A stretch of DNA of 52,787 nucleotides from a virus. Positions 1 through 52,787 of the stretch are shown in pieces (within the stretch, counting starts at the first letter, position 1; each line of letters opens with the position of its first letter). Location of the stretch: IMG/VR virus record IMGVR_UViG_3300002056_000004, positions 1 through 52,787 of that record; one strand, 5' to 3'. Position numbers and translations under genes: made by a program. The notes below the pieces were generated by a model that was given only the letters and a program-made list of their open reading frames with translations, was not told the DNA's origin and ran no database searches.

Positions 1-49
1 CATAGGCGGCATAGGCGGCGGCATCGGCGGCGGTACAGGCGGCGTCATG
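1..49. repeat. 49-nt direct terminal repeat, identical to 52739-52787 (circular-closure overlap)
   Basis: cataggcggcataggcggcggcatcggcggcggtacaggcggcgtcatg occurs at both window ends. Removing one copy keeps the minus-strand ORF in frame. Confidence 0.9.
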
Positions 50-493
50 GGCGGCATCGGCGGCGGCAAGGGAGGCATAGTCCCATTCTTCACCTTTTGA
101 AAGCAAATCCATGCCTGTGATAACTGGGTCTATAACCCTCTGTATTTCAGGTTCTTGCTCCGGTAAATTCTCAAGAAGGTCTTTAAGGAAAACCCAGTGT
201 ACCTTTGACAAGTCTTTCCCATCCTTGCCGATGGCATCGCCAACGTCTTTGAAAAAATTTATGCCTTTTTCTTTTTCAATACGGGATAATTTTTCAAAAA
301 TATGCTCTGCTATTCTTACACTTGGTTCTGGCAGTCCAAACCGTTCAGTTACTTTGGAAGGGTCGTCTGAATACGTAAGGCATCCAATAAAGCACCCTTT
401 ACCATCTTCCCAATAAGTACCTGCGAGAACAGCATCGGCTTTGATGTGTTCTGCTATCTCGATTTTCATTTGCGATATATTTTTCGAGTACAT
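1..493 (-). CDS. N-terminal 164 codons of an Ala-rich-repeat protein; continues at 52738-52572 across the junction (219 aa in total)
   Basis: Minus-strand ATG at 493-491 with no stop down to base 1. Translation is MYSKNISQMKIEIAEHIK..GKGCFIGCLTYSDDP..EEWDYASLAAADAAHDAACTAADAAAYAAY. It is absent from the ORF track because it is open at the window edge. Confidence 0.7.
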   Translation of the reverse strand, partial: MYSKNISQMKIEIAEHIKADAVLAGTYWEDGKGCFIGCLTYSDDPSKVTERFGLPEPSVRIAEHIFEKLSRIEKEKGINFFKDVGDAIGKDGKDLSKVHWVFLKDLLENLPEQEPEIQRVIDPVITGMDLLSKGEEWDYASLAAADAAHDAACTAADAAAYAAY

Positions 494-557
494 TTTCGTA
501 AACCCCTATTTGTTTCTGGCTGATCTGCTGTTGCGCCTTCGTGCCGTTCATGGGGTA

Positions 558-604
558 TTAGTACGATATGTACGAAATATAGTCAAGTACGTAATGTACG
601 ATTT
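558..604 (-). promoter_or_regulatory. Leftward early promoter (PL-like) with two operator copies
   Basis: Minus-strand TTGACT (586-581), 17 nt, TACTAA (563-558). Two copies of AGTACnnnATGTACGAnnT (558-578, 584-604) cover the -10 and -35. The same motif occurs at 1609-1629. Confidence 0.55.
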
Positions 605-694
605 TTAGATAAAATATATTTTTTATAAAATATCAGATTTTAAGGGAATCAATGCCAGCGTAAAAGGCTAATCAAAAGTCGTGCGAATTAGGTC

Positions 695-940
695 TTATTG
701 TTTCTGCTTTGCCTTATTCATTCTTGCTCTAACTTTGGCTCTTATCCTTTGGGCTTCTTCTTCTTTTCGATTCTGAGCCAGTTTCTCGGCGTTCAAATTA
801 TCAAGTGTCCTTTGAAGGCTTGCCTCTTGTTCAGTCGGTTTGGTGATATAGTGTATAGTAAACCCGACCGCAATAAGAGCGATAATGCCAAGCAATATTG
901 TTTGCATTCTTTTTTCTGTCATTGGAAATTCTTTCGTCAC
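695..940 (-). CDS. Small membrane-anchored coiled-coil protein co-oriented with and directly downstream of the repressor
   Basis: 81-aa ORF (GTG at 940, alternative ATG at 922) starting 5 nt after the repressor stop. One TM helix (ILLGIIALIAVGFTIHYI) followed by a K/E/R/Q-rich tail. Confidence 0.55.
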   Translation of the reverse strand: MTKEFPMTEKRMQTILLGIIALIAVGFTIHYITKPTEQEASLQRTLDNLNAEKLAQNRKEEEAQRIRAKVRARMNKAKQKQ

Positions 941-944
941 ACGT

Positions 945-1550
945 TCACAAATCTAAAATCACCCTAATCACTCGCCCAAAAGGCAAGGGTTCTTTGTCTA
1001 AAAATATTGGTTCAAACTTATCCAATGTTGAATATGGCTCAATTCTTTTTGGGGATGTTCTGTACCTTTTAAAAGTGTATTCGTTATCATTGGCAAAAAT
1101 ATAGAAGGCTTTATCAATTAAGTTCTTATCACCCAGGTCTATAATGATTATAGAACCTTCAGGTGCGATCCTGTCCATTGAACGACCTTCAACTTTTAGG
1201 GCTACATGGTTCCCAATTGGCAATTGGGCTATATTAAAATAGTCGGCATCCTGACTTTCAAAGTCATTAGAGTTGAATGTGGTTGCGCTAACAGATGAAA
1301 GGAGGGGCAAAACGCCTTGGTTTAATTCTTCTGAAGTTTCTCCATATAAAATCCACTGGGGCGTTACATTGAAAGCATTTGCGAACTTCTGAGCTGATTT
1401 TTTAGATATTGGCCTGTTGCCGTTTTCTGCACTTATAAGTGTATTTATATTTATATCCGCGTGTTTTCTTGCGGCTTCCGATGCGCTTTTAAAGCCAGCC
1501 ATCTCTCTTGCCAGTTTCACCCGCTTGTTTGGTTCTTTGTTAAATTCCAT
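945..1550 (-). CDS. CI/LexA-like phage repressor (XRE-type HTH plus S24 peptidase domain)
   Basis: N-terminal HTH (LAREMAGFKSASEAARKHADININTLISAENG). C-terminal S24 Ser/Lys dyad context (VEGRSMDRIAPEGSIIIID ... YTFKRY). It is divergent from a cro-like gene. Confidence 0.9.
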   Translation of the reverse strand: MEFNKEPNKRVKLAREMAGFKSASEAARKHADININTLISAENGNRPISKKSAQKFANAFNVTPQWILYGETSEELNQGVLPLLSSVSATTFNSNDFESQDADYFNIAQLPIGNHVALKVEGRSMDRIAPEGSIIIIDLGDKNLIDKAFYIFANDNEYTFKRYRTSPKRIEPYSTLDKFEPIFLDKEPLPFGRVIRVILDL

Positions 1551-1583
1551 GACTTTTATTTATATCAAAAAAAATAATACATT

Positions 1584-1634
1584 GCGTACGAAAAGCCCTT
1601 GATTTATTTTAGTACTTAATGTACGAAATTAGTC
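1584..1634 (+). promoter_or_regulatory. Rightward early promoter/operator region (PR/OR-like) between repressor and cro-like gene
   Basis: Operator copy TTAGTACTTAATGTACGAAAT at 1609-1629 plus a half-site GCGTACGAAAA at 1584-1594. Candidate promoter TTGATT (1599-1604), 17 nt, TACGAA (1622-1627); alternative TTGCGT-17-TATTTT. Confidence 0.55.
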
Positions 1635-1865
1635 ATGAAGAGATTTACTGACATAAAATCGTTAATTGATACGTGGCCTACAATCGCAGCTTTTGCTGAC
1701 GATTTGGGTTGCGGGTATGAAGCCGCTCGAAAGATGCGAACACGAAACAGGGTTTCGCCTGACCATTGGGCTACGTTGGTAAGCCTTTGCAAAAAAACAG
1801 GGCGTAAAGGCGTTACTATAGAGTGGCTTGCCAAGACGCGGTCTGCACAAAGCGAGGTCGCATGA
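1635..1865 (+). CDS. Cro-like early regulator
   Basis: 76-aa basic protein divergent from the repressor. No SD, and the ATG lies about 8 nt after the putative -10, so it may be leaderless. Confidence 0.6.
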   Translation: MKRFTDIKSLIDTWPTIAAFADDLGCGYEAARKMRTRNRVSPDHWATLVSLCKKTGRKGVTIEWLAKTRSAQSEVA

Positions 1866-1953
1866 AGCCCCGCCACAAGCAATATCTCATAAACCAGTTT
1901 TACTCTTTCCTTTTTCTGGCGGCTTTCATCACCATTGGAATAGTGGTGATATC

Positions 1954-2184
1954 ATGAATGGGATGCGATGTAACTTCAAAATGACCCATCATAGGATACA
2001 TTTATTCGCCTTAATGTGGAATGCAGGTAAAGGCACTGCTCACATCGCCATAGAAATAGGTGTCAAAGAAAAATACATATATCGTCATATCGATACGATT
2101 AAAAATGAAGCAAAGCGCAAGCGCGAAGTCATTTCACGCAATAGCACTCGTTCGAAACTTATTCCTTATGCGGGGGCTGAATAA
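1954..2184 (+). CDS. Small HTH protein in the CII position
   Basis: HTH-like GKGTAHIAIEIGVKEKYIYRHI. Start is uncertain (ATG at 1954 or 1981). The longest ORF from 1828 overlaps the cro-like gene. Confidence 0.4.
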   Translation: MNGMRCNFKMTHHRIHLFALMWNAGKGTAHIAIEIGVKEKYIYRHIDTIKNEAKRKREVISRNSTRSKLIPYAGAE

Positions 2185-2259
2185 TGACCCCTTTCCCGTG
2201 TTCAATACTTGGTTTCATGATTGCCTATGGAATAGCCATGCTTTGGCTAGAGGGGGGTA

Positions 2260-2601
2260 ATGATGTCATTTGATACTCCGACTAATCCAGATTGGGTTAA
2301 ATATGCTTACGTTGGAATGAAGGTGGTTTGCGTTAAGCCTATTACGTCACGTGCTAAAACAGATCTGTCTTTATTGGAATGGCTAAGGTCAAAGTTTCCT
2401 AAAAAGGGAGAGTTTTGCTCCCTAGATGGTATTTTTTTTGACGATGATGGCGTGGCGTATATTTCTATCAAAGAATATCCACAAATAGACTCACGATCAT
2501 TCTTGTCTTGGCACTATAGTCCCGTCCGCTCAACAAGGCAGGGCATGGAAGCCCTAAACAGCATTCTAAAATCACCTGAACGGGAGATAGAAGATGCTTA
2601 A
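2260..2601 (+). CDS. Hypothetical early protein
   Basis: 113-aa ORF with a G-rich SD (gagggggg) before ATGATG, in the early-right operon. Confidence 0.6.
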   Translation: MMSFDTPTNPDWVKYAYVGMKVVCVKPITSRAKTDLSLLEWLRSKFPKKGEFCSLDGIFFDDDGVAYISIKEYPQIDSRSFLSWHYSPVRSTRQGMEALNSILKSPEREIEDA

Positions 2602-2710
2602 GCCTTTCACATACCTCCTAAGGGGCGGTGGCGCTGGTTCTATACTCCTCCATAAATCAGCGTCACCAACACCTATTATCGAGCCTTTTTTTGCCTTTCT
2701 TTGGCGCGAT

Positions 2711-2750
2711 AGGGAAGGGAGGTGCCTCCCGCTTTCCTTCCCACTTTTTT
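2711..2750 (+). terminator. Weak hairpin followed by a T-run in a 270-bp non-coding gap
   Basis: agggaagggaggtgcctcccgctttccttccc folds as an imperfect stem. A TTTTTT run at 2745-2750 lies several nt after the stem. Confidence 0.3.
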
Positions 2751-2870
2751 CTCAATTGTTTGGACACATCTCCAATGTGTTTCCATTCATTCATTCGGCT
2801 TCATTCCTTCTAGCTAATTACGGTTCACGTTCGCTTGTGAACAAACATAGCAGTGAAGGAGCGCAAGCAA

Positions 2871-3254
2871 ATGATGAACATGCGCAAGCCCTTGCAAAAA
2901 GTGCGCAAGGCAGAAAAGGGGTCGAAAATGTCTGATGTAATGACCGCTCAACAGATCATGCAGGAAGCCTTTCCTGTTTCCAAATACGGAAATGTAAAGG
3001 CTGCAATCGGAGCCGCTTACAGGCGGTTAAAACTCACCACAGAACGCAGAGCAGAGACCATTTGGTACGGAATAGCCAGGCGCATTGAAGCGCATGAGAT
3101 GGACGTTTTGCGTGAAGAGAAAGCAAGGCAGGAAGCCCATGAGCAAATTATCAGACTTCACCAGACTGCCTCTTACTTACGTGAGATCGACTCGGAATTT
3201 TATAGCGACACGATTGATACGCTTGAGCGCGTTGCTTCTGGCGACTGCGTTTAA
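2871..3254 (+). CDS. Hypothetical early protein
   Basis: ATG at 2871 sits 9 nt after GAAGGA. The longest ORF starts at GTG 2853. The product is helical and charged. Confidence 0.6.
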   Translation: MMNMRKPLQKVRKAEKGSKMSDVMTAQQIMQEAFPVSKYGNVKAAIGAAYRRLKLTTERRAETIWYGIARRIEAHEMDVLREEKARQEAHEQIIRLHQTASYLREIDSEFYSDTIDTLERVASGDCV

Positions 3255-3278
3255 AATAGCCCCTTGGCTCAAGAAAGG

Positions 3279-3929
3279 ATGAACATGCGACCTAGCATTA
3301 CAGAAATTGATTGGAAACCGCGATCTTCTGACTGGACGCCTCATAACTTCCATGAGAGGCGAAAACAGCGCCAGAAAGCCTATAAACGGGCTTCTAAGGC
3401 TATAAGCAATCCACCTGTTGTGAAGGCTACGAAAGTTATTAGTCCTGAGTCTCATTCGTATGTTGCTACCTTTGTTCGCAATGCACGAGAAAAGGATCAC
3501 CAAGCAGAACTAAGGCGCATGGAGCAAGAGCGCGAGGCTGAAATCAAGGCGCTAGAATTGCATCTAGCCAAATTAAGGGATGAACAAGAATTAATCTGTG
3601 ACGCTACTGTAAAGCGAACTCTAATAAAAGACATCAAGAACGAAATCATAATAAAATACAGTCCCTATGGCGTGTCCAGAAATGACCTGACAGCCATTCG
3701 ACGTGACTGGGTTTCTTGTTTGGCGAGATATGAAGGTTTTTACCGATCTCGCAATGAGACGGGCAAATCCTACCCTTATATAGGCAAGCATTTTGGCGGT
3801 CGTGACCATACGACTGTTTTATCTGGAATCCGCAGGTATGAGCAATATCAGCGAGGTGAGTTGCCTGAAAAGTTAAAGCCATTCGAACATCTAATCCTTC
3901 CTGCTGACTACCTTGAGGAGACCTGTTAG
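3279..3929 (+). CDS. Protein with DnaA domain IV-like C-terminal HTH
   Basis: C-terminus LARYEGFYRSRNETGKSYPYIGKHFGGRDHTTVLSGIRRYE fits the Bac_DnaA_C pattern (IG..fggRDHtTVl). The N-terminal half is a coiled coil. Confidence 0.6.
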   Translation: MNMRPSITEIDWKPRSSDWTPHNFHERRKQRQKAYKRASKAISNPPVVKATKVISPESHSYVATFVRNAREKDHQAELRRMEQEREAEIKALELHLAKLRDEQELICDATVKRTLIKDIKNEIIIKYSPYGVSRNDLTAIRRDWVSCLARYEGFYRSRNETGKSYPYIGKHFGGRDHTTVLSGIRRYEQYQRGELPEKLKPFEHLILPADYLEETC

Positions 3930-4622
3930 ATGAATCGTGTTTCATGGACATGGCGACATGCGTTTGCCAGATCAGAATTATCAAGCACGACTAAGCTTGT
4001 TTTGCATACGATTGGGTTGCACATGGATGAAACAGGCCATGGAGCCTATCCAACGGTTGCGCAAATTATGCGCCTTTCAAGCTTATCAAACAAGGCTGTT
4101 ATTACTCATATAAGAATAGCAATTCAGCAAGGATGGCTGCGCTCAAAAGTGCATGGATTTAAGGGGCAAAAATGGAAAAATCACGAGTACGAAGCGCATT
4201 GGCCTGATGAAAATGGAGCTTATGAAGGTGGTGAACCTCAGTCCAATTTAACTGATAAGCTGGTGAACGTCAGTCCAAAAGGTGGTGAACGTCAGTCCGA
4301 AAAGGTGGTGAACGAGGTTCACTCTAAAGTACCAATACAACATTCCAATAATATTACCCCCCTTAGTCCCCCCAAGGGGAAAGCGCATCTTTTGCCTGAT
4401 GATTGGACGCCTTCAGAGGCAGGGCGGGATTTAGCCGTTAGTCTCGGAGTCGATTGGGTTTCAGAACTTGAGGTCTTTCGGGACTACTGGATTTCAGTGC
4501 CGGATGCGAAAGGCCGCAAAAAGAATTGGGATGCTACGTGGCGCAACTGGGTTCGCCGCTCGAAGCCTTCTAACAAAAAATCCAATTCTCAAACCATGGT
4601 GGAGGCGTTTGCAAGAGCATGA
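3930..4622 (+). CDS. Replication initiator (lambda O-like, winged-helix N-terminus) containing the origin iterons
   Basis: YPTVAQIMRLSSLSNKAVITHIRIAIQQGWL wHTH. Four iterons lie inside the coding sequence, as in lambda O. Confidence 0.6.
   Translation: MNRVSWTWRHAFARSELSSTTKLVLHTIGLHMDETGHGAYPTVAQIMRLSSLSNKAVITHIRIAIQQGWLRSKVHGFKGQKWKNHEYEAHWPDENGAYEGGEPQSNLTDKLVNVSPKGGERQSEKVVNEVHSKVPIQHSNNITPLSPPKGKAHLLPDDWTPSEAGRDLAVSLGVDWVSELEVFRDYWISVPDAKGRKKNWDATWRNWVRRSKPSNKKSNSQTMVEAFARA
4227..4322. repeat. Origin iterons, four copies of GGTGGTGAACGTCAGTCC-like 18-mers
   Basis: ggtggtgaacctcagtcc at 4227-4244, gctggtgaacgtcagtcc at 4259-4276, ggtggtgaacgtcagtcc at 4281-4298 and ggtggtgaacgaggttcac at 4304-4322, followed by an AT-rich stretch. 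Confidence 0.7.
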
Positions 4623-5521
4623 ATATTTCATTGCGTGATATTTACAGCATAAACGATGAACAAGCTCATCAAATATTGAGAAGTAGGAGATGGAATGACA
4701 ATGACGGTAATCCTGTTTGTCCTAAATGCGGTTGTCCAGACTACTACGATCTTGCAACGCGACAGGTTTATAAGTGTAAAGGCTGTCATCATCAGTATTC
4801 TGTAACTTCTGGAACGTGGTTTTCTGGCAGAAAAATATCACCTTCAGAAATAATTGGAATAGTTTTTCTTTTTGCTACTGCTAAAAAGGGTATTTCTAGC
4901 TGCCAGCTTTCAAGGACAGTAAGCATCGACCAAAAGTCAGCTTACTATATCAACGAGAAAATACGTAAAGCAATAATGCTAGAGGTTCAATCTCAAAAGC
5001 TTGATGGTATTGTTGAAATCGATGGTGCAACTTTTGGTGGACACAGAAGGCACGCTAATATGGCTCAAGACTTCTCTGGAGCGTTCAAGCGATACACGAT
5101 TAAGAAAACTAAAAATCGACGTGTCATTACAATTATGAAACAGCGTGGAGGTCGAACAGTACCTTTTATCGGCTTCAAAGAATCTGACGCCTTAGAAGCA
5201 ATTACTAAAACTGTATCCTCTGGCGCAATTATTCAAGCAGATGAGGCAAGGGCGTGGGATGGGCTTCTTCGGTTATATGACATGATGCGAATTAAGCACT
5301 CTTATGCTTTTTCATCAAACCAAGCTTGCACCAACAACGCTGAAAGTTTTTTCGCTCAAATGCGAAAGGCTCATAGTGGTACTTTTCAGCAAATTTCAGG
5401 CGACAAGTGGGACCAATACGCTTGTGAAATTGCTTGGAAGCGTGACCACACTAAACTGTCAGCAATCGAGCAAACAGCAAAAATACTTGACCTTTGCTTA
5501 CAGCAGAAAGAGGCGGCATGA
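4619..5521 (+). CDS. IS1595/ISXO2-type transposase-like protein embedded in the replication operon (no IRs)
   Basis: Zn-ribbon CPKCG..CKGCHH. DDE-type core VEIDGATFGG / IIQADEARAW / NNAESFFAQMRK, parallel to the bona fide IS copy at 10265. ATGA start/stop overlaps with both neighbours. Confidence 0.7.
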   Translation: MNISLRDIYSINDEQAHQILRSRRWNDNDGNPVCPKCGCPDYYDLATRQVYKCKGCHHQYSVTSGTWFSGRKISPSEIIGIVFLFATAKKGISSCQLSRTVSIDQKSAYYINEKIRKAIMLEVQSQKLDGIVEIDGATFGGHRRHANMAQDFSGAFKRYTIKKTKNRRVITIMKQRGGRTVPFIGFKESDALEAITKTVSSGAIIQADEARAWDGLLRLYDMMRIKHSYAFSSNQACTNNAESFFAQMRKAHSGTFQQISGDKWDQYACEIAWKRDHTKLSAIEQTAKILDLCLQQKEAA

Positions 5522-6081
5522 CACAAGCACCAGCAATTTATTCCATACAGCCGATTAGCCGAGAAAGCGCAAAGCGTCATATCGCTTCGATGTTTGTCGG
5601 TCTTCAAAGCCAAGACAAGGGCGGTCTGAATGATGCACTCGTAGCAAACTACCTTGAGGCGGTTGCGGACATTCCAGAATGGGCAGTTGAGCAAGCTACC
5701 GAAATGTATCGCACTGGCAAGCGTGGAAATGGTCGTTTCGTTCCCATGGGTGCTGAATTGGCGAAATGCGCTCGTGAACTTGTCGATGCCAAACAACAGG
5801 ATAAATTGGAAAAACAAAGACGCAAACACAATGCAATGAAGTTATCTCATCAGATTTCGGAGCGTAAGCGTTTGGATGATTTTCACGCTGGCAAAACAGA
5901 CGATAGCCGTAATCGCGTTCGTGAACTTTTGGAAAAGACAAAAACCAAACTCACAGCAGATCAGGAAGCAATGGCTTATCAATCAACACAGCCAGAAATT
6001 TTAACACGAACTCACAAGCGCTTCGCACCGCAAGCAAGGGCTTCGCTACTCAAATCACTTTCACAACAAGGAGGCCAATGA
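5518..6081 (+). CDS. Hypothetical replication-module protein
   Basis: ATG at 5518 overlaps the upstream TGA (ATGA). The longest ORF starts at 5494. The C-terminal half is K/R/E/Q-rich. Confidence 0.55.
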   Translation: MTQAPAIYSIQPISRESAKRHIASMFVGLQSQDKGGLNDALVANYLEAVADIPEWAVEQATEMYRTGKRGNGRFVPMGAELAKCARELVDAKQQDKLEKQRRKHNAMKLSHQISERKRLDDFHAGKTDDSRNRVRELLEKTKTKLTADQEAMAYQSTQPEILTRTHKRFAPQARASLLKSLSQQGGQ

Positions 6082-6344
6082 TGTCTGAAAATAGAAAAAA
6101 TCACTTCATAGCCATTGCTGACGATAGGCTTTGGAAAAGCGTAGCCCGCGATATTGCATCAACCATGGCTTTGATTTCTTCAGTTGTAGTTGGCGTCTTT
6201 ATTGGCAGCCAAGCACTGCAATGGATTGGTGGATTGCTTTGGGTTGTTTGGACTTTATCGCGCCTATCAAACGTTTCTACAGGGCATTTAACAATAGAAG
6301 AGGCTCGCAAAAAATTAGACGAGCTGGAGGCCAGTGATGTCTGA
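6078..6344 (+). CDS. Small membrane protein
   Basis: 88 aa with two hydrophobic helices (ALISSVVVGVFIGSQALQWIGGLLWVVWTL). ATGA overlap with the upstream gene. Confidence 0.55.
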   Translation: MMSENRKNHFIAIADDRLWKSVARDIASTMALISSVVVGVFIGSQALQWIGGLLWVVWTLSRLSNVSTGHLTIEEARKKLDELEASDV

Positions 6345-6594
6345 AACACAGAAACAGCAAATCCTTGAATACATGAAACAGGGTAACGCAATCACGGCAA
6401 TGGATGCTTTGGGTATGTTCGGTTCGTTTCGCCTTGGAGCGCGTATCTATGACTTGAAGGAAGATGGATATGAAATCGGCAAGCGCATGATCCAGGTTAA
6501 TTCCGGCAAATGGGTTGCTGAATACTGGCTTAAATCAGAGATGCGATCTGGTGGGGATTACGTGCCAACTGCCAAAGAAAAGGTTTCTCAATAA
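6337..6594 (+). CDS. Small winged-helix DNA-binding protein (HTH_39-like)
   Basis: ITAMDALGMFGSFRLGARIYDLKEDGYEI resembles the small phage wHTH family. GGAGG lies 6 nt before ATG 6337. Confidence 0.5.
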   Translation: MSETQKQQILEYMKQGNAITAMDALGMFGSFRLGARIYDLKEDGYEIGKRMIQVNSGKWVAEYWLKSEMRSGGDYVPTAKEKVSQ

Positions 6595-7337
6595 TGGAAA
6601 AACTCAAGGTGCTAGACCTTTTTAGTGGCATAGGCGGATTTTCGTTAGGGCTTGAACGCACAGGTGGTTTTGAGACGGTTGCGTTTTGCGAAATAGACCC
6701 ATTTTGTCAAACAGTATTAAAAAAACATTGGCCAGAGGTTCCGATTTATGAAGATGTTACCAAACTTGAATTTAGCGAATCCGTGGACTTGGTTACAGCA
6801 GGTTTTCCCTGCCAAGACATTTCACTCGCTGGAAAAGGTGCCGGATTATCAGGGGAGCGTTCTGGTTTGTTCTGGCAAGTCATACGCACCGTTCGCATGG
6901 TGGGACAGCCAAGATTATTGCTGGAGAACGTGGCAGCATTGCTTAATCGAGGGGCTGGCTCGGTATTCGGAGCGTTGGCCACGGTCGGGTATGATGCGGA
7001 ATGGCATTGCATACCAGCTTGTTACGTTGGCGCCTGGCATAAGCGGGACAGAATATGGATACTTGCCGACACCGGATGCCAGCGGGATGGCAAAAGGAAG
7101 CCCCAAAAACCGATATTACGGCAGCAAAACCTATCGGGGGAATTTGAGGGAGTATTTACGAAATGGCCCGGACGATCCAATTTGCCCTCACCCACGCTTC
7201 ACAGAGGAAATAATGGGGTTTCCAAAGAACTGGACAGCCACGGAAACGCAGTAATCCCTCAAATACCTGAAATCATTGGAAACGCTATTTTAACTTCATT
7301 GGATTACGTGCCAACTGCAAGGGAGGCGGGAAAGTGA
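6594..7337 (+). CDS. DNA (cytosine-5)-methyltransferase; frame-A ORF, possibly disrupted or dual-coded (see findings)
   Basis: Motif I DLFSGIGGF, motif IV GFPCQD, motif VI ENV, motif VIII GAWHKRDRIWILA and motif X GNAVIPQ are all in this frame. Motif IX is missing from this frame. Confidence 0.75.
   Translation: MEKLKVLDLFSGIGGFSLGLERTGGFETVAFCEIDPFCQTVLKKHWPEVPIYEDVTKLEFSESVDLVTAGFPCQDISLAGKGAGLSGERSGLFWQVIRTVRMVGQPRLLLENVAALLNRGAGSVFGALATVGYDAEWHCIPACYVGAWHKRDRIWILADTGCQRDGKRKPQKPILRQQNLSGEFEGVFTKWPGRSNLPSPTLHRGNNGVSKELDSHGNAVIPQIPEIIGNAILTSLDYVPTAREAGK
6748..7254 (+). other. 168-codon +1-frame ORF nested in the C5-MTase gene, carrying MTase motif IX-like sequence
   Basis: Reads ..WPRSGMMRNGIAYQL..YLPTPDASGMAKGS..HPRFTEEIMGFPKNWT. 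The RxxTxxExxxMGFPxxW string is the canonical C5-MTase motif IX and ends just before the frame-A GNAV. Confidence 0.45.
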
Positions 7338-7993
7338 GTGCTATCAAAAAAGAGGTTGTTATAGGCGATTGCCGTTTATTGCTTGGTGATTGTTTGGAGA
7401 TCATGCCGGAACTTGGTGAGTTTGATGCAGTTGTGACAGATCCGCCATATGGGATTGGGATAACAAAATCTAATAGACTAGCGGTTTCGCGTGGTATGGG
7501 GGGAAAGAGTTGGGATGAAAAAGCACCAGACTTATCAACTTTACCTAATTGTTTAAAAATTATATGGGGCGGAAATTACTTTGAATTACCGCCAACAAGA
7601 GCTCCTTTAGTTTGGGATAAAAATAACGCAGGTCGTGACTTTGCTGATTTTGAAATGGCGTGGACAAACTTAGATATGGTTGCGCGCCGATTCATCATGC
7701 GTCCAATGAATATGGATGGTGGAAAGGTGCATCCCACTCAAAAACCCGTAGCACTCATGAAATGGTGTATTGGTTTTTTGCCCGAAGCACAAACCATCCT
7801 TGACCCATTCATGGGAAGCGGCACAACAGGCGTTGCGTGTCTCAAGACAGGCCGCAAGTTCACTGGCATTGAGTTAGACTCTGATTACTTTGAAATTGCT
7901 TGCCAGCGCATTCAAGACGCTTACGACCGCCCTGATCTATTCGTTCAATCCGAAAAGCAAAAGCAGGAAATTCAGGAGTCCATGGAACTATGA
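7334..7993 (+). CDS. DNA N6-adenine/N4-cytosine methyltransferase, beta class
   Basis: DPPYG (motif IV) precedes DPFMGSGTTGVA (motif I); HPTQKP is also present. GTG start overlaps the upstream stop. Confidence 0.85.
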   Translation: MSAIKKEVVIGDCRLLLGDCLEIMPELGEFDAVVTDPPYGIGITKSNRLAVSRGMGGKSWDEKAPDLSTLPNCLKIIWGGNYFELPPTRAPLVWDKNNAGRDFADFEMAWTNLDMVARRFIMRPMNMDGGKVHPTQKPVALMKWCIGFLPEAQTILDPFMGSGTTGVACLKTGRKFTGIELDSDYFEIACQRIQDAYDRPDLFVQSEKQKQEIQESMEL

Positions 7994-8154
7994 CCCCTGA
8001 ATATCGTCAAGGCAAAATAGACTACTTAACCCATCGCATAAGCATAATAGAGCAAAGGCTGGTTAAGAGCGATGGCGCGAATATCAACTCACTCAATGAA
8101 GCAAGAAATCAGTTCACTGAAATGCTTCGGGATTACAAAGGGAAACGAAAATGA
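7990..8154 (+). CDS. Small hypothetical protein (54 aa)
   Basis: ATGA overlaps at both ends (7990 and 8151). Below the 60-aa track threshold. [24 protein letters not shown]... Confidence 0.45.
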
Positions 8155-8456
8155 ACGTGGCAAGAGAACAACTCAAATCAATTGTAGAGCGTATTGAACG
8201 GCTTGAAGAGGAAAAGGCTGCAATAGCTCAAGACATTCGTGATGTGTACACGGAAGCTAAATCAAACGGGTTTGACGTGAAAGTGCTTCGACAGGTCGTG
8301 TCATTGCGCAAGAAAGACCTGACAGAACGGCAAGAAGAGGAGGCGGTTCGTGATTTATACCTGCAAGCTTTGGGTATGCTCCCTGATTTTGAGCCGCAAA
8401 TGGATTTGCAGGATAAGGGCGCTCCGGTCACTGAAAGGGATCTGGTTGAAGCATGA
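8151..8456 (+). CDS. GapR/DUF2312-family nucleoid-associated protein homologue
   Basis: [48 protein letters not shown] matches the UPF0335/DUF2312 pattern, which is typical of alphaproteobacteria and their phages. Confidence 0.75.
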
Positions 8457-8842
8457 CCCACTCCATCACCTTCCCGTGGCCTAACAGCATATTACTGCCG
8501 AACAAGGCCATGAATGCAAACAGGTTTGTTTTGGCGCGTTATGTGAAGGCTGCAAGGGCTGAGGGCTTCTATGAAACAAGGTCGCAGATTGGCATGCACC
8601 ACGGGCTAAGCGATCCTGTGTCAATTCAATACGAATTTACGCCACCTATGAGGCGCGGAAACGTGCCGGATGATGATGGCATGGTTGGCATGATGAAGCC
8701 TTACAGGGACGGGATAGCGGATGCAATCGGCATTGATGACCGTCATTTCAAAATGGAAAAGCACATAACCCATGAACGCAAAGGCAAGGGGAAAGTTGTT
8801 GTGCATTTGAAATCAATTACAGAGGAAAACCAAGATGCGTGA
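8453..8842 (+). CDS. RusA-family Holliday junction resolvase
   Basis: N-terminal [13 protein letters not shown] and acidic catalytic region [28 protein letters not shown] parallel E. coli RusA. Confidence 0.75.
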
Positions 8843-9311
8843 AATCAAACTAATCATATTGGCGGCTATATTTGCCATAATTGCTTCCATAGGCATTCTG
8901 AATGTTAAGCCGGCCAATGCCAGCCCAGCCGCTTATAATATGGCAAAGAAGTATATCGGCCTTCATGAGCGTAAGAACACCCGAGCGTTGCGAAATTCGC
9001 TTGGGGTAAATCCAAGAAATTTACCGTGGTGCGGCGCCTTTGTTCGGCTTGTCCATAAGCGGATCGGAAAGCCAATCCCAAAAGGGTACCTGGCATCCGT
9101 TAACTGGCGCAATGTTGGGCGCTCTGTGTCTCTCAGGAACGCCCGAAGAGGCGATGTTGTGATTTTGCGGACAAAGGTTGGCAATCACGTTGGCTTCTAT
9201 GCAGGGCGAAACAAAAACGGATCTGTTCGCATCCTTGGGGGAAACCAGTCGAATATGGTCAAGGTTTCCAACTTTCTCGCCTCATCAATTCGCAGCATTA
9301 GAAGAATGTAA
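8835..9311 (+). CDS. Secreted TIGR02594-family (NlpC/P60-CHAP-like) putative peptidoglycan hydrolase
   Basis: Signal peptide/TM at the N-terminus, then YIGLHE..LPWCGAFV..GDVVILR..NHVGFY..LGGNQSNMV, the TIGR02594 signature. Confidence 0.7.
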   Translation: MREIKLIILAAIFAIIASIGILNVKPANASPAAYNMAKKYIGLHERKNTRALRNSLGVNPRNLPWCGAFVRLVHKRIGKPIPKGYLASVNWRNVGRSVSLRNARRGDVVILRTKVGNHVGFYAGRNKNGSVRILGGNQSNMVKVSNFLASSIRSIRRM

Positions 9312-9323
9312 AGGACAAAACCA

Positions 9324-9758
9324 ATGAGCAATAAAATAGACGGCGTAAAGCCATTTGGTGAGTTGAGTTGGAAGCAAAAAGCAAAGCTTTATCGAGCGGC
9401 TCTTGATGGCAAACAAATTGAGTATAGATTTTACAATCATAAAATTTGGTACATTAATGATTCAACACCTGGTTGGCATAGCCTTGCGTGCTACCGCATC
9501 AAGCCAGAAGAAGCACCAGAGCTCATTCCGGACAGCATAGATTGGAGCCATATTGATGATCGGTTTAAGTTCATTTTTAGAGACGAGGGCGCTAATCCTG
9601 CCGTATATGCCAGCACCAAAAGGCCAAATCCAATACACAACGTGGGATTATGGCAGCCAAGTCTAGGCACGGAATTTGTTCGAATTGACAATTTTCTGAC
9701 GTCTTACAAACGCGGTACAGTTGACTGGAAAGACAGTCTTGTAGAGAGGCCGGAATGA
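9324..9758 (+). CDS. Hypothetical protein
   Basis: 144-aa ORF, the second-to-last gene of the early-right block. No recognisable motif. Confidence 0.55.
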   Translation: MSNKIDGVKPFGELSWKQKAKLYRAALDGKQIEYRFYNHKIWYINDSTPGWHSLACYRIKPEEAPELIPDSIDWSHIDDRFKFIFRDEGANPAVYASTKRPNPIHNVGLWQPSLGTEFVRIDNFLTSYKRGTVDWKDSLVERPE

Positions 9759-9958
9759 TGAAGTTATCACAAGCACACCCTAGAATTTGGTATCTTGCAA
9801 AGTGGATAGAATTTTTTCTGTTTTGTTTTTTCATCTTGCCCTTTGTACTTATTTTTGTGGATTCTGTAATTTGGGGACAGTTCGATTTTGGTGAAGCGAC
9901 CTCATATTCTAGGGGTGTTTTTGTAGGCGCGCTTTTCTACAAGGTATTTTCAGAATAG
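9755..9958 (+). CDS. Small membrane protein
   Basis: 67 aa with ATGA overlap to the upstream gene and two hydrophobic segments (FFLFCFFILPFVLIFV, GVFVGALFY). Confidence 0.5.
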   Translation: MMKLSQAHPRIWYLAKWIEFFLFCFFILPFVLIFVDSVIWGQFDFGEATSYSRGVFVGALFYKVFSE

Positions 9959-10213
9959 CGGAATGGCAACACAAGGTAAGGCCAAAAATAGCTAAGGGTT
10001 CGGTGATTCTTTTTTGCAAATCATCTTTATTTTTTGTATTATTATCATGTAATCGCGTGGCATGGATTAAACAGTTAATATCACTGCGACCTAAGACCTG
10101 ACAACAGGCTGGCGGGGTTGATCACCCGCTATAGTAATTACCCATCGTTTGCGTGTCATTCGATCCATGATTTAATTCATGCGGAAAGCTAACAAATAAA
10201 GGTAATTATCCCC

Positions 10214-10242
10214 TTGACATACGTAAGCTAATTTCCTATATT
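10214..10242 (+). promoter_or_regulatory. Transposase promoter overlapping the left IR
   Basis: TTGACA (10214-10219), 17 nt, TATATT (10237-10242), then AGGAGA SD before ATG 10265. Confidence 0.6.
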
Positions 10243-10264
10243 TTAGGCATAGGAGATAGCAACA

Positions 10265-11128
10265 ATGAAACCTGCAAACGTTCGTCAATTCTTTCAACAG
10301 TTCCCTACAGATGAGATATGCCTAGAACACCTTTTCAAGGTTCGTTTTGGTCAAGGTCATACCTGTTCAAAGTGCAAGAAAAAGTCGAACTGGTATCGTA
10401 TTCAGGCTGAACAAGCTTTCTCTTGCCAGTGGTGCGGTCACCACCTTCACCCTATGGTTGGCACTATCTTTGAAAAGAGTTCAACACCGCTTCAATTGTG
10501 GTTCTTTGCTATATTCCTATTCACCACCACCCGTAATGGCGTATCTGCCAAGGAATTGGAGCGCCAGCTAGGTGTTACCTATAAGACTGCATGGCGCATG
10601 GGTCACAAAATACGCGAACACATAGCGGCAGTCGATGGTGACGATATGCTTGGTGGTGTTGTAGAAGTCGATGAAACGTTTGTCGGTGGTTACAAAAAAG
10701 GCGGTCAAGGTGGTAAGGGTAAGGACGTTGTTCTTGGTATGGCTGAAAAGGGTGGCGATATCGTTACCGAAGTCGTTACAGGTAGAACTTCGAAAGACCT
10801 TATCCCTCACATTGTTGACCATGTAGAACTTGGTTCGGAAGTACATACTGACGAACACCGCTCCTATCTTATCCTAAGTGAAACTGATGATTACGAACAC
10901 AAGTCAGTTGACCACTCCAAAAAGCAATATGTTGGCGCTACAGGCGAAACAACAAACATGATTGAAGGTTTCTTCTCACAATTGAAAAGAACAATTGGTG
11001 GCACTCATATTTGGGTATCTGGCAAGTATCTTGCAAACTATGCCAAGGAATGCGAATACCGCTTTAATCGTCGGAAGTCGCCAGCTTCGATGTTGCCTGA
11101 GTTGTTGACGACTTTTCCGAAGCCTTAA
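10265..11128 (+). CDS. IS1595-family (ISXO2-like) DDE transposase
   Basis: Zn-ribbon CSKCKK..CQWCGH. DDE core VEVDETFVGG / VHTDEHRSY / NMIEGFFSQLKR. Confidence 0.88.
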   Translation: MKPANVRQFFQQFPTDEICLEHLFKVRFGQGHTCSKCKKKSNWYRIQAEQAFSCQWCGHHLHPMVGTIFEKSSTPLQLWFFAIFLFTTTRNGVSAKELERQLGVTYKTAWRMGHKIREHIAAVDGDDMLGGVVEVDETFVGGYKKGGQGGKGKDVVLGMAEKGGDIVTEVVTGRTSKDLIPHIVDHVELGSEVHTDEHRSYLILSETDDYEHKSVDHSKKQYVGATGETTNMIEGFFSQLKRTIGGTHIWVSGKYLANYAKECEYRFNRRKSPASMLPELLTTFPKP

Positions 11129-11221
11129 TCACAAAATCAATCGCATCGGTATCGCCAGTTAATTGCTGGCGATCCTTGATGAACTTATCGAGTTGTCCTG
11201 AATTTCTAGCTTGATTTAGGT

Positions 11222-11587
11222 TCATTTTTTTGCCGCATCCGCCTCTAATATTTTAAGTATTCTTTCTAATTGCTCTGCATTTTTTTCTGAACGCACAGTT
11301 AATCCTGAGGCAGACAACCCTCCATCAAACCTATCACCCGCAAACGACATTACAGCAATCATTATTCCCAGTATTGCTACAGTACTTGTCACCCCTGTTC
11401 CAATAATTAGCCAAAAGTTCTGACCTTTCATTTCGGCTAACTCTTTAGCAATTTGAGATTCAGCGGTTATCATCGAGTTTTGAACATCCTTTCTTACCAA
11501 TTCTAGACAAGCATCAAGCTCTCGTCCAGTTACGTAGTCTGAATTATTCATATTTTCGACGATTGGTTCAGAACTGGTATCAGTCAC
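11222..11587 (-). CDS. IS passenger gene 2: coiled-coil protein with one TM helix (XhlA-like topology)
   Basis: 121 aa. N-terminal helical region, TM segment FWLIIGTGVTSTVAILGIMIAVMSF, short charged tail. Overlaps passenger gene 1 by 8 nt. Confidence 0.6.
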   Translation of the reverse strand: MTDTSSEPIVENMNNSDYVTGRELDACLELVRKDVQNSMITAESQIAKELAEMKGQNFWLIIGTGVTSTVAILGIMIAVMSFAGDRFDGGLSASGLTVRSEKNAEQLERILKILEADAAKK

Positions 11588-11897
11588 GGGTACGTTTCCC
11601 CCGTTTAGTTGTGTACCCTAGCGCATGCATTGAAAATTGGTCAATCTTACCACAACTTCTGCACTCAACAAAAATTAAGGGAGTAACTTTATTATTAACA
11701 TGATAGTCTTGAGGTATGCTAAATGTAACCCCTGTATAGGGTATAGGATGAATAAAATGCTCCCCTGATTGGCCACACCATTTACATTCTTTGTTGCCAT
11801 TTGGAAACAGCTGTTTCTGCATCGACTTAATAATAGACTCAGAAAGTTTTAGAGGATTTTCGCCACTCAAGTCTGGCACTTTTAATTCTTTAACCAA
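11580..11897 (-). CDS. IS passenger gene 1: small zinc-ribbon protein
   Basis: 105 aa. TTG start 5 nt after GGGAGA. Two CxxC pairs (CKWCGQ .. CRSCGK) and a basic C-terminus. Confidence 0.55.
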   Translation of the reverse strand: MVKELKVPDLSGENPLKLSESIIKSMQKQLFPNGNKECKWCGQSGEHFIHPIPYTGVTFSIPQDYHVNNKVTPLIFVECRSCGKIDQFSMHALGYTTKRGKRTRD

Positions 11898-12288
11898 TTC
11901 GATCTCCCAGGTATTTGAAAGTATTTATGAATTGAATCGTGCGTTGCGTCAACTACCTATGCCAAGGGGATAATTACCCAAATAAACAAAAAGGCTTCCA
12001 ATACTCCTTCGCTGAGTTGGCAATGTTGTTCTGCGAAGTTCTGTAATGATTTTGGGGAATCTTCGCCCTGATTATCTAGTCCTGTTAATTCAGGCGCATT
12101 GAGCCAACCGACTCGCTAACCAAGCCCCGTCATTCCTTACCAGAGTGGCGGGGTTATTCATTACAAGGGATGCACGGGAAATAGCTTCAACAAAAACAAT
12201 CGTGGGTTTTGCATAAATCGTTTCGCTTACGTAACAATTCTGATATAAACATATATGCATATTCGTTTTCTCAAAACTGCGAGGCGTT

Positions 12289-12627
12289 ATGAGTAAACCC
12301 AAAATCATGAAAAAGAAAACATGCTCAAATGTAAAAATACCACCTGGCGGATTTCAAACGCCTTGCCAAACAGCGCGATTTCACTACGGACAGGGTAAAA
12401 GCCCTGAGGATATTGCAAGATTGCTTGAAGAGCCTGTGTCTCGCATTGAGGCTTGTCTGGAGTGCAAGCCATCCATCAAATACTCCAAGGTCAACACAGA
12501 AGCATTAAGCAGGGATATGACACTCAATGAACTGGTTGATGATATCCTCTACATACTAAACGACGATCCTAGCCTGATTGACGCCATACTGGATGATTGT
12601 GAAGGAAGCGATTCAAAGGTCTGGTGA
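12289..12627 (+). CDS. Small HTH protein, candidate late-gene regulator
   Basis: 112 aa. GKSPEDIARLLEEPVSRIEACL resembles a sigma-region-4/LuxR-like HTH. Acidic C-terminus. Lies immediately upstream of the putative late promoter. Confidence 0.5.
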   Translation: MSKPKIMKKKTCSNVKIPPGGFQTPCQTARFHYGQGKSPEDIARLLEEPVSRIEACLECKPSIKYSKVNTEALSRDMTLNELVDDILYILNDDPSLIDAILDDCEGSDSKVW

Positions 12628-12656
12628 TTACAATTTCACGTGAAACTTTGTATGCT
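12628..12656 (+). promoter_or_regulatory. Candidate late promoter with a 12-bp perfect palindrome in the spacer
   Basis: TTACAA (12628-12633), 17 nt, TATGCT (12651-12656). The spacer begins with TTTCACGTGAAA (12634-12645). Confidence 0.45.
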
Positions 12657-12805
12657 TAGTTATTGAGAATTAGTCTTTTCCCAAAGTTTCCGAAGTCTCT
12701 TATTGTTTCCCAATGTTCCCCACTGTTTACCAGTGTTTTTTATTAAAAAAACGTGTTTATTTGCTTGTAAAGTAAACAGCGATATGTGACTATTGCACTG
12801 TATTC

Positions 12806-12900
12806 GGATGGGTTCGAGACGGCAATCTCTAGCCCATCCTAAACAACAACCAGGGTATAGCTGGCGTTGTCTAACTGGTTTTAACACCAGTTGGCCGCCA
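12806..12900 (+). promoter_or_regulatory. Structured leader RNA upstream of the first late gene
   Basis: Hairpin GGATGGG..GAGAcggcaaTCTC..CCCATCC (12806-12839). Hairpin AACTGGTtttaacACCAGTT (12873-12892) enclosed by TGGCG/CGCCA (12862-12900). Preceded by a row of five GTTTCC-like boxes (12684-12740). Confidence 0.4.
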
Positions 12901-12925
12901 TTGTCACCCCTAAAAGGAGGCTATA

Positions 12926-13681
12926 ATGGCTTTAAAAAAATCAGAACCAGAATTGAAAATTGATGCGCTTAAGCGTGGTCGCGTAACTGTCAAGCTTATT
13001 GGTGAGACACCATTTTACTACAACGCAATGTCTGTAAAGGCAAAGCGGGACTTGCTAATTGGGGCAGGTCGAAAAACGGCTGCACAAAAAAAGGAGATCA
13101 AACACAATCCGGAACAAGAGTTCAGGGATAGCGTTTACAAGATAAAGGGCGATGAAACATTACTCGGATTCCCTGCGGCTGGCGTAAAGGGCGCAATGGC
13201 AACGGCTGCTCTTGAAACGCCGGGAGTAACCAAAACTTCCGTTCAACGATTGATATTCATTCCTCATGAACGAATCAGGGTTTGGGGCAAGCCATATCTC
13301 AAAATGGACGTGGTTCGTTCTGCGGATATGAATAAGACGCCAGACATTCGCACACGCGCTTACTTGCCGAATTGGTGTGCCGAGGTTGATATCGCTTTCG
13401 TCACTCCATCACTGTCAGTTCACAGTGTCATTTCATTGCTGACAAATGCAGGGATGATATCAGGGCTTGGTGATTTCCGTCAGGAAAAGGGCAAAGGTTC
13501 AAACGGTTGCTTCAGCGTTCATGGTGATGATTTGGGCGATATGCAACCGATTTGGGATGATATCGTCTCTCAAGGCCGCGAGGTTCAACAATTAGCCATG
13601 GATAATCCAGAGTGCTATGATGATGATACTCGGGAGCTAATGACCTTGATGAATGAAGAACGCATCAAACGTGCGGCATAG
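12926..13681 (+). CDS. Hypothetical protein (251 aa), first gene after the late leader
   Basis: Strong SD AAAAGGAGG. No family recognised. Notable strings are LLGFPAAGVKGAMATAA and the Gly-rich GLGDFRQEKGKGSNGCFSV. Confidence 0.65.
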   Translation: MALKKSEPELKIDALKRGRVTVKLIGETPFYYNAMSVKAKRDLLIGAGRKTAAQKKEIKHNPEQEFRDSVYKIKGDETLLGFPAAGVKGAMATAALETPGVTKTSVQRLIFIPHERIRVWGKPYLKMDVVRSADMNKTPDIRTRAYLPNWCAEVDIAFVTPSLSVHSVISLLTNAGMISGLGDFRQEKGKGSNGCFSVHGDDLGDMQPIWDDIVSQGREVQQLAMDNPECYDDDTRELMTLMNEERIKRAA

Positions 13682-13692
13682 GAGATATTCAA

Positions 13693-14196
13693 ATGGCTTT
13701 TACAAAAGACACAAGACAGAGAATCATCAATGAATATCTAAACGACACTGGCAGGAATATGTATATACCTGCCGATTTTGTTGAATATATTCAGGAACGG
13801 CCGGAACATGAGGCTTATGCGTTTATTTTTGGCAAAACCGACAAGGAGGCCGCTCACCAATACCGAGTTGATTTGGCGAGAGACTTCGCAAGGGGATTGC
13901 GCATCAAGGTTGAGGTTCAGGAAACCAAATCAAAGGTTTCTAGCGTAAAGGTTAGGGAATACCCTTCATTTATCTCACCAGTGGAAAACAGGCGGGAAGG
14001 CGGGGGCTATCAAGCCTTTGATCCAAATTCGCCTGAAATGCGGGCTGAGTTAATGCGTCAAGGGATTACGTCTTTAACCGCATGGATTGAACGCTTTGGC
14101 GATACTTTCGAAACAGAAGGCATTCAGATAGGCGGCATTCGAAAAGTTGAGATGGAAGCAAGGCGGGTTACATTCCCCAAACAGATTGCAAGCTAA
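13693..14196 (+). CDS. Hypothetical protein (167 aa), last gene before the cos-like region
   Basis: ORF with SD GGAGA. No motif recognised. Confidence 0.6.
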   Translation: MAFTKDTRQRIINEYLNDTGRNMYIPADFVEYIQERPEHEAYAFIFGKTDKEAAHQYRVDLARDFARGLRIKVEVQETKSKVSSVKVREYPSFISPVENRREGGGYQAFDPNSPEMRAELMRQGITSLTAWIERFGDTFETEGIQIGGIRKVEMEARRVTFPKQIAS

Positions 14197-14274
14197 ATCC
14201 TTTAGGTGGTTATCGCGCCATTGATTATAAGGTGGCATTCGCAGGTTGAAAGGCTTGCGGGTGCTGGTCAAGGT

Positions 14275-14439
14275 AAGGCGGTCAAGTTACTTCATGCTAT
14301 GTTTCGTTAAGTTAAGTTAAGGCGGTTACGTCAAGGCGGTCGTGGTTCGTTTGGTTCTGTTAGGTTCAGTTTGGTCAAGTTTAGGCGGTCAAGTTGTGTT
14401 CCGTTTTGTTGGTTTCAGTTCGGTTTAGGCGGTCGAGTC
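14275..14439. repeat. cosB-like array of terminase-binding repeats upstream of the Nu1-like gene
   Basis: Five same-strand copies of A(A/T)AGGCGGT(C/T) at 14275-14288, 14319-14332, 14333-14347, 14383-14395 and 14427-14439. About 10-bp phased GGTT tracts lie between them. The 500-bp gap has no credible ORF. Confidence 0.55.
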
Positions 14440-14708
14440 ATGGTTGGATCTGGTTTGGAACGCGGTTAACATACAAATCTGGAAGGTGGTTAAGCTTAAA
14501 ATAGCAAAAGCCGCCTTCCGCCAGCTCTAAATCAAAAAACATTTTCAAAAAAATTAGGTTCTGTGCCTGGGTACTGGGTATTTTACGGGTAGCTGCAGAA
14601 TTGTTTAGGTTTTCTCTGTCCAAAAATTTTGGTTCACACAGCGATATTTGCTACAACTCTGGCAATATTAACCGCAAAAGTGCTGAATGGCTCTTGTGAG
14701 GCTTTAAA

Positions 14709-15149
14709 TTGGCAAAAAACAACATAAGAAATCTTTTGTATATGACTGCTCGTCAGGCAGAAGAGGTTTTTGGCTTGCACCATACGACTATGAAGGGTCG
14801 TGACTGTGAGGTTACTCGGATTGATGATGCGGATAATTACCTTGTGGCCGATGTTTTGGATAAGTGTTTTGACCTAATTGCTGAAAAGCGCAGTGATGCG
14901 GCTGTTGATTTGAAGGCTGAAAAGACAGCGCAGGAAATCCGAAAGTTAAAAATCGAAAACGATATGAAGGAAGGCGTACTTGTTCTGGCGGCTGATGTTG
15001 AAGAAGGTTATTTGAGGCGGGCGCGTGAGGTTGTTGATGTTCTCGATACTATGCTCATGGAAATAAAAAAGCGTGATCCGGATATTCCGCAATCAACCCT
15101 TGATACTGTGAACATAGTTATGACTGAGGTTCGCAACCGTGCTTTCTGA
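14709..15149 (+). CDS. Terminase small subunit (Nu1-like)
   Basis: Sits directly before the gpA-like large subunit. N-terminal HTH-like TARQAEEVFGLHHTTMKG, then a coiled coil as in lambda Nu1. TTG start at 14709 or ATG at 14742. Confidence 0.6.
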   Translation: MAKNNIRNLLYMTARQAEEVFGLHHTTMKGRDCEVTRIDDADNYLVADVLDKCFDLIAEKRSDAAVDLKAEKTAQEIRKLKIENDMKEGVLVLAADVEEGYLRRAREVVDVLDTMLMEIKKRDPDIPQSTLDTVNIVMTEVRNRAF

Positions 15150-16962
15150 ATTGGACAATGACAAGCCCTATCAGTTGGCTAAATCAAGCCTTGCTATCGG
15201 CAAAGTTCCTGAGCCTTTAACCGCTTCCCAGTGGGCTGATAATCATTTCTATTTGTCGTCTGAAAGTTCTAACACTTCGGGCAAGTGGAAAACCATACCT
15301 ATTCAGGTGGCGATATTAAACGCCATGGGTAATGATGCGATTGAGAAAGTTGACTTTTTCAAACCAACCCGATTTGGCGGTACAAAAATGGACGTTGCCG
15401 CCATGTTCTATTTGATTGAGCATAAGCGTAGGAATATCTGTTTTTATCAGCCGTCTAAAGGTGATAGTGATGAATTTGTAAAGTCTGAAATACAGCCTTC
15501 TTTAAGGGATTGCCCGCTCGTTGAGGATCTGATGATTGATAAGTCAGAAAGTAATTCCTACAATACACTAAGCTACAAGGCTTTTCGTGGTTGCGTTGCT
15601 TATTTTAAAGGCGGTCATTCACCAAGTTCATATGAGCGCATGACGCTTGATGCGGTAATTCTTGACGAGTTGGACTTGTTCAATACAGACGTATCAAAAA
15701 GGGGCAATCCAACTACACTGAGTTATGCCCGCGTTCGTAATTCACTTTTTAAAAAGCAGATACAGACTTCCAAACCCACGCTTGAGGGGTTTTCGCTTAT
15801 TCAAAAATCATCAATGGCTGCAAATGACATTCTTGACTACAAAGTAAAATGCCCAGAGTGCGAAACGCACACGACTATTGAATGGGGCGGGCATGACGTT
15901 CAGTATGGTTTCAAGTGGAGCGAAAACGATCCTTCGACAGTAAAGCACTATTGCAAGGAATGCGGATCAGCATGGGATAACAGTTGCCTACATGAAGTAA
16001 GCAAGGGCGGTTATTGGGAAGGTGAAAACGGCTACAAGACTTACGACGCAATGGCTTGGTACAAGGATGGCGTTGAGGCTATTGCACCGCGCCATATAGC
16101 GTTCAGAACATGGTCAGGATATTCGCCGTTTGTTACTTGGCAGCAGATTGTAGAGGAATGGCTTGATTCCCAGGGTGACATTACCAAAATTCAAGCCTTC
16201 ATGAACAATGTGCTTACAAAGACCTGGAGCATTAAGCACAAGGGAACGATTACAGAGGCAATCATTGATGATATGCCCTTGGAAAAAGACCTTTCAAAAA
16301 TTGTGGCTGTCACGGCTGGGGTTGATGTTCAAGACGACCGTATCGAATTGCAGTATGCAGGATTTGACCAAGAGAATAATATATACGTGCTTGGTTATGA
16401 TGAGGTCAGGGGTGATATGGATACGGCTGAGCCTTATATCGAGATGGGGATGAGGATCATCGAATCACGTTTCCAGTGTGGCGATAATATACTGAGACCT
16501 GCTGTTGCTTGCATCGACACGCAAGGCCACAAGACGAAAACTGTGCATGAGTTTTTAAAACACAATGCGAATAACAAATCTGTTCGTTTCGTTGGCATCA
16601 ATGGTGTTGGTGGTGCTGATTACGAAATCTCTGACAAGGCTTCAACAAATCGAGACGTTAAGGGTTCCGTGTTTTATTCAATCGGCACGAATATTCTCAA
16701 ATACAAAATTTATGATGCGATCCGTAAATATGACCAGCCGAATGGGTCGTTCAGAATTTCTTATGATGCAAACCTGCCAAAAGATTACGCTAAACAATTG
16801 ACGGCTGAAAAGATGGAAATCAGGCGTATAAAGGGCGTTGATAAGATTGTATTCACAAATGACAGCCAAAGGCGAAACGAAGCACTCGATACGCTGGTCT
16901 ATTGTCTGGCAGCAAAGGCTTATATCAGGGATCATATGCGCGACGGAAGGCGGGTATTCTAA
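15139..16962 (+). CDS. Terminase large subunit, lambda gpA family
   Basis: 607 aa. N-terminal ATPase context ..SGKWKTIPIQVAILNAMGND..KPTRFGGTKM and a Zn-ribbon CPECE..CKECG as in the GpA family. GTG start. Confidence 0.85.
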   Translation: MLSELDNDKPYQLAKSSLAIGKVPEPLTASQWADNHFYLSSESSNTSGKWKTIPIQVAILNAMGNDAIEKVDFFKPTRFGGTKMDVAAMFYLIEHKRRNICFYQPSKGDSDEFVKSEIQPSLRDCPLVEDLMIDKSESNSYNTLSYKAFRGCVAYFKGGHSPSSYERMTLDAVILDELDLFNTDVSKRGNPTTLSYARVRNSLFKKQIQTSKPTLEGFSLIQKSSMAANDILDYKVKCPECETHTTIEWGGHDVQYGFKWSENDPSTVKHYCKECGSAWDNSCLHEVSKGGYWEGENGYKTYDAMAWYKDGVEAIAPRHIAFRTWSGYSPFVTWQQIVEEWLDSQGDITKIQAFMNNVLTKTWSIKHKGTITEAIIDDMPLEKDLSKIVAVTAGVDVQDDRIELQYAGFDQENNIYVLGYDEVRGDMDTAEPYIEMGMRIIESRFQCGDNILRPAVACIDTQGHKTKTVHEFLKHNANNKSVRFVGINGVGGADYEISDKASTNRDVKGSVFYSIGTNILKYKIYDAIRKYDQPNGSFRISYDANLPKDYAKQLTAEKMEIRRIKGVDKIVFTNDSQRRNEALDTLVYCLAAKAYIRDHMRDGRRVF

Positions 16963-17135
16963 TGTCTAAGGATTGCAATTTTTGCGGTGGCGATCGTATG
17001 GGTGTAAAAAACAAAAAGGGCGTTATTGCTTACTCGGAATCCAAACATGGCAGATATAAACTACCGCGATATTCCCCTGTTGATGAGCAGGACACCGCAG
17101 AAAATAAACAAGGCAGCAGCAGCAGCTCTGAATGA
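16962..17135 (+). CDS. Possible small ORF (57 aa, CNFCGG motif)
   Basis: ATG overlaps the terminase stop by 1 nt, but its 3' part overlaps the next ORF by 89 nt. Only one of the two readings may be real there. Confidence 0.3.
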   Translation: MSKDCNFCGGDRMGVKNKKGVIAYSESKHGRYKLPRYSPVDEQDTAENKQGSSSSSE

Positions 17136-17643
17136 GGTCGCATTCCAAGGCCGCAAGTCTGCAACGAATGCTGCTATCAGGGATATGGACTTCACGGGCA
17201 ACCCTTTCCGAGCGATAGGGTTTCAAATCGATAAGGCAAGAAGTGCCGGACGCCCTATAGAATCATCAATCTTTACAAATAGGAAATGGCTGCACTATCA
17301 CATTTCTGATCCCGGAACTCGGAAAGCTTCAAGCGGCATTAAGTTTCAAGGAAAACGTTATTTGCTTATTCCACATGAGAGGGCAAGCGGATTTTTCACA
17401 AAGAAGGGAAGGCTTAAGGCTAGCGCCAAGCGTGGATTCTTTATAGTTCGTCGCAGGTCTGGTCAGGTTATTGCGCTTCACAGAAAAAAAGGCAGTAAGC
17501 AGGTTAGCTATATTGGCGCTCTTGTTCTTGATGCTGCTCATAACAAGGATACTAATCCGGAAAAGCATATTTTCGCAACGCATAAGCGGATGGTGAATGA
17601 CCAATTCAGGAAAAACCTAAGAAGGCAGGGTTTGCGTAGGTAA
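17047..17643 (+). CDS. Highly basic hypothetical protein inserted between terminase and gpW-like gene
   Basis: About 198 aa, K/R-rich (..KKGRLKASAKRGFFIVRRRSGQVIALHRKKGSK..). Start uncertain (TTG 17026, ATG 17047, 17083 or 17179). Confidence 0.5.
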   Translation: MADINYRDIPLLMSRTPQKINKAAAAALNEVAFQGRKSATNAAIRDMDFTGNPFRAIGFQIDKARSAGRPIESSIFTNRKWLHYHISDPGTRKASSGIKFQGKRYLLIPHERASGFFTKKGRLKASAKRGFFIVRRRSGQVIALHRKKGSKQVSYIGALVLDAAHNKDTNPEKHIFATHKRMVNDQFRKNLRRQGLRR

Positions 17644-17652
17644 AAACAGAAA

Positions 17653-17680
17653 CGGGATTGGCTTTGCAACGCCAATCCCG
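17653..17680. other. 10-bp perfect inverted repeat (stem-loop) in an AT-rich gap
   Basis: CGGGATTGGC tttgcaac GCCAATCCCG. The T-rich run is on the minus-strand side only (tttctgttttt). Confidence 0.5.
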
Positions 17681-17884
17681 TAAAATTACTAGCCCAAAAT
17701 ATAGAAAAGACCAGTAATTACTTCAATAGCGCAAATGCTTTGATTTGGCAACATCATTGGCTTATTAACGACAAATTATTAAATGTCTTAAATGCGACAC
17801 ATATTCTATAAGCGACAAATGCCAAGTTTTTTGGAAGATAATCAATAATGTCGTAAAAAGAACACCAAATACATTGGTGGTCTT

Positions 17885-18199
17885 ATGCCTAGCACTCTTG
17901 ATGAAGTTATTGAACGTTGCAAATGCACCCGTCCAAATCCTTGCGACGTGGTGTGTCAGCTTGAGAATTTTCAACTTGATTTGGTAATGAATAAAGGTTT
18001 ACGCTCCTATGAAATAGGCGGTGAAAAGTTCACCATATTCAGGCCAAATATGACCGAATTACAGGCACTTATTAATCATTACAAGAAATTATGTGCTGAT
18101 TGCGCTGCTGGTGGCGATGGGATAACCCGTCGTCGGGCGAATAAGGTATTTATCCACTCAGATGCGCGAGTTAGACGCGGTTCAGGTTGTGGTTGCTGA
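17885..18199 (+). CDS. gpW-like head-tail joining protein
   Basis: 104 aa immediately before the portal gene. YEIGGEKFTIFRPNMTELQALINHYKK parallels the lambda gpW core. Confidence 0.55.
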   Translation: MPSTLDEVIERCKCTRPNPCDVVCQLENFQLDLVMNKGLRSYEIGGEKFTIFRPNMTELQALINHYKKLCADCAAGGDGITRRRANKVFIHSDARVRRGSGCGC

Positions 18200-18201
18200 T
18201 T

Positions 18202-19827
18202 ATGAGTTTTGGTGCTGCAAATATCGCTCATAAAGATGTCGCAAAATGGCATTCAACGCTTGCTACCATGCGCTCAGACCTATGCGATAAGTGGGCAATT
18301 GAAAACAGGGCTTATGACCTATATCGCAACAACGACTATATGCGCGGTATGGTTGAAAAGCAGGTTGATGCAATCGTCGGTCCCAAAACCAATGTTCAAC
18401 TTATGCCAAATCATAAAGAATTTGGAGTAAGCAAGCAGGAAGCGCAAGCGTGGGCAAGGAATGCGGAGGATATTCTGCATTCTTACATTCATTCCCCTGA
18501 AAATTGGGTCTCATCAAATCGCGTTATGGACTTTACGCAATTTGCACGAAGCCTTGCCAGATATAATATCCTGAGTGGTGAGATGATGGTCTCAAGGGAG
18601 TGGCGACCTTCCCCCATGGGTATCAATACATGCTTTAATCTGATTTCTCCTAAACGTGTGCGCAATCCTAACATCGGTTCGTTTGGCGCAAGTCAGCCGC
18701 GTATGGTTGAAGGCATTGAGTTAGACCGCTATGGCGCTCCGAAAGCATATCGTATTGAACAAATCCGCGCTGGCGAAACAACTATTCAGTCAAACGGGAT
18801 GGAATTTAAGCGGGTTGCAATCAGAAATTCATTCGGGTTCATGCAATTTTTTCACGTATTTGAGCCAATGATGGCAGAATATACGCGCGGAATATCTCAG
18901 ACGGCTGCTTCATTGATACGTCACAAAAAAGTAGAGCGCCTTGAGGATGCTGATCTGGACAAGGCAATCATTACTTCAAACTACGCGATAACTATTACGT
19001 CCGACGAAAGCCCTGAGAGCGTCTCTGATATGCTTGCTGGAATTGATAGTGACCGTGGTAGTGATTTTGCGCTTCCTTCAAATCAGGAGGCATCTGAGGA
19101 CGCTGATAAAGCGTATAAACGTGACCAAATACTAGGCAGAATTCTTGAAGAGCGTTTTATTGAGACGCATGGCGCTCAATTAATGCACTTGTTTAAAGGG
19201 GAGGATGCAAAAGTCCTTGCAGCTCCTAACACAATTGGCACGATGGACAGCTATGTAAGCAATCACAAGAGAGCAATCGCTAACTCTTTGGGCATGGGGT
19301 ACGAATTCGCAACTGGCGACTTCAAGGGGCTTAATTTCTCTGCTGGTCAGCTTACGATGGGTATCAATGACCACAACATAAACATCAAGCGCAAAGTTTA
19401 TATTCATAAGGTCTTGAGGCTTATGGTTCGCTCCCTTCTTGATGAGCTAATCAGCCGTGGCATTATCCCGCTATTGGGCAACAAGCCATACTTCCCCAAC
19501 AAGGAAGCTTACACACGTTGCGAATTTACAGGCGCAAGACGCGTTCATGTAGATCCCGTTAAGAAATCCCGTTCGCAGGTGATGGATTTGGCATCGGGTA
19601 CAACTTCAAGAACCCAAATTGCAGAAGAGAATGGCGATGACTTCGAAAGCATTATCGAGTCACGTGGTCAGGAAGCCCTGCAAATTCTCACAACGATTGA
19701 TGCTGCTGCCGAGTCCGAGGGGCTAAAGCTAACAGCCGCGCAAAAACTCAAGGTAATTACGGACGTTATTTCGACTGAAACAGTTGAATTGCCACCAGAA
19801 ATGGAAATGGAAGCAGAAGAAACATGA
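18202..19827 (+). CDS. Portal protein, lambda gpB family
   Basis: About 541 aa, sitting between gpW-like and S49 protease genes as in lambda. ATG 18202 follows the gpW stop; the track ORF starts at TTG 18187. Confidence 0.8.
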   Translation: MSFGAANIAHKDVAKWHSTLATMRSDLCDKWAIENRAYDLYRNNDYMRGMVEKQVDAIVGPKTNVQLMPNHKEFGVSKQEAQAWARNAEDILHSYIHSPENWVSSNRVMDFTQFARSLARYNILSGEMMVSREWRPSPMGINTCFNLISPKRVRNPNIGSFGASQPRMVEGIELDRYGAPKAYRIEQIRAGETTIQSNGMEFKRVAIRNSFGFMQFFHVFEPMMAEYTRGISQTAASLIRHKKVERLEDADLDKAIITSNYAITITSDESPESVSDMLAGIDSDRGSDFALPSNQEASEDADKAYKRDQILGRILEERFIETHGAQLMHLFKGEDAKVLAAPNTIGTMDSYVSNHKRAIANSLGMGYEFATGDFKGLNFSAGQLTMGINDHNINIKRKVYIHKVLRLMVRSLLDELISRGIIPLLGNKPYFPNKEAYTRCEFTGARRVHVDPVKKSRSQVMDLASGTTSRTQIAEENGDDFESIIESRGQEALQILTTIDAAAESEGLKLTAAQKLKVITDVISTETVELPPEMEMEAEET

Positions 19828-21083
19828 CCAATATCAAAGAGGAATCTATTCAGGCATTTAAGAAGTTTGCAAATGGCGAAGTTGTTTCATGCCACTCGCT
19901 CGACGATGCGCTTGCTAGTGTAGACTTTGTGGCGCTGTCTGAGTTTGATGGTGAAGGCTACCACCCAGGATATTGCGTTGATAACGGCATCGCGACGATT
20001 AACATCGTCGGCCTTTTAATACCGGACATTCAAGAGGATATAACAGAATTCGGAATCACTGGTTATCCGATGGTTTCCCGTTATTTGGCGCAAGCTGAGG
20101 CTGATAATTCTGTTCAGGGGATTGTTCTGGATATTGATAGCGGTGGCGGCTATGTGCGCGGCCTTGACGCTGTTATTGAGGAAATCGAAGCAACTGCCAA
20201 GCCCGTTCGTGCTTATGTGCGCAATGCTTATTCAGCCGCTTACAAGATAGCAAGCACTTGTGAAAAACTTGTCGCAAATAAGCAATCTGGAGCGGGTTCA
20301 ATTGGCGTTTATCTTGAATTTTATGATTACTCAAAAGCGGTTGAGAATTCAGGAATTTCTATTGAAGTTTTCAAATCTGGATTTTGGAAAGGCGCATTCA
20401 ATAACGCTATTCCATTGACCCAAAGAGAGCGCGAGAAACTTCAAGAAGAGGTTGATTTTGAAGCAGAATTATTCTTTGAACACGTATCCAATAAGCGCGG
20501 AATACCAACCGATACCATCCGCGAATGGGAGGGCAATTCGTGGCAAGGGCAGGAAATTTTGACACTAAATTTAGTTGATAGTATTTCTACAACTATTGAC
20601 GCTGTTTTTAATGACGTAAATAGGATACCAGAAATGGATGCAAACAAACTAATTGGAAAGTCAGGCGCTAAGGCTGAAGAAGCTGCTACTGGTACTCCAG
20701 ACATTCAAGCCCTGATTGACCAAGCAAAAGCTGATGCTGTTGCTGAATATCAGGAAAAGGCCAAAGAAGCTCAGGCTGAGGCTTTTGACCGATCAAAAGC
20801 GATTTTCTCAAGCGCAGCTCCAGAAGAAATCAAAACGCTTCTTGCAAGTGATGAATTCGAGGGCATCAAGGGCGAGTCTTTGAATAAGCTTATCGTTGCG
20901 ATTGAAGCGAATACTTTCGCCAAGGCGATGGAAGAAGATGGCGGCGCTGGCGTTGCCGAGGCTTCTGGCGAATTCAAAAATGACCCAATCGATGACGCAA
21001 CTGGCAAGCAAACTGCTGAGCAGAAAAAGTCTTATGAAGATGCGTTGGCAAGAATTCAAGAATCCGGAATTGGAGCAATTTAA
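19824..21083 (+). CDS. S49-family (ClpP/SppA-like) prohead protease with scaffold-like C-terminal half (lambda gpC/Nu3 type)
   Basis: GIVLDIDSGGGYVRG...AYSAAYKIASTCEKLVANKQSGAGSIGV. The Ala/Glu/Lys-rich helical C-terminal third is scaffold-like. Confidence 0.8.
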   Translation: MTNIKEESIQAFKKFANGEVVSCHSLDDALASVDFVALSEFDGEGYHPGYCVDNGIATINIVGLLIPDIQEDITEFGITGYPMVSRYLAQAEADNSVQGIVLDIDSGGGYVRGLDAVIEEIEATAKPVRAYVRNAYSAAYKIASTCEKLVANKQSGAGSIGVYLEFYDYSKAVENSGISIEVFKSGFWKGAFNNAIPLTQREREKLQEEVDFEAELFFEHVSNKRGIPTDTIREWEGNSWQGQEILTLNLVDSISTTIDAVFNDVNRIPEMDANKLIGKSGAKAEEAATGTPDIQALIDQAKADAVAEYQEKAKEAQAEAFDRSKAIFSSAAPEEIKTLLASDEFEGIKGESLNKLIVAIEANTFAKAMEEDGGAGVAEASGEFKNDPIDDATGKQTAEQKKSYEDALARIQESGIGAI

Positions 21084-21481
21084 TGAGCAACTGTAACTGC
21101 GAATTTCCTGTGCTGGAAAGCGTTGAAATCACAATCTCTGACGACAGCCTAAAGTGTGCTGAAGTTCAGTGCAAAATGAAGCAGCGCATTACTGGCAAAG
21201 ATGGCGAGACATTTGAAATCGGCATGCCTGTAACCCTTGACCCTGCTACTGGTGAAATCAGCCCTGATCCTACGGGTACTGCTGATAACCTTTGGGGCAT
21301 TTCAATGGTTTCAAAAACCGCAACTGCTGACGACCCTATGATTCTTATCATGAGGGACGGTGTTGTCTGCTGGAAACAAATCGCTGCTGCGGCTGGCTTG
21401 GATGCCACTGACGCTGCTGTTTATTGGCCGGTTGCCATGGCATTTCGCCAAATCGGAATTTACGTTGAGGAGTCCCTATAA
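21083..21481 (+). CDS. Head decoration protein (gpD-like)
   Basis: 132 aa between protease and capsid genes. GMPVTLDPATGEI..LWGISM..DGVVCW pattern. Confidence 0.6.
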   Translation: MSNCNCEFPVLESVEITISDDSLKCAEVQCKMKQRITGKDGETFEIGMPVTLDPATGEISPDPTGTADNLWGISMVSKTATADDPMILIMRDGVVCWKQIAAAAGLDATDAAVYWPVAMAFRQIGIYVEESL

Positions 21482-22572
21482 TGAACCGCGTATGTGACCG
21501 TGAAGTAGGTCTTATCAACTTCATCGAAAAGCAAAAAATAGACCTTGGTTCTGATTTTGCTTACAATAATTTCTTCACCAAACGCCGCGACGAATCTGAG
21601 TTCGTTGAACTTCGCAACTATGTCGAGGGCGACATTATGCCAGCGTTTCACTCTGGCCAGTGTGACCTCCCAAACATCGTTAAAAACCCTGACCGCTCAG
21701 TGACAATTGACCGATACAACTTCAACCTGATCCGTGAGGAAGCAAAAGTTGATGGTTGTCGCGTTGATGAAGAACGTGTTGATGAGCGTGGCGAATACTA
21801 CCGACCTAACCGTCGTTACGACCTTGCCTACAATCGTTCTGGCGCTACTTTGGTTCAAAGAATCCGCAAGCTGAAATATGCGCAATCCTGGGAGCTTTTG
21901 AAATACGGTGCTTATACACTTTATTCTGACGTGGATAAGGAAATGGGCATTCTCGACTTTAAGCGCGATGATGCCCTTGCAAACATTGACCTGACTGGCA
22001 CTGAGAATGATTGGTGCGCAGCCTGTGCAGAGCCAATGGAAGTTATTGAGGAAATTGTTCAGAACATGGCGCGTTGTAATGCTGCCATGGGTAATGTGAA
22101 CATTATTCACTCAAATACATCGTGGAAAGCAATCCAGATGCACGAGACACTTGAGGCAAAACTTGCCCAAAACCCTCGTCAATTCTCTGGCTTTGAATCG
22201 CTTGTAAACACTCAATTTGCTGGCGTGTTTTTCCAAGGCGCTACTAATGGCGGTCGGTTCCGTCATTGGACTGCAAATGGACAATACTACAGTTCAAACC
22301 ATGAACTTACTGACTACGTTCCTGAAGGTTACGTTCTTATCGCAATGAGCGGAAGCTTTGGCGGCCTTGACCTGATAAATCCATGGTCAAGTGACTACCG
22401 TGAGCGCCTTCCTGATGGCGTCGATTTCTTCATGAATGAAGATTACGACCGCAAGTGCCGCACGACTGACCAGTGGATCGAGCATCGTAGCTTGATGCTT
22501 CCAACGAACGTCAATGGCGCTGTTCTTGTGAAGGTTGTTTCTGACGACTGTGAATTCTGCAAGGAGTGTTAA
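21481..22572 (+). CDS. Major capsid protein, lambda gpE family
   Basis: 363 aa, with the size, position and sequence architecture of Phage_cap_E. ATGA-type coupling to the decorator gene. Confidence 0.7.
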   Translation: MNRVCDREVGLINFIEKQKIDLGSDFAYNNFFTKRRDESEFVELRNYVEGDIMPAFHSGQCDLPNIVKNPDRSVTIDRYNFNLIREEAKVDGCRVDEERVDERGEYYRPNRRYDLAYNRSGATLVQRIRKLKYAQSWELLKYGAYTLYSDVDKEMGILDFKRDDALANIDLTGTENDWCAACAEPMEVIEEIVQNMARCNAAMGNVNIIHSNTSWKAIQMHETLEAKLAQNPRQFSGFESLVNTQFAGVFFQGATNGGRFRHWTANGQYYSSNHELTDYVPEGYVLIAMSGSFGGLDLINPWSSDYRERLPDGVDFFMNEDYDRKCRTTDQWIEHRSLMLPTNVNGAVLVKVVSDDCEFCKEC

Positions 22573-22575
22573 TCG

Positions 22576-22770
22576 GTGAAAGAGCCAATCAAATATTCTT
22601 TGGATAAACACGGATTGCTTAAACCTAAAGCGGAGGTCTTGGAACAAGAGGCTTCCGCGCCAAAGGCAGATTCAAAGGCTGACAAAAAGCCTGAGAAAAA
22701 ACCTGAAAGCAAGCCTGAAGAAAATCCGAATACAGAAAAGAAAACGCTGAAACTTCCTGAAAAGGAGTAG
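22576..22770 (+). CDS. Small Lys/Pro/Glu-rich protein
   Basis: 64 aa, GTG start. Low-complexity tail KADSKADKKPEKKPESKPEENP. Confidence 0.45.
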   Translation: MKEPIKYSLDKHGLLKPKAEVLEQEASAPKADSKADKKPEKKPESKPEENPNTEKKTLKLPEKE

Positions 22771-22774
22771 CGAA

Positions 22775-23542
22775 ATGGTTTGGAAAACTAGCCGATGGTT
22801 GCAGGAGATCGCTTGTCCAACAAGTGCAGACTGCGACCCTCTCAAGATTATTGAATCATGGGAAACTGACATGATTGATAGCGCGACTGGCTGCGAAGTC
22901 TATCGCGGTATTAACGAGTGCGGTGATGCCGTCCTTTACTACAACAACCCTGACAATGGAGAAATTGTTTTGACTAATTCCGGATTTACAAAAGCGGCTG
23001 GTTCTGTAACCACGCAGGAAGCTTATGAAACCCTTGCAAGTGGTGCTGTTGAGCGCCTTAACCAGACTGTAATGGTTGATGCTGCTGGTGCGATTACAGG
23101 CACTACGTACTCCCAGTTTGGCGATGGCTCTGCCTATACACCTGCTGACCTTGCAATGGTTGCTCCAGAGCCGCAAAAGCTGCAAATGGGTGAGGAATCA
23201 TTTGACGTGACTGGCGCATCAACTTCCCTTCCAAATATCCCTACGGTTGCAAACTCACAAGGCCAGAACTTCCCACAACATGCATATGTTCATGTTGAGG
23301 CTGACAGCGACAACACTGCCGCTGGCATTTCTTACACAACTGATGGCACTGATCCTGCTGAAAGTGCGACTGCCAAGGAATTTGAAGTCTCTGAAGGCAA
23401 GGGCTTTGACCTTGATACATGGGAAGAGATTGATGGCTTCCGCGCTGTACCGATTGACGGTAATGGCGACCCTGACGCCGCGCTTACTGTTCAAGTTTCA
23501 GTTGAGTACAACAACATTTCACCAGACAAGGGTGACGTATAA
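22775..23542 (+). CDS. Hypothetical structural-module protein (255 aa)
   Basis: Acidic and Thr/Ala/Gly-rich. ISYTTDGTDP resembles the motif of chitobiase/Fn3-associated Ig-like domains. Confidence 0.6.
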   Translation: MVWKTSRWLQEIACPTSADCDPLKIIESWETDMIDSATGCEVYRGINECGDAVLYYNNPDNGEIVLTNSGFTKAAGSVTTQEAYETLASGAVERLNQTVMVDAAGAITGTTYSQFGDGSAYTPADLAMVAPEPQKLQMGEESFDVTGASTSLPNIPTVANSQGQNFPQHAYVHVEADSDNTAAGISYTTDGTDPAESATAKEFEVSEGKGFDLDTWEEIDGFRAVPIDGNGDPDAALTVQVSVEYNNISPDKGDV

Positions 23543-23546
23543 GGAG

Positions 23547-23570
23547 GGGAGGCGAAAGCCTCTCTTTTCT
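23547..23570 (+). terminator. Intrinsic terminator-like hairpin just before the beta-helix gene
   Basis: GGGAGGC gaaa GCCTCTC (7-bp stem including one G-U, GAAA loop) followed by TTTTCT. The next ATG at 23573 has no SD. Confidence 0.45.
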
Positions 23571-23572
23571 GC

Positions 23573-25528
23573 ATGACAGATACTGGTTTCACAAAAGTAA
23601 CTGACCATTTTTTTACAGGTCAGAACCCAATTCCCCCAGTGGGTGACTTCAATGATGGTGATGAATATTGGGTTACTAGCGATGGTACTCCAACTGGTTC
23701 TGTTACTTCTATATTCAAATATGAGGGAGGCGCTGGCGTTTGGGTTGAGGAACCTTCTGGCGGCTTCACTTGCCCTAATCCAATGACTTTTGGGCAGCTT
23801 AGAGCATTGCGTAATTCTGGTTCTCTTAACAAAGACTGTCATTATGTCGTTACAAATTATAATCGTGGCACTGTTGGAACCGCGACTATTCTATTACATG
23901 CAGTTGATGAGCAAACGCTTTCGCAGGACGTTCATGTTCTGACTACATTTGATAATGTAGCATGGCACGGTCGGTATGACATTGACGCAAATAGACTTGA
24001 ATATCTAGCTGATAATATAGGCAATGAGGTATCAGGGAGAGGGCAAGTTGATGTTTTCCCATGGGGCGTTGCGGCTGTAAACGAAAACCGCGTATTCGAA
24101 GCTGATTTCAGATATACTGCTGGCACCGTTACAGGTAACACAATTGAAAGTGATGCTGTAGTTCGCGTTAATGGTGGTAGCTTTATTGATAATAAGGTCA
24201 TGCCAGAGGCAAATGTTGTTTCGGAGGGTAATACCCAAAGAAATACTTTCGACACAGAATCAAACGTGACTATTACGGCTGGTGATTTCAGGGAAAACAA
24301 AGTCGGTGCTGATAGCATTGTTGCGATGAATAGCACGGCTGACTTTGACCAAAACGTCATTATGGCGGCTGCAAATGTTACTGTTAATGGTGATGCCAAC
24401 TTTGATAATAATGAAGTTGCAAGTGCTGCTAATATTATAATTACAGATGGCAATTTCACTAACAACAATGTCCATTCTGATGCTACAATTAATCAAACGG
24501 CAGGGAATGTTTATTCAAACGAATTTGGGAATACCAGCAACACAAGATTTCTGAACAACAGGCAATATTACAGAAATGTTTTTTCAAGAACTAACGTTGC
24601 TGTATTTGGGGATCACAACGTTCATGAAAATGAATTTGCTTTCTCTAACATAAACACAACTGGATCTACCGGTTCTGGCATACGCTACTGTAAGTTTCTT
24701 GACAGCCGAAGCAACACTGCAATGCAGAACATCGGTACTCTTGATATTGCTTACGTTACAATTTCAAACAACTCACAAATCAATGCAAATAATGCTTTAA
24801 GAGTATTTTTGCGTTACGTGACACTTGAAAATTTTGGCCGACTACTGGTTTCTGCTGGGGCGCGATTGGATTGCCAATATTCTGGTTTCCGCGATTATTC
24901 ATACGCTCAGGTTTTGGGCGGTGTTATGTTTGTGAACTATTCGTCATTCCGTGGCGTTTCCTATGCGCAAAATGCGGCTACTGCTGGCACTAACAGGATT
25001 GACCGAGTAAACGTGTCAAGTAACTCCAGAATCCGCTTCCTGAACACAGTGAACGAATGTCGCGTTTATTATTCCACTGTTTCTGACGGGTCATTGATTG
25101 AACATCGCGGCACTTCTACAGGCTGTTATTTCTATTACTGTAATGTTGATAGTACATCGAATATGTACACTAACAACTCTGTGAATTTGCGCGGCTACTA
25201 TAATAAGGCCTCTGGAAATTCAAGCATGTATAGCCAGAACGTAACCGGCACTCATTACATGTATTACAATGCCTTAAATGGTCATGGCTATATCTGGTTC
25301 CAGAACGCTACTGGCGGCCGTATTTACGCAGTTAGCTGTCATGGTCAGGGGCTTTTGCGGTTCCGTGGATCGAATGGCGCAGGTCGTATCTACTATTCAT
25401 CATTCACTGCTTATTACTACCTTTATGCCGAAAACTGGACGTTAGTTCGCTTTGCATTGCACGGCTACGGTCGGCGCACATACACGGTTACAAACCCGCC
25501 AAACGGCACATTCACTCAAAACTTCTAG
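23573..25528 (+). CDS. Asn-rich repetitive beta-helix-like protein (651 aa), putative fibre or spike
   Basis: Central 300 aa made of roughly 18-20-aa repeats (..AxVxVNGGxFxDNxV..). The C-terminal part is Tyr/Asn/Ser/Gly-rich. Confidence 0.65.
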   Translation: MTDTGFTKVTDHFFTGQNPIPPVGDFNDGDEYWVTSDGTPTGSVTSIFKYEGGAGVWVEEPSGGFTCPNPMTFGQLRALRNSGSLNKDCHYVVTNYNRGTVGTATILLHAVDEQTLSQDVHVLTTFDNVAWHGRYDIDANRLEYLADNIGNEVSGRGQVDVFPWGVAAVNENRVFEADFRYTAGTVTGNTIESDAVVRVNGGSFIDNKVMPEANVVSEGNTQRNTFDTESNVTITAGDFRENKVGADSIVAMNSTADFDQNVIMAAANVTVNGDANFDNNEVASAANIIITDGNFTNNNVHSDATINQTAGNVYSNEFGNTSNTRFLNNRQYYRNVFSRTNVAVFGDHNVHENEFAFSNINTTGSTGSGIRYCKFLDSRSNTAMQNIGTLDIAYVTISNNSQINANNALRVFLRYVTLENFGRLLVSAGARLDCQYSGFRDYSYAQVLGGVMFVNYSSFRGVSYAQNAATAGTNRIDRVNVSSNSRIRFLNTVNECRVYYSTVSDGSLIEHRGTSTGCYFYYCNVDSTSNMYTNNSVNLRGYYNKASGNSSMYSQNVTGTHYMYYNALNGHGYIWFQNATGGRIYAVSCHGQGLLRFRGSNGAGRIYYSSFTAYYYLYAENWTLVRFALHGYGRRTYTVTNPPNGTFTQNF

Positions 25529-25538
25529 GAATGAAACA

Positions 25539-25718
25539 ATGAAATTCAAAGAATTTGTAAAAGAGATTGAAGCCCTTGAAGGCAGAGGTGAAGTGCATCC
25601 TGATAAGCGTATGGATCTAATGGATGCGTCTTTGGTTTTCCAAGACGCTATTCAAGATTTGAATGAACGTCTCAACGAATTGCCTGATTCGGAGATTACG
25701 CAAGAGGATGCAAAATAA
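25539..25718 (+). CDS. Small acidic hypothetical protein (59 aa)
   Basis: ATG 25539 is in frame with track ORF 25452-25718, whose upstream part overlaps the preceding gene. Confidence 0.45.
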   Translation: MKFKEFVKEIEALEGRGEVHPDKRMDLMDASLVFQDAIQDLNERLNELPDSEITQEDAK

Positions 25719-25930
25719 TGTGGGTTGCTTTCTTCTTCTTTTGTGGTTTGCAAAACGGTGTGATGGGTTGCCACGCAAGCTATTCACCTCAATTTTTTGC
25801 CAGTAAAAAATCCTGCCAAATCGCTGCTGATGATTTCCTAGGCCGCGACCGCGCCTTGTGGAAATTCAAAGGCCACCCTGAACCTTCTATTCTAAAGATT
25901 GGGTGTGAAGAATTGGCGAGTGCTGCATAA
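25718..25930 (+). CDS. Small hydrophobic-N-terminus protein, possible lipoprotein
   Basis: MWVAFFFFCGLQNGVMGC: a signal-like segment ending in a weak lipobox. ATGA-type coupling. Confidence 0.45.
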   Translation: MWVAFFFFCGLQNGVMGCHASYSPQFFASKKSCQIAADDFLGRDRALWKFKGHPEPSILKIGCEELASAA

Positions 25931-26241
25931 TGAAAGTATTCGAAAAATTTGCCGCTTTTATATTCCTCTTGCTTTTGGTCGGAATGGTTTTGTTTCTCGT
26001 TTATGTGCCACTGCCAGCCGCCAGTGAAAAGGTTGTTCTGATGATTATTGGCGGACTTATGACAAGCGCAACTGCTGCACTTCCAAAGCTGTTTGGCACT
26101 GACGATACCAAGGAACGCTTGCGAAAACTTGAAACAGAATATGCGGTTTTGAAAAGCAACTATGACGGCATCACGAAACTTCTAGTGGAGCGTCATGTAA
26201 TCAATGAGCAAGGCGTAATGGCCGCAAAAGAGGTGAAGTGA
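25930..26241 (+). CDS. Two-TM small membrane protein with charged C-terminus (holin-like topology)
   Basis: FAAFIFLLLLVGMVLFLVYV and VVLMIIGGLMTSATAAL helices, followed by a coiled-coil charged tail. Confidence 0.5.
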   Translation: MKVFEKFAAFIFLLLLVGMVLFLVYVPLPAASEKVVLMIIGGLMTSATAALPKLFGTDDTKERLRKLETEYAVLKSNYDGITKLLVERHVINEQGVMAAKEVK

Positions 26242-26555
26242 TGGGAATGATTGTTAAACGTAGCATTGTGAACCCTGAAGCCAAACAAGCAAGGCTTGAT
26301 GAGTTGTTCGACCTTATCCAGCAGGGCGGTGATACTGAGGCTTATGAAAAGGAAGCCGTGTCGCTTTATGAAGCTATCACAGGCAACAAAGCAACCTCTC
26401 GTTGTGGAATCTGCTTAGCCTCAAGAAATCGCTTTATCAAAGGCATTCAGGACTTGAAAACTGGCGAATTAAAAGCTGGTTCTGCCAAAATATATCAATC
26501 CATGAAAGGCGTGAGTATGAAGTTCTCACGGCTTATGCAGAATGCGTTCGGTTAG
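26241..26555 (+). CDS. Hypothetical head-tail connector-region protein
   Basis: 104 aa. ATG 26241 overlaps the upstream TGA by 1 nt. Confidence 0.5.
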   Translation: MGMIVKRSIVNPEAKQARLDELFDLIQQGGDTEAYEKEAVSLYEAITGNKATSRCGICLASRNRFIKGIQDLKTGELKAGSAKIYQSMKGVSMKFSRLMQNAFG

Positions 26556-26985
26556 ACCTTTCCAGCCTGATTCCCTGCCAACGGGAAATGACTTATTTGC
26601 TGAATTGATTGAGGCTCGGTTGTCTCATTGTGGTGAATGGGTCAGGCATATCCCTTGCGAGGGAGAGCCTCAATGGGTTGTAGTGAATTATCAATATATT
26701 CCAGAGGATAGTAACGCCGTCGCAGAATTTAGAATGCCAGGCGCTAACCCAATGCTATTTGGGTATGCAGGGCATTTTGAAGTTCAGCCTTCGGCTTTTC
26801 ATGATTCTGATATAACTTGCCCAGCTACGGGTTCAAAGTTTGAAGTTCGCGGGTTTGCATATCGCGTTCTTTCAGTAGAGGTGAAAAGCAGGGGTTATAT
26901 TCATATCAACGTGTCTCAAGAGGACAAATGCGCTGATCAACGTGTGGAATTTTTTGCAGAAATTGCGGAGTTATCTCCATGCTGA
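26542..26985 (+). CDS. Hypothetical head-tail connector-region protein
   Basis: 147-aa ORF overlapping its neighbours, positioned upstream of the sheath gene. Confidence 0.55.
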   Translation: MRSVRPFQPDSLPTGNDLFAELIEARLSHCGEWVRHIPCEGEPQWVVVNYQYIPEDSNAVAEFRMPGANPMLFGYAGHFEVQPSAFHDSDITCPATGSKFEVRGFAYRVLSVEVKSRGYIHINVSQEDKCADQRVEFFAEIAELSPC

Positions 26986-27602
26986 TGAGACAACATATTC
27001 GGCAATATCTCAAGATACTACTTTGGAGTGAGGAAATCCCTCAGACAGCCGATTGTGAAGTCGGGGCGCTATTGGATAACTGCGACAACAAGGCGCGAGG
27101 TATATTTGTCCAAACCAATTCTCAGATTGTTAGTGATGCTGATGGCGAATGGCGCGCTGATGGGACAAAAAACGCTGTCGTTATTGAGATATCAAATGTA
27201 ACGCACACGGGCATTTTAAGCACTTTATGCGACTCTAAAATATCCTTCAATATTCATGTTTATTCATGCGAAAAAGACGCCAATAAAAGACAGGATTCCT
27301 TGGATATAATTGAGGAAAGAATATGGCATAGGCTGTATTCTTACGCGACGCTTACGAACGCCATTACGGGCGAAAAACTGAAGCCAATATTTAAACGTGC
27401 TGACCATAATACCTTCAATGTAAGTATCTCGGAAGAGACTGATTTTGATGGGGATTTTACGGTAAGGACGTTAAATTTTACATTTGATTATAAAGAATGT
27501 ATTTCTAAAAGCGACTGTTTAGACACTGAACTGTGTTTCGACTTTTCAGACTTAACTGGATTGGAAGATTGTAATGCCGGAAATCCGCGATTGTACGATT
27601 AA
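26979..27602 (+). CDS. Hypothetical tail-completion-region protein
   Basis: 207-aa ORF immediately upstream of the sheath gene. Confidence 0.55.
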   Translation: MLMRQHIRQYLKILLWSEEIPQTADCEVGALLDNCDNKARGIFVQTNSQIVSDADGEWRADGTKNAVVIEISNVTHTGILSTLCDSKISFNIHVYSCEKDANKRQDSLDIIEERIWHRLYSYATLTNAITGEKLKPIFKRADHNTFNVSISEETDFDGDFTVRTLNFTFDYKECISKSDCLDTELCFDFSDLTGLEDCNAGNPRLYD

Positions 27603-29019
27603 TTTTAGCCGCGAGCAGTGTGGCGTTAATATCATTCTTGACCCTCAGCAATCAATCGGGTCGCAAACAGACAAGTCTCTAATTATAGGGCAAGTTGCAG
27701 ACGATGCGACTATCGCCACTTGCCAGCCTGTTAAATATAGCGATATCGACACGGCCTTGCTTGGCACTGGCTCAATGATTGAGCAGCAGGTTAACGCTGC
27801 AATTGAACAATATCCGCGTGGTGAATACTGGATTCTGCCACTACCAAATGACGGCACTCCAGGCATTAAAACTATTCAGGTATCTGGTGTTGATACTGCG
27901 ACAATGCCGGGCATCGTATATTTTTGGGTAAACGGTAACGCTTATTCAGTTTCATTTGACCCTGCTGCAGAAACAAATGATGATATTGCTGCGAAGATTG
28001 CTGCCGTTATTGACGCTGAAGATCCTACCGTTACTGTTACTGTAGCAACTGACACGGTTACAGTTGAGACACTTGCGAATGGCGAAGTTGGCGGGTATCT
28101 GGATATTCGTTCATCTTACTCTGTACGTCCTGATTTGGCTGGCTCAACCGAAGTGACTTTGACGGTTGCAGGTAATAACGGGACTGGTACTCCAGACTTA
28201 AGCTGCATCGAAAGCCTATCCGATGGATTTTCGTTTGTTATAAACCCTTACACTGACGATGATTCCATTGCTTCCGTTGAAACTTATGCATGTTCGCAGT
28301 GGTCGGGTGGCGCTAGAACTCGTGTTTATGGTGCTTTTTATGGCACTAAGATTGAAGGCGAGACATTTGCCAGAAATCTCAATAACGCATTTTTCTCTTA
28401 TGTGGGCGTGGATGGCGCGTTGCAGCCTTCTTATCTGCTTACCAGCTATTATGGCGCAGAGCTTTATGAGCGTTTGAAGTGTGATAGTGGCGTTGTTGCT
28501 GAAAACCTTTCCGGCATTGCCTTCACTGATTTCTTGCCGCCTGAAGCAGCAGATCGTTATTCGACATTTGAGATTGATGATTTGGTAAACGCTGGCCTTG
28601 GTTATTTAGCTTACACAAGCAACAATACGGCCACCATAGGACGGGCTGTAACCACCTTCACAACGCGCGACAATGGCACTCTTGACGATAGCCTACGCGA
28701 TGTTAACAAACCTGCTATCATGGCTTGTATCAGTCAATACATGCAGGAAATGATTACCGCACGTTTTTCAGGTTATGCTTTCCGAGCTGATGGCGTGGTT
28801 GGCTCTAGCAGGACAAAGGTTCTGACCATTCCTGCGTTGAGAAATTATATCGCTACCCTTGGTCAAGAATTATCAAATCGCGACCTTATCGAGAATATCA
28901 CTGGCTTCATATCTTCCATTCAAATTGAACAGGATGATGCGGGCTGTATTGCAATATCGGTTGATCCAGAGCTTGTTTGTGCGCTCTGCTGCGTAACCGT
29001 AAATTTGAGGACTCAGTAA
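27574..29019 (+). CDS. Contractile tail sheath protein (Mu gpL-like)
   Basis: 481 aa followed by tube, frameshifted chaperone and tape measure genes. The C-terminal region ..GLGYLAYTSNNTATIGRAVTT.. is typical of sheath proteins. Confidence 0.7.
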   Translation: MPEIRDCTINFSREQCGVNIILDPQQSIGSQTDKSLIIGQVADDATIATCQPVKYSDIDTALLGTGSMIEQQVNAAIEQYPRGEYWILPLPNDGTPGIKTIQVSGVDTATMPGIVYFWVNGNAYSVSFDPAAETNDDIAAKIAAVIDAEDPTVTVTVATDTVTVETLANGEVGGYLDIRSSYSVRPDLAGSTEVTLTVAGNNGTGTPDLSCIESLSDGFSFVINPYTDDDSIASVETYACSQWSGGARTRVYGAFYGTKIEGETFARNLNNAFFSYVGVDGALQPSYLLTSYYGAELYERLKCDSGVVAENLSGIAFTDFLPPEAADRYSTFEIDDLVNAGLGYLAYTSNNTATIGRAVTTFTTRDNGTLDDSLRDVNKPAIMACISQYMQEMITARFSGYAFRADGVVGSSRTKVLTIPALRNYIATLGQELSNRDLIENITGFISSIQIEQDDAGCIAISVDPELVCALCCVTVNLRTQ

Positions 29020-29406
29020 ATGGCAAGCGGGCAGGTTTTTATTGATGGTCAGCCATGGGAAATCATGGGAAATGTGACCGATAAGTTCACAAGCTTTATT
29101 AACGAGGCCGAGGCTTCACGTTCTGGTCGAGTGTTTGTAAAGTCTGAAGCAAAGGCAAAAATGCTTAGCGTTGATTCTGTAAAAGTTGACCCTCAAGATT
29201 TTGAGGATCTTGTCGCTTTTTTCAGCACTTGTGGAAGTCGCAGGTTTACCCTGACTGTTGTGCTTGATGATGACTGTGACGACGGCAGTCTGACAATAGA
29301 TTATCTGAATGCTTTCCTTGTTGGTGAGCCTGAGTTTTCAATCTTTGAACGAACTATCTCAGGCTTTGAAGTGGCCTATGAAACACGGGTAACAACCGAT
29401 GGATAA
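29020..29406 (+). CDS. Tail tube protein (Mu gpM-like)
   Basis: 128 aa directly after the sheath gene. Confidence 0.6.
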   Translation: MASGQVFIDGQPWEIMGNVTDKFTSFINEAEASRSGRVFVKSEAKAKMLSVDSVKVDPQDFEDLVAFFSTCGSRRFTLTVVLDDDCDDGSLTIDYLNAFLVGEPEFSIFERTISGFEVAYETRVTTDG

Positions 29407-29812
29407 GGAAGCTGATAAGCTATCTGCTGAAGCTGAATTGAAACAGGCTGTTTCTGATGCAAAAGCGGAAATGGATTCGTTTGAAATGCTTCGCAAGTTT
29501 CGATTCGAAAATACCGTTGTTGACAAGGATGGCGAAAAGACAAAAGCCCTTGAGATCAATCTGGATAAGCCAGGTATCATAGGAAAAATGATGCGCATGG
29601 GTAATCCTGTTTCATATCAGCAGTCTGGTGAGATTGAGATTGATGATGAAAAGGTTTTTGCCTACTGCGATTGGTTTTCTAATATTGAATTAACGGATGA
29701 GAATCTTGACTTGATTGGCTTTCAGGCAATTCAGGCTCAGGAGGTGGTCAAGGCTTTTTTTATGCTCAGGCTGGTATTGTCCATCGAGTTAGCCCCCGAA
29801 CAGGAAAAGTAA
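29399..29812 (+). CDS. Tail assembly chaperone, short (frame 0) isoform
   Basis: 137-aa acidic protein between the tube and tape-measure genes. Contains a slippery heptamer near its 3' end. Confidence 0.7.
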   Translation: MDKEADKLSAEAELKQAVSDAKAEMDSFEMLRKFRFENTVVDKDGEKTKALEINLDKPGIIGKMMRMGNPVSYQQSGEIEIDDEKVFAYCDWFSNIELTDENLDLIGFQAIQAQEVVKAFFMLRLVLSIELAPEQEK

Positions 29813-29994
29813 AAACCTTTGTTGATATGTCAGGCGAAAGCAAATTTGATGTTCTTATAGGTCATTTGATTAATCCGCAAATATGCGGTGTTTCGCCTTC
29901 TGAAGTATGGCAAATGAATTTTACTGAAGCGCAAAGAATTATTGAGGCTGTATCGCTTTCAAACCAGATAATAAGCAAGGCTTCAAATGACTGA
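29399..29994 (+). CDS. Tail assembly chaperone, -1 frameshift-extended isoform (about 198 aa)
   Basis: After T_TTT_TTT (29755-29761) the -1 frame stays open for 77 codons to TGA 29992-29994, overlapping the tape-measure start. Confidence 0.6.
29755..29761 (+). promoter_or_regulatory. Programmed -1 ribosomal frameshift slippery heptamer
   Basis: GC T_TTT_TTT ATG in frame 0, at the canonical position for the G/GT-type (P2 E/E') chaperone frameshift. Confidence 0.6.
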
Positions 29995-31303
29995 TGTAGT
30001 TGCCAGATATACGCTTCGCTTCAAAGACCTTGCCTCAAAGGGAATTTTGAAAACGGCTGGTGCTGCCCGTTTTATGGGTAAGGCGCTTAAAACGGCTTCA
30101 ATTGGTGGGCTTGCTTTCGCTGGTGGGTTAGGCGCTGCTATGACAGTCGCTAACCAAATGACGGCAGAGACAAAAAGACTTGCAGAGTCTGTTGGTAAGA
30201 CGCGAAAAGATTTTCTAGGTCTTGCAGGCGTTTCTAAGGGGCTTGGCCTTGGGTTTGAAAACGTAGTTGATTTGCAAGAGGAAATTGTAAACAAATTTGG
30301 TGAAATTGCTGCTGCTGGTGAGTTGCCAAAAACTGCCATAGAAGGCCTTAAAGGTCTTGGATTTAAAACTGCTGAAATCGCTGGCGTTGTGAAAAAGGCA
30401 GATATAAACCAGCTTATTGATAAAGCAATTAAGTCTGTCCGTGAGGGGAAAAGAACGGTTCAAGATGTTCAATCTGCGCTGGATCAGTTGGCAGGTGGCG
30501 AGGCAAACAAAATATTAGGCGCTGTACTCGCTTCGGGCGCTAAGAGTGTCGCTGAATTAAATGCCAAATATGAACGCTTAGACTTTCTCACCAAGACGGG
30601 TGAGCAGGGTGCTGTTAGTTACACGGCTTCATTAGGCAGACTTTTGTTTTCAATTTCCTCACTTGCTAGAGAGGGTTTTGGTCGCCTTGGTGCTGCCATG
30701 ACCCCCGTTATAAACCGGCTATTGGAATTTATTGCCAGCAACAAACAATTAATTTCGCAAGGCGTTGATTCAGTAATCCAGAGAATATCGGAATTTGTTG
30801 CAAAAATTGATTTCCAGACTGTCACAACTCAAGCTGCCGCATTCCTCCCGACTATCCAGTCATTGGGAGATGCTGCAAAGGTCATGGCGAATACATTCCT
30901 GATTGGCGTACAGGCGGTTAAGCTTGTTGGAAATGCAATCACAACGCTTCAGAAATCGTCGGAAAGCTTTGGTTTTGCTATTGGGCAATCTTTAAGAAAT
31001 ACGTTCATAACCGTTTCAAACTTTGTGATTGATATCATCAATAATATTATCGCAAAAATGAACAGCCTTTCATCAACAAGGCTTGGTCAATTGGCTGGCT
31101 TTGGAAGTCTTAATCAGCTTGAAAGGTTTAATCCCGATGCACCTGCTGCCGCCCGTACTGGCGCAGATAGCGGCAAAATTTCTGTTGAGATTACAGGCAA
31201 TGTGCAGGGGGCGAACGTACAAGCAAATGCAGTTGGTACGGGTATTGTTGATTCAGCAGGATCGACGCTCCCAACCTTTGATAATGCGAGGTTTGGCGGA
31301 TGA
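29987..31303 (+). CDS. Tail tape measure protein
   Basis: 438 aa, Ala/Gly/Leu-rich helical protein with hydrophobic segments, following the chaperone pair. Confidence 0.7.
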   Translation: MTDVVARYTLRFKDLASKGILKTAGAARFMGKALKTASIGGLAFAGGLGAAMTVANQMTAETKRLAESVGKTRKDFLGLAGVSKGLGLGFENVVDLQEEIVNKFGEIAAAGELPKTAIEGLKGLGFKTAEIAGVVKKADINQLIDKAIKSVREGKRTVQDVQSALDQLAGGEANKILGAVLASGAKSVAELNAKYERLDFLTKTGEQGAVSYTASLGRLLFSISSLAREGFGRLGAAMTPVINRLLEFIASNKQLISQGVDSVIQRISEFVAKIDFQTVTTQAAAFLPTIQSLGDAAKVMANTFLIGVQAVKLVGNAITTLQKSSESFGFAIGQSLRNTFITVSNFVIDIINNIIAKMNSLSSTRLGQLAGFGSLNQLERFNPDAPAAARTGADSGKISVEITGNVQGANVQANAVGTGIVDSAGSTLPTFDNARFGG

Positions 31304-32379
31304 GTTTTTGTGATGTTGAATATGGTATCGCTTCCTTCAAGGGGATTGAATTCGAAGTTCTGCCAGTCGAATATTCTGGCGGATACCGAGTGCTTACGCA
31401 TTTATACCCTTTTACAAATGCGCATTATAACGAGTTACTTGGTGACAAGCCTAGAGAATTTAAGGTTAAGGGCGCTTTCCATGGTGAGGATTTCCGTGAC
31501 CAGTTAAGAACGGCTCAATTGCGCTGGGGCGCTCCGACTGCATTAGCGCTTGGTCAACAGGCAGGAAGCCTTTTGATATCGGGCGACTTCTTTGAGCCAA
31601 CGCAAAATGAAACGCATTTCGTTTCGCTTGTGGATTGGGTTTACAGGTTCGACAATAAAAAGCTGAATTATGTTGAATTTGATTTAACGCTTATCGAGTT
31701 TTCAAACGAACCTTACCCGAATTTGCTTGGCGCAATACAAGGTTTGGTAGCAGCTGTTGATGGTTTTGGTAGTACACTGTCCAACAACTCGGATGCGTTT
31801 CAAGAGCCTTTGGCAGATGCGCAAGAAGGCTTTTCAAATGCTGCTGATGAACTTACTAATGCGTTGGTCATAAACCCGACTGATAATTTCACTGATACTA
31901 TTGGCGCGATACAAAATATTGAACCAACGGAAAATGCAACTGAAAACGTTGCAATCGTTAATGGCGTATTCGAGACCTTGATTTCCAATGGAGCAGGTGA
32001 GGCGCTGTTTAATGCGGCTTCAAATATCGGTGCCGGTACAAGGCAAGGAGATCTATTCGCTTTAACTGGATTGCAGTTTTATCTTGAATCCATTTCTCAA
32101 GATGGGTTGACTGCTTGTCAGCTTAGGGATTTTAGAGCCCGCGCAATTGCTCTTAAAAACCGTATCACGAATATTGATATTCAAATGCAGATTAACTGCC
32201 TGATATCACAGGCTGGTCAGTCTGTTGTGTTTATAGAAGAAGAGACACTCCCAGGTGAATATAACGCGCTTGTGGCTTCATATGAACTATATGGCGATAT
32301 ATCACGTTCGAATGAGATGATTTCGCTCTCAAGAGGTGTTTCTGGCGCTGCAATCAATGATTTGGTTTACAGGCCATGA
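31300..32379 (+). CDS. DNA circulation protein (Mu gp43/gpN-like)
   Basis: N-terminus ASFKGIEFEVLPVEYSGGYRVLTHLYPFTN matches the DNA_circ_N pattern. Confidence 0.75.
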   Translation: MSFCDVEYGIASFKGIEFEVLPVEYSGGYRVLTHLYPFTNAHYNELLGDKPREFKVKGAFHGEDFRDQLRTAQLRWGAPTALALGQQAGSLLISGDFFEPTQNETHFVSLVDWVYRFDNKKLNYVEFDLTLIEFSNEPYPNLLGAIQGLVAAVDGFGSTLSNNSDAFQEPLADAQEGFSNAADELTNALVINPTDNFTDTIGAIQNIEPTENATENVAIVNGVFETLISNGAGEALFNAASNIGAGTRQGDLFALTGLQFYLESISQDGLTACQLRDFRARAIALKNRITNIDIQMQINCLISQAGQSVVFIEEETLPGEYNALVASYELYGDISRSNEMISLSRGVSGAAINDLVYRP

Positions 32380-33443
32380 CACAAGTAACACTTGAAACAA
32401 GAACGCAGTCATGGACAGGGTGGAAGTCTTTTTCCCTCACCCAAACCCTTGATAACGCATACCAAACGTTAAGCATGGAAACGACCGACCGATTTCAGGA
32501 AGGCCTTGCGCGTTGGGATGTAGAAGGCGGCACTGCTATCAGGCTTTCGTTTGACAATAATCCCGTGTTCTATGGCTATATAACAGGCTATTCTCCAAAG
32601 ATCGCAGAGGGGACGCACTCAATAAACTTGTCTGCGAAATCTGATTTATATGACCTTGTAAAATCTTCTCACGTTGGCACGATTGCATGGCGCGATACTA
32701 CGCCTGAAGAGATAATTCAGGAAGTGTTAGACCCTTTTAATATTCCAGTTGTTTTCGAATCCGGCATGACCGCGATAGGCGCTGAGGGATTTCGCATAGC
32801 TGCTAATTCAAGCCCTTATTCGATTATAAAACGCTTGGCAGAGCGTGATGGATTGCTGGCTGTTTCTTACCGTGACCTTGCAGTAATTGTTACTGACAAC
32901 CCTTCATTTGCTTCACCACCACCAATAACGCTTGGTGTCTGGTGTGAAATATCCGCAAATCATGATGTTTCCAAATCTCACTCTGAGATAATTCTGAAAA
33001 CGCAGCGCAAGAGTTTCAACAACGATTTCGATGATAAGCAATCAGTTGAACAGCGCGTTGAAAACCCATCGGTCACTCGTTACACGCCCTTGGTTATTCT
33101 TGAGACTTCAGACATCGGACAGCAGGAATCATTTGCTGATTATGTCAACCGGCGGTTTTTGGGCAATTCAGTAACCGCGACTGTCAAGGTAAAATCATTC
33201 TTTGACCCAAACGGCCAGCTTTGGCTTGTCGGATCTCGAGTTTTTGTCAATGAACCTTTGGTTGATATCAATCAGGAATTGATAATTTCTAGCGTGACGT
33301 TTGCGCTATCAGAATCCGATGGCATATCCACAACATTAGAGCTTAAGGTTCCAGGAACTTATTCAACAAATGGCGGCACTTCACCTGCTGCTGCAAGGCG
33401 CGGGACTGGCGCTTTTGGAAATCTATTGGGTGCATTGATATGA
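32376..33443 (+). CDS. Baseplate hub protein (Mu gp44/gpP-like)
   Basis: 355 aa at the position and with the pattern of the Mu P / gpD-like family. Confidence 0.7.
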   Translation: MTQVTLETRTQSWTGWKSFSLTQTLDNAYQTLSMETTDRFQEGLARWDVEGGTAIRLSFDNNPVFYGYITGYSPKIAEGTHSINLSAKSDLYDLVKSSHVGTIAWRDTTPEEIIQEVLDPFNIPVVFESGMTAIGAEGFRIAANSSPYSIIKRLAERDGLLAVSYRDLAVIVTDNPSFASPPPITLGVWCEISANHDVSKSHSEIILKTQRKSFNNDFDDKQSVEQRVENPSVTRYTPLVILETSDIGQQESFADYVNRRFLGNSVTATVKVKSFFDPNGQLWLVGSRVFVNEPLVDINQELIISSVTFALSESDGISTTLELKVPGTYSTNGGTSPAAARRGTGAFGNLLGALI

Positions 33444-33889
33444 CGAATAGACGGATAAAGATTAAACAGACTTTGCCAGAGGAAGGTGAAAAGCAGGTCG
33501 CGCGTTGGGATGGTGTAGCTGGTGAAATTGATGTTGACACAGAACAATATCAGGTAGGTGGGATTTCATATGCTCCACCTGAAGGCGAACAATCTGAATC
33601 CATTGCAATAGAGATAAATGGCGATCCTGATAACGTGATTGCACTGCCACACGGCGGTATGGTCAAGGCGATGCCAGGGGAAACGTACCTATATAACGGT
33701 GCTACTCAATTTGTCATTAGAGATGAGGGTGTTATTTTGGAGTTGATTGTTGGCGGCCAGTCAATTCTCACTGTCCAGAACGGTCGATTGGAAACGAGCC
33801 TTGATATTGTGTCAAACGGTATCAGCTTGGAAACCCACAGGCATGGCGGGGTAAGAACTGGCGGCGGCACAACTGGAGAGCCTGTATGA
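33440..33889 (+). CDS. Baseplate spike / assembly protein V (Mu gp45-like)
   Basis: C-terminal LETHRHGGVRTGGGTTGEPV is typical of gp45/gpV. Confidence 0.7.
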   Translation: MTNRRIKIKQTLPEEGEKQVARWDGVAGEIDVDTEQYQVGGISYAPPEGEQSESIAIEINGDPDNVIALPHGGMVKAMPGETYLYNGATQFVIRDEGVILELIVGGQSILTVQNGRLETSLDIVSNGISLETHRHGGVRTGGGTTGEPV

Positions 33890-34305
33890 GTGATTGTTGC
33901 CCTTGTTACGAACAGATTGTCAGCCCTTCATTTTTCTATGGAGAGGGCGATTGCGACACGACCAATCACGACCTGAAGGTTAATTCAGGCGATTTGGAAG
34001 GCGGCAACGATGTTATTAGCGCGGCTCTTATCCAGCTTGGTACGGATTCGCGCTTTGACAATGAACGCGGGTGGTGGGGAGATCAATTTATGCCTTTCCC
34101 GATTGGGAATGAACTTTGGTCAATCCGCAAGCAGGGGATTACGGCCTTAAAAGTTGATGAGTTGGTTAGGAAAGCAATCGACCCGCTAATCAGGACAAAT
34201 CAGATTGATGATTTAAGGGTTGATGCTGTCAAGACGGTAGAAGGCGTTGATGTTGACGTTGAATTATTGGTTGGAAATAGAAGCATCTTTTCGGTGACGA
34301 TATGA
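33886..34305 (+). CDS. Baseplate protein, GP46 family
   Basis: DLKVNSGDLEGGNDVISAALIQLGTDSRFDNERGWWGD fits the phage GP46 pattern. Confidence 0.7.
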   Translation: MSDCCPCYEQIVSPSFFYGEGDCDTTNHDLKVNSGDLEGGNDVISAALIQLGTDSRFDNERGWWGDQFMPFPIGNELWSIRKQGITALKVDELVRKAIDPLIRTNQIDDLRVDAVKTVEGVDVDVELLVGNRSIFSVTI

Positions 34306-35327
34306 GTTTTGAAAACGCAGAAACAGAATCAGAATTTATTGATGCTATTCGAAGCATTTTTCGCGCTTACGTGCCTGAATCGGATGCTTGGTCTAAGCCT
34401 AATTTCTTTGATATAAACGCGACTGTTATTGGTGGCCTAGCGTGGTCAGGATATAACGAGGCTAGGAATGGCATTGATGCACGTTTGAACATTAGAACAG
34501 TGCAAGGGGAGGCGCTTGATTTATTGGCAGCGACGCCACCATTAAGCTTCTTTAGGCTTGGTGAGAGACCCTCAATGGGAAGCGTCAAGTTTACTTCAGA
34601 TACAGTTGCGACGGTAAACGCAGGTGAGGTTTTTACAACGGCTGATGGTGTGGAATATACTGCAACGGAAACGGTTGCGCTTGTGGATGGAATGGCAGAA
34701 ATTCCAGTCACTTCGAATGCCAACGGGGTTGACCAAAATTCATTACCAAATCAGCCACTCGAAACGGCTCTTGATGGTGAGGTTTATTCTTGTGGCATCG
34801 TTGGTGGTGCTGATGTTGAATGTGATGAGGATTTCAGAAATCGAATATTCGCAGAACGTTCAAAGAGTTTCTTCTTTGGCAGTCAGAAATCTTATGAAAC
34901 CATTGTTAATGGTTATCCAGGTATCACGAGGGTATATTTCAAGGATGGCTTCATTTTCCCAATGATGGACGACACGCGGCCTTGTGGTATTCCTACTTGT
35001 CAGGATTTGGAAAACATAGCCGATTCATTCAATGACCCCTGTTTAACGCCAGCAGGTTGCGCTCCTGCTCTAAGTCCTGCGACGGCTAAGGTTTTCGCAC
35101 CCGAAATTAGCTGGTGCAAAGCCCCTGATTATTGCGCTGTAGAGGCGTCTATAAAACAATGGCTAATAGAAAATTACGGGCTTGGTCAGGCGGTTGTTGC
35201 GACTGATTTCATAGCATTTTTAAATGCAGAATATTCAGAATTTGGCGCTTCTTTGGTTGGTTGCTGTGATTTCCCTGCTGAGCCGTATGATATCTATTCA
35301 TGCGTTGAAATAATACACGGGTGCTAA
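34302..35327 (+). CDS. Baseplate J-like protein (Mu gp47)
   Basis: 341 aa, conserved gene order gp46-gp47-gp48. Confidence 0.7.
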   Translation: MSFENAETESEFIDAIRSIFRAYVPESDAWSKPNFFDINATVIGGLAWSGYNEARNGIDARLNIRTVQGEALDLLAATPPLSFFRLGERPSMGSVKFTSDTVATVNAGEVFTTADGVEYTATETVALVDGMAEIPVTSNANGVDQNSLPNQPLETALDGEVYSCGIVGGADVECDEDFRNRIFAERSKSFFFGSQKSYETIVNGYPGITRVYFKDGFIFPMMDDTRPCGIPTCQDLENIADSFNDPCLTPAGCAPALSPATAKVFAPEISWCKAPDYCAVEASIKQWLIENYGLGQAVVATDFIAFLNAEYSEFGASLVGCCDFPAEPYDIYSCVEIIHGC

Positions 35328-35330
35328 TCA

Positions 35331-36014
35331 ATGTCATGCTTGATTAAACCCATTGAGCCTTGTCATTCAGAGCCTTGCGATGGTCTGGATGAGGTGCTTT
35401 CGTTATTACCCAAAGGCGCTCTATGGGACGCTTCGCGGGAATCTACATATTCAAATTATGTCAGGGCGCTTGGTCATATCAAGTCGTGCTGGAATGCTCG
35501 GATATGTCAGGAATGGAACGAACTTAACCCATGCACTTCAGTACGCTTGTTTGACTATTGGGCTGACCTTTATTCGTTCCCGTCTTGTGTCGATCAAACA
35601 AGGGAAAAGCTCTGTGAATGGATTGATTTGTTAAGCGACCCTGATTGCCCAGTTGGGAGCGTTGGCTTCTTGTCAAAGGCGGTTGAATTTTTCGCGCCTG
35701 ATATTGAATTGACATTTGTAATGGATGGAATTGGCGAAGCTGGTTGCTTGGCAGGTTGCTCTTGTGGCGTTCATATTGTCTTATCAGCGCCACCCAATTT
35801 GATATATTACGACCCCTCTGTTATTGATAATCCTAATTCTGAAATAAGTATTGAAAAACAGTTAAGTGGCATATTTATACCAGAAATAAACTGCATTAAA
35901 AACACGATATTCCCTTTTGGAGTTCCTGTTCTTATTGCGACATTGCCTAATAATGGCGATAATTCGATTTCTGGAGTGCCGATTGAAAATACTGGCGTAA
36001 ACGATTTTGCTTAA
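35331..36014 (+). CDS. Tail protein, DUF2313 / Mu gp48 (YmfQ-like)
   Basis: VLSLLPKGALWDASRES matches the LLPxGxaW signature. Confidence 0.65.
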   Translation: MSCLIKPIEPCHSEPCDGLDEVLSLLPKGALWDASRESTYSNYVRALGHIKSCWNARICQEWNELNPCTSVRLFDYWADLYSFPSCVDQTREKLCEWIDLLSDPDCPVGSVGFLSKAVEFFAPDIELTFVMDGIGEAGCLAGCSCGVHIVLSAPPNLIYYDPSVIDNPNSEISIEKQLSGIFIPEINCIKNTIFPFGVPVLIATLPNNGDNSISGVPIENTGVNDFA

Positions 36015-36023
36015 GGAACTTGA

Positions 36024-36569
36024 ATGGGTACGTTTGCTGAAAATTCAACTAACATTGCCGAATTAACGGAAGAGGAGTATTGCGAGGGCTTCGCTCAAAA
36101 CGCCTGTGAAAATGGCGGTTTACGCATGACTTCCGCTAATTTCAACGCAATCATTAATAGGCTTGAATCTCAAATTCCAGATCCGACTGATTTGACATCA
36201 ATAAATGAGGCTATTGCTGAACTTCAAGAATGCTGTGCGGAGGTAGAGGCGCTTGAGATTAGAGTTACAGCCCTTGAAAATGCAGAAAACACGACTGGAC
36301 TAACGATGCTTGCGGCTGGCAGAGGCTCTTCAATTGCATACGATTCAGGGCTTATAGACGGTTTAACTGCTGGCGCTAATCCTAATGGTAATGCAGTATT
36401 GAATTGGACAAACGCAGGTGACGTTATTGTAGGCCAGACTCTATCAAGCGGTGCTGTTGATGGTGCTGGTTCTGGTCATACAAACTTAACGGCACAAACG
36501 ACTTTTGATGCGCATGTAAACTTAGGGCAGGGCGATGTATTCGACCTACCTTGGTCTCTTTGGGGTTGA
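36024..36569 (+). CDS. Tail fibre protein (short)
   Basis: 181 aa after the baseplate genes. Coiled-coil segment INEAIAELQECCAEVEALEIRVTALEN. Confidence 0.55.
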   Translation: MGTFAENSTNIAELTEEEYCEGFAQNACENGGLRMTSANFNAIINRLESQIPDPTDLTSINEAIAELQECCAEVEALEIRVTALENAENTTGLTMLAAGRGSSIAYDSGLIDGLTAGANPNGNAVLNWTNAGDVIVGQTLSSGAVDGAGSGHTNLTAQTTFDAHVNLGQGDVFDLPWSLWG

Positions 36570-36573
36570 TATC

Positions 36574-37098
36574 ATGAGAGTTGATTGCAACCGGCAAACC
36601 TTTGACCTAGACGCTCAAGTCATAGAAATACCATTCGGAGATCCGGTCGCGCTTAGAGCTGTTGATTTGCCCAACGATGGCGATTTTCACGTCATTCTTT
36701 CCGACGTGCAGAATTTCACATTGGCTCAACGTAGTTGGTTAAATATCAACGCTTCTTATTTTATGCGGCTTTCAAGGGAGCGTTTCTTTGAGTTCCCCGA
36801 CGGAACCAGAATAGGCGTTTTGCTTAGGTCAACTGTTAGAGTTCAATGCGCTGGTGGCACAAAAAATATTGGCAAGGATATCAGGCTTTCAAAGACTAAT
36901 CGCATTGATATGGATTCCAATACAATTGGCGGGCATGGCGGCACTCTATTGTGCGACGCTGGCGCTTTAACGGTCACAAGAGAAATCACTTGGGCGTGTA
37001 CTGCTGCCAGAACCAACTACAACCCTGATGTTCTAAACTTGGCAAATGCAGTGACGTACAGGCTTCCAATAGTGGATATTGGTGTGCTGCCGATATGA
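36574..37098 (+). CDS. Hypothetical tail-fibre-region protein
   Basis: ATG 36574 lies 5 nt after the upstream stop; the track ORF starts at 36535. Confidence 0.5.
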   Translation: MRVDCNRQTFDLDAQVIEIPFGDPVALRAVDLPNDGDFHVILSDVQNFTLAQRSWLNINASYFMRLSRERFFEFPDGTRIGVLLRSTVRVQCAGGTKNIGKDIRLSKTNRIDMDSNTIGGHGGTLLCDAGALTVTREITWACTAARTNYNPDVLNLANAVTYRLPIVDIGVLPI

Positions 37099-37131
37099 GA
37101 ATGAGAAAACTTTCCAAACGAGGTAAAGAAA

Positions 37132-37779
37132 ATGATTGAACCAAAAAAAGAATGTTGCCCTTTGACAATAGAGGCCGTCATAAATTCTCAAGAATTTCAA
37201 GACGCTCTAGCTGGCGCTGGTGGTTTCGACACGTCCAATGAAGCGGATATTACTGCATTAAAAGAAGCTATTGCAGAGTGCTTGGAAAATGATGCGGATG
37301 GTAGCAATGTATTCCGCGAAGCCGTTGCGGCTTCTATAGCTGATGATCCTGAAGCGATTAACTCAATAATCGACAAAGTTTCTCCAAAGATAGAGCAACT
37401 TGGACTGGGGAATGTAACCCTTGATACGGCTGGTGAACAAGAGTTGGCTAATTTCAGTTACACTCCAAAATTCCCGAAATCTGTCATTCAAGTTACGGTT
37501 CATTACAACGGAACTGTGAGTGAGGATGCCCCCTCTGGTGTGATGGGTGCTATTTTCCGTCTGAGACGTGATTCTGCGACTGGTGGGAGTCTTGACACGG
37601 TAACTCATGGAAGTGAAGCCTCGGCAACTACTGATACGGTTCCAGGTACTCTCACGGCCACAGTTGCGGCAACTGGAAGTGCTATTGACTACTTTATCAC
37701 TGGCATTCTCGGAAGTGGCGCAACGGACGCTGGCATGAGAGATATCGACGTTGTGATTATTGAAACGCCAGTTATCTAA
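37132..37779 (+). CDS. Second fibre-like protein
   Basis: 215 aa. The N-terminal helical region with ITALKEAIAECLEN resembles that of 36024-36569. SD GGTAAAGAAA. Confidence 0.5.
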   Translation: MIEPKKECCPLTIEAVINSQEFQDALAGAGGFDTSNEADITALKEAIAECLENDADGSNVFREAVAASIADDPEAINSIIDKVSPKIEQLGLGNVTLDTAGEQELANFSYTPKFPKSVIQVTVHYNGTVSEDAPSGVMGAIFRLRRDSATGGSLDTVTHGSEASATTDTVPGTLTATVAATGSAIDYFITGILGSGATDAGMRDIDVVIIETPVI

Positions 37780-38735
37780 TGATTACGGTTTCTGACCTTC
37801 AAAAGATCGGGGGTACTCGCTCCCGTTCTTCAATGCTTTCCAAGATTGCGGATGCGTTTAATCGTTATGCGTTCACGTATGGCGTAGTGCATCAAAATGA
37901 TATTGCTGATTTTCTGGCGCATGTAGCGGTTGAGACTGGCGGTTTTCGCAACCTTGAAGAAAACATGAACTACAGTGTAGAGGGTTTGAAGTCGACATTC
38001 TCACGGTCGCGTATATCTGCGGCTGATTGTGAGAAATACGGTCGTAAAAAAGGCCAAAAGGCTAACAAGGAAACCATTGCCAATATCGTCTATGGTGGCG
38101 AGTGGGGCAAGAAACATTTGGGCAATCAAATATATGGCGATGGCTGGAAATATCGCGGCTCTGGCGCTGGTCAAGTTACAGGCTTGGCAAACTTTGCCAG
38201 AGCGCAACGCCTGACTGGAATCGACTTCTTATCCGACCCTGAATTAATGCGTGAGCCTGTCGAGGGAATGCAAGCAACGCTGGCGCTTTGGCGCGAGTGG
38301 GATATGAACAGCTATGAGGGCGGTTCTGTTGCATCGCGCAAGAAGTGGAATGGCGGCACTAACGGACTAGAGAAGTATCAGGAAGCATTTTCAATAGCCA
38401 TGAAGCTGAAGCTTTCCGTTCCTGAGCCTTCCGCGCCACCGACTGTTGAAATGCCAAGCGAGGCTGATGAAAGGCTACACAACATTGCTGACAGATTGGC
38501 ATCACGTGGCAGGGCTTCAAAGACTACAGCTTCGGCTCTTGCGGCAGGTGGCATTGGCAGTGGGATAGGCATTGCGAATAGTGTTGTTGACACCGCTTCA
38601 AATGCACAGAACGTTGCTGAAAAAGCTGGTGGGATTGACTGGATCACAGTTGGCGCGATTGCGATTGTTGTTCTGGCAGGTGTGATTATCGCAGAGCGCC
38701 TTTGGTATATGTATCAGGCGAGGGCGGTTGTATGA
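37779..38735 (+). CDS. Endolysin, glycoside hydrolase family 19, with a C-terminal linker and TM segment
   Basis: FLAHVAVETGGFRNLEENMNYS ... YGDGWKYRGSGAGQVTGLANF is a GH19 signature. The C-terminus ends in IDWITVGAIAIVVLAGVIIAERLW. Confidence 0.8.
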   Translation: MITVSDLQKIGGTRSRSSMLSKIADAFNRYAFTYGVVHQNDIADFLAHVAVETGGFRNLEENMNYSVEGLKSTFSRSRISAADCEKYGRKKGQKANKETIANIVYGGEWGKKHLGNQIYGDGWKYRGSGAGQVTGLANFARAQRLTGIDFLSDPELMREPVEGMQATLALWREWDMNSYEGGSVASRKKWNGGTNGLEKYQEAFSIAMKLKLSVPEPSAPPTVEMPSEADERLHNIADRLASRGRASKTTASALAAGGIGSGIGIANSVVDTASNAQNVAEKAGGIDWITVGAIAIVVLAGVIIAERLWYMYQARAVV

Positions 38736-39118
38736 TTGCCATTTCGCTTCCCTACAAAATTCTAGGCTTTATCGCGCTATTGGCGGTTTTGTTTATATGG
38801 CACTCAATCGACAAACATTATGCGGTTGAAGAGGCCAAGAAAGGGCTTGTCGAAAAGTCAAAGATTGTACGGCTGCAAACTGAATTAGAGTCTCAACAGG
38901 AATTAAACCGCTTTGAGCGATCCCGTGTAAATCACAACGAAAATATCAAGCGTAATTACGAACGGTTATTGAATCAGTTCAATCGCCAAAAAGAGAGCGA
39001 CTACGCATTTTTGAGAGATGAGTATGATGATACAGTCAATGAAATCCTTTCGGGTAGCAACCATTGCGTTGTCAATGACAGCGTTCTTAAGCGGCTGCGG
39101 AACGCGACCGGAAACTGA
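38732..39118 (+). CDS. i-spanin (Rz-like)
   Basis: N-terminal TM (ILGFIALLAVLFIW) followed by a coiled-coil periplasmic domain. ATGA overlap with the endolysin gene. Confidence 0.65.
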   Translation: MIAISLPYKILGFIALLAVLFIWHSIDKHYAVEEAKKGLVEKSKIVRLQTELESQQELNRFERSRVNHNENIKRNYERLLNQFNRQKESDYAFLRDEYDDTVNEILSGSNHCVVNDSVLKRLRNATGN

Positions 39119-39374
39119 GATTGTCAAAGAGGTTGCCAAGCAGGAAGCCGCGCGAGTTGTGACCAAGGTTGTTCGCGTTGTTGAAAAGACACCGCCACCA
39201 CCACTACCTGCTTTGCCTCAAGATTGCCGTACAACAGAGGATTACAAGGCAAGGGTGAATGAGAGCCTTGAAAGCGTCCTTATCGCTGCTGATGCGGCTG
39301 TGAGCCGTGGCAACGCAAGAATACAAAGGTGTGCGGCACATTATGATGAGCTTCGAAAGGTAGGGTTAAAATGA
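39039..39374 (+). CDS. o-spanin (Rz1-like lipoprotein), partly overlapping the i-spanin gene in another frame
   Basis: MKSFRVATIALSMTAFLSGC lipobox, with a Pro-rich stretch PPPPLPALP. The track ORF starts at 39018. Confidence 0.65.
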   Translation: MKSFRVATIALSMTAFLSGCGTRPETEIVKEVAKQEAARVVTKVVRVVEKTPPPPLPALPQDCRTTEDYKARVNESLESVLIAADAAVSRGNARIQRCAAHYDELRKVGLK

Positions 39375-39544
39375 TAGGTTTGATGTTAATACTGATTGGT
39401 GTTCTTGGGTTTGTAATCCGAATTGCGGCAGCTTCCGCACACCCAGCTCCCAGTCAAGACGATAGCATAGGTTGGCATTTAGGAGTTTGCATATTCCTTT
39501 TTGCTTGCGGATGCATAGATGTCTTAATTCAGTTATTTACTTAA
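39371..39544 (+). CDS. Small two-TM protein (57 aa), possible holin/antiholin
   Basis: ATGA overlap with the o-spanin stop. MIGLMLILIGVLGFVIRIAAA...LGVCIFLFACGCIDVLI. Below the track threshold. Confidence 0.4.
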   Translation: MIGLMLILIGVLGFVIRIAAASAHPAPSQDDSIGWHLGVCIFLFACGCIDVLIQLFT

Positions 39545-39554
39545 AGGAAATCTT

Positions 39555-39761
39555 ATGAGTTATTTATACGCAATATCAAGAGGCAAGGGAACGCTTGTCG
39601 AATCCGGCAAACGACACTCCATTGGTGAGACGTCCGAAGTGTTTGATGAATACGTTTCAGACACAAAATCCATGGCAGTTTATTCCTCTGACAAAAGCCT
39701 TCAGCACGTCAAAAAGGGTAAATGGTCAATGACTATAATGCCTGAAGGTTACGTTCATTAA
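39555..39761 (+). CDS. Hypothetical protein (68 aa)
   Basis: ORF preceded by AAAGGAAA; lies 2 nt upstream of the next gene. Confidence 0.5.
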   Translation: MSYLYAISRGKGTLVESGKRHSIGETSEVFDEYVSDTKSMAVYSSDKSLQHVKKGKWSMTIMPEGYVH

Positions 39762-39763
39762 TT

Positions 39764-40999
39764 ATGCAACGCGATCGGCTTACTGAAAGTGACTTAATGC
39801 AAGCCTATGAGTTGCTTCGTGATAATACACATCCTGAAGCAGCCCGTATTTCTGGCATCAGTGAACGAACGCTTAGATACCGACGCTCACAGGCCGTTAA
39901 GCGTGGCCTGATAGGTGAGTTTGAAGGGCAAGTCCCAAAAGGAATGGAAGTCCACAAGGCATCCAAATCCTTTGATAAGGAAGGAAACTACAAAGGTTCA
40001 TCAATCCATATCGGCTCTGAAAAGCACCAAGGAACCGTACCTGAAGGAATGGCGATTAAAGCCATATCAAGGCTTCAAGACGCGGATGGGAATACAAGTG
40101 TCGAATGGGTGAAATACGACTCAACAAAGCGAGACCATGATTCAGTCATTGAACAAGTTAAATCTGCTTTCGGCAATATGGCAAGCCCCCCATGCATTAG
40201 CTTTAAACCACTAGACGCGCAAACCAATAAAAACCTTCTAGCATTTTACCCATTGGCAGACTTGCACATTGGATTGCTTGCGTGGGGTGAAGAAACTGGT
40301 GAGGATTGGGATACATCAATCGCGGTCAACAAATACCAAGCTTGCATGGAACGTGTAGCGGCAGGGACTGAAAACGCAGAAACGGCTATTATACTTTCAG
40401 GTGGCGATCTAACACATACGGACGGATTCAAGCCTATGACACCTGCCTCGGGTAATATTCTGGATGCAGATACTCGCTGGCCTAAAATGGTCGATGCAGC
40501 TATCAATTTATTGGTTTTTCAAGTAGAATTGGCACGACAAAAGCACAAGAAAATAATTGTTCGCATATTACCAGGCAATCATGACGAAACGACTGCAATC
40601 GCCATTACATACGCGCTCAATGCCTGGTATCGTAATGACAAGGCAGTAACTGTTGAAACAGATCCGTCAATATTCTTTTGGTACAGATTTGGAAAAACGA
40701 TGATTGGTGCTACGCATGGGCATACCTGCAAGCTTGTGGATATGCCTCTTGTAATGGCTAACAGGCGGGCTGATGATTGGGGTAAGTCGATGTTTCGTTT
40801 TGTTCATGGATTTCATATTCACCACAAAATCAAATTGATTTGGGAGGATGGTGGCGTTATTGGTGAGACGCATCAAAGCCCTTGCGCTCAAGACGCTTAT
40901 CATTTCCAGAAAGCTTACCTATCAGGGCGATCTATGCAATCTATAACCTATCATAAAGATGAGGGCGAATACGGCAGAACGCCCCGTGTAATGCTATGA
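39764..40999 (+). CDS. HTH domain fused to a calcineurin-like metallophosphoesterase
   Basis: N-terminal HTH AARISGISERTLRYRRSQAVKRGL. Phosphoesterase motifs in canonical order: LADLHIG, SGGDLTH, PGNHDE, ATHGH, GFHIHH. Confidence 0.7.
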   Translation: MQRDRLTESDLMQAYELLRDNTHPEAARISGISERTLRYRRSQAVKRGLIGEFEGQVPKGMEVHKASKSFDKEGNYKGSSIHIGSEKHQGTVPEGMAIKAISRLQDADGNTSVEWVKYDSTKRDHDSVIEQVKSAFGNMASPPCISFKPLDAQTNKNLLAFYPLADLHIGLLAWGEETGEDWDTSIAVNKYQACMERVAAGTENAETAIILSGGDLTHTDGFKPMTPASGNILDADTRWPKMVDAAINLLVFQVELARQKHKKIIVRILPGNHDETTAIAITYALNAWYRNDKAVTVETDPSIFFWYRFGKTMIGATHGHTCKLVDMPLVMANRRADDWGKSMFRFVHGFHIHHKIKLIWEDGGVIGETHQSPCAQDAYHFQKAYLSGRSMQSITYHKDEGEYGRTPRVML

Positions 41000-41148
41000 G
41001 CGACCGAATTAGAATTGCTGTTACAAAGAACGACAAAGGCGAATTTGTCAGAACTCTTCAAGTCGATAACAGGCCGGTAGCTGAACTGAATAAGGTCGAG
41101 GTCATAGAGCTTTGTATTAGCGCATCATCATCGCTCAGGTGGGATTGA
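40996..41148 (+). CDS. Small hypothetical protein (50 aa)
   Basis: ATGA overlap with the upstream stop. MSDRIRIAVTKNDKGEFVRTLQVDNRPVAELNKVEV... Confidence 0.4.
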   Translation: MSDRIRIAVTKNDKGEFVRTLQVDNRPVAELNKVEVIELCISASSSLRWD

Positions 41149-41269
41149 AATTTACAAAGCCCTTTAGCAAAATAGGTCGCTTTCGATAATTCGCTCAATG
41201 GTGAGCGGATACGGCTGAATAGCCTTTACATAGATCCTTTCAATCAAGGATTTACGTGCCCCTTACTTG

Positions 41270-41302
41270 CCCGCCTTGCTTGATTGCAGGGCGGGTTTTT
41301 TT
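41270..41302 (+). terminator. Strong rho-independent terminator between convergent gene blocks
   Basis: 10-bp stem CCCGCCTTGC / GCAGGGCGGG (one G-U), 6-nt loop, then TTTTTTTGTTTT. Confidence 0.8.
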
Positions 41303-41317
41303 GTTTTGTGGGTGGCC

Positions 41318-41575
41318 TTATTGTTGGGGTTTTAACTTTATCAGCGCGTCATATAAATTTTGCTGACTTGCATTCATGAGTTCACGCGCTTTTGGGTCTA
41401 AGTGCCAAACACGCCACTGTGCTTCACCATTAATCATCTCAGGTTCTTGGATTGTGAAACTTTGAAAATCATAAGCAATCAAGAAATGTGCCTCATACAG
41501 TGCCCTCCTAACTAAGCGTTCTTTCGCTTCATGAGCTTGATCATCATTTTCGACTGCATGTAACTGCGTCATCAC
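41318..41575 (-). CDS. Hypothetical accessory protein (85 aa)
   Basis: Last gene of a minus-strand four-gene block, ending before the bidirectional terminator region. Confidence 0.55.
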   Translation of the reverse strand: MMTQLHAVENDDQAHEAKERLVRRALYEAHFLIAYDFQSFTIQEPEMINGEAQWRVWHLDPKARELMNASQQNLYDALIKLKPQQ

Positions 41576-41586
41576 CTTCGGCCTTT

Positions 41587-41892
41587 CTATACAGTTTCAA
41601 ATTGTTGTTTGTATTCTTTACGAAGGCACTTCAATCTGTTGATTGCTTCCGCTTGCGTAATCCCAGCACAAAGCAAATATTGATAGCTATCAATGATGCT
41701 AGAAGCGGTTAGTAATTCTTCTCTGGTTGGCTGCGAATGTACCATTCTCCAGTTGAGAGATGTTCCATCACCTAAAGGCTTGGCTGGCATACTCATTTGA
41801 TAGCACTGATAGCTATCATCTTCATTCACAAGAACAGTAGTTGACCACTTGTGTTTAAGTTGCCTTGTTTTTGTAATTGGTGTGATGCTCAC
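41587..41892 (-). CDS. Hypothetical accessory protein
   Basis: GTG at 41892 lies 1 nt after the RyR-gene stop. The longest ORF (to 41958) would overlap the RyR gene by 65 nt. Confidence 0.5.
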   Translation of the reverse strand: MSITPITKTRQLKHKWSTTVLVNEDDSYQCYQMSMPAKPLGDGTSLNWRMVHSQPTREELLTASSIIDSYQYLLCAGITQAEAINRLKCLRKEYKQQFETV

Positions 41893-41893
41893 G

Positions 41894-42289
41894 TTACTGG
41901 CCTTTATATGAGTTTTTAGGAGCGGCCACAGCGTGAACCATTGCGCGAAAAATTGCATCCTTGGTTTGCTGGACTAGCGGCAACTGTTCAAATGGCACCA
42001 AGCAGTGATGCGTCTTGGCTTCTGGGTCTTTTGTTTCGCCATACACCCAGCCATCTGCAAGCTTTTCTTTCATCCAATTATCATGCGATGCGCTATCGCC
42101 CGCCTCTGGATTATCAAGATGAAACTTTACGCCATTAAAGGCCGATGTTTTCTGCCATTCCGGTGCCTCTTCCCATGTAGGTTGTGATGTATCGCCATTT
42201 ATTTCGCACCATGTTTTATTTGCCTCATGACACATTTTAGCAATTGTGTTTATTGAAGCTTCCGAAGGTTGTGTTGTGTTGTTTGTCAT
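41894..42289 (-). CDS. RyR (ryanodine-receptor repeat) domain protein
   Basis: HDNWMKEKLADGWVYGETKDPEAKTHHCLVPFEQLP matches the RyR-domain core (hE.W...k...GW.yG...d...k.hp.lvp...Lp). Confidence 0.6.
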   Translation of the reverse strand: MTNNTTQPSEASINTIAKMCHEANKTWCEINGDTSQPTWEEAPEWQKTSAFNGVKFHLDNPEAGDSASHDNWMKEKLADGWVYGETKDPEAKTHHCLVPFEQLPLVQQTKDAIFRAMVHAVAAPKNSYKGQ

Positions 42290-42303
42290 AATATCTGGCC
42301 TTT

Positions 42304-42447
42304 CTATTCGTCTTCTAGGGTATCGACGAGCATTTCAATTTCTTCGATCAATCCTTCAAGAATGCCTTTGGTTTCGGACTGTGAAACTTTGGTGTCATTA
42401 AAGACAGCTTTAATTGCGTCTTTAGCTTCTTGCTCTTTGGTTTTCAT
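42304..42447 (-). CDS. Small acidic helical protein (47 aa)
   Basis: ATG 42447 preceded by GAAAGG. The longer alternative-start ORF reaches 42537. Confidence 0.4.
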   Translation of the reverse strand: MKTKEQEAKDAIKAVFNDTKVSQSETKGILEGLIEEIEMLVDTLEDE

Positions 42448-42461
42448 AATATTTAGCCTTT

Positions 42462-42608
42462 CTATTTGTTGTTCTTGGTTATTGTTTTCTTGCTTTGCTT
42501 TCTGAAACCAAAACCGTTTACCACCCGCCCAGCCCAATGACCGAAATGTTCAGGCTCAAGCCATGCCCAGATTACGAATAAGCTGAATATGAAACCCAAT
42601 AAATCCAT
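42462..42608 (-). CDS. Possible small TM peptide (48 aa)
   Basis: MDLLGFIFSLFVIWAWL.. followed by a basic tail. It would be the first ORF after the divergent promoter region. Below the track threshold. Confidence 0.25.
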   Translation of the reverse strand: MDLLGFIFSLFVIWAWLEPEHFGHWAGRVVNGFGFRKQSKKTITKNNK

Positions 42609-42720
42609 AATAATTGGCCTTTAAGTTTGTAGTTGTTTTCAAAATTATTGTGTGTATTTGATATAAGTTGACAAACTTATATAACATTGCTAATTTTATT
42701 GCAAGTTGTTAATTGAAAAA

Positions 42721-42892
42721 AATGAAAGAATCAAAAGTGTCAGAACATTTTGTAAGATTAGGCATGACTCAAGGCATGAAAGCTGATGTGGAGCGTTGGC
42801 GAGTTGGGCAGCTAGAGAAGACTGGTTCAGTGCCCTCGTTTTCAGAAGCCCTTAGGGTTCTTGTAAATAAAGGTCTAGTGGCAGATGAGTGA
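42721..42892 (+). pseudogene. Ribbon-helix-helix (CopG/Arc-like) gene interrupted by a +1 frame change at a T5 run
   Basis: Frame 1 reads MKESKVSEHFVRLGMTQGMKADVERWRVGQLEKTGSVPSF then stops (FRSP*). The next frame reads SEALRVLVNKGLVADE* and ends in ATGAGTGA, overlapping the GIY-YIG start. The shift is at cgTTTTTcag, 42838-42842. Confidence 0.5.
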
Positions 42893-43481
42893 ATTCACTT
42901 GTCTCTATCGACATTATGATGAAGACGGAAATCTTTTATACGTAGGCATCTCTGCTAACCCTTTTAATAGGCTTGTTCAGCACAAATATGGATCAAAATG
43001 GTTCAATGATGTTGTTTCAATTCAGATAGAGAGACATCCATCAAAGTTTCTGGCACTACAAGCAGAGAGAATTGCGATTGATCGCGAAAACCCTAAGTAC
43101 AACATTCATAGAAAAAGCAACAGAAAATCAAATTCAACAGCGTCTTCGCAAGATGAAATAACGGACGCTACTAGATGTTGTTTTAATTGTTGTCATTGGA
43201 ATGATGGTGAATGTTTTGGTCATTCTAAATCTATCCTGATAGGCAAGGGTGGGTATTGCGATAGTTTCTCATTCCCAAGTCACTCTAAATTTACAAATGA
43301 TCAGATGCTACAGATAATTTCAATATTTAAAGAACCGATGCTTGGGGTCGATGAAAGAATAAGACATCATGCCCGGGTGAAAGCTGTCCAGGCGGTCATT
43401 CCCGGCTTCAATCAAGCCGTGTGGTATCGCGATGATTTCCAAAAACAATTGAAGAATGCAAAGGAGAAGGGCTTTGAGTGA
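42885..43481 (+). CDS. GIY-YIG nuclease-domain protein with Cys-rich C-terminal half
   Basis: CLYRHYDEDGNLLYVGISANPFNRLVQHKYGSKWF..ERIAIDRENPKYN is a GIY-YIG pattern, followed by CCFNCCHWNDGEC..GGYC. Confidence 0.65.
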   Translation: MSEFTCLYRHYDEDGNLLYVGISANPFNRLVQHKYGSKWFNDVVSIQIERHPSKFLALQAERIAIDRENPKYNIHRKSNRKSNSTASSQDEITDATRCCFNCCHWNDGECFGHSKSILIGKGGYCDSFSFPSHSKFTNDQMLQIISIFKEPMLGVDERIRHHARVKAVQAVIPGFNQAVWYRDDFQKQLKNAKEKGFE

Positions 43482-43758
43482 TTTAATTAAAGATTGCCGT
43501 AGAGCAGCTAAAGTTTTGCAAGAGAAGGGTTCTTTCTTCACTGCGCAAAGTATTTTGGAAGACGCTGCTGCTGAAATTGAACGCTGCCACGCCCGATTAG
43601 AGATTGATCATTGCTTTGTTATGGGCGCTGAAAAAGAAGAACTTGTCCGCAAGGATATACCATATCCCGAACGTTTGAACACGCCTGATGCTGTTGAGTG
43701 TCGTGATGCTACAATTTCATTATTAGAAGACGATTTAAAGGAGCAGGGCGATGCCTGA
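43456..43758 (+). CDS. Hypothetical accessory protein
   Basis: About 93-100 aa; start uncertain (TTG near 43475). Ends ..LKEQGDA with AAGGAGCA in its last codons. Confidence 0.45.
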   Translation: MQRRRALSDLIKDCRRAAKVLQEKGSFFTAQSILEDAAAEIERCHARLEIDHCFVMGAEKEELVRKDIPYPERLNTPDAVECRDATISLLEDDLKEQGDA

Positions 43759-43852
43759 AATGCCAAGATGTAAAAAATGCGGAAGAACTATGACGGCTTT
43801 TATGGGGGCAATTTTTTGCTTTTGTAAAGCGCATATAAAGGAGCAAGATTGA
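43751..43852 (+). CDS. Tiny Cys-rich ORF (33 aa)
   Basis: MPEMPRCKKCGRTMTAFMGAIFCFCKAHIKEQD. Ends in the repeated AAGGAGCAAGATTGATG junction. Confidence 0.35.
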   Translation: MPEMPRCKKCGRTMTAFMGAIFCFCKAHIKEQD

Positions 43853-44016
43853 TGAAATATATAAAATACTACTTCGCAAAATTAATTTGGGAGTACGATA
43901 TTCCATTTTTATCACCTGTTAATGGATTTGATTGGGTCGTACGCACTGCTGGACATTATCCTTGGCTTAAAAAAGAAGAGTTCTTGATGAGTTGTGACAC
44001 TAAGGAGCAAGATTGA
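43852..44016 (+). CDS. Small hypothetical ORF (54 aa)
   Basis: MKYIKYYFAKLIWEYDIPFLSPVNGFDWVVR..DTKEQD. Starts and ends in the repeated junction motif. Confidence 0.4.
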   Translation: MKYIKYYFAKLIWEYDIPFLSPVNGFDWVVRTAGHYPWLKKEEFLMSCDTKEQD

Positions 44017-44255
44017 TGTGTGAACAAGGCAACACAAAGCTAATATTCGCCAATGGCGAATATAGGGATGTAGATAGATGTATCGCTTCACTTGTTCAGG
44101 CGTTAAATGATTTTGGTATCAACACAGTTGCGTGCTGTTGTGGGCATGGAAAGCGCCCCGGTAACATAGCACTTCTTGATGGACGTGAATTGATTATAGC
44201 GTCTAATTACACGGAAGGTCGTGCGATTGATGCCGCATTTCCAAGCGTAACATAA
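44016..44255 (+). CDS. Hypothetical protein (79 aa) with CCCGHG motif
   Basis: ATG 44016 lies in the junction motif. ..INTVACCCGHGKRPGNIALLDGRELII.. Confidence 0.5.
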   Translation: MCEQGNTKLIFANGEYRDVDRCIASLVQALNDFGINTVACCCGHGKRPGNIALLDGRELIIASNYTEGRAIDAAFPSVT

Positions 44256-44268
44256 AGGAGCAAGATCG

Positions 44269-44508
44269 GTGACTTTGGCGGGGCTTTTGGATTGCAATGG
44301 ATATCAGTTATCATTAGGTGACATTGTGAGAAATTGTTGGGGAAAGGGAACTACACTATATGAGGTTTCTGGACGCGGTAAGTACCCTGGCACGATTGCT
44401 GCTCGCTGCTTAGACGGCTCTGATATAATCATTCCAGTTATAAGTTATGGTCAAAAGTTTGAAATGAGTTTTGATGCCTACAATAAGGAGCGTGATCCCC
44501 AGTCTTAA
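44269..44508 (+). CDS. Hypothetical protein (79 aa)
   Basis: GTG start in the junction variant AAGGAGCAAGATCGGTG. Ends ..NKERDPQS. Confidence 0.45.
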   Translation: MTLAGLLDCNGYQLSLGDIVRNCWGKGTTLYEVSGRGKYPGTIAARCLDGSDIIIPVISYGQKFEMSFDAYNKERDPQS

Positions 44509-44822
44509 CGCTTGTCGGTGGGTGGGTTAAGCGCTTTTCTCATATGATCCTGAACGGTTGCAAAGACTGCCGAATGAGCAAAAACCCATTCGTAAAGTTC
44601 GTCTTTCTGTTTAATGCCAAGTTCATATTCCATCCTCATTCTGAGAAATTTTTCGTTTTGCTGCTCAACCCATTTGAGCAAGCTGTTAATATCAACAACT
44701 CCTACGTTGGTAGAAAATTTACCCATTAGATTGCCTGACAGAATTTCGTCAATTGAAAGCATACCTTTAGACGTCATAGCTTTCGCCAATTCTGCTTCAT
44801 CCATCAGCATTCTCCTTTCCAT
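44505..44822 (-). CDS. Hypothetical accessory protein
   Basis: 105-aa ORF convergent with the plus-strand block. The true start is probably an internal Met after AGGAGA (about 44804). Confidence 0.5.
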   Translation of the reverse strand: MERRMLMDEAELAKAMTSKGMLSIDEILSGNLMGKFSTNVGVVDINSLLKWVEQQNEKFLRMRMEYELGIKQKDELYEWVFAHSAVFATVQDHMRKALNPPTDKR

Positions 44823-44888
44823 GCAAACTTACCCGTATCAGGGCAGTGAAGGGCATAGCCGCGTTCTATGGCTTGCAGTTGCCATCGT

Positions 44889-45134
44889 TTAAAACATTCT
44901 CGGTTTTTTATTTTTTGCCTTACTGCCTAATGCTTCTGGTGCGCTTTCTGACCAGTCCAATAATGCATTTGCAAAGTCGCTAGACGAGATGACTTTACCA
45001 TCCTTTATCCAAATATTAACCTTGCTTTCAAGGTGGTTTGAAAGTTTCATTAGTTCACGACACGTCATTTCTTGGATAGTGCTTGAAGCTCTTGTTGTAT
45101 TTGTAGCTCTTATCGTATTTGGGGTATGCGCCAC
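44889..45134 (-). CDS. Hypothetical accessory protein (81 aa)
   Basis: GTG-start ORF. An upstream 47-aa ORF (45110-45253, MAKKTTEPETEALLRDL..) overlaps its start. Confidence 0.4.
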   Translation of the reverse strand: MAHTPNTIRATNTTRASSTIQEMTCRELMKLSNHLESKVNIWIKDGKVISSSDFANALLDWSESAPEALGSKAKNKKPRMF

Positions 45135-45256
45135 TTGTTATCCTTCCCCTCGCTCAATACAGCGAGTATGGTTCGCTGTTGAAATGCTGCCTTGACTTTA
45201 GCAAGGTCACGTAGCAGGGCTTCTGTTTCGGGTTCGGTTGTTTTCTTTGCCATGAT

Positions 45257-45457
45257 CTATTCCTCAGTCTCATACTCAGAAATGTCATATCCATCACGTT
45301 GAAAATCCAGAATGGCTTTGGCACGTTCGAGATTGTCCTCAGCACCCCATTCATCAAGGGCGTTTAGAAAATCGGATAGTTTTTCTGCCGCATCTTCCGG
45401 CACTTCCTCGTTTAAAGTTGGTTTGGGTGGTGGTGCAGTTCTTACTCTTTTTTCCAT
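45257..45457 (-). CDS. Small acidic protein (66 aa)
   Basis: Good SD AAGGAGA 6 nt before the ATG. It is the first gene reading away from attP. Confidence 0.55.
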   Translation of the reverse strand: MEKRVRTAPPPKPTLNEEVPEDAAEKLSDFLNALDEWGAEDNLERAKAILDFQRDGYDISEYETEE

Positions 45458-45818
45458 TGTTCATTCTCCTTTTGACTGTTTGGTTATCCACAGACAGAAA
45501 ATATCCGTGGGTAAAGGGGTGGGGATTAGTAAATTTCAAACCACTTCCAATCAGGGTCAGTAGCCCTAAGTTCTGCATGGTATGTATTTCGGGACAGTCG
45601 TATAAATGGACTGTCTCTCAAAACCTGAAAATGCCACTCGCCAAAACGAATATTTATGTAAGTGTTGCTCATTAGATATTTTCTCCAGTTTGATGATAAT
45701 TCCCTCTTGCATCCATTCGCGCTTGTGGTACTAAGCACCTGTTCAAAGCGTTCAAGTTGTGCAGTACCCGCGCGGGGCGAAAAGAACAAAACCAGTAAGA
45801 CCTTGATTTTATTAAGTT

Positions 45819-45858
<40 letters not shown>

Positions 45859-45974
45859 ACGATACCCTCTATACAAAACCCCTGATTTCCAACGTTTTTC
45901 ATATTCGATATTCTACTTTTGTTCACGTTTATCTGTGCAGTTTTGTGAAGTAACCACGCGGTACTTGTGCGGGG

Positions 45975-46151
45975 TCATGAGTTTTTATCACCATGCTTTT
46001 GCCAGTGCATAGTTGCGTTCATGAGAGCTACTTGCGGGGTCTCGCCAAGCCCATGATGGTCAAAGCCATCTCCAATGATATCAGCTTGCCATGGTTTGGG
46101 TGAGTTGTCTGGATCTCTGTCGTGAATGTAAACTTTAACTTCGATTTTCAT
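45975..46151 (-). CDS. Small hypothetical protein (58 aa) between int and attP
   Basis: ATG 46151 lies 1 nt after the int stop. MKIEVKVYIHDRDPDNSPKPWQADIIGDGFDHHGLGE.. Confidence 0.45.
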   Translation of the reverse strand: MKIEVKVYIHDRDPDNSPKPWQADIIGDGFDHHGLGETPQVALMNATMHWQKHGDKNS

Positions 46152-46152
46152 T

Positions 46153-47229
46153 TTAAAACGCCTCTGCAGCTTTTGATTGATAATCAGGGTGATGATGAAA
46201 ATACACCCGCTCAATGGTTTGTACTGATGTACTCAAGAAACTTGCGGCCTCTGCAATATCCACTCCGGCTTGCATCAGCCATGTTGCGCATGTGTGCTTT
46301 AGAGTATGAACCTTGATATGCTGATCATCAAGTCCGGCACGTTTCAAAGCATTGCCCCATGCGGTTGCATTCGCGCGTTTAACAGGCTTGCCCCAATGGT
46401 GAATGACATAGGGTATTTCGTCCCTCTGCCAGCGTCTCAGGTGAGGCAATAGCCGCCTTGGTATCTTGAGTGGCCTTCTGCGCTTCTTCGTCTCTGTGTG
46501 CCCTTCAGGGGCGCGGTAAATGACGCCTTGTTCAAGATCAACATGGCCTCCGATTGTGTTTGCCCTCCATTGTAGGGCTGTAATGGATTTCTCCCTCGTG
46601 CCGGTATAGACCGCGATAAGAAAGAACCTTGCCAAGTGACGGGCTGTATAAACGCCTGTGAGGCCATCCTTGGCTTTCCATAGTTGCCATAGGATAAGTG
46701 CCGCCTCGCTTCTGGTGAGCCACCTGTGGCGCGATGGTGGCTTGTTTGGGATTGTCACAAGCGGAACGTAATCCAGAACATGCTCACGGTGGTAGTGGTT
46801 CAGTGAGGCGCGTAACACTGTCAGTTCGTTTCGTGCCATTGGCTCGGTTGTCCGTTGCGCTGTATAAGCTCTGCAATTCGCGCCATTGATTTGCGAAACA
46901 TTCATAGCGCCAAAGAAGTCATTGAGCCTCCCGATCTGAGCAAGCAGTTCACGGCCTCTATGCGCCTCATTACTTGGATTTTTATATTCCATGTAAACCA
47001 TCAGGACATCTGCGATTTTGATGGAAGCTGGATTACCTCCGCTTCGTTCGGCTTGCTTGGCTTGTCCAAGGTAATCTTGGAGCATCCTGTTCGCGCTCTC
47101 AACCTCGCGCTCAAGGCATCCTGTGCGGATACGCTTTGCCCCGTCTCGGATTTCCCATGTTCGCACTTTTCCGTTTGCGGTTTTGTCGGTTCGGATTGCA
47201 AGTCTGGCTGGTTTTCTTGGCTGTCCCAT
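46153..47229 (-). CDS. int: Tyrosine integrase
   Basis: C-terminal catalytic region ..KVHTLKHTCATWLMQAGVDIAEAASFLSTSVQTIERVYFHHHPDY. The N-terminus MGQPRKPARLAIRTD..TWEIRDG..IRTG is typical of alphaproteobacterial phage integrases. Confidence 0.9.
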   Translation of the reverse strand: MGQPRKPARLAIRTDKTANGKVRTWEIRDGAKRIRTGCLEREVESANRMLQDYLGQAKQAERSGGNPASIKIADVLMVYMEYKNPSNEAHRGRELLAQIGRLNDFFGAMNVSQINGANCRAYTAQRTTEPMARNELTVLRASLNHYHREHVLDYVPLVTIPNKPPSRHRWLTRSEAALILWQLWKAKDGLTGVYTARHLARFFLIAVYTGTREKSITALQWRANTIGGHVDLEQGVIYRAPEGHTETKKRRRPLKIPRRLLPHLRRWQRDEIPYVIHHWGKPVKRANATAWGNALKRAGLDDQHIKVHTLKHTCATWLMQAGVDIAEAASFLSTSVQTIERVYFHHHPDYQSKAAEAF

Positions 47230-47447
47230 TTCTCAATCATTCCCTGTACGTAAGAAGGTTTGGTAAGATCACGGTTGCCAACTCGGAACGTGCGCAACCG
47301 CCCTGCATCGCGCTCTTTGCGCAATCGTGAGACTTTGCACCAGTCTCCGACTAGCTGACAAGCCTCCGGTAAGGTTATTGGCTTTTCCACAATTTCTCCA
47401 CAGGGTTGTTCACAGGCTGGGGTATTAATGGTGGCGGGTTTGTTCAT
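47001..47447 (-). CDS. Excisionase-like HTH protein; the ORF tail overlaps int by 229 nt in another frame
   Basis: ITLPEACQLVGDWCKVSRLRKERDAGRLRTFRVGNRDL is an excisionase/MerR-type HTH. The stop is only reached at 47001, inside int. Confidence 0.55.
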   Translation of the reverse strand: MNKPATINTPACEQPCGEIVEKPITLPEACQLVGDWCKVSRLRKERDAGRLRTFRVGNRDLTKPSYVQGMIEKWDSQENQPDLQSEPTKPQTEKCEHGKSETGQSVSAQDALSARLRARTGCSKITLDKPSKPNEAEVIQLPSKSQMS

Positions 47448-47462
47448 GGGTTTCTCGAGCGA

Positions 47463-48353
47463 TTAGTTAGAAAGTTTCAATAGTTTGATTGCATCAAAAT
47501 CCTGGACACCACCGCCAACGCGCTTGGTTGTATAGAACAAGACATAAGGCTTTGCTGAATAAGGATCACGCAATACGCGAACGCCTGCACGGTCAACAAT
47601 CAAATAGCCACGATTGAAATCACCAAAGGCAATCGGTGTTGTACCTCTGCCAATATCTGGCATGTCCTCAGCTTCCACCACGCCAAAGCCCATCAAACTT
47701 GCAGCCTGCCCTGCTGCGGCAGGCACCTGCCATAGATAGTTGCCATCGACATCCTTAAGCTTTCTGACTTCCGCTTGCGTTTTACGGTTCATGACCCAAT
47801 TGGCATTTTGGCGATACCCTGCCTTCAAGGAATAAACTAGGTCAATTAAAGTATCACACTCTAGCTTGCCGCTAACCGTGCCCAGATTACCCCACGACCA
47901 ATTATTTTCATCCGCCGTTGGATGGGTCAGGAAACCACGCGGTTTGTTAACCCCGTCACCATTGATAAAGGCAGCACTTTCCTGTTCTGCGAAAGCCTGC
48001 TCCACTTCACTTGCTATCCAGGCATCGACATCAACTGCAGCATCATCCAGGAGTTGTGAAGTCGCTGCCGGCATTGCGTAAAGCTCCATTGTAGGAAACT
48101 GCAATTCATGCGTTGCTGATACGGGTTTTTTGAAATCATTGTTAGAAGTTTTTGTAATACCAGAAATAGACCTTATTGGAGATGCTGCCAATAATGCTCT
48201 ATCAATCTCTCTATCAGCCTCTACAGGAATCAAAAACCCGCTATCTATAGCCACATTATTTGGTATCGCTTTAGCTTCGATTGCGCGAAGATTTTCTTCG
48301 ATCCCCTTTCGTATGTAATTCTCAAAGGCCTGTTTATGGTCTGTAGACATCAT
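47463..48353 (-). CDS. HK97/GTA-type major capsid protein paralogue lacking the delta (scaffold) domain
   Basis: AFENYIRKG..ELYAMPAATSQLLDDAAVDVDAWIASEVEQAFAEQESAAFINGDGVNKPRGFL..LIDLVYSLKAGYRQNANWVMN..LMGFGVVEAEDMPDI..IAFGDFNRGYLIVDR..VLRDPYSAKPYVLFYTTKRVGGGV: the Phage_capsid pattern in only 296 aa. Confidence 0.8.
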   Translation of the reverse strand: MMSTDHKQAFENYIRKGIEENLRAIEAKAIPNNVAIDSGFLIPVEADREIDRALLAASPIRSISGITKTSNNDFKKPVSATHELQFPTMELYAMPAATSQLLDDAAVDVDAWIASEVEQAFAEQESAAFINGDGVNKPRGFLTHPTADENNWSWGNLGTVSGKLECDTLIDLVYSLKAGYRQNANWVMNRKTQAEVRKLKDVDGNYLWQVPAAAGQAASLMGFGVVEAEDMPDIGRGTTPIAFGDFNRGYLIVDRAGVRVLRDPYSAKPYVLFYTTKRVGGGVQDFDAIKLLKLSN

Positions 48354-48574
48354 TCATCTCCTTGTGGTGTTACAAGCTCAAGCATATAATCTGGAAATAT
48401 TTGTATGCATCCGGGTTCTGCATATGAATGTACGCAAGCACCTGATTCACCTGTAACTGGATTATAATAAGACCCGCAAACACCGCCTTTAAAACGGTAC
48501 GGAGGTGCTGTGCCATTAGCGCGATTTTTTCTATGAACAACCGCGCCATGCTCAAATTGTGAATGCCAAGTCAT
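48350..48574 (-). CDS. Hypothetical protein (74 aa)
   Basis: Ends ..TPQGDE, with AAGGAGATGA supplying the SD and ATGA overlap for the capsid-like gene. Confidence 0.5.
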   Translation of the reverse strand: MTWHSQFEHGAVVHRKNRANGTAPPYRFKGGVCGSYYNPVTGESGACVHSYAEPGCIQIFPDYMLELVTPQGDE

Positions 48575-48798
48575 TTGTCATCTCCTTGCGGTGGTGAGAG
48601 GGGGTCAACATTCTCCCAGCTTGGAGCGTAAAGAAGCACAGTAGTTCCATCCTTAGGCGCTGTCTCAATCGGTTGACACTGCATACGCTCTAGCCTGTCA
48701 GCAGCTTCCTGCATGATAAAGCTGTATTCATATGCACGTAGCTTTTCGATTAGCTGTACATCGGACATGGATTGAAGGTATGTTTTTTTGTCTGTCAT
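48571..48798 (-). CDS. DUF551-like small protein
   Basis: IETAPKDGTTVLLY matches the DUF551 core. Ends ..PPQGDDK with the same SD-bearing junction. Confidence 0.5.
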   Translation of the reverse strand: MTDKKTYLQSMSDVQLIEKLRAYEYSFIMQEAADRLERMQCQPIETAPKDGTTVLLYAPSWENVDPLSPPQGDDK

Positions 48799-48865
48799 TT
48801 AGTATTGTCCTTGTTCGCAGTAACGACATGTTCGTATCGTTTTTGATATTAATTTACAGGGAAAA

Positions 48866-49309
48866 TTACCAACTTCTATGACGCTCACTAACGCTTTCCA
48901 TGCCGTCATACTCTTGTATTTCCCATGCTATGCCTTCTGGAATTTCCGTTATAGTAATTTTAGCAAATTGCCCGCTTGCAGATTCACCTAGCAACTCAAT
49001 AACTGAAATTAAATCAGGATCATCGCGTTCTAAGTCGCTGTCACAAATTGTATAATCCTGATAAAATTTATTACTCTTGCGTTGTTGTTCGATTGAGGCT
49101 TTGCCCCATTCGTCCTGACTCAATATTCCAACACGATTCTCTTTAGGTATTGTCCAGTATATTGTCGTCATAGATGATTGTTTTTCTGGAAATAATTTCA
49201 TGCCTTTTAATTTGGCATATTCGAGCATTGCTTTTTCAGACAAGCCAAACCCACCATAACATTTATTTGTTGCTATTTTTTGCATCTTCTGTTCCCTATT
49301 CTCTTTCAC
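48866..49309 (-). CDS. Hypothetical conserved phage protein (147 aa)
   Basis: NKCYGGFGLSEKAMLEYAKLKG ... RDDPDLISVIELLGESASGQFAKITITEIPEGIAWEIQEYDGMESVSERHRSW. This is a recurrent phage early-protein pattern of unknown function. Confidence 0.6.
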   Translation of the reverse strand: MKENREQKMQKIATNKCYGGFGLSEKAMLEYAKLKGMKLFPEKQSSMTTIYWTIPKENRVGILSQDEWGKASIEQQRKSNKFYQDYTICDSDLERDDPDLISVIELLGESASGQFAKITITEIPEGIAWEIQEYDGMESVSERHRSW

Positions 49310-49330
49310 GGCCTTGGTATTACACAGCCG

Positions 49331-49738
49331 TCATTTCCTATGCTCCTGTATTGCCTTCAAGGCCGCGCTTTCCGCTTCAAATAGTTTGCGTGGTGGCAAG
49401 CTGTTCTTTTCAATCCGGCTCGCTCTTTGGGATTTATCAAACCCGCGTGATTTCAGCTTGCCTTTAGACCGTATCGCGCCTGTAGACTTGTCTCGCTGAC
49501 GGTCTGCTTTTCTGGTTTTTTGAACATCGACTTTTGTCTTGGGCTTGTGGCAAACCTTGCAAAGCAACCGGCCGTTTGCAGGGCTATTATCGCCTCCCAG
49601 TGCGCAAGGAAGGATATGGTCAACTTCACCCTCGCCAGTTTTAAGAACGGCACCACAGGCTTTGTTTTCGCATTTCCCGTTTGCACGATCTATGATCTGC
49701 TGGCGTGTCTTGCGAGTGAACTCCTTACGCTTGGCCAT
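49331..49738 (-). CDS. HNH endonuclease
   Basis: CENKACG..EVDHILPCALGGDNSPANGRLLCKVCHKPKT. Confidence 0.8.
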   Translation of the reverse strand: MAKRKEFTRKTRQQIIDRANGKCENKACGAVLKTGEGEVDHILPCALGGDNSPANGRLLCKVCHKPKTKVDVQKTRKADRQRDKSTGAIRSKGKLKSRGFDKSQRASRIEKNSLPPRKLFEAESAALKAIQEHRK

Positions 49739-49741
49739 GGC

Positions 49742-50077
49742 TTAACCAACCTTTGCCATGGCTCTGAAGTTAGACTGACAAGTACGCCATGCCTCAATAA
49801 CCAAGGTGCATTTGTTCCGTTCATTACGGTAGTATTCATCGCGTTCAACCGCTTCGTGATAGCCCTTAATCGCATCCTGGTAGATTTGCGATAACGTAGC
49901 CTTATGCTCGCGCTCTGCTATAGTGCCTTGCGCATCTATGAAGGCTTGCGACTTGGCGCGCTTCGCCTCATACTCCCTGCGCTCTCGCATTGCTCTTGCA
50001 GCAGCAGCGGGTTCAACAGATTCCTTGAGTTGATCAAATGCAGCTTGAACGGTTTTGTCTTGAATTACGAATGTCAT
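49742..50077 (-). CDS. Hypothetical helical protein (111 aa)
   Basis: ORF in the early-left operon. No motif recognised. Confidence 0.55.
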   Translation of the reverse strand: MTFVIQDKTVQAAFDQLKESVEPAAAARAMRERREYEAKRAKSQAFIDAQGTIAEREHKATLSQIYQDAIKGYHEAVERDEYYRNERNKCTLVIEAWRTCQSNFRAMAKVG

Positions 50078-50097
50078 ATATCAATCCTATTTCGTGT

Positions 50098-50132
50098 GAT
50101 GGACGGGTCATTCAGGGCGAGACCCGTCCATC
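50098..50132. repeat. 12-bp perfect inverted repeat between ssb and the next gene
   Basis: GATGGACGGGTC attcagggcga GACCCGTCCATC. No U-tract on either strand. Confidence 0.7.
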
Positions 50133-50157
50133 GGGGCTTTAACGCGGGGGTAACGCG

Positions 50158-50601
50158 CTAAAATGGAATCTCATCATCAATATCGCTGTGATTTGATGAT
50201 GACTGAGATTGATCTTGATAACCGCCAGACTGGTTATTCCCGCCGCTATCGTCTCGCTTGTCGAGTAACTGCAAAACACCGCCATAGCCCTGCAGAACGA
50301 CTTCAGTTGAATATCGATCCTTGCCTTCATTGTCTTGCCATTTGCGAGTTTGCAACTGGCCTTCAATATAGACTTTGGAGCCTTTCTTTGCGTAATTCTC
50401 AATCACCTTGCAAAGCCCTTCACTGAAACATACGACACGATGCCATTCAGTCTTTTCCTTGCGTTCGCCTGTATTTTTATCCTTCCAGGTATCGGAAGTT
50501 GCGAGGCTTAGGTTAGCGACAGGTCGTCCATCCTGAGTGCGCTTGATATCAGGGTCTGAACCCAACCGGCCTAGTAGTATTACCTTGTTTACGCTTGCCA
50601 T
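50158..50601 (-). CDS. ssb: Single-stranded DNA-binding protein
   Basis: [42 protein letters not shown].. OB-fold pattern and an acidic tail DDEIPF. Confidence 0.92.
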
Positions 50602-51227
50602 TATTCAGCCGCCTCCTTTGGTAGTAGTTGTTGAATTTTGTCGTTCATATCCGCAATGAAGTCCCTCACGTGATCTTCGATTGATATAATCAACTCATGG
50701 TCGGCATGAATGCGCCTGACGTGCATTTGAAGGCTTGCAGGTAATCTTGGGTCATATGAAACAAAGTCGCACCACTTGCGTTCTGTGCAAGCCATTTGCC
50801 ATTGCATTTGCTTCGTGTAATTGCCTTTGATTGACCCTCCCAAAAGTGTTTCCAAGTGGGTTGCAGTGTTTGGGCATTTGATTTCTACAAGCCCGTCATT
50901 ACCGACTAATCCATCTGGGGATGCACCGCTTTCCTGAATGGATGGATGCGAGACAAAGCCAACTTCCTGCACTGTAACATCATTCATAAATTCGTAGTTT
51001 GCACGTGCTTCGGCTTCGACCTCGTTACCGCGCTCCATGGCTGGCGATTTGAACGTTTCCGCGACTTCACCAGTAAGGCGTTCTGCAATCAATTGGGCTT
51101 CATAGTTTTTTCGACCTGCGCCCCATCCTGACTTCGTTTTTGCCATAAGGTCTGCAATGCGACTGGCAGTAACCTTACCAAGCCTTTCCTTAAACCATTC
51201 ATCGGAACCTTGAATAATGTTATCCAT
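50601..51227 (-). CDS. YqaJ-type (lambda Exo-like, PD-(D/E)XK) recombination exonuclease
   Basis: [22 protein letters not shown] ... [17 protein letters not shown]. Confidence 0.85.
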
Positions 51228-51948
51228 TGGAACCGCCTTTCTTGGCCAAAAGCAATGCCCTCACTTTTTCAAAATCAGAGCCTCGGATTTCGTCAATGCT
51301 TGGGACTTTCATTATCTGTAGAAGCTTTTTTGTGTCAGAGTTTGTTTCCTGTATAAGGGCAAGCAATTCTTCTTTTTGCTCTTCCTCAATCACCCCATAT
51401 TTGACAGCGCCAGCGCCATCATCATCATTGGTGGTGGAGAGTCCAAGCGCCAAAGTAAGTGTGTACCTTTGAAGGTAGGTAATTGCAGATCCGATAGCTT
51501 GAATTGCGTTCTTGTTGCCTGACGTATCTGTTGGAGCGTCAAGGGTGGTTTCCTCTGAATAGCCATCTTTGTGAGACAAAACGCATGTAACGCTAACACG
51601 GTCGCCCTTGTTTGATCTAAATCGATACGATAGCCCAAAACTCGTCAAAACAGGGTCAACTTGCTCTGATATGTTTGCAAGGTCTGCATAGTTTGAATTG
51701 TGGCCTTTCCGGTTTTTGAAAATCGGTTTGATTTCTGATTTTGCGCCAGATATAGCCGCGTCGAAAGATTTTCGGCTTTGATTTGCGTCCCAACGCTCTT
51801 GCAGGGTCATAAGCTTTTCAATAACCTCAATTCCAGCGCCACTTGAAACGGCCTTGTTAATCATTTCCATTGGCGTTAGAGCGTTACCAACGTCTTGTTG
51901 ATTTATTTTTGCTACTTCACTCATTTGATTTCCTTTATGTTCAGCCAT
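51220..51948 (-). CDS. ERF-family single-strand annealing protein
   Basis: ..NSNYADLANISEQVDPVLTSFGLSY...AIGSAITYLQRYTLTLALGLSTTNDDDG matches the ERF superfamily pattern. Confidence 0.8.
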   Translation of the reverse strand: MAEHKGNQMSEVAKINQQDVGNALTPMEMINKAVSSGAGIEVIEKLMTLQERWDANQSRKSFDAAISGAKSEIKPIFKNRKGHNSNYADLANISEQVDPVLTSFGLSYRFRSNKGDRVSVTCVLSHKDGYSEETTLDAPTDTSGNKNAIQAIGSAITYLQRYTLTLALGLSTTNDDDGAGAVKYGVIEEEQKEELLALIQETNSDTKKLLQIMKVPSIDEIRGSDFEKVRALLLAKKGGSNG

Positions 51949-52100
51949 CACTTGCCCTCACTCTTCGCGTTCTCTGCATTAAGTCGAACAGCCTCGGAAA
52001 GAGCATCACTTCGGGTCGGCATTTGCTTGTAAGGCTTACCGGCCTTCATTACCGTTCGATTGATATCAACGCTGTATATTGGCTTTGGAGCATCAGTCAT
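51948..52100 (-). CDS. Small hypothetical protein (50 aa)
   Basis: ATG 52100 forms an ATGA overlap with the upstream small ORF. The track ORF extends to 52154. Confidence 0.4.
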   Translation of the reverse strand: MTDAPKPIYSVDINRTVMKAGKPYKQMPTRSDALSEAVRLNAENAKSEGK

Positions 52101-52222
52101 TTGACACCTCCCATAACCAATCCAAGGCCAAGGATTCCAATGGTCACAATCCATGCTGAAACAAGCAGGGCGATATAGCCGAGTGTATTACAGCGTTTTG
52201 GGGTAGGGGCGCGGAAACTCAT
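52097..52222 (-). CDS. Small TM peptide (41 aa)
   Basis: MSFRAPTPKRCNTLGYIALLVSAWIVTIGILGLGLVMGGVK. ATGA overlaps at both ends. Below the track threshold. Confidence 0.4.
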   Translation of the reverse strand: MSFRAPTPKRCNTLGYIALLVSAWIVTIGILGLGLVMGGVK

Positions 52223-52560
52223 GACTGACGCGCCTCCAATGCTTTGACCACTATTTTGTCGTGGTCTTTGTCTATTTGGGATTGAACCGCGCTAAACAGA
52301 TAAGCAGTTTGCTCATTGTACTGAAGCACCTCTGCTTGCTTGTAGAGCGGTTTGTATTCGTCTGGTTCGTTAACCAGATAAAGACCGTCAATGCTAACCT
52401 CGGAATTGTCATAAGCGTCCATGCTGACAATGATTTCAGCCCAAAGGGCATTGCAGGCTATGATGATTTCGTACCCGTTTTGAGTAAGAACTATCTCATC
52501 AAAGTTCATGCGCAATTCGTGATGGTCGAATATGTCTTGCTTTACTTTTGCGTAACCCAT
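52219..52560 (-). CDS. Hypothetical early protein (113 aa)
   Basis: Second gene of the leftward operon. No motif recognised. Confidence 0.6.
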   Translation of the reverse strand: MGYAKVKQDIFDHHELRMNFDEIVLTQNGYEIIIACNALWAEIIVSMDAYDNSEVSIDGLYLVNEPDEYKPLYKQAEVLQYNEQTAYLFSAVQSQIDKDHDKIVVKALEARQS

Positions 52561-52571
52561 TTTCTTATTTC

Positions 52572-52787
52572 CTATGCTTGCTTCAGGATTTGAAGGAATG
52601 ATTGAGCTTGACGCTCAATTTCGACATCGGCAGCACCGGCGGTACGGGCGGCATAGGCGGCAAAACGGGCGGCATAGGCGGCTAAACGGGCGACATAGGC
52701 GGCATAGGCGGCGGCATCGGCGGCGGTACAGGCGGCGGCATAGGCGGCATAGGCGGCGGCATCGGCGGCGGTACAGGCGGCGTCATG
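52572..52787 (-). CDS. C-terminal part of the Ala-rich-repeat protein (continuation of 493-1; the last 49 nt duplicate 1-49)
   Basis: In-frame reading ..AAACTAADAAAYAAYVARLAAYAARFAAYAARTAGAADVEIERQAQSFLQILKQA, with stop TAG at 52574-52572. Confidence 0.7.
   Translation of the reverse strand, partial: HDAACTAADAAAYAAYAAACTAADAAAYAAYVARLAAYAARFAAYAARTAGAADVEIERQAQSFLQILKQA
52694..52783. repeat. Tandem 45-nt coding repeat (two units) within a longer GCC/GCG-rich degenerate repeat region starting near 52640
   Basis: cataggcggcataggcggcggcatcggcggcggtacaggcggcgg at 52694-52738 and again at 52739-52783 (last base differs). Shorter cataggcggc subunits lie upstream. Confidence 0.85.

Follow-up and report, generated by a model that had tools for sequence, protein, structure and literature searches.

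An end-less clade of ISNha5-type IS1595 transposase homologues in phage early operons, with features that suggest a selfish or accessory nuclease

To our knowledge, prokaryotic DDE transposases normally depend on the ends of their element, and conserved lineages without ends have rarely been described in bacteria or phages. Domesticated transposases include PiggyMac, TnpA-REP and the TnpB-derived regulators. The features of the IS1595 family have been set out in PMC8101967, which also describes Merlin ORFs without TIRs. A literature search (limited for subscription papers) turned up no account of IS1595 transposases lacking ends in the operons of phages. Free-standing homing endonuclease genes of phage T4 overlap their neighbours and cut the adjacent gene (PMC2988022); such genes cluster near essential genes (PMC10448857), and the nucleases act on the adjacent gene at a distance and carry flanking DNA along with them (PMC2988022, PMC10448857). 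The homing-endonuclease families listed in PMC6083498 include no DDE transposase. Helicase loaders such as lambda P, SPP1 G39P and VdhL are encoded right after an O-like initiator gene (PMC11087808).

The window (the whole stretch of DNA analysed, 52,787 nucleotides) is a phage record of 52.8 kb, complete and bounded by direct terminal repeats. It encodes a repressor and a tyrosine integrase, its layout is lambdoid, and the named relatives of its genes are alphaproteobacterial. The early right operon contains, in order, a DnaA_C-type HTH gene, an O-like replication initiator gene (3930-4622, + strand), the ORF of interest (4619-5521, + strand) and a 187-aa ORF (5518-6081, + strand); HTH_39, methyltransferase and other genes follow. 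The initiator has an HTH_36 N-domain, a DnaT-like C-domain and a conserved terminal KKS..EAF peptide. Four iteron-like direct repeats (4223-4314, + strand) lie within it and mark the probable origin; their motif is also found in locus L002. No DnaB helicase and no DnaC/IstB-type loader was found in the window, and for this reason the phage probably borrows the helicase of its host, as lambda does. Elsewhere in the record, a C5-methyltransferase-like ORF (6594-7337) is overlapped by a long +1-frame ORF (6748-7254), and a capsid-like ORF (47463-48353, - strand) lies in the early left operon, adjoining the integrase.

The ORF at 4619-5521 encodes a 300-aa protein, P0001. It matches Zn_ribbon_IS1595 (E 9e-14) and DDE_Tnp_IS1595 (E 2e-27), and its NF033547 score exceeds the cut-off of that model. 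The Zn ribbon (4652-4795, aa 12-59) includes C34, C37 and C53, which are invariant across the alignment of the clade described below. It is followed by an HTH region (4841-4990, aa 75-124) with a recognition helix at about aa 102-112, and by the DDE catalytic core (4997-5446), in which D135, D208 and E242 are encoded at 5021-5023, 5240-5242 and 5342-5344; all of these lie on the + strand. The protein contains the motifs VEIDGATFGG, QADEARAW and NNAESFF. The fold of an AlphaFold model (pLDDT 86) matches transposases and integrases, and neither a loader fold nor an AAA+ domain was found in it. At the left junction, GCATGA (4617-4622, + strand), the stop of the initiator overlaps the ATG of P0001. 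At the right junction (5507-5521, + strand), a GAGG ribosome-binding site lies within the C-terminal KEAA codons and is followed by a GCATGA which overlaps the ATG of the next gene. An earlier note, made from the letters of the window alone, had described this ORF with its three domains and three motifs, and its ATGA overlaps at 4619-4622 and 5518-5521; that description is accurate.

The window also contains an intact IS1595-family IS (10201-11978, or 10193-11986 as a wider span; + strand), which the earlier note rightly took for a bona fide element. It has 25-nt IRs, an 8-bp TSD (CAAATAAA), GGTAATTAT-type ends and, on the minus strand, two passenger ORFs, and it is the only IR and TSD pair in this genome. 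Its transposase (10265-11128, + strand) is 26% identical to P0001 and falls in a different subgroup. At this identity P0001 is not a second copy of that element, as had been supposed, and duplication of the IS transposase can be ruled out.

Canonical relatives of P0001, to which it is about 40-45% identical with the same catalytic residues, have CGG-type ends and form passenger-bearing elements of 1.5-8 kb, which places them in the ISNha5 group; we take both the group name and the CGG-type end motif to be those of the IS1595 classification (Siguier et al. 2009). Elements of this kind, complete with ends and passengers (methylase-like, HTH and toxin-antitoxin-like), occur in viral contigs (L013-L018), a route by which the lineage of P0001 could have entered phages. 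One of these contigs, L017, carries a pair of canonical ISNha5-type transposase genes (3650-4612, and from about 7138) at a distance of 3.5 kb from each other.

The canonical relatives served as controls in the search for ends, which makes a negative outcome meaningful. An IR with an 8-bp TSD was found in 26 of 36 canonical loci with long flanks, one of the 26 (L041) being spurious. A local search around 4619-5521 gave no IR and no TSD, no such pair lies within 6 kb of it, and none was found in the clade loci tested. An end profile was then built from the control ends (consensus CGGCATTATGTAGCAAACGCAC). At a threshold of at least 15 bits it recognised 74 of 81 canonical control loci, true ends mostly scoring 18-35 bits; its best score across the whole window is 11.7 bits. 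Near the gene, neither the profile nor the cryptic-end tests found anything in 11 clade loci, of which only four offer flanks of 4 kb or more in both directions and one (L158) was covered by the profile scan alone. The profile gave isolated scores of 14.5 bits in L007 and 16.0 bits in L158, both at a distance of 8-10 kb from the gene. The absence of IRs and of a target duplication claimed in the earlier note is thus borne out by local, paired, profile and cryptic-end searches. There is also no 2-8 kb element with passenger genes around P0001: the variable unit is the ORF alone, and the control elements measure 1.5-8 kb. In place of an 8-bp TSD there is only the 6-nt GCATGA of the start/stop overlaps, which is within the range of ordinary junctions.

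The closest homologues of P0001 (43-66% identity) form a separate group. In a careful tree of 29 rows, rooted on ten canonical transposases and made after a quick large tree, this group is an 18-member clade with support of 100/99. A profile search over 5.8 billion clusters added one member only, so the clade, at 18 clusters, is small. No member was found outside phage-like DNA among the other bacterial, viral and metagenomic loci fetched, and none is present in the cultured-phage collection; a plasmid search returned matches of at most 42% identity, and a single-protein scan of viral contigs and a narrow loader scan gained nothing. The genes are single-copy, with no identical copies. No decayed copies were seen, in searches which favoured full-length ORFs.

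All 11 of the contexts that were read (these leave out P0005, P0007, P0008, P0010, P0012, P0020, P0022 and the basal P0035) are early or replication operons of phages or prophages, in which the gene is present as an ORF only. In eight of the 11 it lies directly beside an initiator gene, and the initiators belong to several unrelated families. The order is initiator, gene, loader in the window, L001 and L002; initiator, gene in L158; and gene, initiator in L003, L008, L011 and L024. In the remaining loci the gene is found between a VRR-NUC gene and an ORF that is followed by an HTH protein and a helicase (L009), between a helicase and a primase (L010), or between HTH_39 and RusA (L007). VRR-NUC or RusA-type nucleases co-occur with the gene in several carriers, so it is unlikely that it replaces a resolvase. 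A similar ORF of 137-153 aa follows the gene in two sister lineages (L009:7105-7518 and L158:6167-6628); it has a C-terminal HTH-like segment and no PHROG match.

The clade has lost canonical traits by degrees. Its early branches retain the QYKTAF helix (L024) or the C-terminal YWQR (P0013, P0020), and later branches lose both; the N-terminal QHFLLS peptide of canonical transposases is lost in the clade. The earliest-branching members of known context (L024, L011) are already located just upstream of an initiator. P0035 (407 aa), sister to the clade, retains a QHFLLS-like N-terminus and YWQR, and its C-terminus carries a long extension; it may represent a stage between an IS and the end-less gene. 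Compared with the ISNha5-group IS, the clade shares the Zn ribbon, HTH, DDE core and catalytic residues. It differs in having no IRs, TSD or passengers, in the loss of QHFLLS, in an eroded HTH, in being single-copy and confined to phage-like DNA, and in its coupling into operons.

The earlier note placed P0001 in the slot where lambdoid phages encode a helicase loader, and found no recognisable loader, helicase or primase in the window. The second statement holds for helicases of DnaB type and loaders of DnaC/IstB type, as noted above. However, the product of the next gene (5518-6081) has a predicted fold like that of G39P. The best match of its predicted N-terminal domain among 48,161 chains is SPP1 G39P (1no1_A), at a modest Z of 6.5, with an rmsd of 2.5 A over 65 of 67 residues; Atlas and BFVD give the same lead, and the Pfam G39P model does not match. 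Loaders of G39P type beside O-like genes have been described with comparable Z values (PMC11087808). At E<=0.001 the family of the 5518-6081 product numbers 427 relatives, found directly 3' of initiators, and its synteny as the usual downstream partner of the initiator agrees with the fold. The 5518-6081 product is therefore a G39P-like candidate, and probably the helicase loader of these phages. P0001 resembles lambda P, G39P and VdhL in its position right after an O-like initiator; it differs in its transposase fold, and the G39P-like protein is encoded by the gene after it. Replacement of the loader by P0001 is rejected, as the loader slot is taken by this candidate and initiator-loader loci exist without the gene.

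Several such loci are close relatives of the window. Direct coupling of the initiator to the loader gene is seen in L155, L156, L157 and L173. The empty junction of L156 reads GGGCATA followed by the ATG of the loader, and the full junction of L002 reads GGGCATA followed by the ATG of the transposase; the two share the initiator end and differ in the next ATG, which identifies the ORF alone as the variable unit. In about 22 more distant loci the initiator adjoins a loader-like gene, none with the end-less gene, and no copy of the gene is present in the 26 related initiator-loader loci. Thus the gene is not hard-wired into the operon, as had been proposed. The earlier note had suggested a check of synteny in related phages, with sporadic presence counting against its reading; the gene is indeed sporadic. 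On the loader tree the carriers need three gains or losses, and carrier monophyly is rejected. The transposase tree joins L001 and L002 (100/99), whereas the loader tree rejects this grouping, which was named post hoc, with a p-AU of 0.0115.

The neighbouring initiators are themselves mosaic. In the window, L001, L002, L156, L157 and L173, the N-domain, the C-domain (of DnaT-like or RKPLT type) and the terminal peptide have been swapped independently. Unrelated initiator families end in a KKS....EAF-like peptide just before a G39P-like gene (window 4572-4622, L155, L156, L173, L174-L194), which suggests that the peptide may be a short loader-docking motif travelling with the loader. A DNA pattern for this C-terminal peptide had 13 matches, none with the end-less gene.

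The active site has been retained throughout. D135, D208, H227, N239, E242, R249, Y267, E270 and W273 are the same in each of the 17 clade members compared, so the conservation of catalytic residues that the earlier note had proposed to check is complete for the D, D, E triad. Around the first aspartate, mean identity is 78% in the clade and 75% among canonical transposases. The HTH is different: its mean identity is 39% in the clade versus 72% in canonical proteins, and that of the recognition helix 34% versus 75%. When core identity is matched at 55-65%, the HTH is 40% identical in the clade and 69% in the canonical set. Values of dN/dS are 0.09-0.19, with dS near saturation, and indicate purifying selection. 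The gene is better conserved (65-71%) than the neighbouring loader (39-51%). Its GC content is below that of the flanks in all 11 loci, by a mean of 6.6 points; for canonical transposases the mean is 3.0 points below.

Sequence comparison thus shows that an ISNha5-type transposase gene lost its IS ends and passengers once, in a phage. Its descendants are bare, translationally coupled ORFs at gene boundaries in early or replication operons, and they are patchy among close relatives. The domesticated transposase proposed in the earlier note stands to that extent: the gene is IS-derived, belongs to an end-less phage clade, is under purifying selection and has an intact active site. The proposal fails for replacement of the loader or an obligatory part in the replisome. 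Like PiggyMac, TnpA-REP, the TnpB-derived regulators and the Merlin ORFs, it is a conserved transposase gene kept without ends of its own; unlike them it is found in phages, is optional rather than fixed, and has intact catalytic residues. Overall, the end-less clade gene fits better as a selfish or accessory phage nuclease than as an essential replication protein.

Within this description, we put the probability that the protein is a selfish free-standing nuclease, which spreads in the manner of a homing endonuclease, at roughly 0.4. The more particular version, in which a DDE transposase has given up end-dependent transposition, had its HTH retargeted and turned into a homing-type endonuclease that cuts the replication region of rivals, is offered a little more tentatively. 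Behind both stands one pattern: a bare ORF, coupled to its neighbours and next to an essential gene, that is patchy and GC-poor, with its nuclease core kept and its DNA-binding module shifting. The protein would still be a metal-dependent nuclease, expressed from the early operon via translational coupling. Beyond expression, the steps are ones that we infer. The nuclease would nick or cut the initiator/origin region of a gene-less related phage, either co-infecting or resident as a prophage; recombinational repair from the carrier would then copy the ORF into the rival, in many cases together with the 3' half of the initiator next to it, and the changes in the HTH would represent retargeting. 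The three carriers with the gene in the initiator-loader slot have the DnaT-like C-domain in common, whereas the C-domains of the four close empty relatives are of other kinds, the outcome expected from co-conversion.

The likeness to T4 seg/mob and F-CphI lies in a bare overlapping ORF by essential genes, sporadic presence, and separate DNA-binding and nuclease modules; P0001, a bare ORF between genes, has both occupied and empty alleles among related phages. The difference is the DDE transposase core, in that the catalytic domain is DDE_Tnp_IS1595 and not that of a known homing family. As a rule, DDE transposases cleave only once two ends have been brought together in a synapse, which counts against homing. 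The rarity and deep divergence of the clade, the lack of decayed copies and the low GC of canonical transposases also weigh against it. Further, colinear phage recombination, or ordinary mosaicism alone, can mimic the retention of the slot, the tree conflict and the shared C-domain.

It is possible, and rather less probable than homing, that the protein is an optional domesticated helper of replication or recombination, docking on the initiator or on branched DNA and of benefit in some hosts only. Its nick near the origin might supply a 3'-OH for a switch from theta to rolling-circle replication, or it might trim intermediates by a disintegration-type reaction. In every context read the gene is in an early or replication operon, even in the earliest branches among them, and purifying selection and its conservation relative to the loader also speak for a helper; loss of HTH conservation would fit a loss of sequence specificity. 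Complex prediction of P0001 with the C-terminal part of the initiator scored 0.59, against 0.18 for the best control; the runs agreed to at least 92% and the partner pLDDT was no lower than 73. This weak pass would point to docking. However, it should be noted that of 80 solved complexes only 7 passed in the range up to 0.60, where both passing mismatches also lie, so a weak pass is more often wrong than right. The DnaT-like C-domain adjoins the gene in 5 of 11 clade loci and is missing from the other six, and it occurs in 108 cultured-phage records of the collection without clade members. Close relatives with the same loader do without the gene. In the window and L002 the iteron motif is common and the cores are 78% identical, yet the recognition helices are 27% identical; this argues against reading of the iterons by the recognition helix, and iteron recognition by the HTH is unsupported. 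The co-occurring VRR-NUC or RusA-type nucleases and a GC content that stays under that of the flanks also speak against a helper.

P0001 might have remained a transposase, using ends that escape recognition or working in trans, but this is improbable. In one form of this explanation the ORF alone would insert at GCATGA stop/start overlaps, its start and stop being borrowed from the duplicated target; in another, a solo enzyme would mobilise end-bounded cassettes of the host or phage. The intact triad is as expected of an active enzyme, and the junctions are suggestive: GCATGA is present at both junctions in the window, repeats of 9, 9 and 10 nt flank the gene in L001, L003 and L010, whereas 9 nt or more are reached by 4 of 69 null pairs of ATGA junctions, and (A/G)TGA occurs at the stop of 9 of 11 clade genes against ATGA in 9 of 51 canonical genes. 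However, ordinary genes also reach 9-10 nt, and across loci the repeats share only the GCATGA core, with no fixed 8-bp register. GCATGA is accordingly rejected as a TSD, as unproven, and the repeats fit better as microhomology at coupled junctions, so that a cryptic element keeps a small probability. The two ends of the ORF match each other in inverted orientation no better than shuffles do, the helix that should bind the ends is eroded, and the gene is single-copy and known from phage-like DNA only. The sole IR and TSD pair of the window belongs to the other IS, and no candidate for a trans-mobilised cassette was found in its genome.

About as improbable, and if anything slightly more so, is an early nuclease directed at the host, which would damage host DNA or interfere with resident IS or defence systems, be unrelated to replication, and owe its position to early expression. 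Catalytic conservation with relaxed specificity, sporadic presence and a low GC are all typical of conflict genes and would suit such a role; it leaves the eight placements directly beside an initiator unexplained, and PADLOC gave no match for P0001. Finally, a neutral leftover of an IS whose ends were lost, carried along passively in the operon, would account for a dispensable and rare gene, but is very improbable and already largely refuted by the selection signal, given 18 intact ORFs at about 47% mean identity with an invariant active site and maintained end coupling.

P0001 is neither an IS nor a loader, and it does not belong to any known homing family. Annotation pipelines would label the genes of its clade as ordinary IS transposases. 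The clade shows a stepwise loss of IS features with the active site kept, and a probable helicase loader of these phages has been identified along with it. As the same operon has been identified both with and without the gene, both the homing and the helper readings are directly testable. If the protein is a replication helper, it would be a case of phage domestication of an IS enzyme. If homing is true, the clade would represent a new route from transposon to selfish nuclease, with a naturally retargeted DDE nuclease, and a family of homing nucleases with the core of a transposase, absent from the family list of PMC6083498.

Follow-up and report, generated by a model that had tools for sequence, protein, structure and literature searches.

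The window analyzed here, which is the whole stretch of 52,787 nucleotides, represents a circularly assembling temperate-phage genome of roughly 52.7 kb which begins and ends with the same 49 nt, and which encodes a CI-like S24 repressor, an integrase-like protein, RecT/YqaJ-like and SSB-like recombination proteins, a GpA terminase and a portal protein. An insertion sequence (IS) of 1778 bp lies in an intergenic position at 10201–11978, between the packaging genes and a lysis-like block (8835–9958) that contains an NlpC/P60 gene (8835–9311) and a gene for a small membrane protein (9755–9958). This element is an intact, recently transposed transporter IS (tIS), an IS with passenger genes, of the IS1595 family, and several features define it. 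First, it is bounded by two 25-nt inverted repeats (IRs), IRL at 10201–10225 on the plus strand (GGTAATTATCCCCTTGACATACGTA) and IRR at 11954–11978 on the minus strand, which are complementary at 23 of 25 positions (92%); the repeat sequence matches two sites in the window, with none expected by chance. Secondly, a perfect 8-bp target site duplication (TSD), CAAATAAA, can be read on either side of the IS, at 10193–10200 and 11979–11986, and because the two copies are identical the insertion is recent. A target site lacking the insertion was not found in the viral contigs searched, and comparison of the IS DNA with the PLSDB plasmids and INPHARED phages gave either nothing or distant transposase matches only.

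Thirdly, the IS contains an intact, rightwards transcribed transposase gene (10265–11128) coding for a 287-aa protein, with a promoter, TTGACA-17-TATATT, at 10214–10242 that scores 11/12 in a consensus scan and whose −35 element lies within IRL. The transposase has a Zn ribbon (Zn_ribbon_IS1595, 2.4e-9) N-terminal to its DDE domain (DDE_Tnp_IS1595, 9.5e-35) in Pfam, and matches the NCBIfam model transpos_IS1595 (NF033547) at 4.4e-61, with 206 bits compared to a cutoff of 75; the motifs D(ETFVGG), D(EHRSY), E(GFFSQLK) and ECEYRFNRR are recognizable, and its dN/dS is 0.069 relative to the closest copy of the element (locus L046, described below). Both hallmarks of the IS1595 family are thus present in the element, the Zn ribbon together with DDE_Tnp_IS1595 in the protein, and the IRs together with the 8-bp TSD in the DNA. 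By the start of its IR (GGTAATTAT), its 8-bp TSD and its DDEK-type motifs, the element may tentatively be placed in the ISNwi1 subgroup, which has an IR of the form ggnnatTAT and a DDEK(+ER4) signature; the length of 1778 bp is presumably within the size range of cargo-bearing members of this subgroup.

Between the transposase stop (11128) and IRR are the passenger genes, which belong to an operon of three leftwards transcribed and translationally coupled genes, g1, g2 and g3, convergent with the transposase gene. The first, g1 (11580–11897), starts with TTG and codes for a Zn-ribbon protein of 105 aa. It is preceded at a distance of 6 nt by a Shine-Dalgarno sequence, GGGAG (11904–11908, minus strand), that is kept in loci L075 and L040. 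A promoter-like element, TTGACG-N17-CATAAA (11924–11952, minus strand), reads inward just inside IRR; it was not called in the consensus scan, yet the same arrangement is found in the diverged copy L075, and we tentatively consider it a plausible promoter. The second gene, g2 (11222–11587), starts with GTG, overlaps g1 by 8 nt (GTGACTGA), and codes for a bitopic membrane protein of 121 aa. Its stop codon is coupled through an ATGA overlap to g3 (11064–11225), which codes for a small acidic protein of 53 aa and overlaps the 3′ end of the transposase gene antisense by 65 nt. The original prediction, made from the sequence alone, had placed a passenger cassette of two overlapping minus-strand genes in the interval from the transposase stop to the right IR, with a ribosome binding site of their own and a possible inward-reading promoter. 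The coordinates of both genes, their 8-nt overlap and the Shine-Dalgarno sequence are exactly as described; the operon contains a third coupled gene, however, which had been missed.

A word-indexed protein search returned no homologues of g1 and one of g2, and with neither gene carrying a family annotation both could be taken for chance ORFs in non-coding IS DNA. That possibility is refuted. The orphan appearance is an artefact of sensitivity, because exhaustive and profile searches recovered families for both proteins: phmmer run against 1.84 billion representatives found 16 relatives of g1 besides itself (best 2e-21), and, with g1 itself counted, 14 of the 17 matches are co-linear small proteins of 99–121 aa in length, whereas a three-sequence profile search found at least 152 relatives of g2. 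The homologues align from residue 1, confirming the start codons and the 8-nt overlap. The closest copy, L046, is on a metagenomic contig of 1669 bp, and contains in order the last 45 codons of a g1 homologue (60% identical), an 8-nt overlap (ATGTCTGA), a g2 homologue (57–58% identical, depending on the alignment method) that is joined to g3 through GTGA, and lastly the transposase gene (82% identical) in antisense orientation. Measured against this copy by the Nei-Gojobori method, dN/dS is 0.075 for g2 and 0.19 for g1 over the 45 C-terminal codons, values well below 1. Given these homologues and the low dN/dS ratios, g1 and g2 are both genuine genes, coding for proteins that are maintained by purifying selection; the invariant cysteines and histidine among the g1 relatives and a confident AF2 model of g1 (pLDDT 85) likewise speak against chance ORFs.

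The g1 protein contains two cysteine pairs, C38xxC41 and C79xxC82, with H66 between them, and ends in the basic tail KRGKRTRD (pI 9.1), in agreement with the two predicted CxxC pairs and basic tail. In the family alignment (A4) residues C38, C41, T55, F59, H66, C79, C82 and G94 are invariant, and g1 fits the family pattern CxxC ... T ... F ... H ... CxxC-G ... F ... G in proteins of 99–121 aa. The two knuckles and the beta-rich ribbon resemble those of the Lar-type and other small phage Zn-ribbon proteins (PF14354, PF09855), and such small phage proteins, themselves uncharacterized, are the best Foldseek neighbors of g1; however, g1 scores below every curated threshold, and differs from the Lar-type proteins in having an extra N-terminal helix and the conserved histidine. 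The best Pfam match is to Lar (PF14354) at 14.4 bits, under its cutoff of 28.6, and Foldseek searches with the AF2 model gave best E-values of 0.28 (PDB) and 0.026 (BFVD), all to generic Zn ribbons. Sequence-profile searches of the PDB with g1, g2 and g3 returned noise, in the form of generic Zn ribbons and of coiled-coil matches to haemagglutinin HA2. No match to g1 was found among the PADLOC models, and neither g1 nor g2 matches an NCBIfam model. Assignment of g1 as a Lar or MqsA-type Zn protein was considered and dropped, there being no HMM support.

The g2 protein has a single hydrophobic segment at about residues 58–83 (Kyte-Doolittle peak 2.12), followed by a charged helical tail of 38 residues, and the AF2 model contains helices at 21–52 and 57–120 in an extended arrangement (pTM 0.34). 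The predicted N-terminal coiled coil, single transmembrane (TM) helix and charged tail are therefore borne out. Directly after the TM segment, at residues 85–90, is the motif DRFDGG, in which D85, R86, F87, D88 and G90 are invariant in an alignment of 50 sequences (A3), and g2 matches the HMM of its own family at 3.8e-25. The proposed likeness to XhlA (PF10779) and small holins holds for topology only, in small size, N-terminal coiled coil and one TM helix, and does not extend to family membership: g2 itself has no match to any Pfam family, with no XhlA or holin model at E≤1, and none of the 50 family members matches an XhlA or holin Pfam model at E≤0.01. The g2 protein further differs in having the post-TM DRFDGG motif and an additional C-terminal helix, in always being accompanied by a small upstream partner, and in being located beside repressors and in ISs and not in lysis cassettes. 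Its classification as an XhlA/holin protein was accordingly dropped for lack of HMM support. Ten family members match phrog_4293, a PHROG with no assigned function. The g2 model, a long helix, has no significant Foldseek match, and tblastn searches of phages and plasmids with two g2-family proteins found none.

The organization of the IS group was examined by comparing 37 loci containing relatives of the transposase (37–72% identity), mostly from marine Alphaproteobacteria. A g3-like ORF of 53–86 aa with the motif L..A.K.G.LEDFI.EHE occupies the same antisense-overlapping position in 28 of these 37 loci (alignment A1 and HMM search), and the non-overlapping codons of g3 have dN/dS values of 0.23–0.46; g3 has no match in Pfam, NCBIfam or the PDB. 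Clear IRs of the type GGnnATTATCCCCTTGACA are present at 17 of the 37 loci, and since all 17 of these elements are 1.66–3.18 kb in length, all of them carry extra DNA past the transposase gene, a constant of the group that the original prediction had not noticed. We conclude that g3 is a conserved small ORF belonging to the IS group itself, and that what lies upstream of it is cargo open to exchange; g1 and g2 occupy the slot between the transposase stop and IRR in which the relatives carry unrelated cargo, and the element is a tIS in this sense. Elements of this kind (Siguier, Gagnevin and Chandler 2009) are reported to occur in the IS1595 and IS66 families only.

The apparent resemblance to the ISNwi1-type tISs of ISfinder lies in the IS1595 DDE transposase with an N-terminal Zn ribbon, the IRs starting GGnnATTAT, the 8-bp TSD, and cargo that follows the transposase gene and is closed off by IRR; to judge from the literature searched, the g1/g2 cargo and the group-wide antisense ORF g3 are points of difference. 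The literature searched contains the tIS concept, and nothing on the g1/g2 cargo or its family, on g3, or on defense cargo in IS1595 elements. The element is thus of a known kind, with cargo families that are unnamed and uncharacterized.

The pairing of g1 and g2 is not restricted to these ISs. When HMMs of alignments A3 and A4 were run on all fetched loci, six independent loci were found to have a g1-family gene directly preceding and overlapping one of the g2 family. Three of these belong to ISs of the present group (the window, L046 and L064), and the other three have no IS: L063, in which the pair follows a phage terminase gene; L067/68, in which it follows a Cro/CI-type HTH gene; and L070, which is chromosomal-looking. 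Absence of the pair elsewhere had been named in the original prediction as one observation that would refute it, and g1/g2 is instead a conserved two-gene module that is also found outside ISs, in prophage-like and chromosomal loci. The overlap of 8 nt is kept in L046, L020 and L071. A related situation is seen in L053–55, a multicopy IS with three different flanks that carries a g1-family gene and a divergent, co-linear g2-like protein with NFDHWVGG replacing DRFDGG (BLASTP 2e-4, hhalign 6e-4), and in L075/76 a g1-family gene is followed by the gene for a two-TM protein. The arrangement g2-g3-transposase is present in 7 of 24 non-redundant g2-family loci, and the remainder are viral contigs or chromosomes, for example that of Roseobacter fucihabitans.

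In other g2-family loci the upstream partner is an unrelated protein of 90–130 aa, as judged from BLAST clusters. One partner class recurs, in L020, L041, L047, L056 and L065, and further classes are represented by L040, by L042/L060, by L050/51 and by L052; the partners of the g2 family are modular, and in addition to the Zn-ribbon proteins they include two or more further types that are likewise small and not related to them. These distributions bear on the idea that the pair assists in transposition, with g1 acting for example as a DNA-binding Zn-ribbon regulator and g2 as a membrane tether. The basic Zn ribbon of g1 and an operon that is convergent with and overlaps the transposase gene are what such a role could look like, but it is very improbable, as g1 and g2 are missing from most of the related ISs, which have unrelated cargo in their place and share only g3 with the transposase, and as the pair is found with no transposase nearby in L063, L067/68 and L070.

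With no curated library naming either family, function has to be read from genomic context, and two types of context are informative. The first is the cargo of sister ISs, in which the slot contains a 331-aa protein matching PADLOC PDC-S42 (6e-63), M78 peptidases matching CapP/RmrA (PADLOC 1e-32 and 1e-17), an XRE-M78 protein beside DUF4411, and a Schlafen/AlbA_2 ATPase matching a PADLOC pAgo-associated model (1.5e-38); against a role in conflict, much of the sister-IS cargo has no assigned function. The second is adjacency to repressors. In two independent prophage-like loci, L047 and L065, the partner and g2 genes are immediately downstream of, and codirectional with, a gene for a CI-type repressor (HTH_3 and Peptidase_S24), and in L052 and L068 a g2-family pair lies downstream of Cro/CI-type HTH genes. 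Genes for superinfection exclusion and abortive infection are classically located in just this place, after a CI-type repressor. The signs of an association with defense genes are individual cases, namely the defense-candidate cargo of sister ISs and these repressor-adjacent copies.

Taking together the defense candidates among the sister cargo, the repressor adjacency, the coupling reminiscent of toxin-antitoxin (TA) systems, and the pattern of a conserved effector with a variable partner, we tentatively favor the reading of g1/g2 as a mobile-element conflict device of a superinfection-exclusion, abortive-infection or TA-like kind, and regard it as possible on the basis of context. The g2 protein would be the conserved membrane-acting component, and the small protein encoded upstream, interchangeable between loci, would be its specific regulator or a partner that recognizes the trigger; the 8-nt overlap may allow g1 and g2 to be made in a fixed ratio. 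Carriage on the IS would spread the module, which may in return favor retention of the IS. A compact module of this kind, mobilized by an IS and delivered into a prophage, is what the original prediction had proposed. Delivery into a phage is evident, although the genome assembles as a circle and has no host flanks, and so is not seen here as a prophage; the support for a conflict role is circumstantial, coming from the PADLOC candidates in sister ISs and the CI-adjacent pairs, and homology to PADLOC systems or holins does not contribute to it.

The PADLOC comparison suggested at that stage did not place the genes in a named defense system. The only match to g2 is E1-E2 at 0.016, and among 74 family members and their partners searched against PADLOC-DB v2 the best value is 5.9e-4 for a single member, with none above noise. 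The pair was correctly said to correspond to no named system, as judged from the lack of significant matches in Pfam, NCBIfam, PADLOC, the PDB and Foldseek. Overall, the observation that we began with is confirmed and is extended by g3, and the interpretation placed on it is partly supported.

The viral contigs L050 and L051 point in a somewhat different direction. Here the g2-family pair lies among genes for large proteins, one of which is a weak cell-wall-hydrolase match below the Pfam cutoff, and this neighbor keeps alive the idea that the pair works for the phage during infection or lysis, be it by timing lysis, by acting like a holin/antiholin or at some other membrane step, and that the IS has taken the genes up as neutral cargo. 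The XhlA-like topology of g2, the occurrence of g2-family genes in viral contigs, and the match of one of 74 family members to a PHROG holin family at 1.3e-3 are in keeping with it. We nonetheless consider such a role distinctly unlikely, given the failure of the 50 family members to match XhlA or holin models in Pfam, the several copies in chromosomes or ISs whose surroundings contain no phage genes, and the presence in the window's phage of lysis-like genes of its own at 8835–9958. The position after CI-type repressors in L047 and L065 also argues for lysogenic and not late expression.

A different explanation is that the pair is an addiction module acting by post-segregational killing, in the manner of TA systems, which stabilizes the IS or its carrier replicon and has no part in phage defense, with g2 as a membrane toxin and g1 as a labile protein antidote. 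The layout is that of a classic type II TA system, two small genes of which the first runs into the second, and it is found inside a mobile element, and the XRE-M78 and DUF4411 pairs of sister ISs are themselves TA-like. Further points in common with type II systems are the translational coupling of two small genes, with the 8-nt overlap kept in L046, and the interchangeable partner classes. However, neither protein resembles a known toxin or antitoxin family in Pfam or NCBIfam, no autoregulatory DNA-binding domain or antitoxin fold is recognizable in g1, the putative effector is a membrane protein, and membrane toxins with protein antitoxins are unusual. The repressor-adjacent position in prophages is explained no less readily by exclusion, and we regard an addiction module as unlikely.

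Among systems that the favored conflict reading brings to mind, RexA/RexB of lambda and SieB of P22 are similar in combining a soluble with a small membrane protein, in being carried on mobile DNA, and, for L047 and L065, in being placed after a CI-type repressor. There is no homology, however, and the window pair is on an IS outside the immunity region; RexB also has four TM helices, compared to one in g2. A bolder form of the conflict reading is that these genes belong to a modular, hitherto undescribed family of immunity systems, each consisting of two genes with a membrane effector and acting by superinfection exclusion or abortive infection, in which a bitopic DRFDGG protein is combined with interchangeable trigger-recognizing partners (the Zn-ribbon protein and at least two others), and that the ISNwi1-type tIS group consists of dedicated defense-cargo shuttles whose transposition is tied to cargo expression via g3 and its antisense overlap. 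We offer this as speculation, and think it improbable that all of its parts are correct.

ISs are normally thought to carry only a transposase gene, and the tISs of the IS1595 family are the main exception, with cargo that has hardly been catalogued. In the group described here the cargo slot is filled by a changing assortment of small modules, and several of them match anti-phage defense candidates; with the copy inside this phage genome, transposition has brought a possible exclusion module into a phage. Should g1/g2 not be a conflict module, there is still a clean tIS annotation and two new small protein families. If it is one, then a compact membrane-effector family with swappable partners would join the catalogue of defense systems, minimal ISs would be able to move immunity genes between hosts and phages, and the conserved antisense g3 would provide a testable handle on self-regulation of the IS.

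The window begins and ends with the same ~49 nt (1-49 and 52739-52787), which lie in a repetitive GGC-rich stretch. Because its two ends match, the contig represents a complete temperate phage genome assembled as a circle and not a prophage flanked by host DNA. In addition to the IS1595-family transposase of the cargo-bearing IS (10201-11978), the phage encodes a second IS1595-type protein of 300 amino acids (4619-5521, plus strand; NCBIfam transpos_IS1595, 98 bits), which shares 26% identity with the IS transposase and apparently retains the D/D/E catalytic residues. Its gene is located in the phage replication module and overlaps the adjoining genes at both ends, and a search for terminal inverted repeats at this gene found none. 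The product may be a transposase homologue that has been domesticated or that resides in the phage.

Within the IS, the rightwards-reading transposase promoter (10214-10242) has its -35 hexamer, TTGACA, inside the left inverted repeat. The matching position of the right inverted repeat (11954-11978) reads TTGGCA in the window copy. Several relatives have TCAGCA there, and others carry TTGACA at both ends. Because the hexamer varies in sequence between the two repeats and among relatives, promoter activity of the inverted repeats, outward or inward, may differ among IS copies. The third gene of the cargo operon, g3 (11064-11225, minus strand), is kept in 28 of the 37 related IS1595-type loci, with counterparts in L003-L036 directly behind the transposase stop. 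These ORFs encode 53-86 amino acids, share the motif L..A.K.G.LEDFI.EHE and in every case overlap the transposase 3′ end in antisense; g3 is without a match in Pfam, NCBIfam or the PDB. It is a candidate for an IS-encoded regulator; alternatively, antisense control of the transposase may rest on it.

In one metagenome (JGI 3300000217), an IS end that bears a relative of g1, the Zn-ribbon cargo gene, recurs in three loci (L053, L054 and L055) with a different flank in each, so that this IS must exist in several copies in that sample and is presumably active. In the L075/L076 sample, two IS1595-type inverted repeat sequences (L075 57-85 and 196-224) lie ~140 bp apart upstream of a g1-like gene, an arrangement suggesting that related ISs inserted there in tandem or one inside another.

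Relatives of g2, the membrane protein gene, are also found together with a small partner in two prophage-like loci (L047 2510-4255 and L065 2313-3713), each directly preceded by a codirectional CI-type repressor gene (HTH_3 plus Peptidase_S24). Such a position is typical of lysogen-expressed exclusion genes. Sister ISs of the same group, with unrelated cargo behind the transposase gene (L004 3957-4952, L012 3976-4440, L024 4015-5738 and L029 4084-5628), contain PADLOC defence candidates, namely a PDC-S42 match (6e-63), CapP/RmrA-like M78 peptidases, XRE-M78 plus DUF4411, and a Schlafen-type ATPase matching a PADLOC pAgo model (1.5e-38). The presence of these candidates suggests that ISs of this group serve to transport conflict genes.

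Follow-up and report, generated by a model that had tools for sequence, protein, structure and literature searches.

A shortened GTA-type capsid gene in the leftward early operon of a phage is a mosaic with a GTA allele

The window, the whole 52,787-nucleotide stretch that was analysed (IMG/VR record IMGVR_UViG_3300002056_000004, positions 1 to 52,787), contains a gene for a shortened HK97-family capsid protein that stands outside the head module and is a recombinant mosaic with a GTA allele. We tentatively interpret the product as a non-assembling mimic of a GTA-type capsid protein, which would act as a dominant-negative poison of GTA-type capsid assembly (probability roughly 0.42). The phage is temperate, and its host is likely a GTA-bearing marine alphaproteobacterium.

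Identity and location of the capsid-like gene

The features of the window on which the argument rests are as follows:

15139..22572, plus strand: packaging and head module
15139-16962, plus strand: TerL of the gpA type (confirmed)
18187-19827, plus strand: portal of the lambda family (confirmed)
19824-21083, plus strand: S49 protease (confirmed)
after the S49 gene and up to 22572, plus strand: genes of 132 aa and 363 aa in the gpD and gpE positions, assigned by synteny only
46150..47457, minus strand: ORF148 (putative excisionase) and tyrosine integrase, 95.6% identical to a related phage fragment (L167)
47463..48353, minus strand: capsid-like ORF, a capsid core of the HK97/GTA-g5 type that lacks both the scaffold coiled coil and the E-loop
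48350..48574, minus strand: ORF74, a small upstream ORF; its TGA stop and the capsid-like ATG overlap (ATGA)
48358..48363, minus strand: Shine-Dalgarno sequence AAGGAG, within the end of ORF74
48571..48798, minus strand: ORF75, a DUF551-like small ORF with ATGA coupling to ORF74

The capsid-like ORF encodes 296 aa (295 aa from the second ATG at 48350). A first-pass annotation of this DNA had taken it for an HK97-family capsid gene, and profile searches bore this out, with matches to PF05065 (3e-76, 256.9 bits against a cut-off of 24.2), TIGR01554 (7.5e-94, 315 bits, cut-off 27.5) and phrog_10 (1e-62). Every motif that the annotation had cited was found in the protein. The nearest solved structure is the RcGTA capsid 6TB9 (Rcc01687, g5; 9e-76). 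The same annotation had called the gene a paralogue of the phage capsid gene; this is the wrong term, the gene being a xenologue descended from GTA g5 genes. The notion that it is compositionally foreign was rejected on its GC content, which is 45.8% against 44.5% for the phage; int and ORF148 alone are GC-rich (51-52%). Structure prediction of the protein from an alignment of 66 sequences gave a mean pLDDT of 53, too poor for use.

The gene sits in the leftward early operon, where it is flanked by small early ORFs and int; as had been claimed, no portal, protease or terminase gene is adjacent. The proposed translational coupling to two small ORFs is likewise borne out: ATGA-type overlaps link ORF75 to ORF74 and ORF74 to the capsid-like ORF, and AAGGAG lies 4 nt ahead of the first capsid-like ATG and 7 nt ahead of the second. 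ORF74 shows weak, sub-threshold DfrB/SH3-like similarity. From the layout of this operon we infer that the capsid-like gene is expressed early. A PL-type promoter had been claimed at 558-604; promoter-like sites in 1-2300 and 45500-52787 did not exceed shuffled expectation, and the promoter and terminator scans were uninformative.

A closer look at the related fragment L167 showed that it lacks the capsid-like gene. Homology to L167 ends at 47457, 6 nt beyond the capsid-like stop codon, so that the boundary is gene-precise. Since this close relative does without the gene, we regard it as cargo in an accessory slot of variable content in the early-left operon, which agrees with the earlier view that it does not belong to the head module. 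The short form is a singleton, the identical protein being found on three ~52.8-kb contigs, all of this phage; these come from three sources, possibly all from one sample. No other short form was present among the best 80 IMG/VR matches or the best 80 species-genome matches. A chimeric assembly artefact was rejected because the same protein occurs on the three contigs (maybe from one sample) and its junctions keep the frame and fall precisely at gene limits. Among GenBank phages there was no close DNA or protein relative of this phage, and an IMG/VR scan with the integrase found none. A record of Salmonella phage 118970_sal3 with two capsid places proved to be a tandemly duplicated prophage record with no orphan gene.

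The phage carries head genes of its own. Of the lambda-type head set in the first-pass annotation, TerL, the portal and the S49 protease stand, whereas the “gpD-like” and “gpE-like” genes have no detectable sequence or fold match and keep their places through synteny only. The 363-aa protein at the gpE position had no capsid match in Pfam (E<=10), PHROGs or the PDB (searched with the sequence and with a 3-sequence profile). Using hhalign, comparison with the GTA capsid alignment gave no support for it as a capsid protein, and comparison with lambda gpE gave a collinear alignment of 150 columns (23% identity) with a probability of 0.2%; single-sequence AF2 returned a pLDDT of 33. Related phages nevertheless keep the order TerL, portal, S49, ~126-aa gene, ~380-420-aa gene, and the gene at the gpE position is therefore a conserved head component.

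Retained and missing parts of the protein

The capsid-like protein was compared with 65 relatives in the alignment of 66 sequences. Its gene divides into the following segments, all on the minus strand:

48270..48353: codons 1-28, what is left of the scaffolding (delta) domain, a C-terminal piece aligning with HK97 ~74-103
48108..48269: codons 29-82, N-arm and proximal E-loop strand, strongly diverged
48102..48113: E-loop deletion junction, codons 82/83, in frame, 21 aa
47871..48107: codons 83-161, the distal strand of the E-loop, the spine helix and the G-loop region
47817..47870: codons 162-179, A-domain loop and start of a helix, rewritten and shortened by a 4+4-aa deletion
47484..47816: codons 180-290, tract with 93-98% nucleotide identity to one metagenomic GTA g5 allele (L002)

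About 95 N-terminal residues that are present in all of the relatives (65/65) are gone; they make up the coiled-coil part of the scaffolding domain. The scaffold domain had been described as absent, which is correct for this coiled coil of ~95 aa, but ~28 pre-cleavage residues remain. Nor does the protein start at the mature N-terminus, as had been thought, since alignment with HK97 places the K103|S104 cleavage site at K28|A29. Codons 1-28 correspond to the helix and strand that remain attached to the core of the capsid; they end at this predicted maturation site. The HK97 capsid protein needs its scaffolding domain, residues 76-97 of which bind the core, and aggregates without it (PMC10275583).

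The E-loop, estimated in the annotation to be about 20 aa shorter, was measured as 21 aa shorter than in all 65 relatives. The deleted residues read GPATGWvaETdaRpETASPTL in the relatives and correspond to HK97 ~157-176, including K169 (PMC7296036 in support). This deletion is unique among the 66 aligned sequences, and the matched stretches are full length in 160/160 fetched GTA loci. The 4+4-aa A-domain loop deletion, at codon ~162 (HK97 ~243-253), is also found in the capsid-like protein only. All three indels preserve the reading frame, and the ORF of 296 codons is uninterrupted despite its patchwork divergence.

Divergence is distributed very unevenly along the protein. Residues 83-296 share 85.5% identity with the GTA consensus, where genuine GTA capsids average 84.7%, and against the nearest GTA g5 (in cluster P0002) the core shows 88% amino acid identity. 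In contrast, residues 1-82 reach 42.7% to the consensus, far below the natural range (minimum 61%); codons 29-82 stand at 43%, against a mean of 73% in real GTA capsids. Synonymous sites in these N-terminal 82 codons are saturated, yet 13 family-invariant residues persist there.

Recombination with GTA genes and the likely host

The nearest relatives of the gene are ~419-aa g5 capsid genes in canonical RcGTA-type GTA clusters of Hyphomicrobiales. Clusters P0002 and P0006 run from terminase, portal, DUF6107, S78 protease and capsid to GTA_TIM/Rcc01698_C and have chromosomal flanks, and the best 80 genome matches are all to Hyphomicrobiales or to MAGs of unclassified (Alpha)proteobacteria. The affinity to GTAs is thus far stronger than the annotation had guessed, with canonical-cluster g5 genes as the nearest relatives and a run of 110 nt identical to one of them.

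This affinity differs from block to block. Codons 1-82 share 46% amino acid identity and zero nucleotide homology with any fetched GTA gene; among 1.84 billion representatives no closer donor for these residues was found, the best match being 53% identical. Nucleotide homology to GTA genes starts exactly at the E-loop deletion joint. Codons 83-161 have ~83% nucleotide identity and are equidistant from three GTA alleles (dS 1.5, omega 0.03). The tract at codons 180-290 holds perfect runs of 110 nt (47524-47633) and 53 nt and is broken by a hypervariable loop at codons 233-240 (47634-47657); we read it as a probable recent gene-conversion tract. As it is internal and flanked by more diverged homologous sequence, it points to repeated exchange with a host GTA, not to a single end-joined capture. 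Outside codons 83-291 of the gene there was no nucleotide homology to GTA contigs, and no other GTA gene was found in the window. Pick-up by aberrant excision of the lambda-bio type was rejected: the gene lies beyond ORF148/int from the expected attP, there is no host flanking DNA, and the GTA-identical tract is internal to the gene.

When differences were polarised with close alleles, 21 changes were specific to the phage gene and 0 to the L002 allele, and they clustered in loops. The initial view that the core does not evolve faster than genuine GTA capsids was tempered by this count and by the block-wise recombination. Because the gene is a mosaic, a conserved core alone cannot prove selection in the phage, and the low omega (0.03-0.13) may record a past inside functional GTA genes.

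L002 has the same GC content as the phage and gave the best tetranucleotide match (r=0.93), and it is therefore the likely host type. All named relatives of the integrase are from Hyphomicrobiales. The host presumably carries a GTA like that of L002.

Possible functions

In the reading that we favour, the capsid-like protein would be a deliberately incomplete GTA-type capsid subunit. It retains the parts that make intra-capsomer contacts and the core of the fold (spine helix, P-domain sheet and A-domain), near-identical to those of the likely host's GTA, as well as the short scaffold segment that packs on the core. It is without the coiled-coil scaffold towers and the E-loop, which drive and lock shell assembly, and its N-arm is rewritten. 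Produced from the leftward early operon upon infection or induction, such a protein could co-assemble with the full-length GTA-type capsid protein, or titrate its partners, the target being either the host GTA or competing phages with GTA-like heads; assembly-incompetent capsomers would be the outcome. We infer both co-assembly and interference. The parallel in phage MW202777.1 and the precedent of the satellite protein Ccm, both described below, speak for this reading. Given that an HK97 capsid protein without its delta domain aggregates, the product might simply be insoluble. Moreover, GTA production is normally limited to a small subpopulation of cells, which makes the relevance of the model to the phage lytic cycle uncertain. 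A further proposition, that an early-expressed capsid copy derived from the GTA of a marine Rhizobiaceae-group host is kept in register by recurrent gene conversion and poisons procapsid assembly of GTAs or GTA-like phages while the phage develops, seems to us unlikely.

A serious rival, although a somewhat less probable one, is that the gene is a non-functional relic of recombination, an HK97-type fragment in the early-left slot that was patched from a host GTA g5 by homologous recombination in the course of infections and is carried passively, unselected. Its occurrence as a singleton, and the fact that the close relative L167 lives without it, would both be expected of a relic. So would the mosaic blocks of differing affinity and the near-identity to a GTA allele, as conservation can be imported, and the E-loop deletion matches the edge of nucleotide homology exactly, as a recombination joint would. 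However, the ORF of 296 codons has stayed intact through three in-frame indels, it has a proper Shine-Dalgarno sequence and a start codon coupled to ORF74, and the unconverted N-terminal 82 codons hold their 13 invariant residues despite synonymous saturation. Useless DNA also tends to be purged from phage genomes. Lastly, phage MW202777.1 has an independently derived second capsid gene of similar architecture, which is still an intact ORF.

A role as an immune or lysis-control decoy or modulator is decidedly less probable. The stripped core would bind a host sensor of the HK97 fold, blunting it or triggering it at the right time; candidates are STAND NTPases of the Avs7/8/10 type, a CapRel-like sensor, or a LypABC-like NLR coupling GTA production to lysis. 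Counter-defence cargo typically occupies an early accessory gene position. The capsid-like protein retains precisely the A-domain and P-domain, and Avs7 sensors envelop the HK97-fold monomer, engaging mainly its conserved A-domain (bioRxiv 10.64898/2026.01.04.697583). In Caulobacter, GTA production has been proposed to activate an NLR-like lysis system (PMC13236601), which also speaks for a decoy. Against this, the sensor in the host is a candidate only, none being known, and early expression of an HK97 fold could activate such sensors instead of blocking them. The protein resembles the host GTA capsid and not the phage's own putative capsid protein, so there is no sequence-level mimicry of the phage's own trigger. 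No match to defence or anti-defence families supports the idea either, PADLOC-DB models (E<=0.01) having yielded no family for the capsid-like protein or its two upstream ORFs.

We consider it very improbable that the protein has a structural role in the virion, as a vertex or penton subunit or as the true capsid protein whose scaffold would come separately from the S49 protease/Nu3-type gene. Lambda-type systems do supply their scaffold in trans, and for the 363-aa gene at the gpE position no similarity to any capsid family or structure could be detected. But the capsid-like gene lies in the early-left operon on the opposite strand, ~25 kb from the head module; L167, 95.6% identical in the flanking genes, does not have it; and the conserved gene order of related phages makes the gene at the gpE position the head component. 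The E-loop is deleted, and the sequence follows a host GTA allele and no phage lineage. An encapsulin-like nanocompartment or other self-assembling shell, which had also been suggested, is hardly credible: the likeness, an HK97 fold without a long scaffold domain, is superficial, since the encapsulin families gave no match and PF05065 alone did, no cargo gene is nearby, the E-loop is gone, delta-less HK97 protein aggregates, and a GTA capsid that shares 88% identity with the core requires its delta domain.

Implications

GTAs, which derive from domesticated phage head and tail genes, occur widely among the Alphaproteobacteria. To our knowledge, almost nothing is known of the interplay of resident or infecting phages with them. 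A defective copy of a host GTA capsid gene that exchanges sequence with the host gene is direct genomic evidence of contact between phage and GTA. If the gene is no more than a relic, it still testifies to homologous recombination of a GTA gene with a phage and provides a handle tying an uncultured phage to its host. If the protein is a poison subunit, it would suggest a design rule for engineered capsid-assembly inhibitors, namely to strip the scaffold towers and E-loop and retain the A/P core. The resulting hypothesis is concrete and testable: the 296-aa protein should affect particle assembly and gene transfer in a GTA producer.

Comparison with known systems

RcGTA g5 is a clear homologue, and parts of the capsid-like gene are 98% identical in nucleotides to one GTA allele. 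Relative to RcGTA g5, the protein is ~95 aa short in the scaffold, 21 aa in the E-loop and 8 aa in an A-domain loop, and its N-arm is rewritten. Moreover, g5 is part of a GTA cluster, whereas the capsid-like gene stands singly in a phage early operon.

Ccm of SaPIbov5 is a satellite-borne capsid homologue that redirects the capsid assembly of another element and forms no capsids by itself (PMC8569155). Both Ccm and the capsid-like gene are horizontally acquired homologues of an HK97-fold capsid on a mobile element. However, Ccm keeps a cleavable delta domain and the E-loop, while the capsid-like protein is without scaffold towers and E-loop. Ccm is 24% identical to its target, enters pentons productively and resizes the helper capsid; the core of the capsid-like protein, in contrast, nearly equals its presumed GTA target. 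The carriers differ too, as that of Ccm is a satellite that needs those capsids and that of the capsid-like gene is a complete phage with head genes of its own. Should the protein be a poison subunit, the Ccm principle of capsid homologues as weapons would apply to complete phages as well as satellites, and to the blocking of assembly as well as its redirection.

The second capsid-like gene of phage MW202777.1 (UOF81702.1, 261 aa, intact ORF) is likewise a short ORF of the HK97 family; it stands apart from the head module, within the early region and on the other strand. In its product, too, the delta domain and E-loop are missing and the same two A-domain loops carry deletions; unlike the capsid-like protein, this product has lost the entire N-arm and has a C-terminal tail of ~35 aa. 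It is 30-31% identical both to the capsid protein of its own phage and to the capsid-like protein, and is thus an independent, much older derivation. An IMG/VR scan with this short paralogue found none. If the poison reading is true, MW202777.1 hints at a broader class of “stripped capsid” interference proteins.

Our literature searches found no bacterial or phage case of a truncated capsid protein used as an assembly blocker. A prophage-encoded inhibitor reportedly blocks virion assembly, so that a competitor is stopped at the assembly step. In vertebrates, Fv1 and enJS56A1 are transdominant, Gag-derived restriction factors, each a defective copy of a competitor's capsid protein. If the reading of a poison maintained by gene conversion is true, the capsid-like protein would stand as the first anti-GTA factor known from a phage and as a bacterial equivalent of the transdominant Gag restriction factors. 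The Gag-derived factors are eukaryotic, and the shared concept is that of a resident element blocking the assembly of a competitor.

Identity and relatives of the capsid-like ORF

The window was screened for an HK97-family capsid gene that the first-pass annotation had placed outside the head module. An ORF of 296 aa is present exactly where it was proposed, at 47463-48353 on the minus strand, and the family assignment held, with matches to Pfam Phage_capsid PF05065 (3e-76, residues 81-293), NCBIfam TIGR01554 (HK97-family major capsid, 7.5e-94) and PHROG 10 (1e-62). None of the PADLOC defence models matched it. The top solved structure was the Rhodobacter capsulatus gene transfer agent (GTA) capsid protein, 6TB9 (9e-76), which aligned in two blocks (query 5-78 with residues 63-138, query 83-294 with residues 164-383), so that a missing N-terminus and a gap of ~21 residues were already visible.

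Of the 8000 homologues scored, only one was short, and that was the protein of this phage itself (P0001, from ~52.8-kb contigs). All other top homologues were capsid proteins of ~419 aa, with 57-71% identity by BLASTP and up to 76% in the alignment. The two nearest that were examined (P0002 and P0006) sit in textbook RcGTA-type clusters (terminase, portal, DUF6107, S78 protease, capsid, connector, head-completion, tail genes, DUF2460, BR0599, NlpC/P60, GTA_TIM/Rcc01698_C), with chromosomal genes on either side, among them those for a PBP1a and a response regulator. The gene is accordingly a xenologue of GTA g5; the GTA/HK97-like affinity first suggested for it stands, and its label as a paralogue, with respect to the capsid gene of the phage, does not. 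Named organisms in the best 80 species-representative genome hits were Hyphomicrobiales without exception (Rhizobiaceae-group MAGs, Paramesorhizobium, Nitratireductor, Pseudochrobactrum, Phyllobacterium), the remainder being (Alpha)proteobacteria MAGs without finer classification. The best 80 IMG/VR hits were mostly contigs of ~14-15 kb, which are taken to be GTA clusters. The query's deletions were found in neither set of 80 hits, as each match runs ~950-980 nt.

Missing and retained parts

Four gaps are private to the query in an alignment of 66 sequences, and their positions were mapped by adding HK97 gp5 to the GTA capsid alignment.

Private gaps of the capsid-like protein and correspondence with HK97 gp5
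Relatives' first ~95 residues: private gap, helical FDEFMEAFEAFK...EKMNRIN...DEQK region
Exactly 21 residues: private gap, GPATGWvaETdaRpETASPTL; HK97 ~157-176, including cross-linking K169
Two gaps of 4 residues each: private, loop following WSWGNLG
These two gaps together (8-aa deletion): HK97 ~243-253, immediately ahead of A-domain helix 254-265
Query K28/A29: HK97 maturation site K103/S104
Query codons 233-240: HK97 315-323

The predicted shortening of the E-loop is therefore seen as the 21-aa gap, consistent with the placing of residues 148-152 in an 'extended loop' in the RcGTA paper. Scaffold loss was likewise borne out by the absent N-terminal residues; the suggestion that the protein starts at the mature N-terminus was not, since it begins ~28 residues earlier. 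HK97 Prohead I has a helix along the capsomer interior (residues 76-88) and an extra strand on the P-domain sheet (residues 92-97), the remainder of the 103-residue scaffold forming flexible coiled-coil towers that touch each other and the portal; HK97 capsid protein without its scaffolding domain aggregates (PMC10275583). Judged by alignment, the query would appear to have kept the core-bound scaffold segment and lost the towers.

Mosaic structure and recombination with GTA alleles

Divergence is uneven along the protein. Over residues 83-296 the query is 85.5% identical to the GTA consensus, against a mean of 84.7% for genuine GTA capsids, and 32 of 65 of these score at least as high as the query. 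Over residues 1-82 it is 42.7% identical, against a mean of 72.9% and a minimum of 61%, and it breaks with columns of at least 90% conservation nine times, eight of these within residues 5-78. A search of 1.84 billion cluster representatives revealed no closer donor for residues 1-82 (best 53% identity), and the hits always fell in the corresponding post-scaffold part of HK97-type capsids.

Nucleotide homology to the fetched GTA genes runs from exactly codon 83, which is the 3′ edge of the E-loop deletion, to codon ~291.

Comparison of the capsid-like gene with metagenomic GTA g5 alleles L002, L005 and L087 (dS and omega against L002)
Codons 83-161: ~83%, equal distance to L002, L005 and L087; dS 1.5, omega 0.03
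Codons 180-232: L002 93.5%, L087 81.5%, L005 78%; dS 0.33, omega 0.10
Codons 241-290: L002 98%, L087 87%; dS 0.12, differences 4 synonymous and 0 nonsynonymous
Codons 162-179, 233-240, 291-296: both site classes saturated, dS and omega not estimable

Inside the L002-like region, identity is perfect over one run of 110 nt and another of 53 nt. Loops 162-179 and 233-240 are hypervariable by nature among GTA alleles, so that only the 8-aa deletion there is special. Where the amino acid is conserved, 30% of codons in the core differ from those of L002, against 66% of the N-terminal ones (Fisher p=6e-5); in genuine GTA pairs ~42% differ in both regions. Polarisation against close alleles assigned every one of the 21 resolvable core changes to the query lineage; 16 of these cluster in the C-terminal tail and the two loops. 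Because the L002-like tract is internal to the gene, with more diverged homologous sequence on either side, the simplest account is that the phage already carried the gene, which then took a recent gene-conversion tract from a near-L002 GTA g5; a single end-joined capture would fit less well. That the E-loop deletion falls where homology begins may reflect either an old recombination joint or heterology limiting conversion.

This allele also points to the host. L002 has a GC content of 44.0%, the phage 44.5%. By tetranucleotide signature L002 also lies closest to the window among ~150 fetched loci (correlation r=0.93, lowest 0.36); its sister contigs come next and the L005 and L087 alleles after them. 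All named relatives of the integrase belong to the Hyphomicrobiales, and L167, a fragment of a related phage, comes from the same study as L002. The host is thus probably an L002-type, ~44%-GC Rhizobiaceae-group bacterium with a GTA. The integrase and the adjacent ORF148 (46001-47447) have a GC of 51-52%, against 44.5% for the rest of the phage and 45.8% for the capsid-like gene; by composition the integration module looks foreign and the capsid-like gene does not.

Genomic context

The genes around the capsid-like ORF are as follows:
48571-48798 (-), ORF75, small ORF
48350-48574 (-), ORF74, small ORF
47463-48353 (-), capsid-like ORF
47001-47447 (-), ORF148, presumed xis
46153-47229 (-), integrase (int)

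The capsid-like gene is the thirteenth in an unbroken same-strand array, which begins past an S24 repressor and a ~450-bp intergenic region and contains ERF, YqaJ, SSB, HNH and small ORFs, then ORF148 and the integrase. By layout this is a lambda-like leftward early operon; promoter scans of 1-2300 and 45500-52787 confirmed none above shuffled expectation. AAGGAG precedes the capsid-like start, which overlaps the ORF74 stop (ATGA), and ORF75 and ORF74 are joined by the same type of overlap, as had been noted at both junctions.

L167 is 95.6% identical to window 46150-47457 (integrase 98%), with homology stopping 6 nt past the capsid-like stop codon. Between its HNH gene and ORF148 lie three other small ORFs and no capsid-like gene. 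Judged by these different ORFs at the same place, the capsid-like gene is cargo of a hypervariable accessory slot.

ORF75, ORF74 and a 133-aa ORF of L167 share an end, ...PPQGD(D/E), with the stop overlapping the next ATG (CAAGGAGATGA.ATGA; window 48350-48365 and 48571-48590, L167 ~700-714). It provides the following gene's Shine-Dalgarno, and may be a conserved boundary sequence favouring cassette shuffling in the slot. ORF74 resembles R67/DfrB-type dihydrofolate reductase far below cut-offs (Pfam E=0.0013, NCBIfam E=0.0007), probably merely a common small SH3-like fold. ORF148, which matches no family and is conserved over its whole length in L167, overlaps the annotated int start by 229 nt in another frame; one of the two boundaries, the start of int or the extent of ORF148, is therefore mis-set. 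Directly downstream of int, L167 carries a 166-aa metallophosphatase gene (2275-2775, against window 45975-46150) which the window lacks, marking a second variable slot by the integrase and the probable attP region.

The phage's own head module

A lambda-type head set had been described for this phage. Its gpA-type TerL, lambda-family portal and S49 protease were recognised, and it encodes a sheath protein. The gpD- and gpE-position genes keep their order in two related phages (L170 and L171); their decoration and capsid identities were recognised by none of the methods tried, so this part of the description stands on order only. The gpE-position proteins (363-420 aa) are encoded at:
21481-22572 (+), window
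15467-16729, L170
16743-17882, L171

They have no detected similarity to capsid families or solved structures. Eight cysteines are invariant, including a C-terminal CEPCVECxxCP-like motif; these proteins may form a capsid-protein family that has escaped recognition, or one stabilised by disulfides or metal. In its early-right/replication region, at 4619-5521 (+), the phage has an IS1595-type transposase-like gene of 300 aa (Zn_ribbon_IS1595 and DDE_Tnp_IS1595), and L171 carries one there too (1757-2656).

Function of the capsid-like gene

The capsid-like gene is more likely functional than not: its reading frame is unbroken and preserved by all three indels, it has a Shine-Dalgarno and translational coupling, its unconverted N-terminal part keeps family-invariant residues despite saturated synonymous sites, and it has apparently outlasted more than one recombination event. 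Our favoured reading, with a probability of about 0.42, is a poison subunit that would block GTA-type capsid assembly. The stripped protein keeps the A/P core in near-native form together with the scaffold segment that binds it, and it lacks the elements that propagate and lock the shell, a design to be expected of such a poison.

A recombination relic without function is a somewhat unlikely alternative. It would suit a capsid-like form that is a singleton, and the low omega may be inherited from functional GTA genes because the gene is a mosaic; the signs of function listed for the ORF count against it. That the protein acts on a capsid-sensing immune or lysis system, as decoy or modulator, is plausible in principle and has a distinctly smaller chance: Avs7-type sensors grip the A-domain of HK97-fold monomers (bioRxiv 10.64898/2026.01.04.697583), and a Caulobacter NLR-like system is proposed to tie GTA production to lysis (PMC13236601). 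A structural part in the phage's own virion is very unlikely, and an encapsulin-like shell the least likely of all.

Comparison with known systems

In the literature searches, neither a truncated GTA capsid gene carried by a phage nor an anti-GTA factor came up. A precedent for the poison reading, as a mobile-element capsid homologue acting on foreign shell assembly, is SaPIbov5 Ccm, a horizontally acquired homologue that redirects another element's shell and forms no capsids alone (PMC8569155). Unlike the query, Ccm has a delta (scaffolding) domain and E-loop; it is 24% identical to its target and is incorporated in the shell.

Two of 461 GenBank phage records with a match had two matching places. 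One, from Salmonella, is a duplicated prophage and so not a parallel case. MW202777.1 is a 45-kb freshwater siphophage with a GTA-like structural module, and its two ORFs are:
36934-38271 (-), capsid gene in the head module, 445 aa
3714-4499 (+), second 'major capsid protein' ORF, opposite strand, in the early region with small genes around it, 261 aa

The delta domain, N-arm and E-loop are absent from the short protein, which is 30% identical to the capsid protein of its phage and bears a 21-aa and a 5-aa deletion, located at the two A-domain loops altered in the window protein; no close relatives were found in GenBank phages or IMG/VR. That the stripped architecture was derived twice independently hints at a possible class, two cases being a small sample. 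We classify the capsid-like gene with a known kind, the mobile-element capsid homologues acting on foreign capsid assembly, and consider it of moderately high interest because the idea is directly testable and the sequence carries evidence for phage-GTA recombination.
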